Made by a program: the position numbers and the translations under genes | NCBI GenBank assembly: GCA_026003835.1 | Contig: BPHZ01000011.1 | Coordinates: 3,743-67,742 of the forward strand | Reading direction: 5' to 3' | Origin: Herpetosiphonaceae bacterium | GTDB lineage: Bacteria > Chloroflexota > Chloroflexia > Chloroflexales > Herpetosiphonaceae | DNA length: 64,000 bases | Part shown: in pieces, positions 1 through 64,000 of the stretch | Position numbering within the stretch: the stretch's first letter is position 1 | Layout: every line of letters starts with the position of its first letter | The notes under the pieces: model-generated | What the model was told of the DNA's origin: nothing | Databases searched by the model: none | Seen by the model: only the letters and a program-made list of their open reading frames with translations

Positions 1-2768
<2,768 letters not shown>

Positions 2769-2785
2769 AAGCTGGTTACGATTTG

Positions 2786-2814
2786 TTGACGAAGCTTTGG
2801 GCTTATTGTACAAT
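2786..2814 (+). promoter_or_regulatory. sigma-70-type promoter for the V4R gene
   Basis: TTGACG (2786-2791), 17-nt spacer, TACAAT (2809-2814). A GAAGGAG RBS (2876-2882) lies 6 nt before ATG 2889. Confidence 0.55.
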
Positions 2815-2888
2815 GAAGGCGCTGACCGGGACCTGAGCGATAGCAGCTTTCCCACAACTGCGCAGCCTCAGCATAGAAGGAGTCACCC

Positions 2889-3536
2889 ATGTCCGAAGAG
2901 CGCCCAAACTCCACTTCATCTGAGCGCCGCTTCTACCCAAACCGGATTGGGAGACTATATCTCCTCAGTCTCGAAGACGTAATGGGGCGGAACGGAGTGA
3001 ACGCGCTGCTCAATCTGGCTGGTGCAAAGCATCTGGTCAATAGCTATCCACCGAATGATCTCAAGCGTGAGTTTCCCTTCCACGATCTCTCGAAGATCAG
3101 TCAGGCAACTGAGACAATGTACGGGGAGCGGGGAGCGCGCGGTATGGAGATGCGCGCCGGCCGTCACGCCTTCACATTGGGGCTCAAGGAGTTTGGCCCG
3201 CTCCTTGGCATGGCTGACCTCGCCCTGAAGCTGATGCCGATGACGATGAAGATGAAGATCGTCCTCAACGCCACGGCACAAACGTTTGACCGCTTTGGCG
3301 ATCAGCCGACCCGTGTCGAGGAGCGCAAGGGGCAATTTCTCTACATCATTGAGAAGTGCCCCGTCTGCTGGGAGCGCCACGCCGATCGCCCAATCTGCTT
3401 CCTGGCGAGAGGCATTATCGAAGAGGCGCTTACCTGGGTGACCGGTGGCCATAACTTCCGCGTTGAGGAGACAGAGTGTCGCGCCACCGGCGCTCAGACC
3501 TGCACGTTCACTATTGAAAAAGAGCCTATCGACTAG
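2889..3536 (+). CDS. V4R-domain (4-vinyl-reductase-like) small-molecule-binding protein
   Basis: 215-aa ORF with a strong RBS. The C-terminal EKCPVCW...ICFLARG...EETECRATGAQTCTFTI matches the Cys pattern and layout of V4R/XylR-N-like ligand-binding domains. Confidence 0.7.
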   Translation: MSEERPNSTSSERRFYPNRIGRLYLLSLEDVMGRNGVNALLNLAGAKHLVNSYPPNDLKREFPFHDLSKISQATETMYGERGARGMEMRAGRHAFTLGLKEFGPLLGMADLALKLMPMTMKMKIVLNATAQTFDRFGDQPTRVEERKGQFLYIIEKCPVCWERHADRPICFLARGIIEEALTWVTGGHNFRVEETECRATGAQTCTFTIEKEPID

Positions 3537-3783
3537 CAGGCCAGCTGCGTCGCAGGTTGTCGGCTTTGGGTAACGCGCAGGAGCCAGCGTCCGAATGGTA
3601 TGGTTTGGCGAGGACCTCTACTACACGGCCAGGCAGTTGTGACGGCGCCAGGCCTGTAAAGCCACCGGCTTCTCCGCCGGAGCAGGTAGCGCTGAAGGAA
3701 GGGAGAAATCCTGACAGGCTTCTTTACGCGGTTCGCCGCGCTTCTACTGATGCCTGTAGTCATCCGACTGTAATCTGTCCTTC

Positions 3784-3813
3784 TTGTTGAGGTTTTATAA
3801 ACACCGCTATAGT
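3784..3813 (+). promoter_or_regulatory. possible promoter for the hexapeptide-repeat gene
   Basis: TTGTTG (3784-3789), 18-nt spacer, TATAGT (3808-3813), in the AT-richer end of a 352-bp intergenic region. Confidence 0.3.
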
Positions 3814-3888
3814 TTAGGAGTAAAGAGGATCCGCTGTCCGCTGAAGGAGCCCTCAGGCTGTGGCTGATCAGACCAACATGGGTGCCCG

Positions 3889-5223
3889 ATGAAGCGCATT
3901 GTCATCCACGATCAAACGCCTATCCCACCCTTTGGTGAGCCGGCTCGTGAGCTTCGCATCCTCAACAAGCCGCTCCACCTCCATCAGCGTGATCTTTTGG
4001 CACGCTACTGCCAGGGGGGGGGCATCGAGGTCGATAGCCTGGATGAGGTTGCAGGTCTCAAGGAAGAGTTGCTGGTCCTCAAGGACAATCTCTTTTTCAA
4101 CTCGACGCTGATCGATACCTTTATCAGCGAGGCCCGCAAAACTGGCAAGCCCTGTCAGATCGCCTTTGCGCTCGATGATCTTGCGATTACGACCCATGCG
4201 CTCCGGCTGCAGGAAGGCATCCGCCGCCAGGGCGGTGTCTATGTGGCGGATCTCTACTACTTCCCAAACGGAGTTGTTCCCGACCCTCAACCTGTGGTGA
4301 TCGATACCGAGCCACAGGAGATGGGATACTACCATATTCCCAGCTATATGGCGCCCAATCACGGCGACCTCGTCTTCCAGGTTCCCATCCGGGCCTTCCT
4401 GTCGATCGAGCATTGGGTCCATGTCCTGCTCGCCAACTCGCCCTTTGGTGTCTTTGCCTGGGGCCGGCGCTTTGAGAAGGATGTCGCCGAGAGCTGGCGC
4501 GCTAAATTGCGCGTACCCCTGCGGGTGCTGCTGGAGCGGCTCAACCCAATGACGCCTCGCTGGCGCAAGCAGACCTTCCTCTCCTGTGGAGAGCTGGTGA
4601 AGGTCGGCAAGAACTGCTCCATTGATCCGACCGCAATTATTACCGGGCCGACGGTGATCGGCAATAATGTCAACATCGGCGCCGGCGCCGTCATCACCAA
4701 TAGTCTGATCGGCAATGATGTAACGATTATGCAGGGCGCGAACGTTATGCTCAGCGTCGTCAGCAATCGCTGCTACCTGCCGTTCCGCGCCGCGCTATTT
4801 ATGACGGCGCTCATGGATAACTCGATGGTGGCGCAGAATACCTGCCTGCAGCTCTGTGTTGTCGGCCGCAATACCTTTATCGGCGCCGGCAATACCTGCA
4901 CCGACTTTGACTTGCTCGGTAAACCGATCAAAACCATGTACAAGGGCAGGCTCGAAGAGGTGGGCATGCCGGTCATCGGCTCGGCTATCGGCCACAACTG
5001 TAAGATCGGTTCCGGCTTCGTCATCTATCCCGCGCGAATGATCGAGTCCAATACGGTGCTGATCTATGCCGATGATCATGCAGTGATTCCTAAGAATGTT
5101 GCGAGTGGGATCTATACCCGCCCACCGATCTTCTATCCCGACCGAGACCCTCGCGTTGCCATTGCTTCGGCAACTGAGAACGATCAGGTCGAGGGGACGG
5201 TCGCTAAGTATCGGCATCAATGA
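3889..5223 (+). CDS. left-handed beta-helix (hexapeptide-repeat) transferase-like protein with uncharacterised N-terminal domain
   Basis: 444-aa ORF. Residues ~235-400 are imperfect hexapeptide repeats (VIGNNVNIGAGAVITNSLIGNDVTIMQGANV, IGHNCKIGSGFVIYP). The N-terminal ~230 aa has no GxGTR-type nucleotide-binding signature that I can see. Confidence 0.6.
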   Translation: MKRIVIHDQTPIPPFGEPARELRILNKPLHLHQRDLLARYCQGGGIEVDSLDEVAGLKEELLVLKDNLFFNSTLIDTFISEARKTGKPCQIAFALDDLAITTHALRLQEGIRRQGGVYVADLYYFPNGVVPDPQPVVIDTEPQEMGYYHIPSYMAPNHGDLVFQVPIRAFLSIEHWVHVLLANSPFGVFAWGRRFEKDVAESWRAKLRVPLRVLLERLNPMTPRWRKQTFLSCGELVKVGKNCSIDPTAIITGPTVIGNNVNIGAGAVITNSLIGNDVTIMQGANVMLSVVSNRCYLPFRAALFMTALMDNSMVAQNTCLQLCVVGRNTFIGAGNTCTDFDLLGKPIKTMYKGRLEEVGMPVIGSAIGHNCKIGSGFVIYPARMIESNTVLIYADDHAVIPKNVASGIYTRPPIFYPDRDPRVAIASATENDQVEGTVAKYRHQ

Positions 5224-5323
5224 GGTGTCAAACGCGGCCATCCGGCTACAATCCGGGAGCTGCAGGCGCAACCCCTTACTGGAATGTGTTCGTCCTCTAT
5301 GCTGGCCGCCAGGAGGTTTATTC

Positions 5324-6268
5324 GTGAGCAAAGAACGTATCCTCGTTGTTGAAGATCAGCCCGATATTTCGGGCTTGCTCAAAATCTACTTTACATCTCA
5401 GGGCTATGACGTGATGACAGCAAGCCGGGGGCAGCAGGCCCTTGAGATCTGTCGTAAGACGCCGCCCAACCTGGCTCTACTCGATATCAACCTGCCGGAT
5501 ATGCTTGGCTACGATATCGGGCGTGAGCTGCGCGCCAGCCCTCGCACACGCCATATTCCGATTATTTTCCTCACGGCTCTCGGCGAGAAGGCTAATATGA
5601 TGACGGCCTTCCAGGAGATTAATGCCGATGATTATATCGTCAAGCCGTTCGATATCGAGGTGGTCGCTCAAAAGGTGCGTATTCACCTGGACCGCGCACG
5701 CGTGAAGAATCAGGCACACCCTGTCACCAATCTGCCGACCGCAGAGCTTATCGGCGACGAACTGCGCCGCCTCCTCTCCAGCGAGGGGTGGGCGCTGGCG
5801 ATGGCCCATATCAATGGCTTCGACACCTTTACCCAGGTCTACGGTTCGGTCGTCGGCGAGGATGTGCTTAAGTTCACGGCTCTGCTGATCAATGAGGTGC
5901 TCAATGAGCTTGGCAGCCCGCAGGATTTCGTCGGGCAGCTGGTTACCGGGCCGGATTTTGTGCTCATCTCAACGCCCGAACGGGTAAAGGCGATCTGCGA
6001 GCGCGTCGCCGAGCGTTTCGACCAGGAGATCGGTCTGCACTATTCTTACCGCGACCGCAAGAATGGCTATATCACGGTTACTGCCGACGATGGATCGACC
6101 CGCCAGGTGCCTCTGATGAGTCTCTCGATCGGTGTCTTGACCAGCGATGATGGACCGTTCTATGATATTCGTGAGCTCAGCGAGACGGCTGAAAGTGTGC
6201 GCCAGGCCGCCCGCTCTCAGGCTCACGGCGATGGCGCGCGGAGCGCCATCAAGTACGGACGAAGCTAA
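5324..6268 (+). CDS. response regulator: receiver domain + degenerate (probably inactive) GGDEF-like domain
   Basis: GTG 5324 lies 7 nt after AGGAGG (5311-5316), in frame with ORF-track 5096..6268. REC motifs: ILVVEDQPD, LALLDINLPDM, IVKPF. The C-terminal domain follows the GGDEF fold (HPVTNLPTA, HINGFDTFTQVYGSVVGEDVL, MSLSIGV), but the GGDEF motif itself reads TGPDF and the DxD metal site reads HIN. Confidence 0.8.
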   Translation: MSKERILVVEDQPDISGLLKIYFTSQGYDVMTASRGQQALEICRKTPPNLALLDINLPDMLGYDIGRELRASPRTRHIPIIFLTALGEKANMMTAFQEINADDYIVKPFDIEVVAQKVRIHLDRARVKNQAHPVTNLPTAELIGDELRRLLSSEGWALAMAHINGFDTFTQVYGSVVGEDVLKFTALLINEVLNELGSPQDFVGQLVTGPDFVLISTPERVKAICERVAERFDQEIGLHYSYRDRKNGYITVTADDGSTRQVPLMSLSIGVLTSDDGPFYDIRELSETAESVRQAARSQAHGDGARSAIKYGRS

Positions 6269-6277
6269 AACTCAGGG

Positions 6278-9200
6278 TTGCAGAAGGCCGGCCAAACGAC
6301 CATGACAGTTTCTCCGACGCATTCCGCCTGGCAGGCTGTCGCCACACTCGCCGCTCTGACCTATACGCCGATAGGACAGGCCGAGAGCCTGGGTGACCGG
6401 CTGACGGCGATTCTTTCCAGCGAGCTGCCATACCGCCAGGGAGCTATTCTCCTCGGGCAGGGAGCGCCACTCCATGTCGCCGGATCCTGGGGCCTGACGG
6501 ACGCCGATCTTGAGAGCCTGCGCCGTCATCCTCCAGTGCGTTCGGGCAACGGCCTCCCGGCGCCAACCCAGGAGGGCTGGCAGGGCATCGAGCTCCAGGC
6601 CCTGGGAGAAACCATTGGTGTGCTCGCCCTGCGCGGGCTCGACGATACAGCTTTGCCCGAGGATCTGCTCCTGGCGTTGGCAGGCCAGGTCGCGCTCCTC
6701 TGCTTTGCCGGCTATGTGGCGGAGCACGAACCGGAAGCCACCCAGCAGGTCGATCCGGTACAGGTAGCGGCGACGTTGGCAGGTCCGCTCTACGAACTCG
6801 CCGGGCAGACCGATTTCCGTCGCTTCCTTCGTGAGCTTGCGCTCCAGGCCGCCAAACTCCCCGATGTCGTAGGGGCAGCTGTCTATCTTGCCAGTGAAGA
6901 ACGAATGAGCCTGGCGGCCTCCGCCTCTGAAGATAATGCTACCTTTCCAGGCGAACTGCAGCAGAGCGAGACTGAGATCCTGAATAGCCCGGAGTCCGGC
7001 CCGCATCCTGCATATGTGCTCTTGTCCCTGCAGGATGGCAAACAGCGGATCGGCACGCTCCTGCTCTATCACACCGGCTCTACCGCCATCTCCCAGCGTA
7101 CCCGGCAGGCCTATGATCTGTTCGCCGTCCAGGCATCGTTAGCCCTACGCACTGCCAGGACCTTCGAAAATCAGCGCACCCAGGGACGCGATCTGTTTAT
7201 CCTCTATGAGAACAGCCGCATCCTCAATAGCACACTTGATCTTGGCATCATCCTCGACCGGCTCTGCGAGAATGTTGCCTTCGCTCTGGCAAGCGACCAC
7301 TGTATTGTTATGTTGTGGGATCAAGAGCGCGGCGAGATGGAGTATGCCAGCGCCTTCGATGCCATCAATCCACTTCAACTCGGCAGCTTCCCGGTCGGCG
7401 AACGTTTCAAGCCGGCGCCTGACTCCGTCGCCGGTCTGGTGATGCGCACTGGCCGGCCAATTGCTATCGACAATCTTTCTAGTGATCCGCGCATCGGCGA
7501 CGACCGGCAGCGGCTGCTCAGCTTCGGCTTTAAGAGCGTCCTCTGCGCCCCGATGATCCAGCAAGATAACCTGCTTGGTATTCTGCTGGTCAGCTCGAAT
7601 AATCCACGTTCCTATAGCTCTGTAGAGATGACCCTGATCCAGACTCTCGCCGGCCAGGCAGCCATTGCCCTCGGCTATGCACGGGTCATCGAAGAGGAAC
7701 GCCAGCGCTCCACTGAGATGGAGCTGCTGCACACCCTCAGCCGCGAGCTTAGCAGCGGGCTGAGCGTCCAGGAGGCGGCGGAGGCGATTGTACGTGTCCT
7801 CGAGCGCATCAAACCGGGAGCTGACTTCGAGATCTGCGTCTACGATAGCTCGGCGCAGCTGCTGCGGACGGTTGTGCGCAGCGCCAGTGCCGTCGATATC
7901 GGGTCGACCACAGGCGTCTATACACTTGATGAAGGCTTTAGCGGCTGGCTGGCCCGCCATCGTCGACCTCTGCGTATCGACGATATCAGCGGGCAGCGCA
8001 GCGTTCGCCCGGCCAATGCTGAGGCCCTGAAAAAGCGCCGTATCCGCTCCTTCCTCGGCGTTCCGCTGCTCGTCGGCGACGAACTCGTCGGGACGATCGA
8101 GCTAGCCTCGCCCAAGACCAATGCCTTTGGCCCCGATGATGAACTGCTGCTGATGATTATCGCCGGCCAAGCGGCACAGGCGATTCAGAACGCCATTAGC
8201 TTTGAGACGGCCGACGAGGTGCTGCGCAAGCGCATCCGCGAGCTAACAGCGCTCCAACTCATTAGCCGTAAGCTGACCTCTACGCTCTACCTTGACGATA
8301 TTCTTGCGGCAGTGTTGGCTGAGGCTCAAGAAGCAACCGCCGCTCCCGCGGGGATGGTCATTCTACGCGATGAGGTCGCTAAGTTTGCTGAGGATCTAGT
8401 GGGCAGCAAGTTCGCCGGCCCCGCTGAGAGTCGCTCACTGCAAATGGATGAGACCGGTACGCTGCGGCTGGTGGCGGTTGAGGGCTACAGCGATGAAGAG
8501 CAGCGGCTGCTGCTGGCAAGCCTGCGCGACCCCAACGGTCCTTTTAGCCTGGCCATCGCTGAGGGCAAAGCACAGATCGTGGATGACTTATCTGAGGAGA
8601 TAGCGTCGCTGCAGCTCTCGATGCAGTCGCTGCTGCTCGTGCCCGTCATCTACGAGGAGCGGATCGCAGGCATCATCATCCTCGGACGCAACAGTACCAG
8701 AGCCTTCAATCGCGATGCCCTTGAGTTTGTCAGAGCATTGGCCGACCAGGCCGCGCTGGCGATTGGTAATGCGCAGCACTTCGCCGAGCTGGAGCGACAG
8801 CGTGAGCTGCTCCAGCGCCGCGCTAGCTTGCTCAACGAGGTGCTGGAGATCGGCAATGCCTTGCGCGCCGACCGTGAGCTGCCCGACCTGCTCGAGCAGG
8901 TGGCGTTCAGCGTCGCCGATGCCGCCGGCTTCCGCTCGGTCGTCTTTATCCTCACCGATCGCGAGCGGCCAGACCATATGCGCGTTGTCGCCGCCGCTGG
9001 CGTGCCAATTGCAAAGCTCAACCGCATGCGCAGCATACGTATCTCCATCGCTGCGCTGCATCCGTTCCTTGATCAAAGATATCGACTGGGCCGGGCCTTC
9101 TTCATCCCCAAGGAGGAGGCCCCCCAGGATTCAGAGATCGACGAAATCCTTGACTGGCAGGCGCAGACCAGTGACACCATGCCCGGCGGATGGCAGCCGG

Positions 9201-10801
9201 GCGACCGTTTCCTGGTGCCGCTCTACAGCACTGAGCGCGAGATGATCGGCCTGATGGCGATCGACGATCCCTTCGACCGCCGGCGGCCCAACCGCCGTAC
9301 AGCCGAGATCCTGGAGATCTTCGCCAACCAGGCGGCTATCGCTATCGAGAATGCCTGGCTCTTCCGGGATCGTGAGCGGCAGATCCGTGGGCTTGAGGCG
9401 ATCCGGCGCATTGGGCAGGTGACCAGCTCAACGCTGGATATGGATAGCCTGCTGCAAGGCGTGTACGAGGTGCTCACTGACTTCCTGCCCGTCGACAGCT
9501 TTATCCTGCATGTGGTCGACACCGAGCGTAAACTGATCACTCGCAGCCTGATCATCGACCTCGGCGAGGTATTGACCGTCATGCAGGAGAAGCCGGTTCC
9601 CCCGAAGTCGCTGACTGAGTGGCTGCTGACCAATCACCAGCCACTGCTCTTCGGCGATATCAACCAGGAGATCAGCGCCTACCCAGATATCACCCCGAAC
9701 ACGATTGGCAGCGGCGATAATGCCCCTTCCTGGATGGGCGTTCCGTTGCTAGCCCGGGACGATCAGCCCATCGGCGTGATGGCGATCCAGAACTATCGGC
9801 CCCACGCCTTCAGCCAGCGCGATCTTGATTTTATGCTCAGCGTAGCGCATCAGGTTTCGCTGGGCCTGCAGAACGCGCGTCTCTTTGCTGAGACAGAGGG
9901 TCATCTGCGCCAGATTGCCGAAGAGGCGGAACGTCTGACGACGATCAACCGTGTCTCCAGCCTGGCCGCCTCGACCCTGGATTTCCGCGCGCTCTGCCAG
10001 CTTGCGGTCGATGAGATGGCACGCGCAACTGAGGCTGATCAGTCGCGGCTTTTGCAGTTCGATCGCAGCCAGAGTATCGCCATCTGCCGCGCTGAGTACC
10101 ATCACACCGGGATGGTCGATACCCTCACCCTCCCCCTCGATACGAATCCCACCATCGCCTGGCTCGATCGCGAGCAGCGCCCGCTGCGTGTCGAGAACGT
10201 CGCTACCGACCCGGTTGTGGCACCGATCAAAGAAACCTTGCTCGCGTTTGGCATTCGGAGCATGATGATCGTGCCCCTGGTTGTAAAAGGTGAGGTGATC
10301 GGATCGGTGGGGTTGGATCGCCTCAACGAGGATCGTCCCTTCAGCGAGCGGGATGCCGAGGACATGCCAGACCATCGCCCAACCAGATCAGCACGGCGAT
10401 GGAGAATTCGCGCCTGTTCCGCGAGCGTGAAGCGCCGCATCCGCGAGCTGGATGCGATCAATCGTATCAGCCAGGCAGGTGACCTCGACGCTCGACCTGC
10501 AGTCGGTGCTGGAGACGCCTGCACCACGGCCTGGGCGAGATTATCGACGTCAGTACCTCGTTCATCGGCCTCTATGACGCTAAAACCAACATTCTCACCT
10601 ATCCGCTGTGTTTCGACAACGGCAAGCCCATCCACTTTACACCTGCTGAGGTTGGCGAGCACAACATCAACGGCTGGGTCATCCGCAACCGCCAGCCGCT
10701 GCTGGCCGGCACCGCTGAGGAGGCGATCCAGTATCGCGGCGGTGTACTGCCCCTCGATACCCGCATTGGCCGGGAAGATCAGATCGAACAGTCATACCTG
10801 A
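6278..10801 (+). CDS. multi-GAF sensor histidine kinase, N-terminal fragment (authentic frame lost near 10367)
   Basis: 1507-aa ORF-track product with at least seven tandem GAF modules. Each module ends in a linker of the type (G/N)QAAxAIxNAxLF. The last ~430 nt are out-of-frame read-through; the real continuation (TIANQISTAMENSRLFRERE...) is in other frames. Confidence 0.85.
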   Translation: MQKAGQTTMTVSPTHSAWQAVATLAALTYTPIGQAESLGDRLTAILSSELPYRQGAILLGQGAPLHVAGSWGLTDADLESLRRHPPVRSGNGLPAPTQEGWQGIELQALGETIGVLALRGLDDTALPEDLLLALAGQVALLCFAGYVAEHEPEATQQVDPVQVAATLAGPLYELAGQTDFRRFLRELALQAAKLPDVVGAAVYLASEERMSLAASASEDNATFPGELQQSETEILNSPESGPHPAYVLLSLQDGKQRIGTLLLYHTGSTAISQRTRQAYDLFAVQASLALRTARTFENQRTQGRDLFILYENSRILNSTLDLGIILDRLCENVAFALASDHCIVMLWDQERGEMEYASAFDAINPLQLGSFPVGERFKPAPDSVAGLVMRTGRPIAIDNLSSDPRIGDDRQRLLSFGFKSVLCAPMIQQDNLLGILLVSSNNPRSYSSVEMTLIQTLAGQAAIALGYARVIEEERQRSTEMELLHTLSRELSSGLSVQEAAEAIVRVLERIKPGADFEICVYDSSAQLLRTVVRSASAVDIGSTTGVYTLDEGFSGWLARHRRPLRIDDISGQRSVRPANAEALKKRRIRSFLGVPLLVGDELVGTIELASPKTNAFGPDDELLLMIIAGQAAQAIQNAISFETADEVLRKRIRELTALQLISRKLTSTLYLDDILAAVLAEAQEATAAPAGMVILRDEVAKFAEDLVGSKFAGPAESRSLQMDETGTLRLVAVEGYSDEEQRLLLASLRDPNGPFSLAIAEGKAQIVDDLSEEIASLQLSMQSLLLVPVIYEERIAGIIILGRNSTRAFNRDALEFVRALADQAALAIGNAQHFAELERQRELLQRRASLLNEVLEIGNALRADRELPDLLEQVAFSVADAAGFRSVVFILTDRERPDHMRVVAAAGVPIAKLNRMRSIRISIAALHPFLDQRYRLGRAFFIPKEEAPQDSEIDEILDWQAQTSDTMPGGWQPGDRFLVPLYSTEREMIGLMAIDDPFDRRRPNRRTAEILEIFANQAAIAIENAWLFRDRERQIRGLEAIRRIGQVTSSTLDMDSLLQGVYEVLTDFLPVDSFILHVVDTERKLITRSLIIDLGEVLTVMQEKPVPPKSLTEWLLTNHQPLLFGDINQEISAYPDITPNTIGSGDNAPSWMGVPLLARDDQPIGVMAIQNYRPHAFSQRDLDFMLSVAHQVSLGLQNARLFAETEGHLRQIAEEAERLTTINRVSSLAASTLDFRALCQLAVDEMARATEADQSRLLQFDRSQSIAICRAEYHHTGMVDTLTLPLDTNPTIAWLDREQRPLRVENVATDPVVAPIKETLLAFGIRSMMIVPLVVKGEVIGSVGLDRLNEDRPFSERDAEDMPDHRPTRSARRWRIRACSASVKRRIRELDAINRISQAGDLDARPAVGAGDACTTAWARLSTSVPRSSASMTLKPTFSPIRCVSTTASPSTLHLLRLASTTSTAGSSATASRCWPAPLRRRSSIAAVYCPSIPALAGKIRSNSHT

Positions 10802-11454
10802 TTGTGCCGATCATCGCCGGCGACGAGGTGCTGGGCGTCATCAATATCCAGAGCTACGAGCGCTACGCCTACAGCCAGCAGGATCTCAACTTTGTCTCGA
10901 CAGTGGCAGGACAGGCGGCAGCCGCTATCGCCAATGCGCGCCTGTTCCGCGAGCGTGAGCGCCGCATCCGCGAGCTGGACGCGATCAATCGTATTAGCCG
11001 GGCAGTAACCTCGACGCTCGACCTGCAGTCGGTGCTGGAGCGCCTGCACCACGGCCTGGGCGAGATTATCGACGTCAGCACCTCATTCATCGGCCTCTAT
11101 GACGCTCGCACCAACATCTTGAGCTACCCAATCTGCTACGATAGTGGACAGCCAGTCCACTTCGATCCAATCCCATTACGCGGCGGCATTACGCGCTGGG
11201 GCATCATCAACCGCCAGCCGGTTCTCGTTGATAGCGCTGAGGAGGCCGCATCCTACGAGCAGGATGCGCAGATTGCCCGCGTCGGTATCGAGGGTAAAGT
11301 CGAACAGTCCTTCCTGGTCGTACCGATCATCGCTGGCGACGAGGTGCTGGGCGTCATCAATATCCAGAGCTACGAGCGCAACGCCTTCACGCATCACGAT
11401 CTAAACTTCGTCTCAACTGTGGCCGGGCAGGCCGCAGCCGCCATCGCTAATGCC
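10411..11454 (+). repeat. tandem duplication of a whole GAF module (units 10411-10938 and 10939-11454) with near-identical ends and diverged core
   Basis: RLFRERERRIRELDAINRIS..VTSTLDLQSVLERLHHGLGEIIDVSTSFIGLYDA and VPIIAGDEVLGVINIQSYER...DLNFVSTVAGQAAAAIANARLF occur twice. The DNA at these ends is nearly identical, while the ~80 central codons differ at most positions. Confidence 0.9.
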
Positions 11455-12843
11455 CGTCTCTTCAGCGAGCGCGACCGTTCAATTCAGGAGCTCAGCACGC
11501 TGAATAAGATCGGCCAGGCGCTGGGCTCGACCGTCCGCTTCGAAGATCTGCTGCAAGTCATCTACGAGCAGACCAGTCTGCTGCTGGATACAACCAATTT
11601 CTACATGGCGCTCTATGACGAACGCCGCTATCAGGTCTCGTATCCGTTCTTCTATGAGCACGGCCAGCCGATCTCGATCCCATCCCATCGTTTGGGCAAA
11701 GGCCTGACCGATTATGTTATTTCAACCCGCCAGCCACTGCTAATTACCGAGCGCTTCGAGGAGTTCTTACACGAACATAACATTCAGCTGATCGACGAGC
11801 CGGCGCGCTCGTGGTTGGGTGTGCCGATGATCGCTGCCGATAAAGTTGTCGGCGTCATTGGTATCCAGGACTATGAGCACGAGCACGCCTACGGCGAAAA
11901 CGAGGTCCGGCTGCTATCGACGATCGCAAACCAGGCAGCGCAAGCGCTGGAGAACGCCCGCCTCTTCACCGAGTCGCGCGAGAGCGTCCGCGAGCTGTCA
12001 ACGCTCTCTGAGACGAGCGTCTCGCTTGCCGGGACCCTTGAGATCGAGGAGATTCTCACCATCGGCGCGAGCAGCGCGATGGAGCTTGCCCGCTCCGATG
12101 TCGGCGGAATCTTCCTGATCGAGGAAAACGAGGGAAGCCTGGAGCTTGGCGAGGCAATCTTCCTCGACCAACTCCGGATGGAGATCCCGCCGGATGAGGT
12201 ACGCCTAAAGCTTTTGCGTACACTGGACCGGCTCGATCCGCTGCGTGAGGGACAGCCGGTGCGAGTCGCCGATGCACAGGATGATCCTTCGCTGATAGGG
12301 CTGGCACGCAAGCTTAAGGTACGCGGCCTGGCAATCCTGCCAATCCTCAAGGAGCAGCGCCTGGGTGGGGCTATGCTGATCGGCGCTATCCAGCCTCGCG
12401 AGTTCGAGGAGCGGGCTATCGCCAGCCTCAACATCCTTGGCGCGCAGGTAGGCCAGGCTATCGAGAATGCGCAGCTCTTCGCGCAGATTCGACGCTTCAA
12501 TAGCGAGCTGGAGGAGATGGTGGCGCAGCGCACGCAGGCGCTGGCAGAAGCCAACGCTATGCTCACGATCGAGAAGGAACGCATCGAGGCGCTGCATACC
12601 ATCGCCACTGAGCTCAGCGCCACGCTCGAACTCAACGAGGTGCTGTTGCGTACGCTCGACCTGGCTTCGAAAGCGCTCAATGTCAACCATGGCTCAATCG
12701 TGCTCCATGACGCTGAGAACGACAAATTCATCTGTCGGGCGGTGCTGGGGAGGAACGGTAGAGCCGAAGCGGCGGACTACGAAGTACCCCCTGGAGAAAG
12801 GGCGAGGGCTGGCGAGCTGGATCATCAACCACCCCGAGGCTGA
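10804..12843 (+). CDS. multi-GAF sensor histidine kinase, middle fragment
   Basis: 679-aa ORF-track product with four further GAF modules and linkers ANARLFRERE, ANARLFSERD, ENARLFTESR, ENAQLFAQIR. The frame becomes non-authentic after ~12750 (run gggg at 12747-12750). Confidence 0.85.
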   Translation: MPIIAGDEVLGVINIQSYERYAYSQQDLNFVSTVAGQAAAAIANARLFRERERRIRELDAINRISRAVTSTLDLQSVLERLHHGLGEIIDVSTSFIGLYDARTNILSYPICYDSGQPVHFDPIPLRGGITRWGIINRQPVLVDSAEEAASYEQDAQIARVGIEGKVEQSFLVVPIIAGDEVLGVINIQSYERNAFTHHDLNFVSTVAGQAAAAIANARLFSERDRSIQELSTLNKIGQALGSTVRFEDLLQVIYEQTSLLLDTTNFYMALYDERRYQVSYPFFYEHGQPISIPSHRLGKGLTDYVISTRQPLLITERFEEFLHEHNIQLIDEPARSWLGVPMIAADKVVGVIGIQDYEHEHAYGENEVRLLSTIANQAAQALENARLFTESRESVRELSTLSETSVSLAGTLEIEEILTIGASSAMELARSDVGGIFLIEENEGSLELGEAIFLDQLRMEIPPDEVRLKLLRTLDRLDPLREGQPVRVADAQDDPSLIGLARKLKVRGLAILPILKEQRLGGAMLIGAIQPREFEERAIASLNILGAQVGQAIENAQLFAQIRRFNSELEEMVAQRTQALAEANAMLTIEKERIEALHTIATELSATLELNEVLLRTLDLASKALNVNHGSIVLHDAENDKFICRAVLGRNGRAEAADYEVPPGERARAGELDHQPPRG

Positions 12844-14242
12844 AGGGGCGATCATCCATGACACGCTGGAAGACGAGCGCTGGGTGCCGCTGCCGGGCCG
12901 CAGTGAAGGAGCACGCGCGGTCATCGCCGTTCCGCTGATGTCGTCGGATACCGTTGTCGGCGTGCTGATGTTTACCAGCAGCCAGCCAGGATCCTTCACC
13001 TCCGACCATCTGCGCTTCCTGCGCACGATTGGCACTGAGGTCTCCGCAGCGTTGCATAACGCCGAGCTGTACAAGCTGGTGCTTGACAGCGCCGACCGCC
13101 TTTCGGCTGCGCTTATGCAGCAGAAGGAGGAGGCCGGCAAGCGCGAGGCTATCCTCCGCTCTGTCTCGGAAGGCGTCATGGTGCTCGATCAATCCGGCAC
13201 GATCATTCTCTACAATCCGGCGGCAGAGCGTGTGCTCCAGGTGCCCGCAGACCAGGTCATCGGGCAGACGCTGCAAATCTTCGCCCGCTATCAAGGCGAT
13301 AGCGAGAGCGAGGGCGGCGCGGATCGCGCGCTGCTGATCTATACTGGTCTTCAGGAGGGATTGCGCGCCGTTGACAGCAACGATCAGGTCTACTCGTCGA
13401 CAATTAGCCTTGGGGGGCAGACGATCAACGCCAGTTTTGCGCCAGTTACCAGCGCCGACGGCAGCAGGCTCGGCGTCGTCGTGGTGCTGCGCGATATCAC
13501 CCGTGAGATCGAGGCCGATCGCGCGAAGCGCGACTTTATCTCCATGGTCTCGCACGAACTGCGCACGCCGCTGACACCAATCCGCGGCTATGTCGATCTG
13601 ATGCTGCTTGGCGCAGTGGGCGAGATCACCGATACCCAGCGCGACTGTCTCAATGCTATCAAGAAGAATATGCTACGTATGCTTTCGCTGGTCGAAGACT
13701 TGCTGGAGATCGGCCGTATTGAAGCGGGCAAGATCAAGCTCGACATCACGCTCCTAGATATCGCAAGCTCGATCAATGAGATCGTTGGCATGCTGAAGCC
13801 AATGATCGATTCCAAAGAGATGAATCTGACGATCGAGATCCCGCCTGACTTGCCGCAAATTGAGGCTGACAGCAAGCGTATCGGGCAGGTGCTTACTAAT
13901 ATGATCTCAAACGCGATCAAATACACCTTTGCGCGCGGGAATATCTGGGTGCGCGCCTTCACACGAGATGACGATTTTGTCCAGATCGAAGTGCAAGATA
14001 CTGGTGTCGGCATCAAGCCGGAGGATATGAAGAAGCTCTTTACACGCTTCTTCCGCACAGATAACCCTCTGCGCGATGAGGCGGGCGGCACGGGCCTGGG
14101 CCTCTCAATCGCCAAATCATTCGTCGAGATGCATGGGGGCGAGATGTGGGTTGAGAGTGAGCTTAATGTCGGCAGCACCTTTAAAGTCGCGCTGCCTATT
14201 CGCCAGCCGCGTCCTGAGCTCGACGCTCCGCAGGATCCCTAG
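12467..14242 (+). CDS. multi-GAF sensor histidine kinase, C-terminal fragment (last GAF, PAS, HisKA, HATPase_c)
   Basis: This frame is authentic from ~12750: YPLEKGRGLASWIINH...VGVLMF (GAF), SEGVMVLDQSGTIILYNPAAERVL (PAS), H-box MVSHELRTPLTPI, and ATP-lid DTGVGI...GGTGLGLSIAKSFVEMHGG. The frame equals that of 6278. Confidence 0.9.
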   Translation: MRSSSRRFDASIASWRRWWRSARRRWQKPTLCSRSRRNASRRCIPSPLSSAPRSNSTRCCCVRSTWLRKRSMSTMAQSCSMTLRTTNSSVGRCWGGTVEPKRRTTKYPLEKGRGLASWIINHPEAEGAIIHDTLEDERWVPLPGRSEGARAVIAVPLMSSDTVVGVLMFTSSQPGSFTSDHLRFLRTIGTEVSAALHNAELYKLVLDSADRLSAALMQQKEEAGKREAILRSVSEGVMVLDQSGTIILYNPAAERVLQVPADQVIGQTLQIFARYQGDSESEGGADRALLIYTGLQEGLRAVDSNDQVYSSTISLGGQTINASFAPVTSADGSRLGVVVVLRDITREIEADRAKRDFISMVSHELRTPLTPIRGYVDLMLLGAVGEITDTQRDCLNAIKKNMLRMLSLVEDLLEIGRIEAGKIKLDITLLDIASSINEIVGMLKPMIDSKEMNLTIEIPPDLPQIEADSKRIGQVLTNMISNAIKYTFARGNIWVRAFTRDDDFVQIEVQDTGVGIKPEDMKKLFTRFFRTDNPLRDEAGGTGLGLSIAKSFVEMHGGEMWVESELNVGSTFKVALPIRQPRPELDAPQDP

Positions 14243-14319
14243 GATCTTTAAGGTGTCGCTGCCTGAGATCCTCCACCACAACAGGCAGTCCATAGCAGGC
14301 ATGGAGTATTAGCAGCCGA

Positions 14320-15153
14320 ATGAGCGCAGTTATCCTCGATAATAGCCTGGTCCACTACGAAGTTTTCGGCCGCGGCCAGCCGGTCATCTTCCTTCACAGC
14401 TGGCTCGGCTCATGGCGTTACTGGGTGCCGCTGATGGAAGCCATCGCCGATCGCTACCGCACCTACGCCATCGACTTCTGGGGCTTCGGCGACTCGGATC
14501 GCTCGCGCAAGAATTACTCGATCCCGGACTATGTGGACCAGGTCATCGGTTTTATGCGCGAGTTGGGTATCGCCAGGGCCAACCTCGTCGGCCACGGGCT
14601 GGGAGGAATGGTCGCCATCAGGGCTGCTACCGAGCGGCCTGAGAACTTTCTCAAGGTGGTGGCGGCCTGTACGCCAGTGATCGGCGAGTCGCTGACAGCG
14701 CTGGTGAAGCCGGGAACTCTGGCGCGGCTCTTCGGCCGTGGCAGCTCCGCTGATGTCTGGATCAAGCTGCTGCGGCAGGTTGAAGTTGGCGGCGAGGCAA
14801 TGGATGAGGTTATTGAGGATACAGCCAGCACCAGCACTGCTGTCGTCGAAAAGGTTCTCGACTCCGTGATCGAGGCGGATCTCCGATCCGATCTGCGGCG
14901 GCTGCAAGTCCCGGCGCTGGGAATCTATGCCGAGAAAGACACGATCGTCTCTATCGACCAGATACGACAGTTCGAGGACAACGCCACCAACCACCAGGCG
15001 ATCCTTATCCCCAAGGGCACCCACTTCCCCTTCCTCGACCAGACCAATACCATCGCCCGGCTGCTGCTCGAGTTCTTTGCCAGCCAGGGCACAACCCCAG
15101 TACAGATTAAAGAACAGTGGAAGCGGCGGACCAGCCAGCTGGAATACTTGTAG
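14320..15153 (+). CDS. alpha/beta-hydrolase-fold protein lacking the nucleophile serine
   Basis: 277-aa ORF with HSWLGS oxyanion region. The nucleophile elbow reads LVGHGLGGMVA (G-H-G-L-G instead of G-x-S-x-G). Downstream acid and His positions (EKDTIV, GTHFPFLD) are retained. Confidence 0.8.
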   Translation: MSAVILDNSLVHYEVFGRGQPVIFLHSWLGSWRYWVPLMEAIADRYRTYAIDFWGFGDSDRSRKNYSIPDYVDQVIGFMRELGIARANLVGHGLGGMVAIRAATERPENFLKVVAACTPVIGESLTALVKPGTLARLFGRGSSADVWIKLLRQVEVGGEAMDEVIEDTASTSTAVVEKVLDSVIEADLRSDLRRLQVPALGIYAEKDTIVSIDQIRQFEDNATNHQAILIPKGTHFPFLDQTNTIARLLLEFFASQGTTPVQIKEQWKRRTSQLEYL

Positions 15154-15204
15154 TTATACGTACTCCGCGATTCGCCGTACAACAGGCTGTAGCGCCCAGC
15201 TTGT

Positions 15205-16230
15205 CTAGTCCTTGCTCTTCAACCTCGGGTCGAGGGCGTCACGCAGACCGTCACCCAGCAGATTAATACCAAGGACCGTCAGCATAATTGCCAGACCGGG
15301 GAAGGTGATATACCACCAGCTTCCCTGGAGCAAATACTGCCTGGCATCGGCCAACATTCTGCCCCACTCCGGGCGCGGGCGCTGGGCGCCCAGGCCCAGG
15401 AAGCTCAACGCCGCAACGCTAATAATAGCAGTAGCAATGCTGAGCGTCGCCTGTACCAGCATTGGCGCCAGGCTATTAGGCAGAATATGGCGGAACAGCG
15501 TGCGTGGGCCACTGACACCAAGCGCCGTGGCCGCAGTGACATACTCCTGGTGGCGAACCGCAATCACGGTCGAGCGGGCGATACGCCCAAAGATGGGGAT
15601 CTCCACAATAGCGACGGCCAGCATTGCGTTGAACAGCTGTGGGTCGAAGATCGTACGCAGGACCGGGAGCGAGCTAACGGCATTGCCCAAGCGCGACGTA
15701 AAGGCAGTGGGGCTATTGCTGGCCGAAACGATGGCGATCGCCAGCAGGATACTTGGGAATGCCAGCAGAATATCCATCACCCAGGAGGCAACCGTATCGA
15801 ACCAGCCGCCCAGATAGCCGGCGATCAGTCCCAGGAGTGAGCCGAAGACCACCGCCATTGAGACAGTGAAGAGGCCCGCTGTTAGAGAGATCGGGGTGCC
15901 ATGAAGCACACGGCGAAAGATATCACGGCCGAGGTCATCGGTGCCGAATGGGTGCTCCAGCAGATCGATATTTTTCTGCTCGCGTACATCCTCGCTCAAT
16001 AGCCAGCTCGGCTTCAAGAGCCGGCGTGGAAAGTTGCGATCCGTGGCTGGATTGTAGGGCATCAGCAGCGGGATGAATATCGCAATCAGGACCAGGAAGA
16101 TGGTAATGCCAAGGCCAATGCGGCCGGATGAGCTACGCAGCAGACGCCGCCAGGCATCGCCCCATAGGCCGCGCTGCCGCCGCTGATCGAGGGTCACGAC
16201 GCCTTCAGCTGTTGTAACAGATGATGACAT
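15205..16230 (-). CDS. ABC transporter permease (DppC/OppC-like)
   Basis: Multi-TM ORF with the conserved loop EYVTAATALGVSGPRTLFRHILPNSLAP. Start taken at MSSSVTT (16230), 19 nt after the upstream permease stop; the maximal ORF extends to 16275. Confidence 0.85.
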   Translation of the reverse strand: MSSSVTTAEGVVTLDQRRQRGLWGDAWRRLLRSSSGRIGLGITIFLVLIAIFIPLLMPYNPATDRNFPRRLLKPSWLLSEDVREQKNIDLLEHPFGTDDLGRDIFRRVLHGTPISLTAGLFTVSMAVVFGSLLGLIAGYLGGWFDTVASWVMDILLAFPSILLAIAIVSASNSPTAFTSRLGNAVSSLPVLRTIFDPQLFNAMLAVAIVEIPIFGRIARSTVIAVRHQEYVTAATALGVSGPRTLFRHILPNSLAPMLVQATLSIATAIISVAALSFLGLGAQRPRPEWGRMLADARQYLLQGSWWYITFPGLAIMLTVLGINLLGDGLRDALDPRLKSKD

Positions 16231-16249
16231 ATCGGGTCCTAACAGAATC

Positions 16250-17293
16250 TTATGTGTAATGGATCCTCGGATCAAGGAACGCGTAGGAGAGATCGACGAG
16301 CAGGTTGACGATCACAAAGATCAGCGCTACAAAGATCACGCCGCCCTGGACAATCGGATAATCACGGCCAAGGATCGCATCCAGCAGCCATGTTCCGATA
16401 CCCGGCCAGGAGAAAACCGTCTCGGTCAGGATAGCGCCGGAGAGCAGCAGACCGGCCTGCAGGCCAATAACCGTCACGACCGGCAGCAGGGCGTTGCGCA
16501 GCGCATGGCGGACAATCACAATGCGACCATGGAGCCCCTTGGCGCGCGCTGTACGGATGTAATCCTGTCCGAGGACTTCCAGCATTGATGAGCGGGTCAT
16601 TCTGGCGATAATCGCCAGCGGCACTGTCGAAAGCACAAAGGCCGGCATGATCAAATGCTTGAGCGCATTCAGCGTCACCTCCGGCCGGCCGCGCAGCAGG
16701 CCATCGATGGTATAAAGACCAGTAATATTCTGAAAACCACGAGCCAGATCTGGATCGAGCCGGGTGCTGATCGGCAAGATGCGCCAGTTGATCGCAAACA
16801 GATACTGGAACATCAGGCCCAGCCAGAAGATAGGAATGGAAACGCCGAGCAGCGCAACAATAAGCGCAGAGGCATCAGTGAAGGAGCCGCGCTTGATGGC
16901 GGCAACAATGCCCAGCGGAACGCCAAGCAAGATCGCGATAAACAGCGCCGTAACCGTCAGCTCAACGGTGGCCGGGAAGCGCTCCCGAAGCTCGGTCAGC
17001 ACCGGCCTGCGATGCAGCAGCGAGTCGCCCAGATCCAGACGGAGGAGATCGCCCATAAAGTCAACGTATTGGGTATCGAATAGCTCATCCGGGTTCTCAA
17101 GATTGAGAAAGAGTGGCCGGTCCAGGCCCAACTGCTGGCGAAGCTGAGCGCGCTGCTGTGGCGAGGCGCGCTCACCCAGGATCGTAATGGTGATGTCGCC
17201 GGGGATGATCCGCAGCAGAAGGAAGACAACCAGAGAGATGCCGAAGATAACCGGGATCAGCCCAAGCAAGCGACGAATTGTATAGCGTAGCAT
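16250..17293 (-). CDS. ABC transporter permease (DppB/OppB-like)
   Basis: 347-aa ORF with an N-terminal MLRYTIRRLLGLIPVIFGISLVVF and the conserved loop YIRTARAKGLHGRIVIVRHALRNALLPVVT. Confidence 0.9.
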   Translation of the reverse strand: MLRYTIRRLLGLIPVIFGISLVVFLLLRIIPGDITITILGERASPQQRAQLRQQLGLDRPLFLNLENPDELFDTQYVDFMGDLLRLDLGDSLLHRRPVLTELRERFPATVELTVTALFIAILLGVPLGIVAAIKRGSFTDASALIVALLGVSIPIFWLGLMFQYLFAINWRILPISTRLDPDLARGFQNITGLYTIDGLLRGRPEVTLNALKHLIMPAFVLSTVPLAIIARMTRSSMLEVLGQDYIRTARAKGLHGRIVIVRHALRNALLPVVTVIGLQAGLLLSGAILTETVFSWPGIGTWLLDAILGRDYPIVQGGVIFVALIFVIVNLLVDLSYAFLDPRIHYT

Positions 17294-17306
17294 ATGACTT
17301 CAGGAT

Positions 17307-17335
17307 GGGATGGGCGTCGCAGGGACGCCCATCCC
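17307..17335 (-). promoter_or_regulatory. 12-bp perfect intercistronic stem-loop between the SBP and permease genes
   Basis: GGGATGGGCGTC (17307-17318), loop gcagg, GACGCCCATCCC (17324-17335). It lies in the 69-nt gap between the stop at 17363 and the start at 17293. Confidence 0.6.
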
Positions 17336-17342
17336 GCTTCCG

Positions 17343-17361
17343 AAAACGCCCAGAGGGCGCC
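17343..17361 (-). terminator. small terminator-like hairpin with U-tract directly after the SBP stop codon
   Basis: The minus strand reads UAG-CG-GCGCCC-UCU-GGGCG-UUUU: a 5-6 bp GC stem followed by four U. Confidence 0.4.
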
Positions 17362-17362
17362 G

Positions 17363-19147
17363 CTACTTCTCGATAAAGATCGATGCGAAGGGCTCGCCGC
17401 CGGTTGGGTTAGGCACCCAGCCCTCAAGAGCCTGCTTCGCGGCATAGACGGGAGGTGAGTGAACAATCGGCAGACGCGGCAGATCCTGGTTGATCATCCT
17501 GCCGGCCTCCTTGAAGAGCTCCGCCGACTCCTCCTGGCTGGGGGCCGCAGCAGCCTGCTTCAGCAGATCCCAGACCTGCTGGTTAACATAGCCCGCCTCG
17601 TCGGCGTTGCCGGGGCCGAAGTGGGTGAAGAGGAAGTTGTTCGGATCAGCATAGTCACCGGTCCAGCCGAGCATAACCAGACCATGCTTCCTACCGGCAT
17701 CCCAGTTATCCAGGTAGACGCCCCAGTCCTCGGTCTTGAGTTCGACGTTGATGCCAACCTCAGCCAGGTAAGAGGCATAGGCCTCGGCCACCGGCTGCGG
17801 GGTTGGATAGTAGGGGCGCGAGACCGGCATATACCACAGCTCAAGCGGCAGTTCAGTGCCGTCGGTCAGGGTCATCGTGCTAAAGCCGTCGGGATAGCCT
17901 GCCTCGGCCAGCAACTCGCGCGCCCGCTCCGGGTTATAGTCATACGTGGTCAGGTCATCCGGTCGCGCCCAGGCCAGACCATCGGGCAGGAAGTCGTGAG
18001 CGACCTCGCCGACGCCGCCGTAGAGGCCCTCAAGGATCGCCTGCCGGTCGATGGCATGAGCGATCGCCTGGCGGACGCGGAGATCGTTCAGCGGCTCGAC
18101 GGTCAGATCGAAGGAGAGGTAGGCAATGTTGAAGGGCTCCAGATCGACAACTTTCAGATTGCCGCTCTGCTCGATCTGCTGGCGGGTATCGGGGGCCAGG
18201 TTGATCGTAAAGTCAACCGCGCCGGACTGAAGCTCGGCGTAGCGCTGGGCCGGATCGCTGATGAAGCGGAAGACGACGCCGGGCATGCGGGCCTTCTCGC
18301 CCCAGTACTCCTCATTGCGCACCAGGGTGACGTTCTCGCCGGGGCGCCACTCCAGGAACTTGAAGGGGCCGGTACCGACAGCACCGCCGTCAGGGGTTCC
18401 GTAGTTGGCGCCAGCCTGCTTGATCGCCTCCGGGCTGGAGATGCCGAAGTACGAAGCGGCGACATAGTTGGGGAAGAGCGGAACCGGCTGCTTGAAGGTG
18501 AACTTCACCGTGTATTCATCGACGGCCTCGACATTCTCATACAGCGTGTTGGGATCGCCTTTGTAGCCGCCGAAGATATCTGGGAAGATCGGGTAGGTCT
18601 TGGGGCTATCGCCGCCGCGGAAGCCGAACTCGAAATCGGGCTCGAGACCGCGCTTGAAGTTGAAGACCACTGCATCGGCGTTGAAGGGCGTGCCATCGTG
18701 GAAGGTGACGCCCTCGCGGAGCTTGAAGGTCCACTCGGTAGAATCTTCGTTGGCCGACCACTCGGTCGCCAGCAGCGGCTGGAGATTGGTGGTGCCGGGC
18801 TCAAAGCCGATCAGCGGCTCCTCAATCTGGCGGGTGACGATGAGCGCTGTGCCGGCGGTGGTGTTCATCGAGTCAAGGCTATCGGGCTCGCCGGAGCCGC
18901 CGAAGACCAGGAATTTGCTTGTATCGCCAGTTGTTGGAGGCTCAGTCGCCGCAGGCTCGGTTGCCGCAGGCTCAGTTGCCGCAGGGGGCTGCGTCGCCTG
19001 CGCCTCTGGAGTTGTGCCGCCGGTTGTACCGGTGGTCGGGGTTGCAGCCCCTGGGCCGCCGCATGCCGCCAGGATCGGAATGATCAGCACCAGCAGCAGT
19101 ACCAGAGCAAAAGGAGAAAACCACCGTCGATGGTGTCGACTCCTCAT
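17363..19147 (-). CDS. ABC transporter substrate-binding lipoprotein, family 5 (peptide/nickel, DppA/OppA-like)
   Basis: 594-aa ORF with signal peptide and lipobox ILAACGG and a T/P/A-rich linker with an AATEP x3 repeat. The family-5 SBP body is recognisable throughout (FLVFGGSGEPDSLD, TFHDGTPFNADAVVFN, etc.). Confidence 0.9.
   Translation of the reverse strand: MRSRHHRRWFSPFALVLLLVLIIPILAACGGPGAATPTTGTTGGTTPEAQATQPPAATEPAATEPAATEPPTTGDTSKFLVFGGSGEPDSLDSMNTTAGTALIVTRQIEEPLIGFEPGTTNLQPLLATEWSANEDSTEWTFKLREGVTFHDGTPFNADAVVFNFKRGLEPDFEFGFRGGDSPKTYPIFPDIFGGYKGDPNTLYENVEAVDEYTVKFTFKQPVPLFPNYVAASYFGISSPEAIKQAGANYGTPDGGAVGTGPFKFLEWRPGENVTLVRNEEYWGEKARMPGVVFRFISDPAQRYAELQSGAVDFTINLAPDTRQQIEQSGNLKVVDLEPFNIAYLSFDLTVEPLNDLRVRQAIAHAIDRQAILEGLYGGVGEVAHDFLPDGLAWARPDDLTTYDYNPERARELLAEAGYPDGFSTMTLTDGTELPLELWYMPVSRPYYPTPQPVAEAYASYLAEVGINVELKTEDWGVYLDNWDAGRKHGLVMLGWTGDYADPNNFLFTHFGPGNADEAGYVNQQVWDLLKQAAAAPSQEESAELFKEAGRMINQDLPRLPIVHSPPVYAAKQALEGWVPNPTGGEPFASIFIEK
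18939..18983 (-). repeat. 3 x 15-nt tandem repeat encoding (AATEP)3 in the SBP linker
   Basis: ggctcagtcgccgca / ggctcggttgccgca / ggctcagttgccgca, head to tail. Confidence 0.9.
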
Positions 19148-19243
19148 ACAATCACTCTCCTTACTTTAGAAACGAGGAACCAGTCTTGAAGGCTAGAGCG
19201 GGTCTTTGTTATCGTCGCGCACCTCCTTTCTCGTTGAATGGAG

Positions 19244-19282
19244 AAAAGGCACCGCTGCGACCTCTCAGCAGATGGCGGTGCC
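19244..19282 (-). terminator. terminator-like hairpin (attenuator candidate) inside the 5' leader of the ABC operon
   Basis: The minus strand reads GGCACCGC-(19 nt)-GCGGUGCC followed immediately by UUUUCU. It lies ~25-60 nt downstream of the predicted -10 and ~100 nt upstream of the start codon at 19147. Confidence 0.45.
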
Positions 19283-19313
19283 GCGACCTCTATGAGAGAG
19301 GTGAATCGTGGGG

Positions 19314-19342
19314 ATTATAACAGAAAGCACTATAGAGGGCAA
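19314..19342 (-). promoter_or_regulatory. sigma-70-type promoter of the ABC importer operon
   Basis: The minus strand reads TTGCCC (19342-19337), 17-nt spacer, TATAAT (19319-19314). Confidence 0.55.
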
Positions 19343-19353
19343 TGTCTGATTCC

Positions 19354-19382
19354 TTGCCATCTTCTTCACATCGTAGTATCAT
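19354..19382 (+). promoter_or_regulatory. divergent promoter for the small lipoprotein gene
   Basis: TTGCCA (19354-19359), 17-nt spacer, TATCAT (19377-19382). An AGGAGG RBS (19417-19422) precedes ATG 19431. Confidence 0.45.
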
Positions 19383-19430
19383 GCCTCGCTGCAATGCGGA
19401 TATGCTGATCCTTTCAAGGAGGCGAACTCA

Positions 19431-19661
19431 ATGGCTGGACGCAAAACAATGACGCTGCTCCTGATCGCGGCGGCCCTGTTGCTTGCAGGCTGCGATACAG
19501 CGGGCGCCCCCGCTACGCCGACGAGCGGACAAGCCGCTTCAACCCCAACGAGCGAAAGCTATCCCTATCCAGTGGTGCCGGGCAATGATGGGCCCGTAAC
19601 ATATCCAGAGCCGAACAGCCAGCCTCCCGTCTTGACACCCTATCCTGAGCCGACACCGTAG
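19431..19661 (+). CDS. small proline-rich lipoprotein (76 aa)
   Basis: Strong RBS and signal peptide with lipobox LLAGC. The mature part is P/T/S-rich with no recognisable domain. Confidence 0.6.
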   Translation: MAGRKTMTLLLIAAALLLAGCDTAGAPATPTSGQAASTPTSESYPYPVVPGNDGPVTYPEPNSQPPVLTPYPEPTP

Positions 19662-19691
19662 CTCGACGATCCCGTACAGCTCCCGGCTACG

Positions 19692-19703
19692 GATCAAACG
19701 TTC
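19692..19703 (+). promoter_or_regulatory. possible LexA (SOS) box upstream of recN
   Basis: GATC-AAAC-GTTC has one mismatch to the GAAC-N4-GTTC Gram-positive-type SOS box. It lies 9 nt upstream of a TATAAT hexamer (19713-19718). Confidence 0.3.
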
Positions 19704-19719
19704 TAAATCTCGTATAATG

Positions 19720-19761
19720 ATACTTGTCTATTATGGAGAGACGTCGTATACTTGATACTTG
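19720..19761 (+). repeat. three direct copies of ATACTTG in the recN upstream region
   Basis: ATACTTG at 19720-19726, 19748-19754 and 19755-19761; the last two are tandem. Confidence 0.7.
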
Positions 19762-19829
19762 AGCAATTTCGATCCGGTTGGCGGCGGCCCAATCGTCGCC
19801 GCTATTTGTTTGATGGTGTGTGATCACGA

Positions 19830-19929
19830 CTAGTGGACTACCAAGGAAACTGTAAAGATCATTAGGGTGAGCTGGAGGGGCGCAGCCCCTCCAAACCACC
19901 CCATCAATGTTTGTGTAGTCGACCACTAG
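19830..19929 (+). mobile_element. CTAG-bounded dispersed repeat (MITE-like), copy C3
   Basis: CTAG at 19830-19833 and 19926-19929 flanks a 92-nt interior. The interior starts TGGACTAC and ends GTAGTCGACCA (imperfect terminal inverted repeat). It contains a perfect hairpin GGAGGGG-cgcag-CCCCTCC and the family core CCAAACCACCCCATCA. Confidence 0.6.
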
Positions 19930-19946
19930 ATCAAGTCGAGACTCCA

Positions 19947-21767
19947 ATGCTCATTGAGCTTGTTATTGCTGATTTTGCAATTATCGATCACGTTCGCCTC
20001 CAATTTTCCCCGGCGTTCAACGTGCTCACGGGCGAAACAGGTGCCGGCAAGTCCATTATTATCGATGCTCTCAACACGCTGCGCGGCGAGCGTGCCGATA
20101 CATCATTCGTGCGCACAGGGTGCGCGCAGGCGCGCGTGGAGGGTATCTTTACCATCGGCGCTCGTCCAGACTTGATTCCCCTGCTACAGGAGTATGGCCT
20201 GTACGAGGAGGGCGAGGATCAGCTGATCCTGAGCCGCGAGATTAGCGCGGCAAGCGGAAGAAGCGTGGCCCGCGTCAATGGCCGCGCCGTCAGTCTCAGT
20301 GTCCTCCGCGAGATCGGCGGCAGGCTGGTCGATATCCACGGCCAGCATGAGAGCCTCTCGCTCTTCAACGTGCGTACGCACCTGGAGATGTTGGACCGCT
20401 ACGGCGGTCTCCTGCCGCTGCGTGCCGAAGTCGCACGTCTGGCAGGTGGACTGGAGGAGGTCAGACAACGGCTTGAACAGCTGCGGCGGCAGGAGGGCCG
20501 GCGGCAAGAGCGCATCGACGAGCTGCAGTATATGATCGACGAGCTAACCGCTGCAAAGCTGCGCCCCGGCGAGGAGGACGATCTGGCCCGCGAGCGCGGA
20601 GTCTTGCAAAATGCGGCCAAAATTACAGCGCTGGCCGAGACAGCCTACAGCCTGCTGAAGGGCGGCGAGGCCGGTGATCGGCGCCGTGTCAATCTTCCGA
20701 TCATTGACTCGTTGGATGAGGTTGCCAGCATCATTGGCGAGCTTCAGCGTTTTGATCCCACCATCGGCGAGCTGCACGAGCAACTCCTCGATCTTCGCTA
20801 CAGGCTCGACGATGTGGTAGCGGCACTGCGAGACTACCGCGATACGCTGGAATTTGAACCAGGCCGGCTTGAAGAGATTGAGGATCGACTGGCGCTCCTC
20901 CATGATCTCACGCGAAAGTACCGCGCTGAGAACAGTGATGCGCTGATAGGCCTGATTGAGGAGGCACAGGCAGAGCTGGAAGTACTGCAGCATAGCTCTG
21001 AGCATCTGGCTGGCCTGCAGGCCGAGGAAGCACGGCTCCGCGTCGAGCTGGGCAGGACGGCAGCAGCACTCTCGGAGCAGCGGCGTAGAGCAGGCGAGGA
21101 GCTTGCCCAACGAATCGTACAGTCCATGGCGGACTTAGCCATGCCGCATGTACGATTCGAGGTCCATATCTCCCACACACCCGATCCCCAGGGTGTTGTC
21201 CTCGGCTCGAGTGAGCCGGTAGCCTTCGACCGCACCGGTGCGGATAAGGTGGAGTTTTTGCTGAGCCCCAACCCTGGCGAGCCACTTAAAGCGCTGGCGA
21301 AAATTGCCTCGGGCGGCGAGTCTTCGCGGCTGCTCCTTGCGATGAAATCAATCCTCTCCGCAGCCGATACGATCCCCACACTCGTGTTTGATGAAATTGA
21401 TGTTGGCGTGGGCGGCAGAAGCGGCCAGGTCGTCGGCGAGAAGATGTGGGGACTGACCTCAGACCATCAAGTGCTTTGTATCACGCACCTTCCGCAGATC
21501 GCCGCTTTCGCGGACGCCCATTACTCCATTACCAAGCGTATCAGCGGCGACCGAACGCAGACGATCGTGCGGCCGCTAGGCTGGGAGGAGCGCGTCAGCG
21601 AACTTGCGGCAATGTTGGATGGCACGCCGGTCAGCGAAGCGAGCCGCCGTTCAGCGGAGGAAATGCTCGCACGCGCGGAGGCGATCAAACAACAGGCGGC
21701 GCGCCAGCATAAGGCAGAGCATATAGTAGGAGATTGTAGCTTTGCAGCAACGACAGACAACAATTAG
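19947..21767 (+). CDS. recN: DNA repair protein RecN
   Basis: MLIELVIADFAIIDH..., Walker A GETGAGKSIIIDAL, a long coiled-coil middle, signature SGGESSRLLLAMK, and Walker B LVFDEIDVGVGG. Start taken at ATG 19947; the ORF-track start is 19911. Confidence 0.92.
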   Translation: MLIELVIADFAIIDHVRLQFSPAFNVLTGETGAGKSIIIDALNTLRGERADTSFVRTGCAQARVEGIFTIGARPDLIPLLQEYGLYEEGEDQLILSREISAASGRSVARVNGRAVSLSVLREIGGRLVDIHGQHESLSLFNVRTHLEMLDRYGGLLPLRAEVARLAGGLEEVRQRLEQLRRQEGRRQERIDELQYMIDELTAAKLRPGEEDDLARERGVLQNAAKITALAETAYSLLKGGEAGDRRRVNLPIIDSLDEVASIIGELQRFDPTIGELHEQLLDLRYRLDDVVAALRDYRDTLEFEPGRLEEIEDRLALLHDLTRKYRAENSDALIGLIEEAQAELEVLQHSSEHLAGLQAEEARLRVELGRTAAALSEQRRRAGEELAQRIVQSMADLAMPHVRFEVHISHTPDPQGVVLGSSEPVAFDRTGADKVEFLLSPNPGEPLKALAKIASGGESSRLLLAMKSILSAADTIPTLVFDEIDVGVGGRSGQVVGEKMWGLTSDHQVLCITHLPQIAAFADAHYSITKRISGDRTQTIVRPLGWEERVSELAAMLDGTPVSEASRRSAEEMLARAEAIKQQAARQHKAEHIVGDCSFAATTDNN

Positions 21768-24700
21768 CGCATGGGCCGAGCGGGTCATGGAGGCCTGCTG
21801 GCTCCTGGCGCTTATTATGGTGCCGATTTACTTCAGCTTGCTCAGCGCTCGCCATTTTGAGCCGGACAAGGCGGTGGTGCTGCGCTCGCTTGTGTTGGTG
21901 CTGCTGGCAGCATGGGCAGTGAAAATAATCGAACGTGGTCAGGCTTTTGGCGAGTGGCCGCGCTGGCGTGATTGGCGCAACGCCCCGATGATCATCCCGA
22001 TCCTGGTCTATGTGGCGATCTTTCTCTTCAGCTCCGCCACCTCGATCATGCCGCGGATCAGCTTCTTAGGCGGCTATAACCGGCTCCAGGGCACGTACAC
22101 CAATCTTTCCTACATTGTCCTGTCCCTGGCAGTCATCGCCAACCTGCGGCGGCGCGAGCAGTTTGATCGACTGATGACTGTGGCGATCCTGACATCGCTG
22201 CCGGTTGCCGGCTACGGCATTATCCAACACCTTGGGATCGATCCCCTTCCATGGAAAGGTGATGTTATCACTCGCGTCGCCTCGACCATGGGCAACTCGA
22301 TTTTTGTCGCCGCCTACCTGATCCTGGTTGTACCGCTGGTGCTCTTCCGGCTGGTAAGCGCCGCCCGTACGGCTGTGAGCGACCAGGTGGATCGGCAAAC
22401 GCCCGCATGGCTGGATAGTGCCTGGGCGGGGGCCATGGTGCTCCTGGTGATAGGGCAGCTGGCGCTGCTCAACGGTGTGCTGAAACTAGGCGCGCTGGTC
22501 TATGTGCTCGATCTCTCAACCTGGTGGCTCTACCCGTTTGCCGTCATCGCCGTCGGCAGCACTTTCCCACTGCTGACGATGCGCCTGATGCACCGGCAGC
22601 GCGGCGGCGTTTGGCCCTATCTACCGGGCGTCTTGCTCGTGTTCCTGGCTATTATGATGCTGGCGCAGGGCATGCTCACCGCAGAGCCATGCAGCGCAAA
22701 CAACCCTGGGAGGACGCTCTGTCTCCAGGTACCACAGAGCAGCCAGGAATCGCGCACCAACGCGCTTGATTTCCGGACCTGGCTGTTGTTCGGCTACGGC
22801 AGCTTCTTTGTCTTCTACCTCCTGCTGGCGGCGCTTCCCCGCCGCTCGGCGGAGCATCCGTCACGGCTGCTGGCCTGGCTCGGCACATTTGGCCTGGCTG
22901 GTGTCGCCGCCGTACTCATGGTAACAACGCTGTTCACGCAAAGCCGCGGCCCGATCCTCGGCCTTATCGCCGCCCTGATCGTCTTCTGGACGCTCGTTCT
23001 CATCCAGGGCAGACGCTCAACGGCAAACCTACGCATACGCCGTACATTAAGCGTGCTGCTGGGCAGCTGGGCGGCGATCAGCCTGGCCGGCCTGGCCTTC
23101 CTGCTCATTCTTAACATTGTCCCTGGCTCGTTCCAAAGCCTGCGCGCCAACCGTTACATCAATCGCCTCAGCAATATTATCGAGACCGAGGGCGGCACCG
23201 GCAAGGTGCGTATGCTTATCTGGCGGGGCGATGGCATTACCCGTGGCGCTGTTGATCTGATCCTGGACGATCCTCTACGCACAATCATTGGGTGGGGCCC
23301 TGAGACGATGTTCGTGGCCTATAATCCGTTCTATCCACCCGATCTCGGCCATTACGAGTCGCGCGGCGCCTCGCCGGATCGCTCGCACCAGGCTCTCCTC
23401 GACGAACTCGTCCATAAAGGAGCGCTCGGCCTCTCCAGCCATCTCCTCGTCATCGGCAGCTTTATGATGCTGATGCTGCGCTTCCTCCGCATACCTCGCT
23501 GGGCCAACCTGACGCTCAATGGGCTGCTCTTCGTCAGCATTGCAGCCTTCTTTTACGGCTTCTTGGGAAGTCCGGCCCTCGGCCTGACAGCGCTCGTCAG
23601 CAGTGCGCTGGCAATCGGTCTTGCCTCCGCCTTAGGTTACGATCGACCAATCGAGCAGCCGCTGCCATTCACCTGGGAGGTCTTCTTCATCGCCTCGCTA
23701 TCCGTGCTCGTCGCTAACTTTGTCGAAACCTTCTTTGGTATCCCAATCGTCTCAACACTCACCTATACCTGGGGAACCATCGGGCTGGCGGTGGTAGCAG
23801 GCGCTCTGGCGGGAGTCTACACCCTCGGCCGCCAGCCGGCAGTAGCGCCCGCAGCAGCGACTGAGGTCGTTGAAGAGCAAGTGCCGGCACAGAGTGCCAG
23901 CGGCAAAAAGGGACGACGCCAGGCGCGTGGAACACAGGCGCGAGCGCGACAGGGGCGAGCCGTCGCTGCGCAGAAGAGCGCGCCCATCCGCTGGATCCAC
24001 CCGCTGATCGGCCTCCTGGCGCTGGTGGGAATCTGGTTCTGGAATATCGACATCACCTATGCAGATATGCGCTTCAACCAGGGTCAGCAGTGGGCTGACG
24101 GCCAGAGCCTGGACCGTGAGCTGCTCGCCTATGCCGCCTATAGCGATGCCCTGCGCAGTGAGCCGCACGAGGACTTCTACTATCTGTACTATGGCCGCAC
24201 ACTCCTGGCCCTGGCCCAGATCGTCGGCCAGCAGCAAGCGCAGCTTGTGCAGGAGGGCAAACTCTCGCAAGAGGTGATGGCCCGGCAGCCTACGGCAAGC
24301 GCCAGCCTGGCGGATCTGCCCGACGTCAGCTACAAGCAAATTCTCAACGACAGAACGGCCTATACTGAGCTGGCACGCTGGTTCCTCAACCACGGCTCCT
24401 TCGAGATCCTTAACTATGCCCGACTGGCGATGGACCAGGCCCGACAGCTGAGTCCTTTGAACAAAGATCATTATGCCAACCTGGGACGGATCTATGCCAC
24501 CTGGTATCGTTCGACGAAAGATCCACAGAAGCTGGACCTGGCCATCGAGAGCTATGAGAAAGCGCACGAGGTCGCGCCACAGGACGTTGTGCTGATGGGG
24601 CAGTGGGCCTCGCTCGTCGCTATGAAGGATCCACAGCAGGCTGAACAGATTTTGCGTGAGGCCATCCGGCTCGATGAGGCCGGCAACCCGGCGCCCGATC

Positions 24701-25152
24701 GCCGTTATGCTGAGAACTTTGTGCGGCTCGGCGAGGTACTACGCGCGCGTGGAGACCTGCAGGGCGCGGCCGCGCAGTATGCCGAAGCGGCCAGTATCGA
24801 CCCCCGCGTCTTCGGGCGTCTGATCGACCTGGACCCCGGCCGCAAACTGGAGCAAGAGATCCGTTCGGCGCTGGCGAAGGATCCGGCGCTGCTGCGCCTC
24901 TTCGCCCAGGGTTATGGGCGCTACCTTGAGCGCAAGCCCGAGAACCTTGACGCGCATCTGACCTACACAACCCTGCTGAGCGATGCGCTTGACTACCGGG
25001 GAGCGCTGGAAGAGGCCCAGCGTGGCCTGCAAATTGCGGAAGAGTCGCTGAGCAAAGCGTCCGGCAGACAGCAAGAGTCGCTTCAGGAGAAGATCAAGAG
25101 CTTCCGAGCGCTGATCAACTATCTCCAGCAGCACACCCCGGTGGGAGGCTAG
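21742..25152 (+). CDS. O-antigen-ligase/polymerase-like polytopic membrane protein with C-terminal TPR-like repeats
   Basis: 1136-aa ORF with many TM helices, the Wzy_C-like segment FTQSRGPILGLIAALIVF, and a C-terminal ~350 aa of helical TPR-like repeats. Overlaps the recN 3' end by 26 nt. Confidence 0.75.
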   Translation: MQQRQTTISAWAERVMEACWLLALIMVPIYFSLLSARHFEPDKAVVLRSLVLVLLAAWAVKIIERGQAFGEWPRWRDWRNAPMIIPILVYVAIFLFSSATSIMPRISFLGGYNRLQGTYTNLSYIVLSLAVIANLRRREQFDRLMTVAILTSLPVAGYGIIQHLGIDPLPWKGDVITRVASTMGNSIFVAAYLILVVPLVLFRLVSAARTAVSDQVDRQTPAWLDSAWAGAMVLLVIGQLALLNGVLKLGALVYVLDLSTWWLYPFAVIAVGSTFPLLTMRLMHRQRGGVWPYLPGVLLVFLAIMMLAQGMLTAEPCSANNPGRTLCLQVPQSSQESRTNALDFRTWLLFGYGSFFVFYLLLAALPRRSAEHPSRLLAWLGTFGLAGVAAVLMVTTLFTQSRGPILGLIAALIVFWTLVLIQGRRSTANLRIRRTLSVLLGSWAAISLAGLAFLLILNIVPGSFQSLRANRYINRLSNIIETEGGTGKVRMLIWRGDGITRGAVDLILDDPLRTIIGWGPETMFVAYNPFYPPDLGHYESRGASPDRSHQALLDELVHKGALGLSSHLLVIGSFMMLMLRFLRIPRWANLTLNGLLFVSIAAFFYGFLGSPALGLTALVSSALAIGLASALGYDRPIEQPLPFTWEVFFIASLSVLVANFVETFFGIPIVSTLTYTWGTIGLAVVAGALAGVYTLGRQPAVAPAAATEVVEEQVPAQSASGKKGRRQARGTQARARQGRAVAAQKSAPIRWIHPLIGLLALVGIWFWNIDITYADMRFNQGQQWADGQSLDRELLAYAAYSDALRSEPHEDFYYLYYGRTLLALAQIVGQQQAQLVQEGKLSQEVMARQPTASASLADLPDVSYKQILNDRTAYTELARWFLNHGSFEILNYARLAMDQARQLSPLNKDHYANLGRIYATWYRSTKDPQKLDLAIESYEKAHEVAPQDVVLMGQWASLVAMKDPQQAEQILREAIRLDEAGNPAPDRRYAENFVRLGEVLRARGDLQGAAAQYAEAASIDPRVFGRLIDLDPGRKLEQEIRSALAKDPALLRLFAQGYGRYLERKPENLDAHLTYTTLLSDALDYRGALEEAQRGLQIAEESLSKASGRQQESLQEKIKSFRALINYLQQHTPVGG

Positions 25153-25153
25153 C

Positions 25154-26182
25154 GTGAGCCTGACGCAAGTGTTTCTTATTTTCTTGTCGGCGCTCGTCTT
25201 CGCCATCCTCGGAACACCGTTGGCTAAGCGCGTAGCGGTTGTCACAGGCGTACTCGACCAGCCAAGCGGCCGTAAAATTCATCATACGCCCGTTCCGCTG
25301 CTGGGCGGCGCGGCGATTTACGCCGGGTTTGTACTGGCGCTGCTTCTGTTTGGCGATCGCTTTTACGTTCGTGAGCTTGTCGCGATCCTGCTTGGCGGAA
25401 CGCTCGTCTCGCTGTTTGGCGTTGTTGATGATGCCCATGGGATGCGCCCATTGATCAAGCTCGGCGGCCAGCTCCTGGCGGGCGTCGTGCTGATCCTGAG
25501 TAGTGGTGGATTGACGGGTGGCCCGCAGGTGACCATCTTCCCCTCAACGGCGCTGAACATCGCCGTTACACTGATATGGATCATTGGTATCACCAACGCC
25601 CTTAATCTGCTGGATAATATGGATGGGCTCTCAGGCGGCATAGCGGCGGTAGCCTCCGCCTTCTTCCTGCTGCTGGCAGCGCTTAACGATCAGGTATTGG
25701 TGGGCGCTATGGCGGCAGCGCTATTAGGTGCCTGCATCGGCTTTTTACGCTACAATTTGAACCCGGCGACCATTTTTATGGGCGATACAGGCAGCCTCTT
25801 CCTGGGCTTCATCCTGGCAGCGCTGGGTATCAAGCTGCGATTTCCCGGTCATACCCCAGCGGTCACCTGGATGATCCCGGTGCTCGTGCTTGGGCTGCCG
25901 ATCTTCGACACGGCGCTGGTCACCGTCTCACGTCTGCGGCGAGGACTCAATCCGCTCACGAACGGCGGCAAGGATCACCTCTCACATCGACTGGTAGCGC
26001 TGGGCATGACCAGGCGCGAGGCGGTGCTCACCTGCTACCTGATCGCCGGCAGCTTTGGCATGATCGCGGTGTTTCTTATGCGCGCGACAGTGACGGAGGC
26101 CTATCTGATCTTAGCCGCGCTGATCGTCGTCAGCGCAGGAGCGATCTGGCGGATGGATCGCCATTTTGTCAGGCCCGGCTAG
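25154..26182 (+). CDS. MraY/WecA-family polyprenyl-phosphate N-acetylhexosamine-1-phosphate transferase
   Basis: GTG start 6 nt after GGGAGG. Motifs: [42 protein letters not shown]. Confidence 0.88.
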
Positions 26183-26237
26183 GCGAGCCTGACTCCGGGA
26201 TGTCGCGTCGCAAGCCGTCCGGCTCGCAACGCGTCGT

Positions 26238-26267
26238 TTGACCCCTCAAGCCGGTTTGTGGTACTAT
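26238..26267 (+). promoter_or_regulatory. sigma-70-type promoter (extended -10) of the paa-like operon
   Basis: TTGACC (26238-26243), 18-nt spacer, TGgTACTAT (26259-26267). An AAAGGAG RBS precedes ATG 26303. Confidence 0.5.
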
Positions 26268-26283
26268 CTAGATAGAACTAGAT
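26266..26283 (+). promoter_or_regulatory. perfect inverted repeat ATCTAG-N6-CTAGAT overlapping the -10/+1 region (operator candidate)
   Basis: atctag atagaa ctagat at 26266-26283. The 6-nt arms are exact reverse complements. Confidence 0.45.
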
Positions 26284-26302
26284 TTCACAAAGGAGTGAGT
26301 CG

Positions 26303-27112
26303 ATGGCCGAGTCAATGACAGAACAGAAGCTGGTCAACTACAGCGTTCAGGATGGCATCGCTATCCTCGAGCTTAGTGATCCCCCCGCAAACACCTATAC
26401 CTATCAGATGATGCGCGACCTCGATGATGCTATTCTGCAGGCGCGCTTCGACGACAGCGTCCACGTCATTGTTCTGCGCGGTGCCGGCGACCGCTTCTTC
26501 TCCGCGGGCGCCAATATCAATATGCTCAATGAGGTCACGCCTCGCTTCAAGTATTTCTTCTGTCTGCACGCCAATGAGACTCTCAACCGGCTTGAACAAA
26601 CCCCCAAGCTGGTGATCGCTGCGCTCAACGGCCACACGGTCGGCGGCGGCCTGGAGATCGCCATGGCTGCTGATCTGCGCGTTGCGCGCAAGGATGCAGG
26701 CAAGGTCGGCCTGCCGGAGATCAATCTGGGCGTGCTGCCAGGCACCGGCGGTACGCAGCGGCTCGCGCGTCTGGTCGGCAAGTCGAAGGCGATTGAGCTG
26801 ATGGTCACCGGCCAGCTTATGAGCTTTGAGCAGGCCAGGGAGCTTGGCATCGTCAATGAGATCTTCGAAGGCGATATCGACTCATTTATGAATCAGGTGC
26901 TCGATTATGCGCGCCAGTTCGTGCCGCCGGCCAAAGCCAGCAAGGCCGTCGGCCTGATTAAACGCTCGGTCCAGACCGGCGCTGAGATCCCCTTTGAGAC
27001 GGCGCTGGCAGTTGAGCGCGAGCTCCAGCAGCAGCTCTTCCAGAGCGAGGATGCCAAAGAGGGCCTTGCCGCTTATGTTGAGAAGCGCAAGCCGGAGTTC
27101 AAGGGACGCTAG
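26303..27112 (+). CDS. enoyl-CoA hydratase/isomerase family protein (PaaF/PaaG-like)
   Basis: Crotonase motifs VIVLRGAGDRFFSAGANINML and ALNGHTVGGGLEIAMAADLRVA. Confidence 0.88.
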   Translation: MAESMTEQKLVNYSVQDGIAILELSDPPANTYTYQMMRDLDDAILQARFDDSVHVIVLRGAGDRFFSAGANINMLNEVTPRFKYFFCLHANETLNRLEQTPKLVIAALNGHTVGGGLEIAMAADLRVARKDAGKVGLPEINLGVLPGTGGTQRLARLVGKSKAIELMVTGQLMSFEQARELGIVNEIFEGDIDSFMNQVLDYARQFVPPAKASKAVGLIKRSVQTGAEIPFETALAVERELQQQLFQSEDAKEGLAAYVEKRKPEFKGR

Positions 27113-27135
27113 TGAAACCTGAAACCGGAGGAGCT

Positions 27136-28065
27136 ATGGTCACCGACGCAGAGCTTCAGGAGCGGCTCGAGAAAGGCTTCCTCGTCGAGCATGTCGAGCA
27201 GATGACCGAGAGCTACCGCCAGGCGCTGATCCGTATCCTTACCGTCTCGGCAGACACCGAGCTGGTCAGCGCTCCCGCCTATTATCTGGCTGCCCAGCGT
27301 GCGCCGACCGTCAATTCGTTCATATCGGCGCTGGGGATTATCCAGGACGAACTCGGCCATGCTCATATCGCCTACAGGCTACTACGCGATCTGGGCGTGG
27401 ATATCGAGGCCCTGATCTATGACCGCAAGCCGGAGCAATTTAAGTATCCCTATGCCTTTGATGTACCGCTGGAGAGCTGGACCGAGCTGGTCGTCGCCAA
27501 CGGCTTCTACGACCGCGCTGGCTTTGTGTTGCTGAGCGATGTGTTCAAGCACACCAGCTTCGGGCCATGGAAGCGAGCGCTGGTGAAGGTCGATAAAGAA
27601 GAGGTCTTCCACCTGCGCCATGGCGAGCACTGGATGACCAGGCTGGCTCAGACGGAGGAGGGCCGCGCCGAGCTCCAGCGCGCCGTCGACTGGATGTTTC
27701 CGCTGACCGTCGAGTGGTTTGGGCTTCCCGATACCTTGAAGCGCCATGGTGAGCAGCTTGGCTACGGCCTCAAGGGCTCGTCCAACGATCAGCTGCGCCA
27801 GCAGTGGATGAGCACAGCTGTGCCGCTGTGCGAGAAGCTTGGCCTCAAGGTGCCCGCCCACTATGACGAGGAGCGCCAGGAGTATGTGCTGGACTTCCCC
27901 TTCCCGGCCGCGTTTGATGCGGAGCGTAAGGAGTGGGATTTCAGCCGCCAGATCACCTGGGATGAAGTGTTGAAGCGCTGGAAGGCCCGCGGACCATCCA
28001 ACCAGGAGTTCGTGGCGCAGATTCAGCGTGGAAACAAGCAGCTCCGCCGGATCCTGGCAGCATAA
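27136..28065 (+). CDS. paaA: 1,2-phenylacetyl-CoA epoxidase catalytic subunit A-like di-iron protein
   Basis: Ferritin-like di-iron motifs IIQDELGHAHIAYRLL and KEEVFHLRHGEHW, with overall PaaA-like length. ATG 27136 follows GGAGGAG; an alternative GTG 27112 overlaps the upstream stop. Confidence 0.8.
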   Translation: MVTDAELQERLEKGFLVEHVEQMTESYRQALIRILTVSADTELVSAPAYYLAAQRAPTVNSFISALGIIQDELGHAHIAYRLLRDLGVDIEALIYDRKPEQFKYPYAFDVPLESWTELVVANGFYDRAGFVLLSDVFKHTSFGPWKRALVKVDKEEVFHLRHGEHWMTRLAQTEEGRAELQRAVDWMFPLTVEWFGLPDTLKRHGEQLGYGLKGSSNDQLRQQWMSTAVPLCEKLGLKVPAHYDEERQEYVLDFPFPAAFDAERKEWDFSRQITWDEVLKRWKARGPSNQEFVAQIQRGNKQLRRILAA

Positions 28066-28073
28066 GGAAGCTT

Positions 28074-28107
28074 CGCGGTTCAGGTTGAACTTGTAACCTG
28101 AACCGCG
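28074..28107 (+). promoter_or_regulatory. 13-bp perfect stem-loop between paaA and the DUF59 gene
   Basis: CGCGGTTCAGGTT (28074-28086), loop gaacttgt, AACCTGAACCGCG (28095-28107). No U-tract follows. Confidence 0.6.
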
Positions 28108-28124
28108 AGACTTGAGATGAAGGT

Positions 28125-28457
28125 ATGGCACCTACAAGCACTCCCTTTCCAATCGATGAGCAGCTGTTGAACGCGCTGCACGACGTCAATGATCCGGAAC
28201 TGCCCGTGGACATTGTCGACCTTGGATTGGTCTATGGTGTCTGGCGCGAGGGCCGGACGACGCAGGTGCGCATAACCTTCACGGCTATGGGCTGCCCATG
28301 CCTGGATTTTCTGTTGCAAGATGTGCGCGAGCGCCTGATGCGCGAGCCGGATATCGATGATGTACAGATTGAGGTTGTATGGGATCCACCATGGACCAAG
28401 GCGCGCCTGACCGAGCGGGGACGGGATCTGTTGATCAGCTGGGGGGTCTCGGTGTGA
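28125..28457 (+). CDS. paaD: DUF59 domain protein = N-terminal half of PaaD
   Basis: LLNALHDVNDPELPVDIVDLGLVYGV...FTAMGCPCLDFL...VWDPPWTKARLTERGRDLL matches the DUF59 part of PaaD/PaaJ. It stops where the PaaD Cys-rich tail would begin. Confidence 0.7.
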   Translation: MAPTSTPFPIDEQLLNALHDVNDPELPVDIVDLGLVYGVWREGRTTQVRITFTAMGCPCLDFLLQDVRERLMREPDIDDVQIEVVWDPPWTKARLTERGRDLLISWGVSV

Positions 28458-28654
28458 GCGCCTACGCAGATGAGGAGATCTACGAGGTCTTTGCCCGTAA
28501 TAAAGCCGACCAGCCGCTCCATCACGTTGGCTATGTGAGCGCTCCATCGCCGGAGCTGGCCGGAGTCTACGCCCGCTCAATCTACGATGAGTTTATGTGG
28601 ATCGAGATGATCGTCGTGCCCAGGGCAGCGATGCACTCTGTTATCGAGACGTGA
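28454..28654 (+). CDS. paaB: 1,2-phenylacetyl-CoA epoxidase subunit B-like (short form)
   Basis: GTG 28454 overlaps the upstream TGA (GTGA). EIYEVFARNKADQPLHHVGYVSAPSPELAGVYARSIY resembles the PaaB N-terminal core (Y/W-EVF.R......H.GS.HA). Confidence 0.65.
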   Translation: MSAYADEEIYEVFARNKADQPLHHVGYVSAPSPELAGVYARSIYDEFMWIEMIVVPRAAMHSVIET

Positions 28655-28664
28655 GGCCCGCCAT

Positions 28665-29333
28665 ATGAGTGATGAACTGGCTCCAGAGCTACGCCGCGCC
28701 CTGGCAGATCTGCTGCTCGGGCTGGTGGATACAAAACAGCAACTTGGCTATCGCTACGCCGAGTGGTGTACCGGAGCGCCGACCTTGGAGGCGGCGACGG
28801 CGGCTTCGGCTATGGCCCAGGCTGAACTGGGCCACTCGCGGGCGATGCTGCCGCTGCTCGATGCCTTCGGCGATCTGCTTCCTGCTGAGGCGTTGGGCGA
28901 CCAGCGCCAGATCACGCGTGCAGCGCCCGGCCTTGAGCTATCCTTCGCCGGCTGGACCGATTTTATCGCTGCCAATACGATCATCGACGGTGTGCTGACG
29001 ACGCTCTTCGAACTGGCAACCAGCTCAACGTATAAGCCGCTGCAGAGCCGCACCCGTAAGATGATCGAGGAGGAGCGCTACCACAGCGCCCACGGCCAGG
29101 GCTGGACGCTGAAGCTGGCCCGCGGCGGCGGCTCGGCAGTTGAGCTTCTGCGTACCAGAGTAGCTGAACTGCTCGATGCAACCCTCGGCTGGCTGGAATC
29201 CTTCGATATCGATACCCTGGCCCAGGCTGGCGTGTTAAGCGGCGGCCGCGACGAGCTGCGCTCACGCTTTCTCCAGCGTCTGCAGCCAACCCTCAAGGCA
29301 TGCGGACTGGCTGATGAGGCACTCGCCCGATGA
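28665..29333 (+). CDS. paaC: 1,2-phenylacetyl-CoA epoxidase subunit C-like
   Basis: 222-aa ferritin-like protein. LLLGLVDTKQQLGYRYAEWCTGAPTLEAATAASAMAQAELGHSRAM and IEEERYHSAHGQGW are typical of PaaC. Confidence 0.75.
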   Translation: MSDELAPELRRALADLLLGLVDTKQQLGYRYAEWCTGAPTLEAATAASAMAQAELGHSRAMLPLLDAFGDLLPAEALGDQRQITRAAPGLELSFAGWTDFIAANTIIDGVLTTLFELATSSTYKPLQSRTRKMIEEERYHSAHGQGWTLKLARGGGSAVELLRTRVAELLDATLGWLESFDIDTLAQAGVLSGGRDELRSRFLQRLQPTLKACGLADEALAR

Positions 29334-29509
29334 GCAAGCGGACAAGCGGCGAGGGGCCGCGCTGTCCCTTCTGCGGCTCCCAGGATGTCGAGCTGCACGC
29401 CCTCTTTGGCTCGTTGATGTTAATGTCACAGTATTATTGCAACGGCTGTCGCACGGTCTTCGAACACATTCGTGACGACGAGCCTCCGGCATTCCCCCAG
29501 GAAAGGTAG
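29330..29509 (+). CDS. paaD: 59-aa zinc-ribbon protein = detached C-terminal half of PaaD (below the 60-aa ORF-track cutoff)
   Basis: ATG 29330 overlaps the paaC stop (ATGA). The translation is MSKRTSGEGPRCPFCGSQDVELHALFGSLMLMSQYYCNGCRTVFEHIRDDEPPAFPQER. The pattern CPxCGSxD...FGS...YxCxxCxxxFE is the conserved PaaD C-terminal Cys motif. Confidence 0.7.
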   Translation: MSKRTSGEGPRCPFCGSQDVELHALFGSLMLMSQYYCNGCRTVFEHIRDDEPPAFPQER

Positions 29510-29588
29510 GCAGAGCCAGTTGCACGACATCGAGAACCACAGACGGCTCGGCACAATCGATCGACCAGGGAGGGCTCTACGCCTCGGC

Positions 29589-30008
29589 ATGGGAGGAATG
29601 ACCTTTTTCCTGGCCCTTGCCCTGGCGTTCAGGCTGCGCTCGCTGTTTCTAAACCTGAGCAGCCCCATCAGTATCAATAATGAGTCGCTGATCTGGGCAG
29701 GACGCTTGTTGTTCGTTGGGGCAGTGATCACACCGCTGCTGCATATGGCGCTGCACCGCCTCTCCGCGCTGCGCCTACCGCCGGTCGACAGGCGCAGCTA
29801 CGGCCGGATGTTGCTGGCGCCGCTTGCGCTCGACCTGCTGGCGCTGCCCCTGCTGGCCGTAGAGGCCGTCTCGCCGGACGCGACGATCCTTATCGCCGTC
29901 AATACCGCGCTGCTTACCGGCGATCTGCTGATCTATTTCTGGCTGCGCCGCTTCCCTGCGGCGGCTCGCGTCGTGGAGACAAAAGAGCAAATCATGGTAT
30001 ATAGCTAG
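29589..30008 (+). CDS. hypothetical integral membrane protein
   Basis: Start taken at MGGMTFFLALALAF (ATG 29589) within ORF-track 29472..30008. About 4 hydrophobic helices and no recognised domain. The stop TAG is part of the CTAG that bounds repeat copy C1. Confidence 0.5.
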   Translation: MGGMTFFLALALAFRLRSLFLNLSSPISINNESLIWAGRLLFVGAVITPLLHMALHRLSALRLPPVDRRSYGRMLLAPLALDLLALPLLAVEAVSPDATILIAVNTALLTGDLLIYFWLRRFPAAARVVETKEQIMVYS

Positions 30009-30099
30009 TGGCCAACCACATTGATGAAGAAGAGGGAGCCGGAGGGTCGTAGTCCATCCGAACCTCCCCATGACCATGGATGGGGTAGGCTGCCAGTAG
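30005..30099 (+). mobile_element. CTAG-bounded dispersed repeat (MITE-like), copy C1
   Basis: CTAG at 30005-30008 and GTAG at 30096-30099 flank an 87-nt interior that starts TGGCCAACCAC and ends GTAGGCTGCCA. The core GGGAGCCGGAGGGTCGTAGTCCATCCGAACCTCCCCATGACCATGGATGGGGT contains two hairpins. Confidence 0.65.
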
Positions 30100-30119
30100 T
30101 GCGTGGCCCTGCGGAGGGA

Positions 30120-31034
30120 ATGACTGTGTCCAAGCTGATGTCGATGCAAGAGGCGATTGGTCGTTTTGTCCACGATGGAATGGCGGTAGCGATGAGCCTC
30201 GCGCTTGAACCGCTCATCCCCTTCGCCGCCGGCCATGAGATCATTCGCCAGCGGCGGCGCGATCTCACCCTGATCGGGCCAATCTCCGATTGTCTGTTCG
30301 ATCAGCTCATCGGCGCGGGCTGCGTGCGGCGCGTCATCGCAGCATGGGTCGGCAATGTTAGCGGCGGGCTTGGACATGCCTACCGCCGTGCCGCCGAACA
30401 GGGATTGCCCCAACCGCTTGAGATCCACGATCATTCCAACTTTACCATTGCGCTTGCGCTGCGCGCCGGGGCGCTGGGCGTCCCCTATATCCCGGCATAC
30501 ACACTCTTGGGAAGCGACCTGCCACGCTCAAACCCTGGACTGGTGCAGGCCGAGTACGAAGGCCGGCCGATCCTGCACGTCAAAGCGGTCACTCCCGATG
30601 TCGCCATCGTGCAGGTACAGCGCAGCGATGAAGATGGCAACGCCCACGCCTGGGGCAATCTCGGCATCAGCCTTGAAGCCGGTCTCGCCTCACGCGATAT
30701 CATTATCGTCGCCGAGGAGATTGTGCCGCGAGACGTGATCCTCAGCGATCCCAATCGCGTCATCGCGCCCTCGTTCAAAGTTCGAGCTGTCGTCCATGAG
30801 CCGGGCGGAGCGCATCCCTCGCCGGTCCAGGGCTACTACAACCGCGATCATGAGTTTTTCCACGCGTACCACAGCGCAACGCGGACGCTCGAAGGGATGC
30901 AGTCCTGGCTGCAGGAGTGGGTCTACGGTATCCCGGATCGCGCCGCCTATCTGCGCAAGCTGGGCGCCGAGCGCTGGACGAGCCTCCAGCGACGCACAAG
31001 CCTGCTGGCGGCGCCGGTGGACTATGGGTACTAG
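30120..31034 (+). CDS. CoA-transferase family I, subunit A-like (glutaconate-CoA-transferase GctA-like)
   Basis: SKLMSMQEAIGRFVHDGMAVAMS..., PYIPAYTLLGSDL and DVAIVQVQRSDEDGNA are typical of the alpha subunit. GTG 30126 (8 nt after GGAGG) is an equally plausible start. No beta subunit lies adjacent. Confidence 0.75.
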   Translation: MTVSKLMSMQEAIGRFVHDGMAVAMSLALEPLIPFAAGHEIIRQRRRDLTLIGPISDCLFDQLIGAGCVRRVIAAWVGNVSGGLGHAYRRAAEQGLPQPLEIHDHSNFTIALALRAGALGVPYIPAYTLLGSDLPRSNPGLVQAEYEGRPILHVKAVTPDVAIVQVQRSDEDGNAHAWGNLGISLEAGLASRDIIIVAEEIVPRDVILSDPNRVIAPSFKVRAVVHEPGGAHPSPVQGYYNRDHEFFHAYHSATRTLEGMQSWLQEWVYGIPDRAAYLRKLGAERWTSLQRRTSLLAAPVDYGY

Positions 31035-31038
31035 GCGG

Positions 31039-31554
31039 ATGCGCTCATTACGTCTTTTGCTCTCCCTAATATCCCTTGTGCTGCTGGCAAGCTGTGGCGG
31101 CGAGGGGACGATATCAACTCCACAGCCCCAGCGGAGCCGCCTGCCGACGGTTACGCCGATGGTCCTTGAGCAACAGACTGCAACCGGCTCCACCGTGGTC
31201 GCCGCGACGCCCAGAGCGACACCGAGCCCTGCGAATCAGACGGCAACCCCAACTACGGCCGCTGTGTCCGCTCTGCCAAGGCTGGTCTTTGTCGATGCGG
31301 TCTGGTGAGCGATCTGCGCAGAAATGCGGCTCGCCGTGAGCGAGCTCCAGCAAGAGTATCCGGGCCAGTTTGAGCTTGTGCGGCTTGACTTTGACAAGAC
31401 GGAAGACCGCCAGGCTGCCGAGACCTATGGGGCGCTCTTCCACCCCGCGTTCATCTTTATCGACCGCCGTGGAACGATCCATGCGCGGATCATCGGGGGG
31501 ACAACCAAAGCACGTCTTGCTCAGAGGCTCCAGGAGATCATTGCGGAGCCGTAG
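31039..31554 (+). CDS. thioredoxin-fold lipoprotein with in-frame TGA at the active-site Cys position (candidate selenoprotein, or nonsense pseudogene)
   Basis: ATG 31039 to TAG 31554 in one frame, with a single TGA at 31306-31308. Lipobox LLASC. Thioredoxin alignment: LVFVDAVW-[TGA]-AIC-AEM...EYPGQFELVRLDFD...YGALFHPAFIFIDRRG...IGG. ORF-track pieces 30796..31308 and 31324..31554 share this frame. Confidence 0.6.
31328..31346 (+). promoter_or_regulatory. SECIS-like hairpin 20 nt downstream of the in-frame UGA
   Basis: G-GCUCGC (31328-31334), loop CGUGA, GCGAGC-U (31340-31346). The apical loop contains GU and starts 26 nt after the UGA. Confidence 0.35.
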
Positions 31555-31569
31555 CTCCGCAGTCAGTCC

Positions 31570-32169
31570 TTATACTCGCTCCTCTTCACCGACCGTCTCC
31601 ATACCAACAGCGCGCTCCCTCAACGGCGGAGCTTCCTGAGATCCCAGAGATTCCGCAAGAACGCTCTCCCGCTCCCGGCGAGCCTCGTCAACCGTCATCA
31701 GCTCCGTTGCGCTCGCAATGATCGCATCCCTACCGATGGTCGTTACCTGGGATGCCGGGAGGAATTTGTTCTTGGAGAAGCTCAGCCAGCCCATGCCGAT
31801 CTCAAACCCAATCACCTCGCCGGCGGCACTGATCAAGACATCGCTGACGATGCCCAGTCGCTGGCCTGACTCGCTGACAACCGGCGCGCCCACCACACTG
31901 ATCCCTTGACTGACCAGCTCATCCAGGTCAGGCTGCTCCTTGATCGAGACGATTGGCTGCTCGCCTCGCACGACGATCATATCCCCGATACCGATCACCG
32001 AACTCCATAGCACAGCCCGCTGCTCGCCAAAGAGTCCTCCACCGTCGACAAGCGCCGCAACAACGTTGCGTCCCTGCGGGTCAAAAACCAGGTCGCGGAT
32101 CGTCGCAATAATCTCCCCGGTCGTTTGGGTGATCACTCGTCTGCCGATCAAATCAGTTGCTTTCCGCAT
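31570..32169 (-). CDS. PRC-barrel domain protein (two PRC barrels)
   Basis: MRKATDLIGRRVITQTTGEIIATIRDLVFDPQGRNVVAALV plus a second barrel VVGAPVVSESGQRLGIVSDVLISAAGEVIGFEI. AAGGAGG RBS. The ORF-track extends to 32268. Confidence 0.75.
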   Translation of the reverse strand: MRKATDLIGRRVITQTTGEIIATIRDLVFDPQGRNVVAALVDGGGLFGEQRAVLWSSVIGIGDMIVVRGEQPIVSIKEQPDLDELVSQGISVVGAPVVSESGQRLGIVSDVLISAAGEVIGFEIGMGWLSFSKNKFLPASQVTTIGRDAIIASATELMTVDEARRERESVLAESLGSQEAPPLRERAVGMETVGEEERV

Positions 32170-32261
32170 AGGGCCTCCTTTTTTGCTTATGAGGATAGCC
32201 TTGGGGCTTCTACGATAGTCCACCAAGAAGTATGCCATGCGGATAGATGGCCCGGCGCAGT

Positions 32262-32290
32262 ATGACACACCGCGCGCTCTGTGCTACAAT
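32262..32290 (+). promoter_or_regulatory. sigma-70-type promoter (extended -10) for the HMG-CoA lyase gene
   Basis: ATGACA (32262-32267), 17-nt spacer, TGcTACAAT (32282-32290). A ~120-nt GC-rich leader precedes ATG 32419. Confidence 0.5.
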
Positions 32291-32418
32291 AGTTTTCGGT
32301 CGCCGCCGACCAACGCCCAACGCAGGGCTTCAGCGGACGGGGAAGTGGGATGTGTCGTGCTCGCCCCCGGCCCGGTATCGATTCGGATGCTGGCGGCGAA
32401 CCCTTACCGGAGGTTCGT

Positions 32419-33408
32419 ATGGGTCAGATCCACTACCCCCTCTCCCACCTCCCGGAGCGAGTCAGCATCCGCGAGGTCGGGCCACGCGACGGTTTACAAA
32501 ATGAGGATGTGATCCTCTCAACGGAACAAAAGGTTCGTTTGATCAATTGCCTTAGCGACACGGGCCTTAAGTACATCGAGGTTGGCTCATTCGTCCACCC
32601 CAAAGTCGTCCCCCAGATGGCCGATACCGCCGAGGTTTTTGCGCGTATCGATCGGCGACCGGGCGTTGTGTACAGCGCTATCGCTCCAAATGCCAAAGGC
32701 GCCGAGCGCGCAATTGCGGCGGGCGTGGACGCTGTCCAGGTCTTCCTCAGCGCTTCGGAGAGTCACAACAAAAGCAATGTCAATATGCGCATCGCCGAAT
32801 CGCTGGCGGCGGCAGGCGAGATCGCCCGTATCGTGCGCGGCGCAGGCATCACCTTCGAGGCGGTCATCTCGGTGGTCTTCGGCTGCCCCTTTGAGGGCGA
32901 TGTGCCGATCGAGCAAACGCTCGATCTCGTCGAGCGGCTGGTCGATCTAGGAGCGGAGCAGATAACGTTGGGCGATACAACCGGAATGGGTAACCCCCGC
33001 CTGGTTCAGGAGGTGTTCATTGCCTTCCGTGAGCGCTTCCCAACCGTTCCGGTGCGCTTCCATCCCCACAGCGCTCGCGGCGCGGGCATTGCTAACGCAC
33101 TGGCTGCGCTGCAGGTCGGAATCGATCGGCTTGATGCCAGCATCGGCGGAATCGGCGGCTGCCCCTTCGCCCCCGGCGCTCGCGGCAACATCTGTAGTGA
33201 AGATCTTGTGCATATGCTGCACGAGATGGGCATCGAGACCGGCGTTGACCTGCCGAATCTGGTAGAGTGCTCGCGCCTGGTTGAGGAACTGCTTGGCCAC
33301 CAGGTGCCGGGACAGACATTACGCAGCGGAATCTGCGGGCATATCCCCGATGGCCGGCCGAATCCGCGGTTTCGCGCCTCGAACTCAGCGATTCATGTTG
33401 CAGGTTAG
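32419..33408 (+). CDS. hydroxymethylglutaryl-CoA lyase
   Basis: GGAGG RBS 5 nt upstream. Motifs: VSIREVGPRDGLQNE, YIEVGSFVHPKVVPQMAD, GIGGCPFAPGARGNICSEDLV. Confidence 0.9.
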   Translation: MGQIHYPLSHLPERVSIREVGPRDGLQNEDVILSTEQKVRLINCLSDTGLKYIEVGSFVHPKVVPQMADTAEVFARIDRRPGVVYSAIAPNAKGAERAIAAGVDAVQVFLSASESHNKSNVNMRIAESLAAAGEIARIVRGAGITFEAVISVVFGCPFEGDVPIEQTLDLVERLVDLGAEQITLGDTTGMGNPRLVQEVFIAFRERFPTVPVRFHPHSARGAGIANALAALQVGIDRLDASIGGIGGCPFAPGARGNICSEDLVHMLHEMGIETGVDLPNLVECSRLVEELLGHQVPGQTLRSGICGHIPDGRPNPRFRASNSAIHVAG

Positions 33409-33414
33409 CGCAGG

Positions 33415-33984
33415 ATGCCGGATCAATCGTCACGCAAACGACGTCTGCTCATCGTCCTGGGAGCGTTCCTGATTGCGCTGATCGTGCTCGGCGTCAACCA
33501 GAATATGAAACGCTCCTTCGCAAAAGGGCACTTCGGCGGGATCTACTGGTTCCTGATCGGCTACGATCAGGTCGTCTTTCCGCTGATCTGCCTGGCGCTG
33601 GCGGCGCTGCTGATCAGGCCTTTTCTCAAGCGCAGTGCGCGCCCTGAAAAAGACGGCAGGCTTGAAGGAGCTATCAACTCGGTGATCATGCTCGCCCTGG
33701 TGCCGGTGCTGCTGTGCTTCGCCGGCCTGCCCTTTGTTTTCAATACCTTCAAGCACCACGATAGCATCAGCGCGCAGGGCCATCGCTACTACCTGGCGAG
33801 CCGTTCCCAGTTGATCGGCGGCACAAACTATCTGCTCGTCAAGTGCGACAGCATCGGCTTTCTCTGTAGGACCGTCTGGTCCACCGGCTATTCAGATTAT
33901 GATCATGTCAAGCTGGCGCTGGACTCGACCACCGGACAGGTATCGGTGCAGTCAGGCACGCGGATTCTCTATACGTATCGGTAG
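33415..33984 (+). CDS. hypothetical membrane protein (3 TM + small C-terminal domain)
   Basis: 189-aa ORF tightly packed between the lyase and the carboxyltransferase. Hydrophobic helices are present; no recognised motif. Confidence 0.55.
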   Translation: MPDQSSRKRRLLIVLGAFLIALIVLGVNQNMKRSFAKGHFGGIYWFLIGYDQVVFPLICLALAALLIRPFLKRSARPEKDGRLEGAINSVIMLALVPVLLCFAGLPFVFNTFKHHDSISAQGHRYYLASRSQLIGGTNYLLVKCDSIGFLCRTVWSTGYSDYDHVKLALDSTTGQVSVQSGTRILYTYR

Positions 33985-34070
33985 CAGCCGGGCGCAGCGC
34001 GATGATATGATCTCCGTCGAGGCATCAAACCAGGACGAAACAGCGCACAGCTATCAATCAAGGACAACCC

Positions 34071-35678
<1,608 letters not shown>

Positions 35679-35755
35679 ATGACCATAGAGGCAACACGCA
35701 GATCCAACCTTTGTCTCTGTGTGTCTCCCTTGTAACAGCTGGTCGGTGGGACTGT

Positions 35756-36544
35756 ATGAGCGAGAATTACACCCATCTGCGAGTCGAGCGCTCCGGCCAT
35801 GTGGCGACGGTCACGCTGTCGCGGCCGGATGTCCATAATGCCTTCAACCCGGTGCTCATCGGCGAGCTGCACCGCTGCTTTGAAGCGCTCGCATTCGACG
35901 AGAGCGTCCGCATCGTCGTGCTCACCGGCGATGGGCTATCCTTCTGCGCCGGGGCGGACCTGAACTGGATGCGCGAGAGCCTGCGCTATACCCGAGAGGA
36001 AAACCTGGACGATGCGGAGCGGATGGCGGCCATGTTTGAGTCCATCAACAGTCTGCCCAAACCGCTGATTGGCAGGATCAACGGCGCCGCCATGGGAGGT
36101 GGAGTCGGCCTGGTAGCCTGCTGTGACATCGCCGTCGCCGTCAATAACGCCCGATTTGGCTTCTCAGAGGTGAAGCTGGGGCTTATCCCGGCTGTGATCG
36201 CGCAGTATGTGGTGCCAAAGATCGGCCCCAGCCACGCACGCGCGCTCTTTATCAGCGGCGAGCGCTTCGGCGCGGATGTCGCCCACTCTATCGGGCTGAT
36301 TCACCGTGTCGTGTCCCCCGAGGCGCTGGACCAAGAGATCAGCCGGGTCATCGCCGAGCTAACGACCTCAGGCCCAGGCGCTATGGCAGCGGCGAAGAAC
36401 CTGGTCAGGGCTATAATGCACTACAGCCCTGCCGAAGCCCGCCTTTACACAATTGAGGCCATTGCAACGTTACGCACATCGCCGGAGGGACAGGAAGGTC
36501 TGGGAGCGTTTCTGGAAAAACGCAAGCCGAGCTGGTCAGCCTAG
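35756..36544 (+). CDS. enoyl-CoA hydratase family protein (methylglutaconyl-CoA hydratase-like)
   Basis: Crotonase motifs VVLTGDGLSFCAGADLNWM and RINGAAMGGGVGLVACCDIAVA. Located between the MCC subunits. Confidence 0.85.
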   Translation: MSENYTHLRVERSGHVATVTLSRPDVHNAFNPVLIGELHRCFEALAFDESVRIVVLTGDGLSFCAGADLNWMRESLRYTREENLDDAERMAAMFESINSLPKPLIGRINGAAMGGGVGLVACCDIAVAVNNARFGFSEVKLGLIPAVIAQYVVPKIGPSHARALFISGERFGADVAHSIGLIHRVVSPEALDQEISRVIAELTTSGPGAMAAAKNLVRAIMHYSPAEARLYTIEAIATLRTSPEGQEGLGAFLEKRKPSWSA

Positions 36545-36576
36545 CGGCATCTGAAAACACATCCGAGGAATGCGTT

Positions 36577-37677
36577 ATGCCCGGCACGCGTCGCTACCTG
36601 CTCATTCTGCTGCTCGGACTACTGTCGCTGCTGCTTGCCGCCTGTCGTCTATCCGGTACACCCGCTATCGATCAAGCGCCCGCTGCCACACCGGCGAGCA
36701 GCCCCAGCCCGCGGCCTACGCGGCCGCCGCAGGCTGGGACCAGCAGGAGCAACCCTGTGCCGCGCAGCCAGACGGTTGAGGTGGGGGACTGGGAGATCAG
36801 GGTATTGGATGTCAAACGGGGCGCTGCAGCCTTGGAAACCGCCAAGACCGATCATCCCTTCGTCGATCCGCCGCCGCAGGGTATGGAGTACCTGCGCGTT
36901 AAGCTGTGGGTCAAGAGCGCGCATACGGATCAGGGCGAGTATAGCCCCGGCCAGCTCGATGTAGCGGTGACCGGCGAGCGTTTCGTCGAATACCGCACCG
37001 TCGATCTCGGCCAGCGTTTTGGGTTAGCCCTCTGGCCGCACGATCTGCAGTTTGCGCCGCCGCTCACTAGCGGGCAGTCGACCGAGGGCTGGGCGACCTT
37101 TCTTGTGCCGCAGGAAGAGCGTAAGCTGATCCTGATCCTTGGCGAGTTTTTTGGATTTGATCAGGAGAAGCGTCGCTTTATTGCCCTTGAAGAGGGAGCT
37201 GCCGTTGCCGTACCCCCTGAACTACGCGATCGCTCGCCGAATGCGCTGGGCAAGCGCCATACTGAGCCGGCGCCGTTTGGCGAGAAAGTTAGCACACATA
37301 ACTGGGAGCTAGCGGTGCTGGACGTCCTGCGCGGCGAGGAGGCCTGGCAGATGCTCCAGGCCGAGCCGTTTGCCGAACCGCCCGAGCCGGGGCGCGAGTA
37401 TCTGCTCGTCAAGCTCCGCATGCGCTACATCAAGCCCGTCGACGAATCCGAAATGATCTTTGTCAATATCTTTCGGACGCGCGGCAGCGCAGGACAGGTT
37501 TATGAACAGCCGTCGATGGCGGCGCCACCGCCCAGGCTTGACTGCAGGCTCTATCCCGGCGGCGAGTGTGAGGGCTGGGTGGTGCTTCAGGCCGGCGCGG
37601 GGGAAAGTGGTATGATGTTGATCTTCGATCCGCCGCTGGAATCGGGCGGAAATCGTTATCTGTCGCTTGAGCGCTAG
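36577..37677 (+). CDS. lipoprotein with two DUF4352-like beta-sandwich repeats
   Basis: Lipobox LLAAC and a P/S/T linker. There are two similar modules (VEVGDWEIRVLDVKRG...EYLRVKLWVK... and VSTHNWELAVLDVLRG...EYLLVKLRMR...). Confidence 0.6.
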   Translation: MPGTRRYLLILLLGLLSLLLAACRLSGTPAIDQAPAATPASSPSPRPTRPPQAGTSRSNPVPRSQTVEVGDWEIRVLDVKRGAAALETAKTDHPFVDPPPQGMEYLRVKLWVKSAHTDQGEYSPGQLDVAVTGERFVEYRTVDLGQRFGLALWPHDLQFAPPLTSGQSTEGWATFLVPQEERKLILILGEFFGFDQEKRRFIALEEGAAVAVPPELRDRSPNALGKRHTEPAPFGEKVSTHNWELAVLDVLRGEEAWQMLQAEPFAEPPEPGREYLLVKLRMRYIKPVDESEMIFVNIFRTRGSAGQVYEQPSMAAPPPRLDCRLYPGGECEGWVVLQAGAGESGMMLIFDPPLESGGNRYLSLER

Positions 37678-37802
37678 TCGTCCACCACATCCATCGTGCT
37701 GAGGAGGCGCTCCCCCTTTCTCATTAATATCAATGATCAATGTGGTTGACCATTGGTTGCATAAGAGATGGCGTGAGCCTATCCTGAAGAGTTGCAGGTG
37801 TT

Positions 37803-39815
37803 ATGTTCACGAAAATCCTGATTGCTAATCGCGGCGAGATCGCGCTACGCATTATGCGAGCCTGCAAAGAGCTGGGCATTGCGACTGTCGCCGTCTACTC
37901 CGAGGCCGATAGCGAGGCGCTTCACGTGCGCATGGCCGACGAAGCCTATCTGATCGGCCCTGCGCCGGCCGTAGAGAGCTACCTGAACATCCAGCGGATC
38001 ATCGAAGCGGCGCTCAAGAGTGGCGCCCAGGCCATCCACCCCGGCTATGGCTTTCTATCGGAAAACGCCTCCTTTGCCCGCGCCTGCGCCGAGGCGGGCA
38101 TTGTCTTCATCGGCCCGCCACCCGAGGCCATCGATCTGATGGGCTCGAAGATCGCCGCCAAGCAGCTGGCTGTCAAAGCCGGCGCCCCTGTTGTGCCTGG
38201 ATACCAGGGCCAGGACCAGGATCTCGAGCGGCTTCGCGCGGAAGCAGAGCGCATCGGCTTCCCACTGTTGATCAAGGCGAGCGCTGGCGGCGGCGGCAAG
38301 GGTATGCGTACGGTCCAGCATATGCAGGATTTTCAGGCAGCGCTGGAAGGTGCGAAACGGGAGGCACGCGCTGCCTTCGGGGATGATGCAGTCTTCCTTG
38401 AGCGGCTCATCCCCCGCGCGCGCCATGTCGAGATTCAGGTGCTCGCCGATGGGCACGGCAACTGCGTCCATCTGGGCGAGCGCGAGTGCTCAATCCAGCG
38501 CCGGCACCAGAAGATCGTCGAAGAGTCTCCCTCGGTTGCGTTAACGCCCGAGCTACGCGCGGAGATGGGCGCCGCCGCTGTGCGCGTTGCCCAGGCCGCC
38601 GGCTACCGCAACGCCGGCACTGTCGAGTTCCTTCTCGATGAACAGGGCCACTACTATTTCCTGGAGATGAATACCCGCCTTCAGGTTGAGCACCCTGTCA
38701 CCGAGCAAGTCACCGGCCTGGATCTGGTACATCTTCAGATCGCTATCGCCGCCGGCGAGCCACTGCCCTTCGCCCAGGAGCAGATCACTTTCCGCGGCCA
38801 TGCAATCGAAGTGCGGCTCTACGCTGAGGATCCGGCGACCTTCCTGCCGGCGACCGGGCAGGTGGCGCTTTTTGCGCCGCCGCAAGGACCCGGCATCCGC
38901 AATGACGCCGGGCTTACCAGCGGCGATCAGGTGACGGTCTACTACGACCCGATGCTCGCCAAGCTTATTGTCTCCGCCCCAACCCGCGCCGCGGCTATCG
39001 GCAGGCTGCGCCGCGCTCTCGACGAATTCACCGTTCTGGGTGTAACCACAAATCTACCGCTGCTGCGAGCGATCGCTGCTCACCCGGCCTTTGCCGCCGG
39101 CGAGACCTACACATCGTTCATCGCAGAGCATGGCCTCGCCGCGCCGCCAGGCACGCGGGAGGAGATCCTCCCACTGCCGGATGAAGTGCTGCTGCTTGTC
39201 GCCGGCCGGGATGTTGCGCAAAGAGCGAGAGACGGTGCATCCACGCTGGCGCTCTCCTCTATCGATCCCTGGGCGCTGGGCGCCTGGCGCGCCGGCGGCC
39301 AGGGGCTACGGCTGCGCTATCGCTATGGCGACGGCGAACGAGCGGTGACAGCGTCCTTGCTTGATAGTGAGATCTGGTCGATCAGGATCGGCGAACGGGA
39401 GCACCGGGTGCGCACTGCTGCCGTGCGCGGTAAGCTCGTTGTGCTGCGAGAGGATACCCGAACGCTGCGCGGCTTCGTGGTAGAGCGCGCTGCTGAGCTG
39501 TTGGTCGGCTACGGCGGCGAGAGCTACAAACTCAAGCGAGTTGGCGCGCTCAATATCGACGAGTGGGGAGCGAGTCAGGCTGCCTCCCACGGACACCAGG
39601 ACCTGCGTGCGCCGATGCCCGGCACGATCATCAAAGTCCTTGTCAAAGAGGGGCAGGAGGTCGCCGCCAATCAGCCGCTGCTGGTACTGGAAGCAATGAA
39701 AATGGAGCATACGATTGTGGCGCCCTATGCCGGCGTTGTAAGCCGCATCGCCTATAGCGAAGGAGCACTTGTTGCAGGCGATGCCGTGCTTGTGGAGCTG
39801 GACGAGCTGGCCTAG
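37803..39815 (+). CDS. methylcrotonyl-CoA carboxylase alpha subunit (biotin carboxylase + biotinyl carrier)
   Basis: [20 protein letters not shown], an ATP-grasp core, and a C-terminal biotinylation motif LEAMKMEH. Confidence 0.92.
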
Positions 39816-39833
39816 GGCGCTCAGCTCCGCCGC

Positions 39834-40928
39834 CTAGTGGTAGATAATGACCGGTGTACCAATGGGCGCCCAGCCATAGAGTAACGCAGCGGCGTGGAGC
39901 GGCAGGTTCACGCAGCCATGGCTGACGCGTCTGCCCGTCCCGAACTGGTTGTGCCAGTAGGTGCCATGGATCGCATAGCCGCCAGCACGGAAGTACATCG
40001 CATGCGGCACATCCGGCACATACCAGCTCTCGCCTCCTGCCGAGCCGCTCATCGTTTTGGATCGATATTTCGCGAAGATCTTGAAGTTGCCGGCGGGCGT
40101 CTCAAAGCCATCCTTACCCGTCGAGACAGGGGCATCGTAGACCATCTCGCTCCCCTCGAAGGCATACAGCCACTGGCGGGAAAGATCGATCTCGATACGT
40201 TTTGCGCCCCCGCCAGGGCGCCCAAGCAACAGCAGCGCATCAGTACCGATGTTGCCCCGCTCGACCTGCCATCCAGGCGGGTTCAATGGGTCGTAGGTCA
40301 AAACGGTTCGCTCAAATGCCTGGAGCATAATGCTGCGGCGCTCCCCATGTTTGACCGTCTCCGCGTTAAGCACGCCGGTCATCGGCAACCCAATATCGTG
40401 GAGCCACCCTCCAGGGAAGAGATCGCTGCGATTCATATATTCCCAAAAGTAGGATGGCACAACATAGCCAGGCGCGCTGCCAAGCTGGGGATGGTAGGGC
40501 ACAAATGTGCCGCCCTCTACCGCTATTGTCCCACCGCTGAACTCGGGCGGCGGATCCTGTTTGAGTGTTGAAAGGTAGCTGAGATCCCCATAGGTAAAGG
40601 TTGTATTATTGACTACACCCCATGGCGCCTGTTGCATCAACTCCGCCGTCAAACGACCGTACATCAGCGCCCAACGCGGATCAGCAACCTCTGCGCTGTG
40701 ATCCTCGATCCGTCCTTTCTCGAAGTATTGAACTGCCCTATCGCCTGCGATGACGACGCCGGTTTGCGCATAGCCCAAAACTCGCATGCCCTGGTGCTGT
40801 TGGTAATAACGGCGGAATTGCGGTCCAACATAGTTATCTCCCAGCGCCGACGCGCTGCCGCTGGGCAACAACGCCACAAGCAGAGCGGCGATAACGAAAA
40901 AAGGCAAGAACGATCGCCAGTACACCAT
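39834..40928 (-). CDS. L,D-transpeptidase (YkuD) domain protein
   Basis: N-terminal signal/anchor. The C-terminal YkuD domain carries the catalytic HGTYWHNQFGTGRRVSHGCVNL. Confidence 0.85.
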   Translation of the reverse strand: MVYWRSFLPFFVIAALLVALLPSGSASALGDNYVGPQFRRYYQQHQGMRVLGYAQTGVVIAGDRAVQYFEKGRIEDHSAEVADPRWALMYGRLTAELMQQAPWGVVNNTTFTYGDLSYLSTLKQDPPPEFSGGTIAVEGGTFVPYHPQLGSAPGYVVPSYFWEYMNRSDLFPGGWLHDIGLPMTGVLNAETVKHGERRSIMLQAFERTVLTYDPLNPPGWQVERGNIGTDALLLLGRPGGGAKRIEIDLSRQWLYAFEGSEMVYDAPVSTGKDGFETPAGNFKIFAKYRSKTMSGSAGGESWYVPDVPHAMYFRAGGYAIHGTYWHNQFGTGRRVSHGCVNLPLHAAALLYGWAPIGTPVIIYH

Positions 40929-41144
40929 ATCTCCCTCCTCCAGGCTCTCTATACAATTTTCCCTCTATATAAGCTCTCTAATGAAATGATCTTGCACCAG
41001 TTGTGCCATCAACTGTTTCAAAGCACACATTCCCTGGGTTATGCCACCTCTCGGCACACTTTCTGCTGGATTCATGAGCGAGGGCAATAATCGTGCGGAA
41101 AAGAGCGCTTCCCTGTTCACTCTCTTTGCCTGCTCTCAAGCGGA

Positions 41145-41230
41145 CTAGTAATCCATCACCATCCAGGTGATGGAGGTTTGCAGGGGCGAGCCCCTCCGGC
41201 GCCCTCCTCCACAGCAGGATTGATCACTAG
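41145..41230 (+). mobile_element. CTAG-bounded dispersed repeat (MITE-like), copy C4
   Basis: CTAG at 41145-41148 and 41227-41230 flanks a 78-nt interior starting TAATCC and ending GGATTGATCA. It has the hairpin AGGGGCGAGCCCCT, as in copy C3, and ends 18 nt before ATG 41249. Confidence 0.5.
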
Positions 41231-41248
41231 ATGCAGGAGGACAGAACT

Positions 41249-41647
41249 ATGACAAATCCTATTTCGCTGGGACCAGTTCACCATCTGAGTCTGACCGTCA
41301 GTGATCCTGCACGCTCGCGAGAGTTTTATACCACTATCCTTGGCTTCCAAGTCATCGCCGAGCTTGGACCGCGGCTACTCCTCAGCAATGGCAATGTTCT
41401 CCTGGGCATCGGGCCAGGACCTGAGCGACAGTATTCCAACGACCGCTTTGATGAAAATCGGGTTGGGCTCGACCACCTCAGCTTTTCTGTCAACAGTAGA
41501 ACCGAGCTGGAAAACGCCGCGCAGTTGCTCGAAGATAGAGGGATTCCTCACGGCGACATCAGGGATCTTAGCGCGTTGGGGATTTCCGTCATGTCATTCC
41601 GCGACCCAGACAACATTCAGCTGGAGCTGACCGCACCGCTCGGCTAG
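41249..41647 (+). CDS. VOC-family (glyoxalase/bleomycin-resistance/dioxygenase) protein
   Basis: AGGAGG 7 nt upstream of ATG 41249. VHHLSLTVSDPARSREFYTTILGF and GLDHLSF are typical VOC beta-alpha-beta modules. Confidence 0.8.
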   Translation: MTNPISLGPVHHLSLTVSDPARSREFYTTILGFQVIAELGPRLLLSNGNVLLGIGPGPERQYSNDRFDENRVGLDHLSFSVNSRTELENAAQLLEDRGIPHGDIRDLSALGISVMSFRDPDNIQLELTAPLG

Positions 41648-41672
41648 CCCATGAGCGGCGGATTTAAAAGCA

Positions 41673-41699
41673 ATCGCGGAGCTGAAGCAGCTCCGCGAT
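41673..41699. terminator. bidirectional terminator-like hairpin between convergent genes
   Basis: ATCGCGGAGCTG (41673-41684), loop aag, CAGCTCCGCGAT (41688-41699): a 12-bp perfect stem. Confidence 0.6.
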
Positions 41700-41737
41700 C
41701 ACCTTCAAAGCATCCTATCGGCAGCCTATCGCTGAGG

Positions 41738-42178
41738 CTATGAACCGATAATCACAACGAATCTCGCCTGTCCCTGCACTGGGTAGGACTCCAGCACAGG
41801 CCCGGAGAACCAGACGCGCACCTGTTGGCCTGTAGCTAAGTCACCGAACGTTGCCGGGCGTAGATCTGCGCCCTTCTGCTTTACGATCCGGGTGCCGGTG
41901 GTGATCGCCACCGACGCCTTCGCCGAGCCGGCTGTATCGGCAGGGTTCTCCTCGACCAGAATATGACCAATCGTGTTCTGCGCTCCACCGATCGCCGGGT
42001 TGATGCGCGTGACTATGCCAGCGATCCCCGGCTGCTCGTTTGGCAGATTGCCCCCTGCATCCACCGGGGGAGTATTTGTGTTCTCATTCCCACGCATCGA
42101 GCAGCCGCCGGACAGAAGCGCAAGAAGCAGGATACCCAGCGCCAGACCAAGCTGTGTCCCCTTATGCATCAATCGCAT
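41738..42178 (-). CDS. small lipoprotein (DUF3221/YobA-like)
   Basis: Lipobox LSGGC. The mature domain is GIVTRI...ILVEENP...TGTRIV...FGDLATGQQVRVWFSGPVLESYPVQGQA. Confidence 0.6.
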   Translation of the reverse strand: MRLMHKGTQLGLALGILLLALLSGGCSMRGNENTNTPPVDAGGNLPNEQPGIAGIVTRINPAIGGAQNTIGHILVEENPADTAGSAKASVAITTGTRIVKQKGADLRPATFGDLATGQQVRVWFSGPVLESYPVQGQARFVVIIGS

Positions 42179-42292
42179 TAAGCCCTCCCATCATCTATAC
42201 ACCTTGCGATCCGACGAGTAGACAGACGCGGGGGATGGATAGTTCCAGGTCATAGTTCATCTGCGACAAAATGCAATTTCCGGTAAGAAGGG

Positions 42293-42321
42293 TTGACTTG
42301 CTAAGCCCGCTGTGGTATTTC
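42293..42321 (+). promoter_or_regulatory. sigma-70-type promoter (extended -10) of the LuxR-STAND gene
   Basis: TTGACT (42293-42298), 17-nt spacer, TGgTATTTC (42313-42321). Confidence 0.45.
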
Positions 42322-42373
42322 CCTTGGTAGAAATTACAAAACGACAGGAACGATCGGCATCGATAGGGATCAG

Positions 42374-45300
42374 ATGATACCTTTTCACAAACCGATCTTA
42401 TCGCCCGTCCTCATCGGCCGCGCTGCCTACCTCGAATCGCTTGAGCATGTGCTTGGTCGCGTGTCGAGCGGTAAAGGCGAGACTGTCTTGATCACCGGCG
42501 AGGCGGGCATTGGGAAATCGCGATTGGTGGCCGAGGTACGAGCACGTGCGGAGCGCCTGGGCTTCCTCAGCCTGGTCGGCGCATGCTTCGAGCCCGATCG
42601 GACACTCCCCTACGCCCCACTGATCGACCTGCTGCGCACGCGCTTCGCTGGACGACCTGCAGAGAAGCTGGCACAGGAACTGGGCTCCGCTGCCTCCGAG
42701 CTTGTCAAACTCCTTCCCGAGCTGGGGACCCTGCTGCCTGACCTTGCATCCATGGCGCCGCTCGCTCCTGAACAAGAGAAACATCGTCTGTTCCAGACGC
42801 TCACCCAATTCTTCGCTGGGTTCGCCGCGACCCAGCCGGTGCTCGTAATTATCGAGGATCTGCAGTGGAGTGACGACACAAGCCTTGAGTTTCTGTTCCA
42901 CCTGGCGCGCCGCAGCGGCTCGCAACCCTTTCTGCTCCTGCTTACGTATCGCAGCGACGAGGTACAGCGAACCCTGGGCCATATCCTGGCCGAGCTAAAT
43001 CGCGGACGACTGGCCACAGAGTTCGTGCTGACGCCCCTCAGCGCCGACGAGGTAGATGTCATGCTGCGGGCGATCTTCGATCTGGATCGCCCGGGCCGGC
43101 GAGAGTTCCGGGACGCACTCTATGCGTTGACAGAGGGCAATCCCTTTTTCATCGAGGAGGTGCTGAAGTCGCTTGTCTCAGAGGGAGACATCTTTGAAAT
43201 GGGCGGCAGATGGGATCGCAGGCCGGTAAGCGAGCTACGCATCCCGCCGACGGTTGAGGACGCAGTGCAGCGGCGCGTCGAGCGGCTGAGCGAAGCAGCC
43301 CGTGAGACCCTGGTGCTGGCGGCAGTTGCCGGACGGCGCTTCGCCTTCGCACTGCTACAGGAGTTGACCAACCAGGATGAACGTGAGCTTCTACGCCAGA
43401 TCAAGGAGTTGACCGCCGCGCAGCTCATCGTCGAAGAATCGGTTGATCAGTTCGCCTTCCGGCACGCGCTCACCCGCCAGGCGGTGTATGCCGGGCTGCT
43501 GGCGCGCGAGCGGCAGGCACTGCACTACCAGGTCGCGCAGGTGCTGGAGCACGCCGGCACTGGACACCTTGATGCGCGCCTGGGCGAACTGGCCTACCAC
43601 TATCATGAAGCGGGCGTATGGACAAAGACCCTAGAGTATGCTCAACGCGCTGGAGAGCGGGCTCAACACTTCTACGCGCTCCGAGAGGCTGTCGAGCAGT
43701 TCAGCCGGGCGCTAGAGGCTGCGGGCCACCTGGGGATCACCCCGCCCGTGAAGCTCTATCGCAATCGCGGGTTGGTGTATGAGATGCTCGGCGATTTCGA
43801 ACGAGCGCTGGCAGACCAGGAAAGCGTGCTCGCTGTGGCCCACAATGCCGGCGATCGCCGGGCGGAATGGCAGGCGCTGCTGGACATGGGCTTCCTTTGG
43901 ACATCATCTGACTATACCCAGACGGGCGATTATTTCCACCGCGCGCTGGATCTCGCTCGCAGGATCGACGAGCCATCCCTCCTGGCCCAAAGTCTGAATC
44001 GCATAGGCAATTGGTGGATGAATCTCGACCAGCCGCGCAATGCGCTACGCTGCCACCGGGAGGCGCTGTCCATCTTCCAAGATCTGGACGACCAGCCTGG
44101 CCTTGCGGAGACGCTGGATCTCCTGGGAATGGCGAGCTATGGCGATGGCGACCTTATACAGAGCGCGGCTTTTTACGAACAAGCAACTGCGCTTTTCCAG
44201 GAGCTGGACGACCGCCGGGGCTTATCCTCTAGTCTGATGCAGCTGGCGGTATATGGCGGGAGCTACGAGAGCGAGGCCTCGGTCGCCGCAACAGGCCCGG
44301 TCGATTTTACGCGCTATGGCGAGGAGAGTCTGCAGATAGCGCGGGAAATCGGCTGGCGTGCCGGCGAGGCATACGCGGCGATGAATCTGGCTGTCCGCCT
44401 GGGGAGGCAGGGGAACTATGCACGTGCTCTACCACTGGCTCAGGAGGCCCTGGCGATAGCAGAGGAGATCGGGCATCGCCAATGGCGCACAGGCGCACAC
44501 TGTGCCCTGGGCCGGATCTACTGCGATCTGCTTCAGCCGGCCCTCGCGCGGCAGCACCTTGAGCAAGCGCTGGCCCTGGCCGGCAAAAGCAGCTCGATGG
44601 TGTGGTCGCACGTAGCGGCGGCATATCTCGCCATGGCGTGCCTCTTACAGCAGGATCTCACCGCGGCAGTGGCGCTCCTATCGCCAGATCTGCCAGGGAG
44701 GACCCTGATGCAACGCCTGGCCGTCTGCGCCCAGGCCGAACTCGCGCTCGCCCGCGGCGACGGAGTCGAAGCCCTCCGCATCGTCGACGCCTTACTCGCC
44801 TCGGCCCCGAACCTCTCAGCCGGGCGCACAATCCCCCGTTTGGCGCAGCTGCGCGGCGACATACTCGCGGCGCTAGGCCGACCAGCGGAAGCCGAGGAAG
44901 CACTCCAGGCCGCGCGGGCGAGCGCGCACGATCAAGGAGCACGGCCACTGCTCTGGCGCATCGGCGTGTCGCTGGGCAATCTCTACCGAAGCCAGGGGCG
45001 TCGCGACGAGGCAGGGCGCGCGTTCGCCGAGGCTCGGGCGATCGCCGAGGAACTGGCTACGAACATCCCGGAGGATAATCTGCGAGATGGCTTTCTGCGT
45101 GAGGCCGTCCGGCTTATCCCCGCGCCTACCCCGCGCCAGGCGGCCAAGCATGAGTTCGGAGGGCTGACCGCGCGCGAGTGCGAGGTGGCTGGACTCCTCG
45201 CCGAGGGCAAATCCAACCGCGAGATCGCGGACGCCCTCACCGTCAGCGAGCACACTGTCGCGACGCATGTGAGCAATATCCTACGCAAGCTCGGCTGCTC

Positions 45301-45376
45301 CTCGCGTGCTCAGATCGCAACCTGGGCGCTGGAGAGAGGGCTGACCACCCGGCGTGATCGGCAGCGGAGCCGCTAG
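42374..45376 (+). CDS. LuxR-family transcriptional regulator with N-terminal AAA/STAND ATPase and central TPR-like repeats (LAL/MalT-like)
   Basis: 1000 aa with Walker [13 protein letters not shown], Walker [13 protein letters not shown], long TPR-like helical repeats, and a C-terminal Lux[48 protein letters not shown]. Confidence 0.9.
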
Positions 45377-45480
45377 CGTTGTCGTTCCAGTCCAGGCGAA
45401 CTCCCCATCAGTATCTCTTCCGGTAACCCGGCATACCTTACCGCTCCATAAAATTTCATTATCCCCCCACCCAAATCTAG
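45373..45480 (+). repeat. degenerate relative of the CTAG-bounded repeat (copy C5)
   Basis: CTAG at 45373-45376 (contains the LuxR stop TAG) and at 45477-45480. The interior begins GTCGTTCCAGTCCAGGCGAACTCCCCATCA, which resembles the C1 segment GTCGTAGTCCATCCGAACCTCCCCATGA. The 3' half is unrelated. Confidence 0.3.
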
Positions 45481-45620
45481 TGATTTCTTGCGATGCCGGA
45501 AACGGCTCAATGTCATATAGTGTTCGCAAGAACGCTCGCTTCGCCAGATAGAGCGAAGGCTTGGCTATGCCAGGCGACTGGCGGCGAAAGCAGCATGCGA
45601 TACGAAAGGAGATTCAGATC

Positions 45621-46433
45621 GTGAGTACCAGTGAGCGCGCGCAAGTGGCACGTTCCCCCGCCGAAGTCTATGACGAACTGTTTGTCCCGGCGCTCTTCCA
45701 GCAGTGGGGGGATGTGGTCGCAGACATAGCCGGGATTGGGCCGGGGCAACGTGTGCTTGATGTGGCCTGTGGCACAGGCGCGCTGACTTGCGCCGTGGCC
45801 AAACGTGTCGGGCGCGATGGATATGTCGTTGGCCTCGATCTCAATGCAGAGATGCTCAGCGTGGCCCGGCGTAAAAGCACAACCATCGAGTGGCGGGATG
45901 CACGGGCCGAGTCGTTGCCATTCCCCGACGAACATTTCGATATGGTAGTTAGTCAGTTTGGCCTGATGTTTTTTGAGGATCGAATTGCGGCCCTGCGAGA
46001 AATGCTGCGCGTGCTGCGGCCAGGTGGGCGCCTGGCTGTGGCGGTGTGCGATGCCCTTGACCATTCCCCTGGCTACGCTGTACTGGCTGAGCTACTGCAT
46101 CGGCTCTTCGGGGCGCAGGTGGCAGATGCATTCCGTGCCCCCTTCGTGCTGGGCGATCGGGAACAGCTCCTTGCTCTATGCACCGAGGCGGGTATCGCCG
46201 ATGCACAAGTGATGCGGAAGGATGGAACGGTCCGTTTCGCGTCGATCAAGTCGCTGGTTTCCACCGAAAGAGCGTGCGTGTGGACTCTTGGCGGCTTGCT
46301 CGATGATGCACAGTTCGATCGTCTTCTCAAGGAGGCGGAGGAGTCGCTCCGCCCATTTGTAACGACTGACGGTACAGTTGCTTTTGTAATGCCGGCTCTC
46401 ATTATTACAGCGATCAAAGACGGACGGCATTAA
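45621..46433 (+). CDS. class I SAM-dependent methyltransferase
   Basis: GTG 45621 follows AAGGAG. Motif I VLDVACGTGALT and post-I DLNAEML are present. The ORF-track start is 45561. Confidence 0.8.
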   Translation: MSTSERAQVARSPAEVYDELFVPALFQQWGDVVADIAGIGPGQRVLDVACGTGALTCAVAKRVGRDGYVVGLDLNAEMLSVARRKSTTIEWRDARAESLPFPDEHFDMVVSQFGLMFFEDRIAALREMLRVLRPGGRLAVAVCDALDHSPGYAVLAELLHRLFGAQVADAFRAPFVLGDREQLLALCTEAGIADAQVMRKDGTVRFASIKSLVSTERACVWTLGGLLDDAQFDRLLKEAEESLRPFVTTDGTVAFVMPALIITAIKDGRH

Positions 46434-46527
46434 TCAAGGCGGTTGAGGAAGCGATCAAGGGCGTCGAGGTTGATCTGAGGCGCAAGGCAGGAATCTGATA
46501 CCGGGCATAAATCTCAACACAGGGAGA

Positions 46528-47349
46528 TTGGAGCACTTGACCGCTCAGGATATAGCCGAGATGGTGGAGTTCGTCGAGGGCCACGCGATCGCGGAGATGG
46601 CCCAGGCTATGGCCCCGGAAGTGGCGGCACGCTACGATGTCCATCTGCAATGGATCGGCTCGGCAGTTGCCCTGGCGCTGCGGCGGGTGGACGTGCCAAT
46701 GTTCAACCGCGTGGTCGGCCTGGGGCTCAGGGAGCCAGTCACGAATGCCATCCTGGATGCGGTCGTCGATCTATACCATGGTGCGAGGGTACGCTACCTG
46801 GTGCAGATCAGCCCCGTCGCGCTCTCCTCTGATCTGCATGCGCAGCTGGAGGCGCGCGGCCTGTCGCGCGAGGACAACTGGGTGCAGCTTATCCGTGGAC
46901 CAGAGCCGCCGCCCGCGATCCGGACCGGCCTCCGCATTGAGCGCATTGACGCAGATGCTGCCGAATCGCTCGCAGCGATCCTCTGCATCGGATTTGAGCT
47001 GCCGCGCGAGTACGCTGTCTTCTTTACAGGGCTGGTGGGCCGGCCTCGCTGGCGCCACTACCTTGCATACGATGGTGAGATGCCCATAGCGGCTGGAGTG
47101 CTCTATGTCCAGGATCATGTGGGCTACCTGGCAAGTGCTGCCACGCTGCCCTCACATCGCCGCCGAGGCGCCCAGGGAGCGCTCATGGCGCAGCGCATCC
47201 GCGACGCCATGGATCTCGGCTGCCGCTATCTGGTCACCGAGACAGTCGAGGAGACAACTACGTATTCCAATCCCTCTTACCACAACATGCTTCGTACCGG
47301 ATTTCGCCTCGCGTACCCGCGCCCAAACTACATCTATTTTCCTGCGTGA
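46528..47349 (+). CDS. GNAT-family N-acetyltransferase
   Basis: 273 aa. The acetyl-CoA-binding segment YLASAATLPSHRRRGAQGALMAQRI has the R/Q-x-x-G-x-G/A motif. Confidence 0.7.
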   Translation: MEHLTAQDIAEMVEFVEGHAIAEMAQAMAPEVAARYDVHLQWIGSAVALALRRVDVPMFNRVVGLGLREPVTNAILDAVVDLYHGARVRYLVQISPVALSSDLHAQLEARGLSREDNWVQLIRGPEPPPAIRTGLRIERIDADAAESLAAILCIGFELPREYAVFFTGLVGRPRWRHYLAYDGEMPIAAGVLYVQDHVGYLASAATLPSHRRRGAQGALMAQRIRDAMDLGCRYLVTETVEETTTYSNPSYHNMLRTGFRLAYPRPNYIYFPA

Positions 47350-47404
47350 TGGCCGCTGAGGCGAGTCGCGGCGTTTGAAAAAGTTGTAATAGAGGAGTGA
47401 TGCT

Positions 47405-48496
47405 ATGTCTTCGATCAGTACACAGACCGAGTTCGATTCCGCGAAAGCCCAAGCCTTTGCCGACCAACTTCTGACAGTCATCAACTATGGCTCCCTGGCT
47501 TTGATGATCTCCATCGGCCACCGTACAGGTTTGTTCGACACCATGCACGGGCTCCCGCCTGCCACCGCAAAGGAGATTGCGCAGAAGGCCGGGTTGAACG
47601 AACGTTATGTGCGTGAGTGGTTGGGCGCGATGGTCACAGCAGGGGTGGTTGATGTCGATCCGTCGAGCACCTACTATCGATTGCCGGCAGAACACGCCGC
47701 CTTCCTGACCCGCGCGGCAGCCGCCGATAACATTGCCGTCTTTACCCAGTATGTCGCCGTACTGGGAGCTGTGGAAGATGAGATCGTCGAATGCTTCAAG
47801 CATGGCGGCGGCGTCCCATACGATAAGTTTCCTCGCTTCCATGCCGTCATGGCGGAAGATAGCGGGCAATCCGTGCTATCATCGCTCGAATCGCACGTCC
47901 TTCCGCTTGTGCCGGGGTTGACCGACCGGCTCGCTCAGGGCATTCGCGTGCTGGATGTCGGGTGCGGCAGTGGCCGGATCCTCAACCGGCTGGCCGAACT
48001 GTATCCGAACAGCCAGTTTACCGGGATAGACCTCTCACCGGATGCCATCGGGGCGGCGCGCAGCGAGGCGGCGCACAAGGGCCTGCGGAATGTCGAGTTT
48101 ATCGTCCGTGATGCGAGCGATTTCGACGCAACCGCTGAGCCGGAGGCCTTTGATCTGATTACGACGTTCGATGCTATCCACGATCAGGCCAAACCGCTCA
48201 ATGTGCTGAAGGGCATCTACCGCGCGCTCAAACCCGATGGGGTGTATCTGATGCAGGATATCCGAGGCTCAAGCCATGTCTACAACGACATCGGGCATCC
48301 ACTTGGCCCATTCCTGTACACAATCTCGACCATGCATTGCATGACCGTATCGCTGGCGCAGGGCGGCGAAGGGCTAGGCGCGATGTGGGGCGAGGAAAAG
48401 ACGCGCGAATACCTGCAAAACGCCGGGTTCCGCTCGATTGAAACCAGGCAACTCGCCCACGACTTTCAGAACAACTGGTATATCATCAGGAAGTGA
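47405..48496 (+). CDS. class I SAM-dependent methyltransferase with N-terminal winged-helix-like dimerisation domain
   Basis: GAGGAG RBS. The N-terminal ~100 aa resemble O-methyltransferase dimerisation/wHTH domains. Motif I VLDVGCGSGRIL. Confidence 0.75.
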   Translation: MSSISTQTEFDSAKAQAFADQLLTVINYGSLALMISIGHRTGLFDTMHGLPPATAKEIAQKAGLNERYVREWLGAMVTAGVVDVDPSSTYYRLPAEHAAFLTRAAAADNIAVFTQYVAVLGAVEDEIVECFKHGGGVPYDKFPRFHAVMAEDSGQSVLSSLESHVLPLVPGLTDRLAQGIRVLDVGCGSGRILNRLAELYPNSQFTGIDLSPDAIGAARSEAAHKGLRNVEFIVRDASDFDATAEPEAFDLITTFDAIHDQAKPLNVLKGIYRALKPDGVYLMQDIRGSSHVYNDIGHPLGPFLYTISTMHCMTVSLAQGGEGLGAMWGEEKTREYLQNAGFRSIETRQLAHDFQNNWYIIRK

Positions 48497-48556
48497 AATT
48501 CGTTTCAGGGGATTTCAGCTTGACGTACCATTTTTCCTTCTGATGCAATCACCCAA

Positions 48557-48601
48557 CATACTGCGCCGGGGTAACGATGATCCCTGCCCCGGCGCAGTAT
48601 G
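48557..48601. terminator. bidirectional terminator-like hairpin between convergent genes
   Basis: CATACTGCGCCGGGG (48557-48571), 15-nt loop, CCCCGGCGCAGTATG (48587-48601): a 15-bp perfect stem. Confidence 0.6.
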
Positions 48602-48611
48602 AACGCAAACG

Positions 48612-50657
48612 CTAAACGTGTTCGACCTCAGTCTCTCTCTGGTCGGCAGCGGCGTTCTTGCGCCGCTCAAGGTAAACCAGCAGCGCAGCAATATCAGCGG
48701 GGTTGATGCCCGCCAGACGGGCAGCCTGGCCAAGGGTCGCCGGGCGGAAACGGGCCAATACCTGCCGCGCCTCCTTACGCAGATTCGGGACGGCCTCGAT
48801 ATCCAGGTCCTGCGGCAGACGACGGTTCTCCATCTTGTGCACCCGCTCCGCGGCCTTCAGCTCCTTAGCGATATAGCCCGCGTACTTTGTCTCGATCTCG
48901 ACCTGTTCCATCACAGCTTTGGGCAGGTCCTCCAGTTCCAAAGCCTCCCGCAGCCGGCTGTAGCTCGCATCCGGACGGCGCAGCAGCTCAGCGGCGGATG
49001 CCACCTGCGTCAAAGGACCGAGGCCGCTCGCCAGCAGTCTCCGATTGATCTCGCTGCTTGGGCGCAGCCGCATGCCTTCCAGAGCGCGCATGCTCCACTC
49101 GATCAGCTCGCGCTTCCGCTCGACACGCTCTGCGCATGCCCTGGAGATCAGCCCAAGCTCGGCCGCCAGCGGCGCTAGGCGCAGATCGGCATTGTCAGCG
49201 CGCAGCAGCAGCCGGTACTCAGCGCGCGAGGTAAACATTCTGTAGGGCTCGTGGATCTCCTTCGTCACAAGGTCGTCGATCAGCACGCCAATGTAGGCCT
49301 GGTCGCGACGCAGGATCACAGGCTGCTGGCCTTTGACAAAGCGTGCGGCGTTGATGCCCGCCATCAGACCCTGCGCCGCAGCCTCCTCATAGCCGGTTGT
49401 ACCATTGATCTGGCCCGCCAGAAACAGTCCACGCAGCCGCTTTGCCTCCAGCGAAGGGCTTAGCTCGCCAGTCGCCACGGCATCGTACTCGATGGCATAA
49501 CCGACGCGCATAATCTCGACGTTGCGCAGCGCCGGGATCGAGCGCAGCATGGCCCACTGGACATCCTCAGGAAGTGAGGTGTTGCAGCCCTGCACATAGA
49601 CTTCATAGGTGGTCCAGCCTTCAGGTTCAAGGAAGAAGCCATGACGCTCTTTATCGGCGAAGCGCACAATCTTATCCTCAATCGAAGGGCAGTAGCGCGG
49701 GCCAACGCCCTCGATAACTCCGCTGAAGAGCGGTGCGCGGTCGAGGTTCTCCTGCACCAGGCGGTGAAATTCAGGCGTTGTATAGACCTGATAACAGGGG
49801 AGCTGGCGATGCCAGCCGTCGAGCTGCGGCGCAGGGTAGATTGGTGCGGGATCGCCCACCCAGGGATCGTCCGGCGGCGGGTCATCATCATCATAGAAAC
49901 CGAACCACAGCGGGCGCTGCGAGCCGGGCTGTATCTCAGTCAACGAAAAATCGATCGTTCGCGCATCGATACGCGGTGGCGTGCCTGTCTTCAGTCGCAC
50001 AAGCGGAAAGCCGAGCAGCGAGAGATCCTCGCTGAGCGCGACGGCGGGTTGCTCACCCATACGGCCCGCAGCCACAATCGAGCTGCCGGTGATAGCGCGA
50101 CCGCGCAGGAACGTGCCGGTGGTCAACACCAGCGCCCGACTATAGTAGCGCCAGCCCGTCTGGGTGACGACGCAGAAACGCGCCTCCGCCACCCCAGGAT
50201 CGCGCTCGCCGGCGCCCGGCTCCAGCGGTACAATACGTTCGACCAGCGCCTGTTTGAGGTCGAGGCCAGGCTGCGCTTCGATATGCTCTTTCATCAGCCG
50301 CGCATAGAGGCGCTTATCGGCTTGGGCACGTAGCGCCTGCACCGCTGGGCCTTTGGACTCATTGAGCAGGCGCATTTGGATAAATGAGCGATCAATGATA
50401 CGCGCCATCGCCCCGCCCAACGCATCGATCTCGCGCACAATGTGACCCTTCGCTGGCCCGCCAATCGAGGGATTGCATGACATATGCGCCAGCTTGTCCA
50501 GGTCGATGGTCAGCAACAGCGTGCGGCAGCCCATTCTCGCTGCCGCCAGTGCCGCTTCACACCCGGCATGGCCGGCGCCCACAACGATAACATCATAGCG
50601 TCGGTTAACGCTCACATCTGAAACATTCACCATCGTAACCACTCGCTCTAAGCTCAT
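48612..50657 (-). CDS. mnmG: tRNA uridine 5-carboxymethylaminomethyl modification enzyme MnmG (GidA)
   Basis: YDVIVVGAGHAGCEAALAAARMG, GPRYCPSIEDK and a GidA-associated C-terminal domain. The start may be the internal MVNVSD (50633). Confidence 0.93.
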   Translation of the reverse strand: MSLERVVTMVNVSDVSVNRRYDVIVVGAGHAGCEAALAAARMGCRTLLLTIDLDKLAHMSCNPSIGGPAKGHIVREIDALGGAMARIIDRSFIQMRLLNESKGPAVQALRAQADKRLYARLMKEHIEAQPGLDLKQALVERIVPLEPGAGERDPGVAEARFCVVTQTGWRYYSRALVLTTGTFLRGRAITGSSIVAAGRMGEQPAVALSEDLSLLGFPLVRLKTGTPPRIDARTIDFSLTEIQPGSQRPLWFGFYDDDDPPPDDPWVGDPAPIYPAPQLDGWHRQLPCYQVYTTPEFHRLVQENLDRAPLFSGVIEGVGPRYCPSIEDKIVRFADKERHGFFLEPEGWTTYEVYVQGCNTSLPEDVQWAMLRSIPALRNVEIMRVGYAIEYDAVATGELSPSLEAKRLRGLFLAGQINGTTGYEEAAAQGLMAGINAARFVKGQQPVILRRDQAYIGVLIDDLVTKEIHEPYRMFTSRAEYRLLLRADNADLRLAPLAAELGLISRACAERVERKRELIEWSMRALEGMRLRPSSEINRRLLASGLGPLTQVASAAELLRRPDASYSRLREALELEDLPKAVMEQVEIETKYAGYIAKELKAAERVHKMENRRLPQDLDIEAVPNLRKEARQVLARFRPATLGQAARLAGINPADIAALLVYLERRKNAAADQRETEVEHV

Positions 50658-50709
50658 AGCGTATCGCTACAAGCACAAACCTCTTCTCTTCTTTTCAATG
50701 TATCGTGAT

Positions 50710-50738
50710 ATTATGTCCATCGATTATTACTCTGTCAA
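50710..50738 (-). promoter_or_regulatory. consensus-like sigma-70 promoter of mnmG
   Basis: The minus strand reads TTGACA (50738-50733), 17-nt spacer, CATAAT (50715-50710). Confidence 0.6.
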
Positions 50739-50786
50739 GCGTCCGTGAGCGACGATATCGAGCATCACGACGAAGCTATCTATCAC

Positions 50787-51521
50787 TTAGGGAGTTCTAT
50801 TCGCCAGATCCAACACCCAGTAGGGATAACCGTCGGCGGCGCGGGCAAGTCCAACACCCGCCTCTGTGTAGTGACAGTTGAGGATATTCTTGCGGTGCGG
50901 CCCATCCGGATACTCATCGCCGGTTGTCCAGATCGCGACAACCTCCTCCGCTGTAGGAAAACCCGCCGCGATATTTTCGCCGTAAAGTTGAAAGGGATAG
51001 CCGGCCCGTTCAAGTCGATCGCGCAACGTCGCCCCGTCGCTGCCGATATGATCGATGCGACGAGTGGCGGCCAGATCCCGGGCGTGATCCTGGGCAGCCT
51101 GCTGTAAGAGCGGATCGATCTGAAGCAGAGGGCAGCCCTCCGCGCTGCGCAGCTCATTTACACTGGCGAGAAGCTGCTCCTGTGGTGCGCTCAAGGAGGC
51201 CGGTGCTGGCGATAGAGGGCTTGGGGAGGAAATCAGCGTCGCGCTGGGGATAAGTGTCACGCCAGGGCTGGATGTCGCGCTGGGCAGCGGGTCGCGGTGC
51301 GGCGTAGCCGGGATAGGGGACGGCTGGACGATGGGCGTAGCGCTGAGGGTCGGAGCAGCCGGCGCCGCAGCGGCAGGCGTCGGATCCTGCGCGAACTGCA
51401 TCTGGCGCCCTAGCCTGGAAGCCGCGCCTGGCAGAAGAATAAAGAAAACCGAGGATGCCAGAAACAGGTAGAGCGCCGCCCAACCGCATCCACCGGCCAG
51501 CGCTGGACGATTCCGTCTCAC
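50787..51521 (-). CDS. secreted CAP/SCP (PR-1-like, YkwD-like) domain protein
   Basis: N-terminal TM/signal and a P/S/A-rich linker. CAP domain: VNELRSAEGCPLLQIDPLLQQAAQDHARDL...GENIAAG...HRKNILNCHYTEAGVG. Confidence 0.8.
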   Translation of the reverse strand: MRRNRPALAGGCGWAALYLFLASSVFFILLPGAASRLGRQMQFAQDPTPAAAAPAAPTLSATPIVQPSPIPATPHRDPLPSATSSPGVTLIPSATLISSPSPLSPAPASLSAPQEQLLASVNELRSAEGCPLLQIDPLLQQAAQDHARDLAATRRIDHIGSDGATLRDRLERAGYPFQLYGENIAAGFPTAEEVVAIWTTGDEYPDGPHRKNILNCHYTEAGVGLARAADGYPYWVLDLANRTP

Positions 51522-51551
51522 CCTGCCTCCAAAATCGATGGATCTGAACGA

Positions 51552-52463
51552 TCAGTCTGCGGCACCCTGCTGGCCGGCAGCAGGAGCCTCGGAAGCGCCC
51601 TGCAACCGCTTAAGCAGCGATCGGATAAGCGCGGTAAAACGCGGTTTGGCAGTCTCGCCCGCCTCCAGCACCTCCTCGTGATTGGCAGGTTGCCCATCGG
51701 GAAGCGCCAGATTGGTAATCAGCGAAATACCCAGTACACGCATCCCCCCGTGGCGCGCGACGATCACCTCCGGCACTGTAGACATCCCCACAGCATCGAC
51801 GCCGACGGCGCGAAGGAGCCGCATCTCAGCAGCGGTCTCGAAGCTGGGGCCGCCGATCATTGCATACACACCCTCACGCAGCGTTGCGCCAACCTCTTCG
51901 GCGGCCTCGTGCGCAAGCTGGCCGAGCATCGGATCGTAGGCATCGAGCATCGCGGGAAAACGCAGCCCCAGGCGCTGGTCATTGAACCCGCGTAGAGGAT
52001 GCATCCCCGCCAGCCCTGGAAAGAAAATATGGTCACGGATGCGCATCAGATCGCCAACCTGCCATTCGGCCCGCAGGCCACCGGCAGCGTTGGTGACGAT
52101 AAGCGTGCTGGCGCCGAGGGCACGGGCCACTCGCACCGGAAAGGTCGTCTGCCAGAAGTCATATCCTTCATAGTAGTGAAAGCGGCCGCGCATCACAGCC
52201 ACAGGCAGGTTCTCCAGCCGACAGAGCACCAGCTCTCCCTTATGCCCCTCGATGGTTGAGCGCGGAAAATACGGGATTTCGCCGTAGGGGATGGTCGTAG
52301 CCTCATCAGCGCTTGAGATCAGCCCGCTGAGTCCTGAGCCAAGGATAAGTAGCAACTCAGGGCGCAGCGATGAGCGCCCGGCGATGTAGGCTGCGGCCTC
52401 CAGAATAAAGTCATAGAGGTTTTCGGGCGCTTGCCCGGGCGCCGTCATGATTGGGGTGTTCAT
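51552..52463 (-). CDS. purine nucleoside phosphorylase (trimeric PNP/PunA type)
   Basis: LLILGSGLSGL, TIEGHKGELVLCRL, RGRFHYYEGY, LIVTNAAGGL and GPSFETAAEMRLLR. Start taken at MNTPIM; the ORF-track extends to 52538. Confidence 0.88.
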   Translation of the reverse strand: MNTPIMTAPGQAPENLYDFILEAAAYIAGRSSLRPELLLILGSGLSGLISSADEATTIPYGEIPYFPRSTIEGHKGELVLCRLENLPVAVMRGRFHYYEGYDFWQTTFPVRVARALGASTLIVTNAAGGLRAEWQVGDLMRIRDHIFFPGLAGMHPLRGFNDQRLGLRFPAMLDAYDPMLGQLAHEAAEEVGATLREGVYAMIGGPSFETAAEMRLLRAVGVDAVGMSTVPEVIVARHGGMRVLGISLITNLALPDGQPANHEEVLEAGETAKPRFTALIRSLLKRLQGASEAPAAGQQGAAD

Positions 52464-52561
52464 GAGATACGCGTCCTTCTCTATACTTCCCTGTTTATAC
52501 TGATGCTTAGAGCGTTGTTGAAGAACGATCAACGGCACATCATGCAGCGTTCCTTGAGCGT

Positions 52562-53248
52562 CTAAATCCTGCTCAGAATTTCCTGACGCTTCTGCTGGAA
52601 CTCGTCATCGGTAATAAGCCCTTTTTGATGCAGCTCTGCCAGCCTCGTCAACGTGGCTTCCAGATCAACACGACTAGCTGCGTCATTTGGTCGAGGGGAA
52701 TGATATGCCTGTTCATAGATAGCAGCGCTGGGGGGGCGGAGATAGCCCTCAAACTCAGCCTTCGCATTCATCATCTCTCGTTTGAAGTCAAGCGGGCGGG
52801 CGATCTTCTCCATCCGGTTAATGGCCTCCTCGCTGGCAGTCAGGATCTCCAGGTCGCCGTAGTCGAACATACGCCCCAAGATGGTCTGCCGCATCTGAAC
52901 ATCGTTCACCTTATCGAGCGAGGAGTCGATCGTGCTTTTGTTAAAGATGCCTCTCAGGTGAATCACACGCAGATTTGTCAACACATAGCGCTCATTCACC
53001 CAGCGCAGGTAGTCAAGGAGAGCGCTGATAACTACGATCAACGCAATCCCCGCCAGGCCCAGCACAACGGTCGTTTTATACTCCAGCCAGGCTGCGCCCT
53101 GCTGTCTGGCCACAACATAGGTTGCAGCAATGAGCAGAACGATCACGATCACCTCGAAGAAGATCTTGCTGTAGAAAACGAACGGGTGCTGTCGCGTCTC
53201 GAAGCGGATTTGCTCATGATCGCCAAGGATTTGCTCGAGGTATCCCAT
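52562..53248 (-). CDS. membrane-anchored bacterial PH (YdbS/YdbT-like) domain protein with C-terminal SHOCT domain
   Basis: AAGGAG RBS. Two TM helices are followed by a bPH-like segment (YVLTNLRVIHLRGIFNKSTIDSSLDKVNDVQMRQTILGRMFDYGDLEI). The C-terminal LAELHQKGLITDDEFQQKRQEIL is a SHOCT motif. Confidence 0.7.
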   Translation of the reverse strand: MGYLEQILGDHEQIRFETRQHPFVFYSKIFFEVIVIVLLIAATYVVARQQGAAWLEYKTTVVLGLAGIALIVVISALLDYLRWVNERYVLTNLRVIHLRGIFNKSTIDSSLDKVNDVQMRQTILGRMFDYGDLEILTASEEAINRMEKIARPLDFKREMMNAKAEFEGYLRPPSAAIYEQAYHSPRPNDAASRVDLEATLTRLAELHQKGLITDDEFQQKRQEILSRI

Positions 53249-53308
53249 CGTTGGCTCCTTCTTGCGGTAATGTGCAAGAGAAACGGAAGGTTATCCGGAT
53301 CGATGTCG

Positions 53309-54070
53309 TCAGCTACGCACTGCCTGGAGAAATGCCAGCGATTTGAGATCGCGCTCAAGATGCGGGCGGATCAACGCCTGGAGCAAGATCTCGACTTCGC
53401 GAAGGACCTCGGGACGAACTCGAAGCTGGAGCACGCTGGTTAGCGGCTCTCGCTGGAAAAACCGAATAAGCTTGAACGCAGACAGAGTCACGGGAAGCGC
53501 AAGTGGCTCCATCGGGGCGCAACGAGGACAAAGCATACCGCCGGACTGCGGGCTCAACCGATCGGACTCGCTCGTCAACTCCTCCTGGCAGCGGGCACAG
53601 CGGTAGAGGTGTGGTCGATAGCCCAAGAGACCAAGCAGATAGAGTTCGAAGCGGCGAACGACGAGATCCTGGAGCAGGGAATCGTCAAGCTCATCCAGCG
53701 CAGTCAGCGTCTCGACCAGGAGGGAGAACAGTGGTCTGTTTTCATCCCCCTCGTGTGTCATTTTATCCAGCAGCTCAGCGATGTAGTAGGCCCAGCCGAT
53801 ACGCTCTAGATCATCGCGCAGCTGCCTAAACGGCCGCAGCGTCTGGCTTTGGGCCACCACATCAAAGGTACGGCCGCGAGCCAGCAGCAGCTGCGTCCAG
53901 GTAAATAGTTCCAGATGCCCGGCCAGCTTGCTGGTCGTCTTGCGAATGCCTCGGGCGGCAACTCTCAGCTTCCCGCCAGGGGTATAGATTGTCAGAAGGC
54001 GATCCGCCTCGCCGATATCGCTCCGGCGAATCACGATCGCTTCAGTCCGATACAGCCGCTCACGTGTCAA
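53309..54070 (-). CDS. recO: DNA repair protein RecO
   Basis: LYRTEAIVIRRSDIGEADRLLTIYTPGGKLRVAARGIRK (OB fold) plus a C-terminal CxxC...CxxC zinc module (CARCQE...CPRCA). TTG 54070 overlaps the upstream TGA (TTGA). The maximal ORF reaches 54109. Confidence 0.88.
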   Translation of the reverse strand: MTRERLYRTEAIVIRRSDIGEADRLLTIYTPGGKLRVAARGIRKTTSKLAGHLELFTWTQLLLARGRTFDVVAQSQTLRPFRQLRDDLERIGWAYYIAELLDKMTHEGDENRPLFSLLVETLTALDELDDSLLQDLVVRRFELYLLGLLGYRPHLYRCARCQEELTSESDRLSPQSGGMLCPRCAPMEPLALPVTLSAFKLIRFFQREPLTSVLQLRVRPEVLREVEILLQALIRPHLERDLKSLAFLQAVRS

Positions 54071-56031
54071 TGCTCTTGCTCCTCCTCGCTCTCCTGGCAA
54101 TACCCGCATAGGCGCTGGGTCAAGGTTATCGCCTCGCGCCTGGCTGCGGCCAGTGTTGCGGTTGAGAGGCGGCGCTCGATACGGCGGCGTAGCGCGGCCG
54201 AGGGCCCGCCCTCAACGCCACAGGCCTCGGTAAGCCTGGCAACCACCTCAGCATAGGTCAGCAGCGCGGCCAGGTCGCGCTCGCTGAGCGGCTCCTCACG
54301 GGTTGGGAGTTCGGCTGCAACGCCATAGCCGGCGCGGCGCAGCGCGGCCAGGAGAGCTGCGCCATCCGCTTCCGCCATCGCCCAGGCCCGCTCGCCAAGA
54401 GGCTCGGCCGGCGGCAGCGCCAGGCGACGGTCGCGACGCAACTGCTCTAGCCTGAGCGGGTCCTGGGCCTCCAGCAGCAGCACCGGACGCAGGCGCAGCT
54501 CCTCGCCGTCGGCGGCCCACTGCCGCAGTGTAAAGGCGACATTCTGCGGTATGGACTCGGCGCTCCAGCGATCGAGGAAAGCTAGAATCTCCTCGACCCC
54601 GATACCGCGATCCAGTGCCCGATTGAATCCAGCCCGCGTCAGCCGGTAGATATCAAAAGCTCCATGCCCTTCCCAGTCTGCAAAGCGGCTGAGCTGGAAG
54701 CGGGGCAGCGGCGGCACAAGCGGCGGCACAAAAACTGTAAAGCTGGCCTCGACGATGAACCGCTCTTCGTCGAGAGATGGAACGGGTTCGCCGCGCAACA
54801 GCGCGGCTCCCCAGCTGTTAAGACGGGCTGCGCTCCACATCTCCTCGCCCGGCTGTCTACCTAGATCGACCAGCCCCAGCCAGGCCAGCGGCCCTGTGAT
54901 CACCGCGCGCGCCAGGCGTCCTTCGACCGCTTCCCAGTGCTGGAATCCGACAACGCTTCGTCCCCTGTCATCGACAAGCATCCAGGTATCATACAAGCCA
55001 TCGGGACGCTGAAAGTCGGGATTGATACGCCGGATCTCGGATACCCAATCATCAAGCGCAAACCACTGACCTGGCGCAAGCTGCGCCACCATCTCCAACA
55101 GCGCCCGGCGCGGCGTCTCATAGCTACGGCGCAGCGGGACGGATCGCCAGCGCAGCCCACACAGAGCCGTCAACTCATCCCACTGGCAGACAAGCCATGC
55201 CTGTAACAGGCTCTGCCGCCGCTCTTGAGCCGAAAGCCCCAACCAGGCCAGCGCTGTGGGCGCGGGGCGCAGGCCGCCCCGTGTTCGACGCAACAGCCCA
55301 AGGTCGAGCGCCAGATGGCGAAGCAGGGCCATGCGCGGCGCAGTGCGCTCGGAGGGCAGGGGCTCGCCAGTAGCACCAGTTTGATCGAGCGACGCAGCAA
55401 GAAGCCCAGCCCATCGCGAGCCGGATAGGCGGCGCAGCTCACCGCTGCGGCCAACCGGCAGAGGTGTCTCGTATGCTGTTGCAAGCAGCCCCACCAACGC
55501 GCGTTCGATCCGGCCGGGATCGCCTGGCAGGATATTCTGCGGCTCAACCGGAGGTAGACAGAAGCGCCGATCACGGAGCGGAACCGGTGGCAGCAGTTCG
55601 AGAAGCTCGCCAGGAATGGCATAAACGGCTCCGGATGGGGTCTTGCACTGCTGGATCAGGCCGAGAACATACAGCCGCTCCGTAGCTGATGGCGGACCGG
55701 CTAACGCCTCTAAGTACGCGCGCGGATTTGGATAGGTACGGTGATCACGTACTGTACCAAACTCCCGCTCGAGGATGTGCATCTGAAGCGCTCCACCCTC
55801 AGCCTGCAGCCGTTCAAGCGCCGCTCGATCAACAGGGCGGAGCCGCGATAGAAGCGTGGCAATAGCGTGCGGCGTAAGCATCCCCTCCAAAAGGGTTTCA
55901 GCCTCCACAACATCCTCGCCGGATGCAAGCTGCCATAGGCGTGCCAGTGTACGCCGCTCTGCAGTAGAGCGCTCACCAAGCCAGGAGCGCAGCGAAGGCA
56001 GCACAGGCTGTTGGCTCCCCAACCTATCCAT
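54067..56031 (-). CDS. large conserved hypothetical protein, translationally coupled to recO (possible XPB/Ssl2-N-terminal-like, helicase-associated domain; no ATPase motifs seen)
   Basis: 654-aa uninterrupted ORF, Arg/Leu-rich and helical. I found no Walker A/B. Any resemblance to Helicase_C_3-type proteins is from memory only. Confidence refers to it being a real CDS. Confidence 0.6.
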   Translation of the reverse strand: MDRLGSQQPVLPSLRSWLGERSTAERRTLARLWQLASGEDVVEAETLLEGMLTPHAIATLLSRLRPVDRAALERLQAEGGALQMHILEREFGTVRDHRTYPNPRAYLEALAGPPSATERLYVLGLIQQCKTPSGAVYAIPGELLELLPPVPLRDRRFCLPPVEPQNILPGDPGRIERALVGLLATAYETPLPVGRSGELRRLSGSRWAGLLAASLDQTGATGEPLPSERTAPRMALLRHLALDLGLLRRTRGGLRPAPTALAWLGLSAQERRQSLLQAWLVCQWDELTALCGLRWRSVPLRRSYETPRRALLEMVAQLAPGQWFALDDWVSEIRRINPDFQRPDGLYDTWMLVDDRGRSVVGFQHWEAVEGRLARAVITGPLAWLGLVDLGRQPGEEMWSAARLNSWGAALLRGEPVPSLDEERFIVEASFTVFVPPLVPPLPRFQLSRFADWEGHGAFDIYRLTRAGFNRALDRGIGVEEILAFLDRWSAESIPQNVAFTLRQWAADGEELRLRPVLLLEAQDPLRLEQLRRDRRLALPPAEPLGERAWAMAEADGAALLAALRRAGYGVAAELPTREEPLSERDLAALLTYAEVVARLTEACGVEGGPSAALRRRIERRLSTATLAAARREAITLTQRLCGYCQESEEEQEH

Positions 56032-56188
56032 AGCTCAACAGAATCAATACTCACTGAGCATTATAGGCCATCGCAAGAGCATGGTCAACGGGGAGGGATG
56101 GCCCCATACAGCGTGGGAGACACACGTTACTCTACCCTTCAGCAGGCCATAAAACGAGCGATGGTGGCTTCTGAATGAAGGAAGGCAC

Positions 56189-56222
56189 GGGAGGGGGCGC
56201 TCACAGGACTCCGAACGCCCCA
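56189..56222 (+). repeat. fragment resembling the core of the CTAG-bounded repeat (copy C6, no CTAG ends)
   Basis: GGGAGGGGGCGCTCACAGGACTCCGAACGCCCCA compared with C1 GGGAGCCGGAGGGTCGTAGTCCATCCGAACCTCCCCA. Confidence 0.3.
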
Positions 56223-56323
56223 AAGGACAGCGCCGGATCCCGATGAGCACTGCTACAGCTGAGATGAAATATGGTATGATACACGCGCTTTATTATCGCC
56301 GGCGTAGAAAGGAGTCTTGTCCC

Positions 56324-57418
56324 TTGCGATACCTGCGCTACCTACTTATCTTCGTTCCGCTCGCCTTTCTCGCTGAGTTTGTCCTGCATAATGACCTGCT
56401 GATCTTTCTCTTTTCGGCGATCGGCCTTATCCCGCTGGCCGGACTGCTCGGTGAAGCTACGGAAGAACTTGCCATTCACACCGGGCCAAAGATCGGCGGC
56501 CTGCTGAATGCAACGCTTGGCAACGCCGCAGAGCTGATCATCACAATCGTCGCCCTGCGAGCCGGGCAGATCACATTGGTCAAAGCCTCCATCGTCGGAT
56601 CGATCCTTGGCAACCTGCTGCTGATCCTGGGCTTAAGTCTGCTGCTTGGCGGGCTCAAAAACGGGCGGCAGCGCTTCGATCGTGGGCTTGCCGGGATGAG
56701 CTCGACCATGATGTTCCTCTCGGTGATCGGTTTGCTTATCCCTACCTTCTTCGAGCTGATCCACAAAATCCAGCAGGGACAGCCACTCTTTACTGAATCG
56801 CCCGATCCCTCGCTGGATATCCTCAGCCTGGGCGTTGCCGCCATCCTCATTATCATCTATATTTTCAGCCTGATCTTCTCGTTTCAAAGCCCGGAAGTCG
56901 GCATCGGCAAGGATGTCGGCGTTGACGATCATGCAGAGGAGAAGGAGCACCATCAGCCGAAGTGGAGCGTGCGAACCTCTGCAGCGGTGCTTACCATCGC
57001 CACGCTGGCGATCGTGTTTATGAGTGAGTTCCTGGTCGGTGCAGTCGAGCCGGTCGTCCGCGAACTGGGTGTAAGCGAGCTCTTCCTGGGCGTCATCCTC
57101 ATCCCGCTGGTTGGCAACGTCGCCGAGCATCTGGTCGGCGTCCAGGTAGCCTACAAGAATAAGATGGATCTGTCGCTGACCATCTCGCTGGGATCGAGCA
57201 TGCAGATCGCGCTCTTTGTCGCGCCGCTGCTGGTCTTCATCTCGCTGCTCTTCGGCGACGAGATGACGCTCTTTTTCAATCCCTTCGAGGTGGTCGTCCT
57301 GGCACTGTCGGTGATCATCGCCGGCCAGATCGCCGAGGATGGCGAGTCCAACTGGCTTGAGGGAGCGCAATTGCTTGCGGTGTATGTGGTGGCTGGGCTG
57401 GGGTTCCTGTTACTCTAA
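56324..57418 (+). CDS. Ca2+/H+ exchanger (CaCA/CAX family)
   Basis: Two alpha-repeat motifs, LGNAAELIITIVALRAG and VGNVAEHLVGVQVAYKN, and ~11 TM helices. TTG 56324 lies 9 nt after AAAGGAG; the maximal ORF starts at 56243. Confidence 0.88.
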   Translation: MRYLRYLLIFVPLAFLAEFVLHNDLLIFLFSAIGLIPLAGLLGEATEELAIHTGPKIGGLLNATLGNAAELIITIVALRAGQITLVKASIVGSILGNLLLILGLSLLLGGLKNGRQRFDRGLAGMSSTMMFLSVIGLLIPTFFELIHKIQQGQPLFTESPDPSLDILSLGVAAILIIIYIFSLIFSFQSPEVGIGKDVGVDDHAEEKEHHQPKWSVRTSAAVLTIATLAIVFMSEFLVGAVEPVVRELGVSELFLGVILIPLVGNVAEHLVGVQVAYKNKMDLSLTISLGSSMQIALFVAPLLVFISLLFGDEMTLFFNPFEVVVLALSVIIAGQIAEDGESNWLEGAQLLAVYVVAGLGFLLL

Positions 57419-57628
57419 GCGCTCGCCACGCTCATGTGAGGCATCGGTCATCTCATCATCCGGCGGCGCAATACGATCCATACGCCGCTTGACAAGGATA
57501 CCGACGAGCACGGCGCTCAGGCTGGCGAGAGCCACGCAGAGCAGTCCCAACACAACAGAGGCGGGAAGACGTTCGCCACTCTCCTGGAGCGCAATGGCAA
57601 GTGTTACGGCCATACATTGATCATCCAT
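57410..57628 (-). CDS. possible small single-pass membrane protein
   Basis: 72-aa ORF co-directional with and 62 nt downstream of the 57691..58692 gene. One hydrophobic helix (VVLGLLCVALASLSAVLVGILV) and no homology recognised. Confidence 0.3.
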   Translation of the reverse strand: MDDQCMAVTLAIALQESGERLPASVVLGLLCVALASLSAVLVGILVKRRMDRIAPPDDEMTDASHERGERLE

Positions 57629-57642
57629 AAGTGAGTTAATCC

Positions 57643-57675
57643 GCCGGTGGCACAGTATAATGCCGCGCCACCGGC
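57643..57675 (-). promoter_or_regulatory. 9-bp stem-loop just downstream of the lipoprotein gene stop
   Basis: GCCGGTGGC (57643-57651), 15-nt loop, GCCACCGGC (57667-57675). No U-tract. Confidence 0.35.
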
Positions 57676-57690
57676 AGCATAGCTTACAAA

Positions 57691-58692
57691 CTACTGGCGG
57701 TTGGGGTCTTGCGAGCCTGGCTGCCCGTACTGGCCGCCGCCCTGGTCGTACGAGCTTGGCTGCCCGTACTGGCCGCCGTAGGGACTGCCCTGCCCATATT
57801 GGCCGCCGCCCTGGTCGTACGAGCCTGGCTGCCCATACTGGCCGCCGTAGGGGCTGCTCTGGCCGTAGGGACCGCCCTGCCCATACTGGCCGCCGCCCTG
57901 ATCATAGCCTGATGGCTGTCCATAAGGGGTGGAAGGAGCACCAGGGGCTGCAACGGCGGGCACCGCCTTGCGGCGGCTCATCATCAATCCGACCACGACG
58001 GCAACAATGCCGAGAGCGATGAGGCCAACCAGCCCATAGATCAACACATTCGAAGCGCTGCTGAGCGAGCCGCGCGCCTCGACATTATAGGTCTTATTCG
58101 AACCAATCGGGAAGGTGCAGGTAACCTTGTTGCCCTCTCGTTTGGCGATGTCCTGCTCGGTGAAGCTCTCGAGATTAGGCATCTCAACGCTCCAGGAAAT
58201 CAGGAAGTTGGACAGCATAGCGGGAGGGATCTCTTCGCTGCCATCGCCGGTACTTGTGTTGACCGTCGCGCCGACGACAAGAGTATCGCCATCACGACTA
58301 ATGTTGAAGCTTTGGAACATACCGCCGGTCGGACTATCGGCACTGCCCTCAGCCTCCGGACCAACCAGACGATTGAGCTGGTCCTGCAGCATGGCAAGAT
58401 CTTTAAACTCCGTCGTCATACGGACACCCTGGTACTTCTCGTCCTCCCAAGGCTCAGCCTTGGCGTTCCACTCGGGAGGCAGATCTTGGATGTCCTCTTG
58501 CGCGGATGCTACGGGGTCTTCGCCAGTCGAGCCGCCGAGCTGCTCGAGAACTTCCTTATCGATACCGATGATAATCTCGTTCGTACCACTGGCATCACTC
58601 CTGATCGTTGTTTTGGTTTGCTGCGTGATACAGCCGGCGAGGAAAAGTAGGATGAGAGTAAAACCCGAGAGGCGAACAAACCACCGGCGCAT
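57691..58692 (-). CDS. lipoprotein with C-terminal TM anchor and G/Q/Y-rich tandem-repeat tail (LppM/DUF3153-like architecture)
   Basis: Lipobox FLAGC, a ~210-aa extracytoplasmic domain, TM helix LIYGLVGLIALGIVAVVVGLMM, then a 77-aa tail of YGQP(G/S)SYDQGGGQYGQG(S)PYGGQ repeats. Confidence 0.75.
   Translation of the reverse strand: MRRWFVRLSGFTLILLFLAGCITQQTKTTIRSDASGTNEIIIGIDKEVLEQLGGSTGEDPVASAQEDIQDLPPEWNAKAEPWEDEKYQGVRMTTEFKDLAMLQDQLNRLVGPEAEGSADSPTGGMFQSFNISRDGDTLVVGATVNTSTGDGSEEIPPAMLSNFLISWSVEMPNLESFTEQDIAKREGNKVTCTFPIGSNKTYNVEARGSLSSASNVLIYGLVGLIALGIVAVVVGLMMSRRKAVPAVAAPGAPSTPYGQPSGYDQGGGQYGQGGPYGQSSPYGGQYGQPGSYDQGGGQYGQGSPYGGQYGQPSSYDQGGGQYGQPGSQDPNRQ
57694..57924 (-). repeat. in-frame tandem DNA repeats encoding the G/Q/Y-rich tail
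   Basis: The string ctggccgccgccctggtcgtacgagc(c/t)tggctgccc(g/a)tactggccgccgtaggg recurs with a ~66-75-nt period. Confidence 0.85.
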
Positions 58693-58814
58693 ACCAACCC
58701 TCCTTTACCTTCCCCTCGGTGTGTATTGAGGGGAATAGACGCTGAGAAGAATAACGGGTTCCTGCGCATTATACGCAATCAACATACGCCTGTCTATCCT
58801 GCAAGGTTACGCTG

Positions 58815-59750
58815 ATGCTCAACACCGATTACCTCCAGACGTTTGTAAGCGTTGTCGAGCTGGGCAGCTACTCTGCCGCTGCAGAACGGCTCCATCTGAC
58901 ACAACCGGCAGTCAGCCGGCAAATTCATCTGCTGGAGAAACAGCTCGGCGATATCCGTCTCTTCCGGCGCAGCGGGCAGCGAATGATTCTGACCCACGCC
59001 GGTGAGGAGTTACTGCCGGCAGCACGCGAGCTCCTGGCGCTGGCGGAGCGCACGGAGGAAGCTATGCTGGCGCTACGCGGCCATATCACCGGCAGAGTGG
59101 TCGTAGCGTGCAGTCCCGCGACAGGTAGTCTGGTTCTTCCAGCACTGCTCGCAGAATTTCGCCACCGCTTTCCAGCTGTGCTATCCGTTGTGGAGGTAGG
59201 GCCGCCAGATCAGATCGCGGACTGGCTGCAGGAAGGGCGCGCCCATCTGCTCTTTTTTGAGGAGGGCGGACGACGGAAGGGCTGGGAGGGAATATTGCTG
59301 GGAAGCGAGCCCCTCGTCTGCATGGCGCAACGCGAGCACGCCTGGGCTGCAGAGGAACTCCTGACAACCGGGATGCTCCGCGAGCAGCCGCTCATCTTGC
59401 CTCGCCAGGGCACACCGCTCCGCAGAACGATCGAAGAGGGGTTACGCCGACGTGGGCTGCAACCAGCAGAACTCCAGGTTGTTTTAGAGACCGATAGCGT
59501 CGAGAGCGCGCTGGAGGCTGTACGGTCGGGCAGCGGCCTGGCCTTTGCTCCCATAAGCTATGCGCGGCGGCACAGCGATCTCATAGCGCTCAACTTCTCA
59601 GGCTTGCGGATCTCCCAGGACTGGTTCCTGGTGCGCAGCCGAGAGCGGCATCAGCGCCGGGCCAGCTATGAATGCGCCGCCTTTTTACAGAGCGAGGAGG
59701 CGACTGCAATTCTTGCAAGCTACGGGATTCAACGACCAACCAAAGAGTGA
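58815..59750 (+). CDS. LysR-family transcriptional regulator
   Basis: The N-terminal HTH LQTFVSVVELGSYSAAAERLHLTQPAVSRQIHLLEKQLG and a LysR substrate-binding domain. Confidence 0.9.
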   Translation: MLNTDYLQTFVSVVELGSYSAAAERLHLTQPAVSRQIHLLEKQLGDIRLFRRSGQRMILTHAGEELLPAARELLALAERTEEAMLALRGHITGRVVVACSPATGSLVLPALLAEFRHRFPAVLSVVEVGPPDQIADWLQEGRAHLLFFEEGGRRKGWEGILLGSEPLVCMAQREHAWAAEELLTTGMLREQPLILPRQGTPLRRTIEEGLRRRGLQPAELQVVLETDSVESALEAVRSGSGLAFAPISYARRHSDLIALNFSGLRISQDWFLVRSRERHQRRASYECAAFLQSEEATAILASYGIQRPTKE

Positions 59751-59757
59751 TCCGGCC

Positions 59758-60363
59758 CTATTCTTGCTGCTGTGGTTTCTGCGCCTGGCGAGGAGGCTTC
59801 GCTGGATTGAAGCGGTTCATCGCCGCTGTAATGCCCTGGCTGATGAAAAGCTCTACTGCATCAGCAACCAGATCGTAGAGCCGCGGCAGATCCTGCTCCT
59901 CCTGAGCACGCCAGCGCCCAAGCACATGGTTGATTGTATCCCATCCTTCCGGCGGGCGGCCGATGCCGACACGCAAACGCGGGAAGCGCTCACTTCCCAG
60001 GTGCTGGATGATCGATTTCATCCCGTTATGGCCGCCCGACGAACCGGAGGCGCGGATACGGATCGTACCCAGCGGCAGATCGAGCTCGTCATAAATGACT
60101 AGCAACTGGGTCGAGGGGTCGATCTTGTACCAGCGCACAAGCGGGGCCACCGCTTCGCCGCTGGCGTTCATATAGGTAAAAGGCTTCGCCAGTACCACCC
60201 GCTGTCCGGCGATTATCCCGGTCGCCAGACGAGCCCTGCTGCGCTTCTCGTCGAAGCGCAGGCCGTGGCGGCTTGCCAGATGGTTGACGCATTGGAAGCC
60301 GACATTGTGGCGGGTACGGGCGTACTCCTCTCCGGGGTTGCCAAGGCCAACTATTAAGAACAT
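59758..60363 (-). CDS. pth: peptidyl-tRNA hydrolase
   Basis: MFLIVGLGNPGEEYARTRHNVGF, IRIRASGSSGGHNGMKS and RLRVGIGRP, with a short basic C-terminal extension. Confidence 0.92.
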   Translation of the reverse strand: MFLIVGLGNPGEEYARTRHNVGFQCVNHLASRHGLRFDEKRSRARLATGIIAGQRVVLAKPFTYMNASGEAVAPLVRWYKIDPSTQLLVIYDELDLPLGTIRIRASGSSGGHNGMKSIIQHLGSERFPRLRVGIGRPPEGWDTINHVLGRWRAQEEQDLPRLYDLVADAVELFISQGITAAMNRFNPAKPPRQAQKPQQQE

Positions 60364-60402
60364 AGTCTACCGTTTATTATCGAATGTCCTGGTGATCGAC
60401 CA

Positions 60403-60488
60403 CTCGTTGATATTGATAAGGATGGGGGAGCCGGAGGAGCGTAGCCCTTCCGAACCGCCCCATCACGATCGATGGGGTGGACCACTAG
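60403..60488 (+). mobile_element. CTAG-bounded dispersed repeat (MITE-like), copy C2
   Basis: CTCG at 60403-60406 and CTAG at 60485-60488 (contains the GH18 stop codon on the minus strand) flank a 78-nt interior. The interior is colinear with C1: GGGGAGCCGGAGGAGCGTAGCCCTTCCGAACCGCCCCATCACGATCGATGGGGTGGACCA. Confidence 0.65.
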
Positions 60489-61735
60489 TGTTCAGGCAAA
60501 TATGTGTTGATCTGCCGCTGGATCGTCACTGGATCGTGGACAAGTTTACGTCGGATCACTTCCCAATTCTTGGGATCTTCGTTACCGAGACGCCAGATCG
60601 CAATGCCGGCGAGATCCAGCCGCTGCACCAGGTCGAGCTTCGCCTCAAGGCTACGATGATTACTAAACCAAACGGTACGCCCGTTGTAGACGAACCAGGA
60701 TTCCTGGACACTGCCCCGCTCATCTCGCTCGCGCAAATTGACGCTCACGCCATAACGCTGAATAAGGTTCTCGATCGCGGTCCAGGTCATCGCTACAGCA
60801 TTATCCTTGCCGGAGCCCCAGTTATAGCCATAGAACGGGATGCCGACGATAATCTTGGCAGGATCGACAACCGAGCGGGCATAGGTCATAACTTCCTCAA
60901 CCCAATAGAGCGGAGCGATTGGACCAGGGCCACCGCCACGCCAATGGTAGTCATAGGTCATGATCCGCAGCCGGTCGACGACTTCGCCAATAACCTTCCA
61001 ATCCTGGAATCCGCCCAGGCCGCCCCAGTCACTGGACTTAGCATGAACCGCAATTGAGAGCAATTTGCCGTGGCTATGCAGCTCCTCGGCGAGCTTGACG
61101 ATAAAATCGCTGAACTCATCGCGCATATCCGGCGAGAGACTCTCATAATCAATATCAATGCCGTCGTAGCCGTACTTGAGGACCTCATCCACGATAATTC
61201 GGATATGCCGGGCGCGGATCTCCGGATCCTCAAGAACCACAGCAGAGGCCTCAAGGGTGCCAACATTATGCACCGTCGGCAAGACCAGAACGTTGCTCTC
61301 ATGAGCGATGCGTACCAACTCCTGATCCCTGGCGCCCGCCTCTGGCGCCAGGGTTCCATTAAAGTTCACCCCATACCAAAACGGGCTCAGCTCATCGAGG
61401 ATGTCTTTGTTGGCCTCAAACGAAGCGCGGGCATCCTCAGCGTCAAAAGAAGTAGGCAGCCAGGCCGCGACATAGCGGCCGGTTTTGGGATGGATCGTCC
61501 CCACAGTTGAGGATAGGTTGACACGCAGCGCGCTGCTCTGGACAACAGGCTCAGGAAGGGCGGGAGTCAGCGTAGGAACCGGTATAGGCGTAGCCGTCGG
61601 CGCCCGCTGTTCTTCGGCCCGGGCGGCGGCAACCATACGGCGATGCGCCAGCTCCATTTGGACCATATCAACAAGCAGCGCCGCCCAGATCAGCAGGGCG
61701 GCAACGAGGCTAAGACGAAACAACAAGCGCCGCAT
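60485..61735 (-). CDS. glycoside hydrolase family 18 protein (chitinase/peptidoglycan-hydrolase-like), membrane-anchored
   Basis: N-terminal TM helix. Catalytic motif YGYDGIDIDYE (DxxDxDxE) and a TIM-barrel-length body. Confidence 0.85.
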   Translation of the reverse strand: MRRLLFRLSLVAALLIWAALLVDMVQMELAHRRMVAAARAEEQRAPTATPIPVPTLTPALPEPVVQSSALRVNLSSTVGTIHPKTGRYVAAWLPTSFDAEDARASFEANKDILDELSPFWYGVNFNGTLAPEAGARDQELVRIAHESNVLVLPTVHNVGTLEASAVVLEDPEIRARHIRIIVDEVLKYGYDGIDIDYESLSPDMRDEFSDFIVKLAEELHSHGKLLSIAVHAKSSDWGGLGGFQDWKVIGEVVDRLRIMTYDYHWRGGGPGPIAPLYWVEEVMTYARSVVDPAKIIVGIPFYGYNWGSGKDNAVAMTWTAIENLIQRYGVSVNLRERDERGSVQESWFVYNGRTVWFSNHRSLEAKLDLVQRLDLAGIAIWRLGNEDPKNWEVIRRKLVHDPVTIQRQINTYLPEH

Positions 61736-61861
61736 GATCCCACCAGATACGGATGAATCAAGTCAGTGGTAAGGTAGCATAGCCGGATGGTCGTGTCAAG
61801 GCAGCGAGGTTGATTAGCCTGGGCTACCGGCAACAATCCTCCTTCCATTGGGCAACTTCAA

Positions 61862-62893
61862 TCAGGGCTGCCGATTTATCCGATCAACCAGCGCTTGCAC
61901 GATCCGCGGCCCGTGGTAGCGCCCGTTTTCGATAAAGACTTTACTGGGCAGCGCGCCTGCCGCCAGTACACCGGCGATAAACACATTGCGTATGTTGGTC
62001 TCCATCGTCTCTGGGTCGTGGGTAGGCACAAGCGTCTCCGGATCCACAGTAACGCCAAGCGACTGGAGCAGGCGAGTATCAGGTCTGTAGCCGATCATTG
62101 CAAAGACCCAATCGTTAGCCAGCTCCTCGCGTTCGCCGGTCTCCTCATTGATCAACACAACAGATGCAGGGGTAATCTCTTGGACTCGCCGCCGCCAGCG
62201 CGTCTTGATACGGCCGGCATCGATCCAGGCTCGCAGATCGGCGAGCACCCAAGGCTTCACGCGCGGGTCGAAGTCATCCAGGAAATGAACTAGTGTGACA
62301 TGAGCGCCGGCGTAGAAGAGCGAGAGTGCCGCCTCAGCGGCAGAGTTTCCGCCGCCGATCACCGCAACGTGTTGATCGAAGAAAGGATGACCCTCGCGAA
62401 AGTAGTGATGAACCTTTGCCAGTTCCTCCCCTGGAACGCCCAACCTGTTGGGGCTATCGTAGGAGCCACTGGCGAAAACGACAGCGCGTGTCCGATAACG
62501 GTTGGTATGGCCCGGCGGCCTGCCGGCATGGCGCGTTTCCAGGGTAAAGCCACTCGCCGCCGTGCCGGAGATCGCCACCACCTCTTCGTACTGGCGCACC
62601 TCAAGCTGGAAGTGCGAGACAACGCGCCGGTAATAGGCCAGCGCCTCATCGCGGGTCGGATGAGGATGCGTAGTGATGAAGGGGATACCGCCGATCTCCA
62701 GATTCCCTGCTGTACTGAAGAAGCGCGTATCAAGAGGATAACCGACAATTGTATTGACGACGGCGCCTTTCTCCAACACAAGCGCCGTCAGCCCAGCCTC
62801 GCGCGCGGCAATGGCCGTGCTCAGACCGCATGGGCCAGCGCCGATAACAATCACATCGTAGATCATAGTCGTCCAATTCATAGCAGGTGACAA
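61862..62893 (-). CDS. YpdA-family FAD/NAD(P)-dependent putative bacillithiol-disulfide reductase
   Basis: YDVIVIGAGPCGLSTAIAAREAGL, VNTIVGYPLDTRFFST, HPTRDEALAYYRRV, and a second dinucleotide motif VAVIGGGNSAAEAA. Alternative starts are ATG 62881 and ATG 62866. Confidence 0.75.
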   Translation of the reverse strand: MSPAMNWTTMIYDVIVIGAGPCGLSTAIAAREAGLTALVLEKGAVVNTIVGYPLDTRFFSTAGNLEIGGIPFITTHPHPTRDEALAYYRRVVSHFQLEVRQYEEVVAISGTAASGFTLETRHAGRPPGHTNRYRTRAVVFASGSYDSPNRLGVPGEELAKVHHYFREGHPFFDQHVAVIGGGNSAAEAALSLFYAGAHVTLVHFLDDFDPRVKPWVLADLRAWIDAGRIKTRWRRRVQEITPASVVLINEETGEREELANDWVFAMIGYRPDTRLLQSLGVTVDPETLVPTHDPETMETNIRNVFIAGVLAAGALPSKVFIENGRYHGPRIVQALVDRINRQP

Positions 62894-62903
62894 ACCTGGA
62901 TGT

Positions 62904-63887
62904 CTACTGCTCCTTCCAGCTACTGATCTCGTCCAGAGCCCTCCACTCCTCAGCCGTCAGCTCAAGATCGGCGGCGCCCAGGCTATCGTGCAGCTGGTCG
63001 ACACTGTTGGCGCCAATAATCGCTGAGGTGACAGCAGGAGAGCCCAGGAGCCAGGCGAGCGCGATCTGCCCAATCGTCGCACTACGATCACAAGCAATCT
63101 GCTCCATTTTCTCCAGTAGATCATAGTTGCGCTCACGGGCCATATACTTTTTGATCGTGCCGCTCACCTCGCCGCGGGTACCTGCAGGCGCCCCAGCCCC
63201 ACGCCGATACTTGCCGGTCAGGAAGCCGCCGGCCAGTGGGCTATAGGGGATGACGCCCAGCTTATACTTGAGACAAACCGCCTGCAGCTCGCGCTCAAAC
63301 TCAGTGCGATGAACCAGGTTATAGTGAGGCTGAAGCGATTCGTAGCGGGCCAGATTGAGGCGATCGCTGGTCCAGAGCGCCTCCATCAGACGCCAGGCCT
63401 CAAAATTGGAGCAGCCGACAGCACGTACCTTCCCCTCACGGATCAGATCGTCATAGGCGCGCAGCGTCTCCTCCTGCGCTGTATCGTCATCATACCAGTG
63501 GGACTGATAAAGATCGATATAATCGATTTGCAGGCGCCGCAGGCTGCCCTCGACGGAGCGAATAATATGACGCCGGCTCAGCCCTTGATCGTTTGGATCA
63601 TCGTCGCTCATGGGGTTGCGCACCTTCGTCGCAATGATCAGGCGCTGGCGCAGGCTCCGATTCTTCGCCAGCCAGCGGCCAATAATCTCCTCGCTGTGTC
63701 CAGCATAAGACCCCGGCGCCCAGCGGGGGTAGATATCAGCAGTATCGATAACATTGATCCCGTTCTCCACCGCCGCATCCATAATAGCGAATGCCGTCTC
63801 CTCGTCGGCAGTCCAACCAAAGGTCATCGTGCCCAGGCAGAGAACAGAAACCTTGATGCCGGTCCGGCCAAGGGTCCGGTAGCGCAT
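62904..63887 (-). CDS. aldo/keto reductase
   Basis: AAAGGAGG RBS. MRYRTLGRTGIKVSVLCLGTMTFG, DTADIY and GCSNF are typical AKR motifs. Confidence 0.9.
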   Translation of the reverse strand: MRYRTLGRTGIKVSVLCLGTMTFGWTADEETAFAIMDAAVENGINVIDTADIYPRWAPGSYAGHSEEIIGRWLAKNRSLRQRLIIATKVRNPMSDDDPNDQGLSRRHIIRSVEGSLRRLQIDYIDLYQSHWYDDDTAQEETLRAYDDLIREGKVRAVGCSNFEAWRLMEALWTSDRLNLARYESLQPHYNLVHRTEFERELQAVCLKYKLGVIPYSPLAGGFLTGKYRRGAGAPAGTRGEVSGTIKKYMARERNYDLLEKMEQIACDRSATIGQIALAWLLGSPAVTSAIIGANSVDQLHDSLGAADLELTAEEWRALDEISSWKEQ

Positions 63888-64000
63888 TGAAGAACCTCCT
63901 TTCAGGCGATCGTCTCTACAAAATGCTCGCCGGCAGATCAGTATTGATAGTTTCTCTCACAATATACCAGGTTTTTTGCAGATACTCGCCGGTAGCGGTG

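Follow-up and report, generated by a model that had tools for sequence, protein, structure and literature searches.

The 64-kb stretch of DNA analysed here (the window) contains five related copies of a repeat, each 83-100 nt long and non-coding, which together form a genuine dispersed repeat family (Table 1). The family is most aptly regarded as a new set of MITEs, a kind of element already known, from a little-sampled lineage of Chloroflexota. Its copies are bounded by terminal inverted repeats and by CTAG or TA-containing flanks, lie at gene ends, fold into a hairpin, have relatives in other contexts and are absent from the corresponding junction of the nearest relative. A DDE transposase with TA or CTAG as its target probably mobilised them in trans. 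The more unusual point is their central hairpin, a strongly covarying GNA-triloop structure that is common to several unrelated inverted-repeat families.

Table 1. Copies of the repeat family in the window, parts of copy C1, and elements with window-type termini in metagenome contigs (positions are those of the window).
Feature	Position	Strand	Length	Description	Neighbouring genes
C1, focal copy	30005..30099	+	95 nt		Left CTAG (30005-30008) holds the TAG stop of gene 29472-30008; CoA-transferase gene (P0001, 302 aa) with GTG start at 30126, 26 nt downstream
C1 left terminal inverted repeat	30005..30025	+		CTAGTGGCCAACCACATTGAT; own mini-palindrome GTGG/CCAC	
C1 central hairpin	30041..30059	+		GGAGGGT-C-GTA-G-TCCATCC; the widespread GNA-triloop module in decayed form, with 2 mismatches	
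C1 right terminal inverted repeat	30079..30099	+		GATGGGGTAGGCTGCCAGTAG; its inner part, ATGGGG, can form a stem with CCCCAT at 30066-30071	
C2	60389..60488	+	100 nt	Left end CTGGTGATCGACCAC	Right CTAG holds the stop (CTA on the + strand) of GH18 gene 60485-61735(-); pth start at 60363 (- strand), 25 nt from the left end
C3	19830..19929	+	100 nt	Central hairpin perfect, GGAGGGGCGCAGCCCCTCC	recN start at 19947, 17 nt downstream; upstream, a small lipoprotein ORF and a terminator-like hairpin
C4	41145..41230	-	86 nt		Between divergent ykuD-type (39834-40928, -) and glyoxalase (41231/41270-41647, +) genes
C5, newly found	37674..37756	-	83 nt	Central hairpin deleted	CTAG at 37674-37677 holds the TAG stop of gene 36577-37677; biotin-carboxylase gene start at 37803
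L226 element			~91 nt	CTAGTGGTCAACCAC...GAGCCACTAG; perfect 13-bp central stem	
L213/L229 and L224 elements				Window-type ends and one extra long palindrome	
L149/L187 elements				Window-type termini	
L143:1250				Partial window-type copy	

The sequence-only reading of the window had recognised four copies, C1 to C4, all of which are related repeats; the count rises to five with C5, which was first flagged by a repeat finder through an inverted match between 29998-30025 and 37736-37763 and is also recovered by nhmmer. C5 aligns to C2 end to end, with a single gap of ~22 nt where the central hairpin has been lost. C1 and C2 had been described as colinear, and indeed share 78% identity over 78 nt with no gap. 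The similarity within the family also holds under alignment statistics: in leave-one-out nhmmer searches every omitted copy is recovered (C1, 7e-11; C2, 2e-14; C3, 4e-9; C4, 4e-6; C5, 3.5e-4), and over the 64-kb window no match beyond the five copies is better than E ~0.5-1. Open reading frames that run across the copies are only spurious extensions of flanking genes. Two segments previously proposed as degenerate relatives find no support as such, since neither 45373-45480, which also lacks the terminal inverted repeats, nor 56189-56222 gives an nhmmer match, even at E ≤ 10-100 with filters off (--max).

Two other features of the copies had to be revised. C1 to C4 had all been placed in the plus orientation, which is incorrect for C4. 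In pairwise global alignments with C1, C2 and C3, C4 scores 73.5, 71.5 and 60.5 in the opposite orientation versus 38, 51.5 and 42 in the same orientation, so that, with C5 also reversed, the family is split into three plus and two minus copies. The right end of C2 at 60488 stands, but its left end had been put at a CTCG at 60403. The terminal 15-mer CTAGTGGnCnACCAC, allowing up to two mismatches, is found in the window at element ends only, and because of this restriction the left end of C2 is now set at 60389.

The termini are inverted repeats of ~21 nt with the consensus CTAGTGGTCnACCACAyTGAT; the imperfect inverted repeats noted earlier at the interior ends are thus real, but their length is extended to ~21 nt. 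The left end of C5 reads CCAATGGTCAACCACATTGAT in family orientation, and the right end of C2 reads CTAGTGGTCCACCCCATCGAT as its reverse complement. When end-to-end complementarity is compared with that of random window segments, the scores of C1, C2, C3 and C5 are reached by 0-40 of 2000 segments, while that of C4 is weaker and is reached by 231 of 2000. Each end contains a palindrome, GTGG-N4-CCAC, with a stem of only ~4 bp. Folded as RNA, each copy forms one long imperfect hairpin that extends from the paired termini to the central triloop, with z-scores against shuffles of -2.2 for C1, -3.6 for C2, -5.0 for C3, -2.2 for C4 (plus strand folded) and -2.2 for C5. With DNA folding parameters, local hairpins dominate, namely GTGG/CCAC, GGAGG/CCTCC and CCCCAT/ATGGGG. 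The last of these had been described as a second hairpin; it is made up of the inner right inverted repeat and the 3' tail of the core. The central stem-loop takes the form GGAGGGn-C-GNA-G-n'CCCTCC in the copies, with stem mismatches in C1 and C2. The structure of C5, in which both inverted repeats are kept and the interior is lost, is what one would predict if function resides in the ends.

The window has a G+C content of 60.5% and encodes proteins similar to Chloroflexota proteins. CTAG occurs in it 53 times for 188 expected, and this 3.5-fold depletion means that the CTAG brackets reported around the copies are not a chance feature; every copy is flanked by CTAG or a one-off variant, and element ends make up 7 of the 53 CTAGs. 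A gene stop codon lies inside 15 of the 53, and three of these 15 are element ends, belonging to C1, C5 and C2 (Table 1). TAG is also the commonest stop among long ORFs (27/47). Flanks that are not intact CTAG are the right GTAG of C1 and, with the TA mutated, CTGG in C2 and CCAA in C5; beyond the flanking CTAG, the copies show no direct repeats. All five copies occupy short intergenic gaps and lie 0-46 nt ahead of a start codon. C1 and C3 point the same way as the gene that follows and C2 and C5 the opposite way, C4 being located between divergent genes. The genes that follow the copies are unrelated in function (CoA-transferase, pth, recN, glyoxalase, biotin carboxylase). No transposase domain is present among the 20 window proteins scanned, and no tRNA genes were found in the window.

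Relatives of the family occur in other genomes. A metagenome scan that used the central hairpin pattern as query matched mainly other families with the same hairpin, and revealed window-type termini in about 6 or more contigs from soil. These elements share their termini and differ in their internal modules. They lie between ordinary genes, such as those for an M16 peptidase, a phosphoglucomutase, a LacI-family regulator and a hydrolase, and the terminal TAG of the L149 element is the stop codon of the upstream LacI-family gene. Flanks other than CTAG keep the TA, as in TTAG (L149) and CTAT (L213). Plasmid BLAST searches with C1 and with one element of the S family described below gave no match, the viral-contig scan gave one match only, by chance, inside a coding region, and a literature search by repeat sequence strings returned nothing relevant.

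The nearest homologue of the CoA-transferase encoded beside C1 (P0002, contig L240) is only 79% identical to it, which indicates that the lineage of the window is poorly sampled. Only 4 nt separate the C1-flanking genes on L240, where the window has 117 nt, and L240 lacks the element at this junction. The orthologous junction is thus free of the element, but an exact empty site with a single CTAG cannot be drawn on L240 since the flanks are too diverged, the upstream proteins being 30% identical.

Altogether, these observations support the earlier proposal of a non-autonomous, MITE-like element. The copies are short and non-coding, carry ~21-nt inverted repeats and TA/CTAG flanks, occur in both orientations, and include a derivative reduced by deletion to its ends; varied relatives with the same termini are found in other contexts, and the element is missing from the L240 junction. 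It is on these features that mobilisation by a DDE transposase is judged probable. In the proposed mechanism, the gene for a DDE transposase would lie elsewhere in the genome, and its product would bind both inverted repeats, excise the element and paste it into a TA dinucleotide within a CTAG context. Insertion would duplicate either TA, in the style of IS630/Tc1-mariner, which is preferred, or the whole CTAG, in the style of IS5, which is less likely. Insertions would land at gene ends, the surviving CTAGs often being a C followed by a TAG stop. The gene-end position and the overlap with stop codons would thus result from CTAG targeting in a CTAG-poor genome with many C+TAG stops. Because the first base of the element is a G, the TAG stop would be regenerated and the insertion tolerated. 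After insertion, the element would become part of the next gene's 5' leader or inter-cistronic spacer; speculatively, its long hairpin could there alter transcript processing or termination. The transposase family, the length of the duplication, present-day mobility and the effect on the host are points that we infer rather than observe.

IS5-family ends start with GG or GA, and IS5 has a target preference for YTAR/CTAG with a 4-bp duplication. The sequence-only reading had interpreted the flanks as a CTAG target duplication of the kind left by IS5-group transposases. This is not established: since CTAG is a palindrome, a duplication of all 4 bp looks the same as a TA duplication inside CTAG, and for the same reason CTAG could be part of the element instead of a duplication. 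The element termini are, to our knowledge, unlike IS630, Tc1 or IS5 ends. IS630 inserts at TA within CTAG (Tenzen & Ohtsubo 1991, as cited in PMC2170065), and ~24-30 bp of each end are enough for transposition in the IS630 family (PMC2170065). An IS630-type transposase acting on TA within CTAG appears to fit at least as well as an IS5-type one. The TA kept in TTAG and CTAT leans towards the IS630 type, only weakly since the TA is mutated in C2 and C5.

An autonomous insertion sequence with the same termini, which would be the natural partner of the elements, was found neither in the window nor in 1.5 Mb of loci, viral contigs or plasmids. Likewise, none of the fetched loci contains a pair of inverted repeats of the window family or of the S family at IS-length spacing. 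Pfam annotation of 150 ORFs flanking hairpins returned only housekeeping functions among the 25 most frequent families, and the genes beside window-type copies are also housekeeping genes, with no transposase partner among them. An origin of the GGAGG/CCTCC hairpin from the RBS-sequestering leader of a transposase gene was considered and set aside by reasoning, as the spacing to any start codon does not suit it.

The central hairpin extends well beyond the window family. Most of the 120 metagenome matches belong to other families with the same stem-loop, (T)T-GGAGGGn-C-GNA-G-n'CCCTCC-AA(A)CC. An alignment of 103 distinct instances together with C1-C3 (106 in all) was used to measure covariation. 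At the n:n' pair, A-U occurs 47 times, C-G 18, U-A 17 and G-C 15, with only 9/106 non-Watson-Crick combinations (2 wobble, 7 unpaired); at the y:r pair, U-A occurs 84 times and C-G 14 times. The covariation score is 0.139; shuffles give 0.064, with none of 500 reaching the observed score, and slid controls do not exceed 0.052. Since n and n' were left free by the search pattern and y lies outside it, the covariation test is not circular at these positions. Across the 106 loci this hairpin, whose pairing had been noted as largely kept between copies, covaries strongly and is kept paired by compensatory change. The mispairs show no excess of G-U, and thus no sign of RNA-specific selection. The central stem-loop is structure-constrained, widespread and common to several unrelated inverted-repeat families. 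The module is present in at least three such families of Chloroflexota-type soil genomes: the window family, a family termed S, and a third one found on L143 together with a window-type element. The S family is abundant, has the ends TGACAsGAsTTACGCGGT with the same hairpin inside, and varies in size from ~80 nt (ends and hairpin, L184) to ~170 nt by stacked perfect palindromes with GC-NNN-GC loops. One S-type end was also observed in a Roseiflexaceae MAG (L087).

A scan of genome contigs with the 18-nt core CCNTCCRAACCNCCCCAT was too loose, and the matches listed are mostly due to chance. Among these listed matches are multicopy families with TTGGAGGGG-loop-CCCCTCCAAACCnCCCCAT, a hairpin and tail similar to those of the module, one being a ~230-nt structured repeat in Thermodesulfobacteriota/Syntrophaceae MAGs, which has no Rfam match, and a second being present in Methylomirabilota/Rokubacteria. 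Because these matches were ascertained by the pattern itself, the relatedness of the Thermodesulfobacteriota and Methylomirabilota repeats is treated as unexplained.

The recurrence of the hairpin raises the possibility, which we regard as unlikely, that the stem-loop (G)GTTy-GGAGGGn-C-GNA-G-n'CCCTCC-rAACC-N-CCC is a functional module in its own right and more than filler within one MITE. It would then act as an ssDNA or RNA structure seen by a HUH enzyme or a host factor and be swapped or stacked among mosaic elements, and the window repeats would be REPIN-like composites, not plain DDE MITEs. A related proposal, distinctly doubtful, is that each end represents a REP-type unit made of a tag and a small palindrome, the inverted pair forming a hairpin that is moved as ssDNA, and without target duplication, by a single-copy HUH tyrosine transposase (RAYT/TIRYT); in that case CTAG would belong to the element itself as a tag. 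Each end does consist of a CTAG tag followed by the mini-palindrome GTGG-N4-CCAC, and the entire element forms one hairpin. The central C-GNA-G triloop is of the d(GCGAAGC) type, an exceptionally stable DNA mini-hairpin, and stem covariation without G-U enrichment suggests pairing at the DNA level. If C1 is removed with both tetramers, the upstream ORF would end at a TGA, with 2 nt between it and the GTG of the next gene, much as the two genes are coupled on L240. Precedents also exist in the form of TIRtrons, inverted-repeat-bounded families tied to RAYT-like genes, including in soil Acidobacteria, and of GTAG REPs in Chloroflexi (PMC3733652).

Several observations speak against such REPIN-like elements. 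The described REP super-families carry a GTAG or CGTC tag (PMC3733652) on a palindrome of 20-40 nt, whereas here the tag is CTAG and the end palindromes, with their ~4-bp stems, are far shorter than REP hairpins. The window contains neither solo ends nor clusters, and no Y1 transposase is encoded by the genes adjoining any copy. In addition, TA is kept where the outer bases of CTAG differ, and the repeated coincidence with TAG stops is more simply explained by targeting of pre-existing (C)TAG sites. The DDE-mobilised MITE thus remains the preferred reading.

A structured RNA had been offered as an alternative by the sequence-only reading. The repeats would then be strand-specific structured RNAs, either cis-regulatory leaders or small RNAs, retained for an RNA function and not for mobility. 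The position of all five copies just upstream of a start codon, folds more stable than those of shuffles (z -2.2 to -5.0) and the covarying central stem would suit such a function. However, Rfam covariance models gave no match at the gathering score in the window and only noise at E ≤ 10 around C1 and C3, which sets aside known Rfam families. The mixed orientation relative to downstream genes of unrelated function, the missing main hairpin of C5, the decay of the copies (with stem mismatches in C1 and C2) and the mispairs without G-U enrichment also speak against it. A dedicated cis-regulatory RNA is thus unlikely, and retention for a strand-specific RNA function in general seems very improbable. 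That the repeats are non-mobile palindromic sites for a host DNA-binding protein (an operator or nucleoid-associated protein) is hardly credible: their palindromic architecture near promoters and gene starts would agree with it, but at 83-100 nt and with three nested palindromes they are far larger than an operator, covariation rather than conservation marks their stem positions, the genes beside them have no relation to one another, and related copies occur in unrelated contexts of other genomes.

Recognition of the family bears first on annotation, as it corrects gene starts and intergenic features: some stop codons come from, or overlap with, the elements, and the leaders of recN, pth and catabolic genes contain them. 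It also provides a marker for strain typing in a poorly sampled Chloroflexota lineage. More generally, the family shows how gene ends become the landing sites of a CTAG/TA-targeting transposon when the genome avoids CTAG and has TAG as its main stop. If the GNA-triloop hairpin is a true exchangeable functional module, it would bear on the assembly and spread of mosaic repeats (BIME/REPIN-like) in soil bacteria.

Correia/NEMIS elements of Neisseria are short, TA-flanked and bounded by inverted repeats, lie beside genes with which they are co-transcribed, form long hairpins and include interior-deleted variants. The window family has the same architecture; the sequences are unrelated and come from another phylum. 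With respect to the IS5 group, the CTAG on either side would suit a 4-bp duplication of CTAG, but the elements continue with TGGTC after CTAG, unlike the IS5 ends known to us, TTAG and CTAT keep only the TA, and no IS5 partner was found in the sequences searched. REPINs, REPs and TIRtrons share with the window family hairpin doublets of inverted units, a terminal tetranucleotide tag, an extragenic location and a high copy number (PMC3733652); the window family differs by its CTAG tag, its tiny end palindromes and its lack of solo units and of an associated Y1 transposase. Correia/NEMIS, as well as RUP and Nezha, are listed among bacterial MITEs (PMC3733652). The likeness to the IS630/Tc1-mariner-derived MITEs RUP of Streptococcus pneumoniae and Nezha of cyanobacteria, and to mini-ISY100, lies in a length of ~100 nt, the absence of coding capacity, inverted repeats of ~20-26 nt and TA flanks. 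In contrast with IS630-derived MITEs, no cognate transposase or matching IS ends were found in the loci searched for the window family, and its interior, a GC-rich hairpin module with a GNA triloop, also occurs in other inverted-repeat families.

A second family of MITE-like elements, designated "S", is abundant in soil and rhizosphere metagenome contigs (L120-L239). The "S" elements end in TGACAsGAsTTACGCGGT and, like the window family, contain the central GNA-triloop hairpin. Their copies range in length from ~80 to ~170 nt because extra perfect palindromes are stacked within them; the stem sequence of these palindromes varies from copy to copy, and the pairing stays perfect. Two metagenome contigs carrying elements with window-type termini and one extra long palindrome, L224 (1070-1650) and L213 (reverse strand, ~930-960), have the right flank TATAGCCGAGA... 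in common. In L224, a segment of ~560 nt stands in place of the right inverted repeat of the element and looks like a rearrangement of, or an insertion into, the repeat. The 157-aa ORF located on this segment was without a Pfam match.

Two other repeats were found among the matches listed for MAG contigs. The first is an intergenic element of ~230 nt, multicopy and conserved in Syntrophaceae and Thermodesulfobacteriota MAGs, which contains TTGGAGGGGAGACTCATCTCCCCTCCAAACCACCCCAT and combines several hairpins with a long-range pairing between ATGAAAGTC and GACTTTCAT. Comparison of this element with Rfam matched no family. A Syntrophaceae MAG contig, L119, carries two matches to the Acido-Lenti-1 RNA above the gathering score, located on opposite strands (6998-7043 and 7160-7205). 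The second is a family of the form GTTGGAGGGGGC-loop-GCCCCCTCCAAACCTCCCCATTCGCGCGAGGTG in Methylomirabilota/Rokubacteria MAGs, whose repeats are at times arranged in tandem in L027 and L064, with a period of ~39-60 nt.

Locations of repeats outside the window and of features within it
Feature	Location	Sequence or source
~230-nt element	at least 9 loci: L010, L013, L014, L020, L042, L050, L077, L114, L119	Syntrophaceae/Thermodesulfobacteriota MAGs
GTTGGAGGGGGC-loop-GCCCCCTCCAAACCTCCCCATTCGCGCGAGGTG family	L027, L061, L064, L089, L090, L092, L096, L115	Methylomirabilota/Rokubacteria MAGs
"S" family, examples	L168:1173-1340; L184:978-1050; L124:4330-4440	metagenome contigs
"S" family	L087	Roseiflexaceae MAG
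Small lipoprotein-like ORF	19433-19662	
Terminator-like hairpin	~19780-19812	GGCGGCGGCC...GTCGCCGC and T-rich run
uvrA-like gene	22-2768 (ORFs 22-1791, 1764-2768)	
Very large ORFs	6278-10801, 10804-12843	
Internal repeats of the very large ORFs	8200-12960	
69-nt tandem repeats	57721-57945, in ORF 57691-58692 (-)	

Within the window, the small lipoprotein-like ORF, followed by the terminator-like hairpin, lies directly 5′ of C3, the copy of the window family upstream of recN. The uvrA-like gene extends past the window start and is split between two ORFs that overlap and are read in different frames; a frameshift or an assembly error could account for this split. Inside the very large ORFs, sequence units recur every ~516-528 nt (repeat families D1, D3, D5 and D9-D12); these units are 76-94% identical to each other and probably form an array of repeated sensor domains. 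The 69-nt tandem repeats (family D2; first pair 91% identical) are coding, which implies that the protein has a low-complexity repeat segment.

The G+C content of the window is 60.5%, and CTAG is 3.5-fold rarer than expected across it; 15 of its 53 CTAGs contain the stop codon of a gene. TAG is the most frequent stop in the 47 long ORFs of the window (27 TAG, 12 TGA and 7 TAA), and such a predominance of TAG is uncommon among bacteria.

Follow-up and report, generated by a model that had tools for sequence, protein, structure and literature searches.

The locus and its reading frame

Within the window (the whole 64-kb stretch of Herpetosiphonaceae DNA analysed here), two open reading frames on the + strand, 30796..31308 and 31324..31554, lie in a common frame and are separated solely by the TGA at 31306-31308, which bears out what an earlier reading of this DNA from its letters alone (the sequence-only reading) had noticed. 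Read through, they give a product of 171 amino acids from the ATG at 31039, or of 176 amino acids from the ATG at 31024. This product opens MRSLRLLLSLISLVLLASC, a signal peptide with an L-A-S-C lipobox, and after a linker it runs ..RLVFVDAVW-(TGA)-AIC-AEM.. and on to ..IIAEP. The neighbours of the gene are paa genes and a CoA-transferase gene upstream, and a convergent PRC-barrel gene and a gene for HMG-CoA lyase downstream. The features of the locus are as follows.

31024..31554, + strand: full gene of the candidate thioredoxin-like selenolipoprotein; frame broken only by the TGA at 31306; stop codon TAG at 31552-31554
31039..31095, + strand: lipoprotein signal peptide, with a positive n-region, the core LLLSLISLVLL and the lipobox L-A-S-C (Cys codon 31093-31095)
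31096..31275, + strand: ~60-residue linker rich in Pro, Thr and Ala that joins the lipid anchor to the catalytic domain, recognized from the composition of the translation
31276..31551, + strand: thioredoxin-fold domain spanning the TGA (Pfam PF00085, PF13098, and family profile against solved thioredoxins)
31306..31308, + strand: UGA, predicted selenocysteine (Sec) at the nucleophilic position of U-A-I-C (TGA column in 16 loci, 15 distinct sequences)
31315..31317, + strand: TGC, resolving Cys of U-x-x-C (sequence and profile alignment; TGA instead in four homologues)
31324..31554, + strand: annotated 76-aa fragment GIV98564.1, "hypothetical protein" (exact look-up; sole annotated part)
31328..31346, + strand: SECIS-like hairpin (5' arm 31328-31334, loop CGUGA 31335-31339, 3' arm 31340-31346)
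31441..31446, + strand: His-Pro, the cis-proline of the thioredoxin fold with the His before it (Pro invariant in alignments A4 and A5)

The lipobox, ..LVLLASC, fits the pattern [LVI][ASTVI][GAS]C on inspection, and an equivalent lipobox (for example LSGC, LGGC, LVAC or LAAC) is present in every full-length homologue from Chloroflexota. The linkers of the homologues are alike in character and unrelated in sequence. The sequence-only reading had also expected automated callers to give a truncated fragment, and the public record does hold only the 76-aa tail.

Two independent samples, DRR290133 and ERR14373513, yielded contigs that cover the gene. The DRR290133 contig is identical to the window, TGA included, and the ERR14373513 contig differs at 43 of 12,636 positions (0.3%), with the TGA, the frame and the hairpin all kept. 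Since the TGA recurs in a population that is slightly diverged and was sampled independently, a base-call or assembly error, which the sequence-only reading had listed as an alternative, is excluded. Two of the 43 differences fall inside the gene, and one of them turns the ATG at 31039 into AGG; the ATG at 31024 (MGTRRMRSL..), which precedes the stop of the CoA-transferase gene upstream (31032-34), so that the two genes overlap, is kept in both strains. ATG 31024 is therefore the more likely start codon rather than ATG 31039, so that of the 171-aa lipoprotein first proposed, the order of signal, linker and domain stands, and the length is probably 176 amino acids.

TGA ends 11 of the 40 Pfam-supported ORFs in the window and is an ordinary stop codon for them; a global reassignment of TGA in the genetic code is thus rejected. 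In this window of 60.5% G+C, about 50 same-frame pairs of open stretches (>=60 codons each) are split by a TGA, and inspection of the flanking residues revealed a redox motif beside the TGA only at 31306.

A thioredoxin fold across the stop codon

When Cys replaces the stop, the Pfam model PF00085 (Thioredoxin) matches residues 82-165 with 32.7 bits (cutoff 23.5, E = 7.9e-8), and PF13098 matches with 27.3 bits (cutoff 27). Because the PF00085 match runs across the stop, the two ORF pieces are halves of one domain. The family profile recognizes solved thioredoxins with an E-value of 1.8e-17, and the profile-to-PDB alignment pairs the stop with the first Cys of CGPC and the next Cys with the second; the Pro of H-P-A-F coincides with the cis-Pro of I-P-T. 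This agrees with the original assignment of the stop to the nucleophilic Cys, with the resolving Cys and the cis-Pro kept. A His precedes the cis-Pro in 12 of the 13 lipoprotein Sec forms (11 of 12 in alignment A4, plus L010 outside A4).

Conservation of the TGA in homologues

The 81 residues past the stop served as the query of a full HMMER scan against 1.84 billion representative proteins, which gave 51 matches. About 19 matches are 69-77 residues long, their first residue being precisely the Met that follows the redox motif, and the remaining ones are full-length proteins with W-C-x-x-C. Homologue DNA was collected from the fragments and by pattern scans of genomes and metagenomes, with a 4-sequence alignment as the seed. 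In every truncated-type homologue with readable DNA, a TGA lies in frame 15 nt before that Met, and the TGA falls in the same column in all 16 loci, which comprise 15 distinct sequences, namely the window and 14 others that are 25-41% identical to the window protein. The orthologue comparison suggested in the sequence-only reading has thus returned TGA at the aligned codon in 14 of 14 further distinct truncated-type homologues; by contrast, the alignment has Cys in the TGA column in all nine Cys-type relatives.

The homologues come from Chloroflexota MAGs, Anaerosomatales MAGs and metagenomes. Their TGA forms are L004, L005 (= L006, L007), L008-L015, L020, L022, L023, L029 and L030, of which L008-L015 are from eight Chloroflexota MAGs (Dehalococcoidia, Chloroflexales, Chloroflexia and another Herpetosiphonaceae), and L029 and L030 are near-identical proteins of Anaerosomatales (Coriobacteriia) MAGs. 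A beta-strand, a linker and a lipoprotein signal precede the TGA in the Chloroflexota and metagenome members (L004, L005, L008-L015, L020 and L022), and a rhodanese domain precedes it in L023, L029 and L030. A sixteenth family member, P0031, shows the same 15-nt geometry, judged by gene-call positions only. In four homologues (L011, L012, L014 and L020) the motif is TGA-x-x-TGA (UxxU), with a single hairpin downstream.

A set of 5.8 billion proteins, searched with a profile, gave 96 matches. As many as 95 of these, the fragment from the window among them, are 71-77 amino acids long, so the close family is almost entirely of the TGA type and mis-annotated; the only longer match is one Cys-type protein of 150 amino acids. 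No full-length Sec-annotated version was found among the 96. A word-indexed search seeded by the full-length protein, with C in place of U, returned no match, and its own fragment was also missed.

A conserved hairpin downstream of the TGA

Folding recovers the hairpin at 31328-31346 that the sequence-only reading had described, with the loop CGUGA starting 26 nt after the UGA and with 7 pairs, including one G-U. This distance between UGA and loop is typical of SelB-binding elements, by the rule of the bSECISearch model. Against shuffled sequences the stability of the hairpin is not above chance in this single sequence (z = -0.51 for 45 nt and +0.70 for 76 nt), and Rfam, at the gathering threshold and at E<=10, gave no SECIS family for it, the only hit being a chance narK match on the opposite strand. 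Since the hairpin alone does not exceed chance and TGA-split pairs are common in the window, the significance of the arrangement comes from homology and comparison only.

All 16 TGA forms have a hairpin of 5-7 bp in the same register. Its covariation was analysed in alignment A3, an ungapped set of 14 Sec forms, which is a small sample with some related members. Run de novo on A3, RNAalifold returns a single structure, a 5-bp stem (columns 37-41 / 47-51) with a 5-nt loop, and this is the window hairpin. In the 5-bp core, 68 of the 70 cells are paired and compensatory changes occur at three of the five pairs. A 6-pair version has 88% of its cells paired, as against 12-49% with the 3' arm displaced by 1-3 columns, and 0 of 500 column shuffles reach the observed pairing or covariation of this version. 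The changes that carry the information lie at synonymous sites: A in column 40 (Ile/Thr codon) goes with U in column 48, and G (Val/Ala codon) with C, without exception in the 14 sequences, column 48 belonging to the codon after the loop (AAU/AAC). The Pro (or Leu) codon, free at its third base, has C there in all 14 sequences, and the Gly or Glu codon ends in G in 13 of the 14. The hairpin is short (5-bp conserved core) and its stem overlaps the conserved peptide P-[VI]-V-N-G, and hence part of its conservation is at the level of the protein.

The loop is CGUGA in 12 of the 14 Sec forms and CGUGG or GGUCG in the others, with a G in every loop. The stem of the window gene, GGCUCGC/GCGAGCU, is unlike the common CCCGU/ACGGG, yet it is fully paired, which argues for selection for pairing on this lineage. 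In the Cys forms L025 and L026 the hairpin is absent, with two and one of the five pairs in register, respectively, whereas the Cys form L024 keeps the stem with a loop, CAUAA, that has no G. The check on the hairpin that had been proposed from the sequence therefore came out in its favor: it is conserved in register with compensatory changes, and it is lacking in two of the three Cys forms. L024, a Cys paralogue, shares its MAG with the UxxU member L012.

A predicted extracytoplasmic selenoprotein

The bacterial Sec pathway works through SelA, SelB, SelC and SelD together with a SECIS that directly follows the UGA on its 3' side (PMC9312934). Decoding of Sec is known within the phylum of the window: Dehalogenimonas has selC, selA, selB and selD (PMC4918011), and NCBIfam contains in addition the thioredoxin-like (seleno)lipoprotein family NF041057. 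ARAGORN found no tRNA-Sec in the window and 12 loci, and tblastn with E. coli SelA and SelB found nothing in the window and the fetched loci; with the Pfam scans included, selA, selB, selC and selD are all absent from the 64-kb window and the fetched loci. A large-database search with E. coli SelA gave Enterobacteriaceae matches only, so that this seed could not reveal the gene of the MAG.

The conservation of the TGA, the Cys relatives and the covarying hairpin support the U-x-x-C selenoprotein that the sequence-only reading had put forward. From this comparative evidence, the gene at 31024/31039-31554 very probably encodes an exported, lipid-anchored, thioredoxin-fold thiol/selenol oxidoreductase, in which the UGA at 31306-31308 would specify Sec as the nucleophile. 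We infer that the host has the Sec machinery and that Sec is actually inserted. The protein would sit on the outer face of the cytoplasmic membrane, held by its lipid anchor. On the model of the established SelA/SelB/SelC/SelD and SECIS pathway (PMC9312934), the hairpin at 31328-31346, within the coding sequence, may act as a bacterial SECIS that recruits SelB-GTP-Sec-tRNA(Sec), and the ribosome would then insert Sec with no termination. Sec90 could direct its attack at the disulfide of a substrate, or at a target that is oxidised or bound to a metal, and the selenenylsulfide so formed would be resolved by Cys93, as in classical thioredoxins.

The only serious rival is that the gene is a relic, the lineage having lost the Sec machinery, or the MAG being without it, so that the TGA terminates translation and the remnant is non-functional. 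No Sec-machinery gene lies within the 64-kb window, and the uvrA gene in the window looks frameshifted, so disrupted genes or assembly indels do occur here. However, 64 kb is a small share of a genome, and missing sel genes say little; the 81 codons past the TGA are intact and still score as a thioredoxin, the frame, the TGA and the hairpin are kept in two diverged strains, and the stem has remained fully paired with a sequence specific to this lineage. We consider a relic improbable.

Still less probable is that the UGA is read through without Sec, by near-cognate tRNA-Trp or tRNA-Cys, with a hairpin that merely slows termination. Structure-stimulated read-through of stop codons exists in bacteria, and the Sec machinery of this host is a prediction. 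The position, however, requires a nucleophile, and Trp would inactivate the enzyme; TGC and TGT, which the more distant relatives use, are one mutation away, yet TGA is kept in 15 distinct sequences. Moreover, read-through of the two TGAs three codons apart in four of the sequences would be very inefficient without dedicated decoding, and the G of the loop is kept at the spacing typical of SelB-binding elements. As for a Cys-type gene hit by a private nonsense mutation, or misread in sequencing or assembly, one substitution (TGC or TGT to TGA) would be enough, and MAG assemblies do contain errors, but the same TGA in an independent sample and strain, and in 14 further distinct homologues of 25-41% identity from different classes and phyla, contradicts the nonsense mutation considered in the sequence-only reading and leaves this explanation with a negligible probability.

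Relation to known selenoprotein families

Among bacterial selenoproteins, those with a thioredoxin fold and a UxxC motif are the most common. The window protein resembles the Sec-containing thioredoxin (PF00085, UxxC) that is listed in the prokaryotic selenoprotein inventories (PMC13188914, PMC9312934, PMC1088965): it has a PF00085-level fold, Sec as the first residue of U-x-x-C, a resolving Cys and a cis-Pro, and its ORF contains a SECIS-like hairpin directly 3' of the UGA. It differs in the His before the cis-Pro, and some members of its family are UxxU. Unlike the cytoplasmic TrxA, the window protein has a lipoprotein signal and a linker of ~60 residues, and the dipeptide between U and C varies in the family (AI, PI, AS, PY, SS, AP and others) and is not GP. 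In NCBIfam, the scores of the window protein lie below the cutoffs of TrxA (TIGR01068, 30.4 bits; cutoff 96.8), ResA (NF002854, 21.4 bits; cutoff 170), TlpA (NF047696, 18.7 bits; cutoff 230) and DsbE (TIGR00385, 14.4 bits; cutoff 123), and none of the six family members scanned against NCBIfam reached a cutoff.

The PF13098 thiol:disulfide interchange selenoproteins and the TlpA/ResA/DsbE proteins are likewise exported, membrane-tethered and thioredoxin-like, and UxxC is a further shared feature. Unlike TlpA and ResA, the window domain is of the short classical Trx type, with ~92 residues, and lacks the TlpA/ResA insertions. The neighbourhoods inspected have neither ccdA/dsbD nor genes for cytochrome-c maturation next to the gene.

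NF041057 (Rcas_1661 family thioredoxin-like (seleno)lipoprotein, 'DsbG-like') also combines a lipoprotein, a thioredoxin-like domain and a UxxC Sec site. We take Rcas_1661 to be a Roseiflexus locus tag, and hence NF041057 presumably occurs in Chloroflexota as well, by its name. Membership of the window protein in NF041057 was rejected: the score is only 14.3 bits against a cutoff of 190, the match is confined to the signal and linker (residues 9-75), and the model, unlike the window protein, has ~247 positions and is of the Thioredoxin_4/DsbG type.

The known UxxU kinds are a Prx-like thiol:disulfide oxidoreductase (UxxC/UxxU) and a putative metal-binding protein (UxxU) (PMC13188914). The four UxxU homologues resemble them in having two UGAs with two codons between them; they are, however, of the PF00085/PF13098 Trx type and not AhpC/TSA or HMA-like, and the window protein itself is UxxC. 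Because no NCBIfam cutoff was reached and no full-length Sec-annotated version was found, we place the window protein and its relatives among the known UxxC selenoproteins of thioredoxin fold, as an unannotated member and subfamily with no new mechanism.

Current understanding is thus not overturned, and the result is a correction of annotation within a well-known class. A real gene has been recorded as a 76-aa "hypothetical protein", and at least ~95 clusters of relatives are also recorded as fragments of ~75 amino acids, under the names "thioredoxin-related" or "negative regulator of GroEL". In genomes of Chloroflexota and Coriobacteriia, such entries would be put right by a model that is built for this family and carries a Sec flag. 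The gene would imply the use of selenium, and an extracytoplasmic selenoenzyme, in a hot-spring lineage of Herpetosiphonaceae. The compact, conserved SECIS-like element (loop CGUGA) and the natural UxxU variants with one hairpin may be useful for the spacing rules of Sec insertion.

Genomic context of the UxxU members

No gene neighbourhood is conserved across all loci of the family, and a recurring metal-related context is recognized in the UxxU clade only. The clade with three UxxU members adjoins genes for BlaI/CopY-type repressors, M56 sensor peptidases, DUF305, an HMA P-type ATPase and an SCO1-like redoxin.

The UxxU motif, metal-related neighbours and the His before the cis-Pro give a hint of a role of the UxxU clade with copper or another metal. 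It seems rather doubtful that the Chloroflexota lipoprotein branch as a whole is an extracytoplasmic, selenium-based handler of metal (copper), Sco-like in logic, and not a general disulfide reductase. In such a role, Sec/Cys-x-x-Cys/Sec together with the His before the cis-Pro might form the set of ligands, or the protein might reduce Cu(II) or metal-oxidised thiols. The window gene has no metal-related neighbours, which counts against a role of this kind.

One more distant member of the family adjoins a gene for a CsoR-type repressor.

Start of the window gene

Comparison with strain ERR14373513 showed that position 31040, a T in the window, is a G in that strain, so that ATG 31039 becomes AGG and the likely start of the window gene shifts to ATG 31024. 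This upstream ATG overlaps the stop of the preceding CoA-transferase gene.

Relatives with paired in-frame TGAs

Four relatives of the window protein, from three Chloroflexota MAG loci (L011, L012 and L014) and a further TGA-form locus (L020), carry a UxxU motif, in which two in-frame TGAs are separated by two codons (EN-U-AP-U-TQM, VG-U-KP-U-AQM, QN-U-NS-U-TQM and VP-U-PQ-U-DQM). In each of the four, only one hairpin is found downstream of the paired TGAs.

Positions of the UxxU sites
L011, L012, L014, around 5983-5994: UxxU site
L020, 639-650: UxxU site

Genes of metal-homeostasis type adjoin the window-protein relatives in the clade that includes the UxxU members. The neighbours encode a BlaI/CopY-type repressor (PF03965), an M56 peptidase, DUF305, an HMA-domain P-type ATPase, a Redoxin/SCO1-like protein and an ArsP-type permease, and a CsoR-type gene (PF02583) adjoins another member of the window-protein family, P0031.

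Neighbourhoods of metal-homeostasis type
L011, 4654-7269
L012, 6708-9152
L013, 3981-7167
L014, 2719-5514

The Chloroflexia MAG DATAKM01 (GCA_036261665.1) harbors both the UxxU member at L012 and a Cys-type CPVC paralogue (L024), the mRNA of which keeps the hairpin stem, with the loop CAUAA. The pair looks like a recent Sec/Cys conversion.

Rhodanese-fused members

In a second architecture within the Sec-Trx family, found in Anaerosomatales (Coriobacteriia) MAGs, the Trx domain is fused to a rhodanese domain that is anchored in the membrane. The redox motif of this form is W/T-U-P-T-C and its hairpin loop is GGUCG. The annotation of these MAGs gives two separate genes for the fusion.

Rhodanese-Trx fusion genes
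L023, 3-548
L029 and L030, 9464-10225

Peroxiredoxin-type candidate

At L026 (908-1486), an in-frame TGA divides one gene into two adjoining AhpC/TSA gene calls. Judged from its read-through product (..AWTPV-U-SQEIP), this gene is predicted to encode a T-x-x-U peroxiredoxin selenoprotein. Two thioredoxin genes of the Cys type follow immediately downstream, and the product of one of them, P0027, belongs to the Cys relatives of the window protein.

Other genes of the window

A uvrA-like gene (22-2768, + strand) is split by an apparent frameshift, so that it is either a pseudogene or a gene broken by an indel in the assembly. At 6278-14242 (+) lies a series of signalling genes that are very large and encode GAF domains; in this series the histidine kinase ORF overlaps the preceding ORF by about 375 nt in a different frame.

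uvrA-like and GAF-domain genes
22..1791, +: ORF with UvrA_inter and UvrA_DNA-bind domains
1764..2768, +: UvrA C-terminal part, in another frame and overlapping ORF 22..1791; begins VRGARANNLKNL..GVSGSGKST, the UvrA C-terminal ATPase motif
within 6278-14242, +: GAF protein, 1507 aa, at least six GAF domains
within 6278-14242, +: GAF protein, 679 aa
within 6278-14242, +: GAF-PAS histidine kinase
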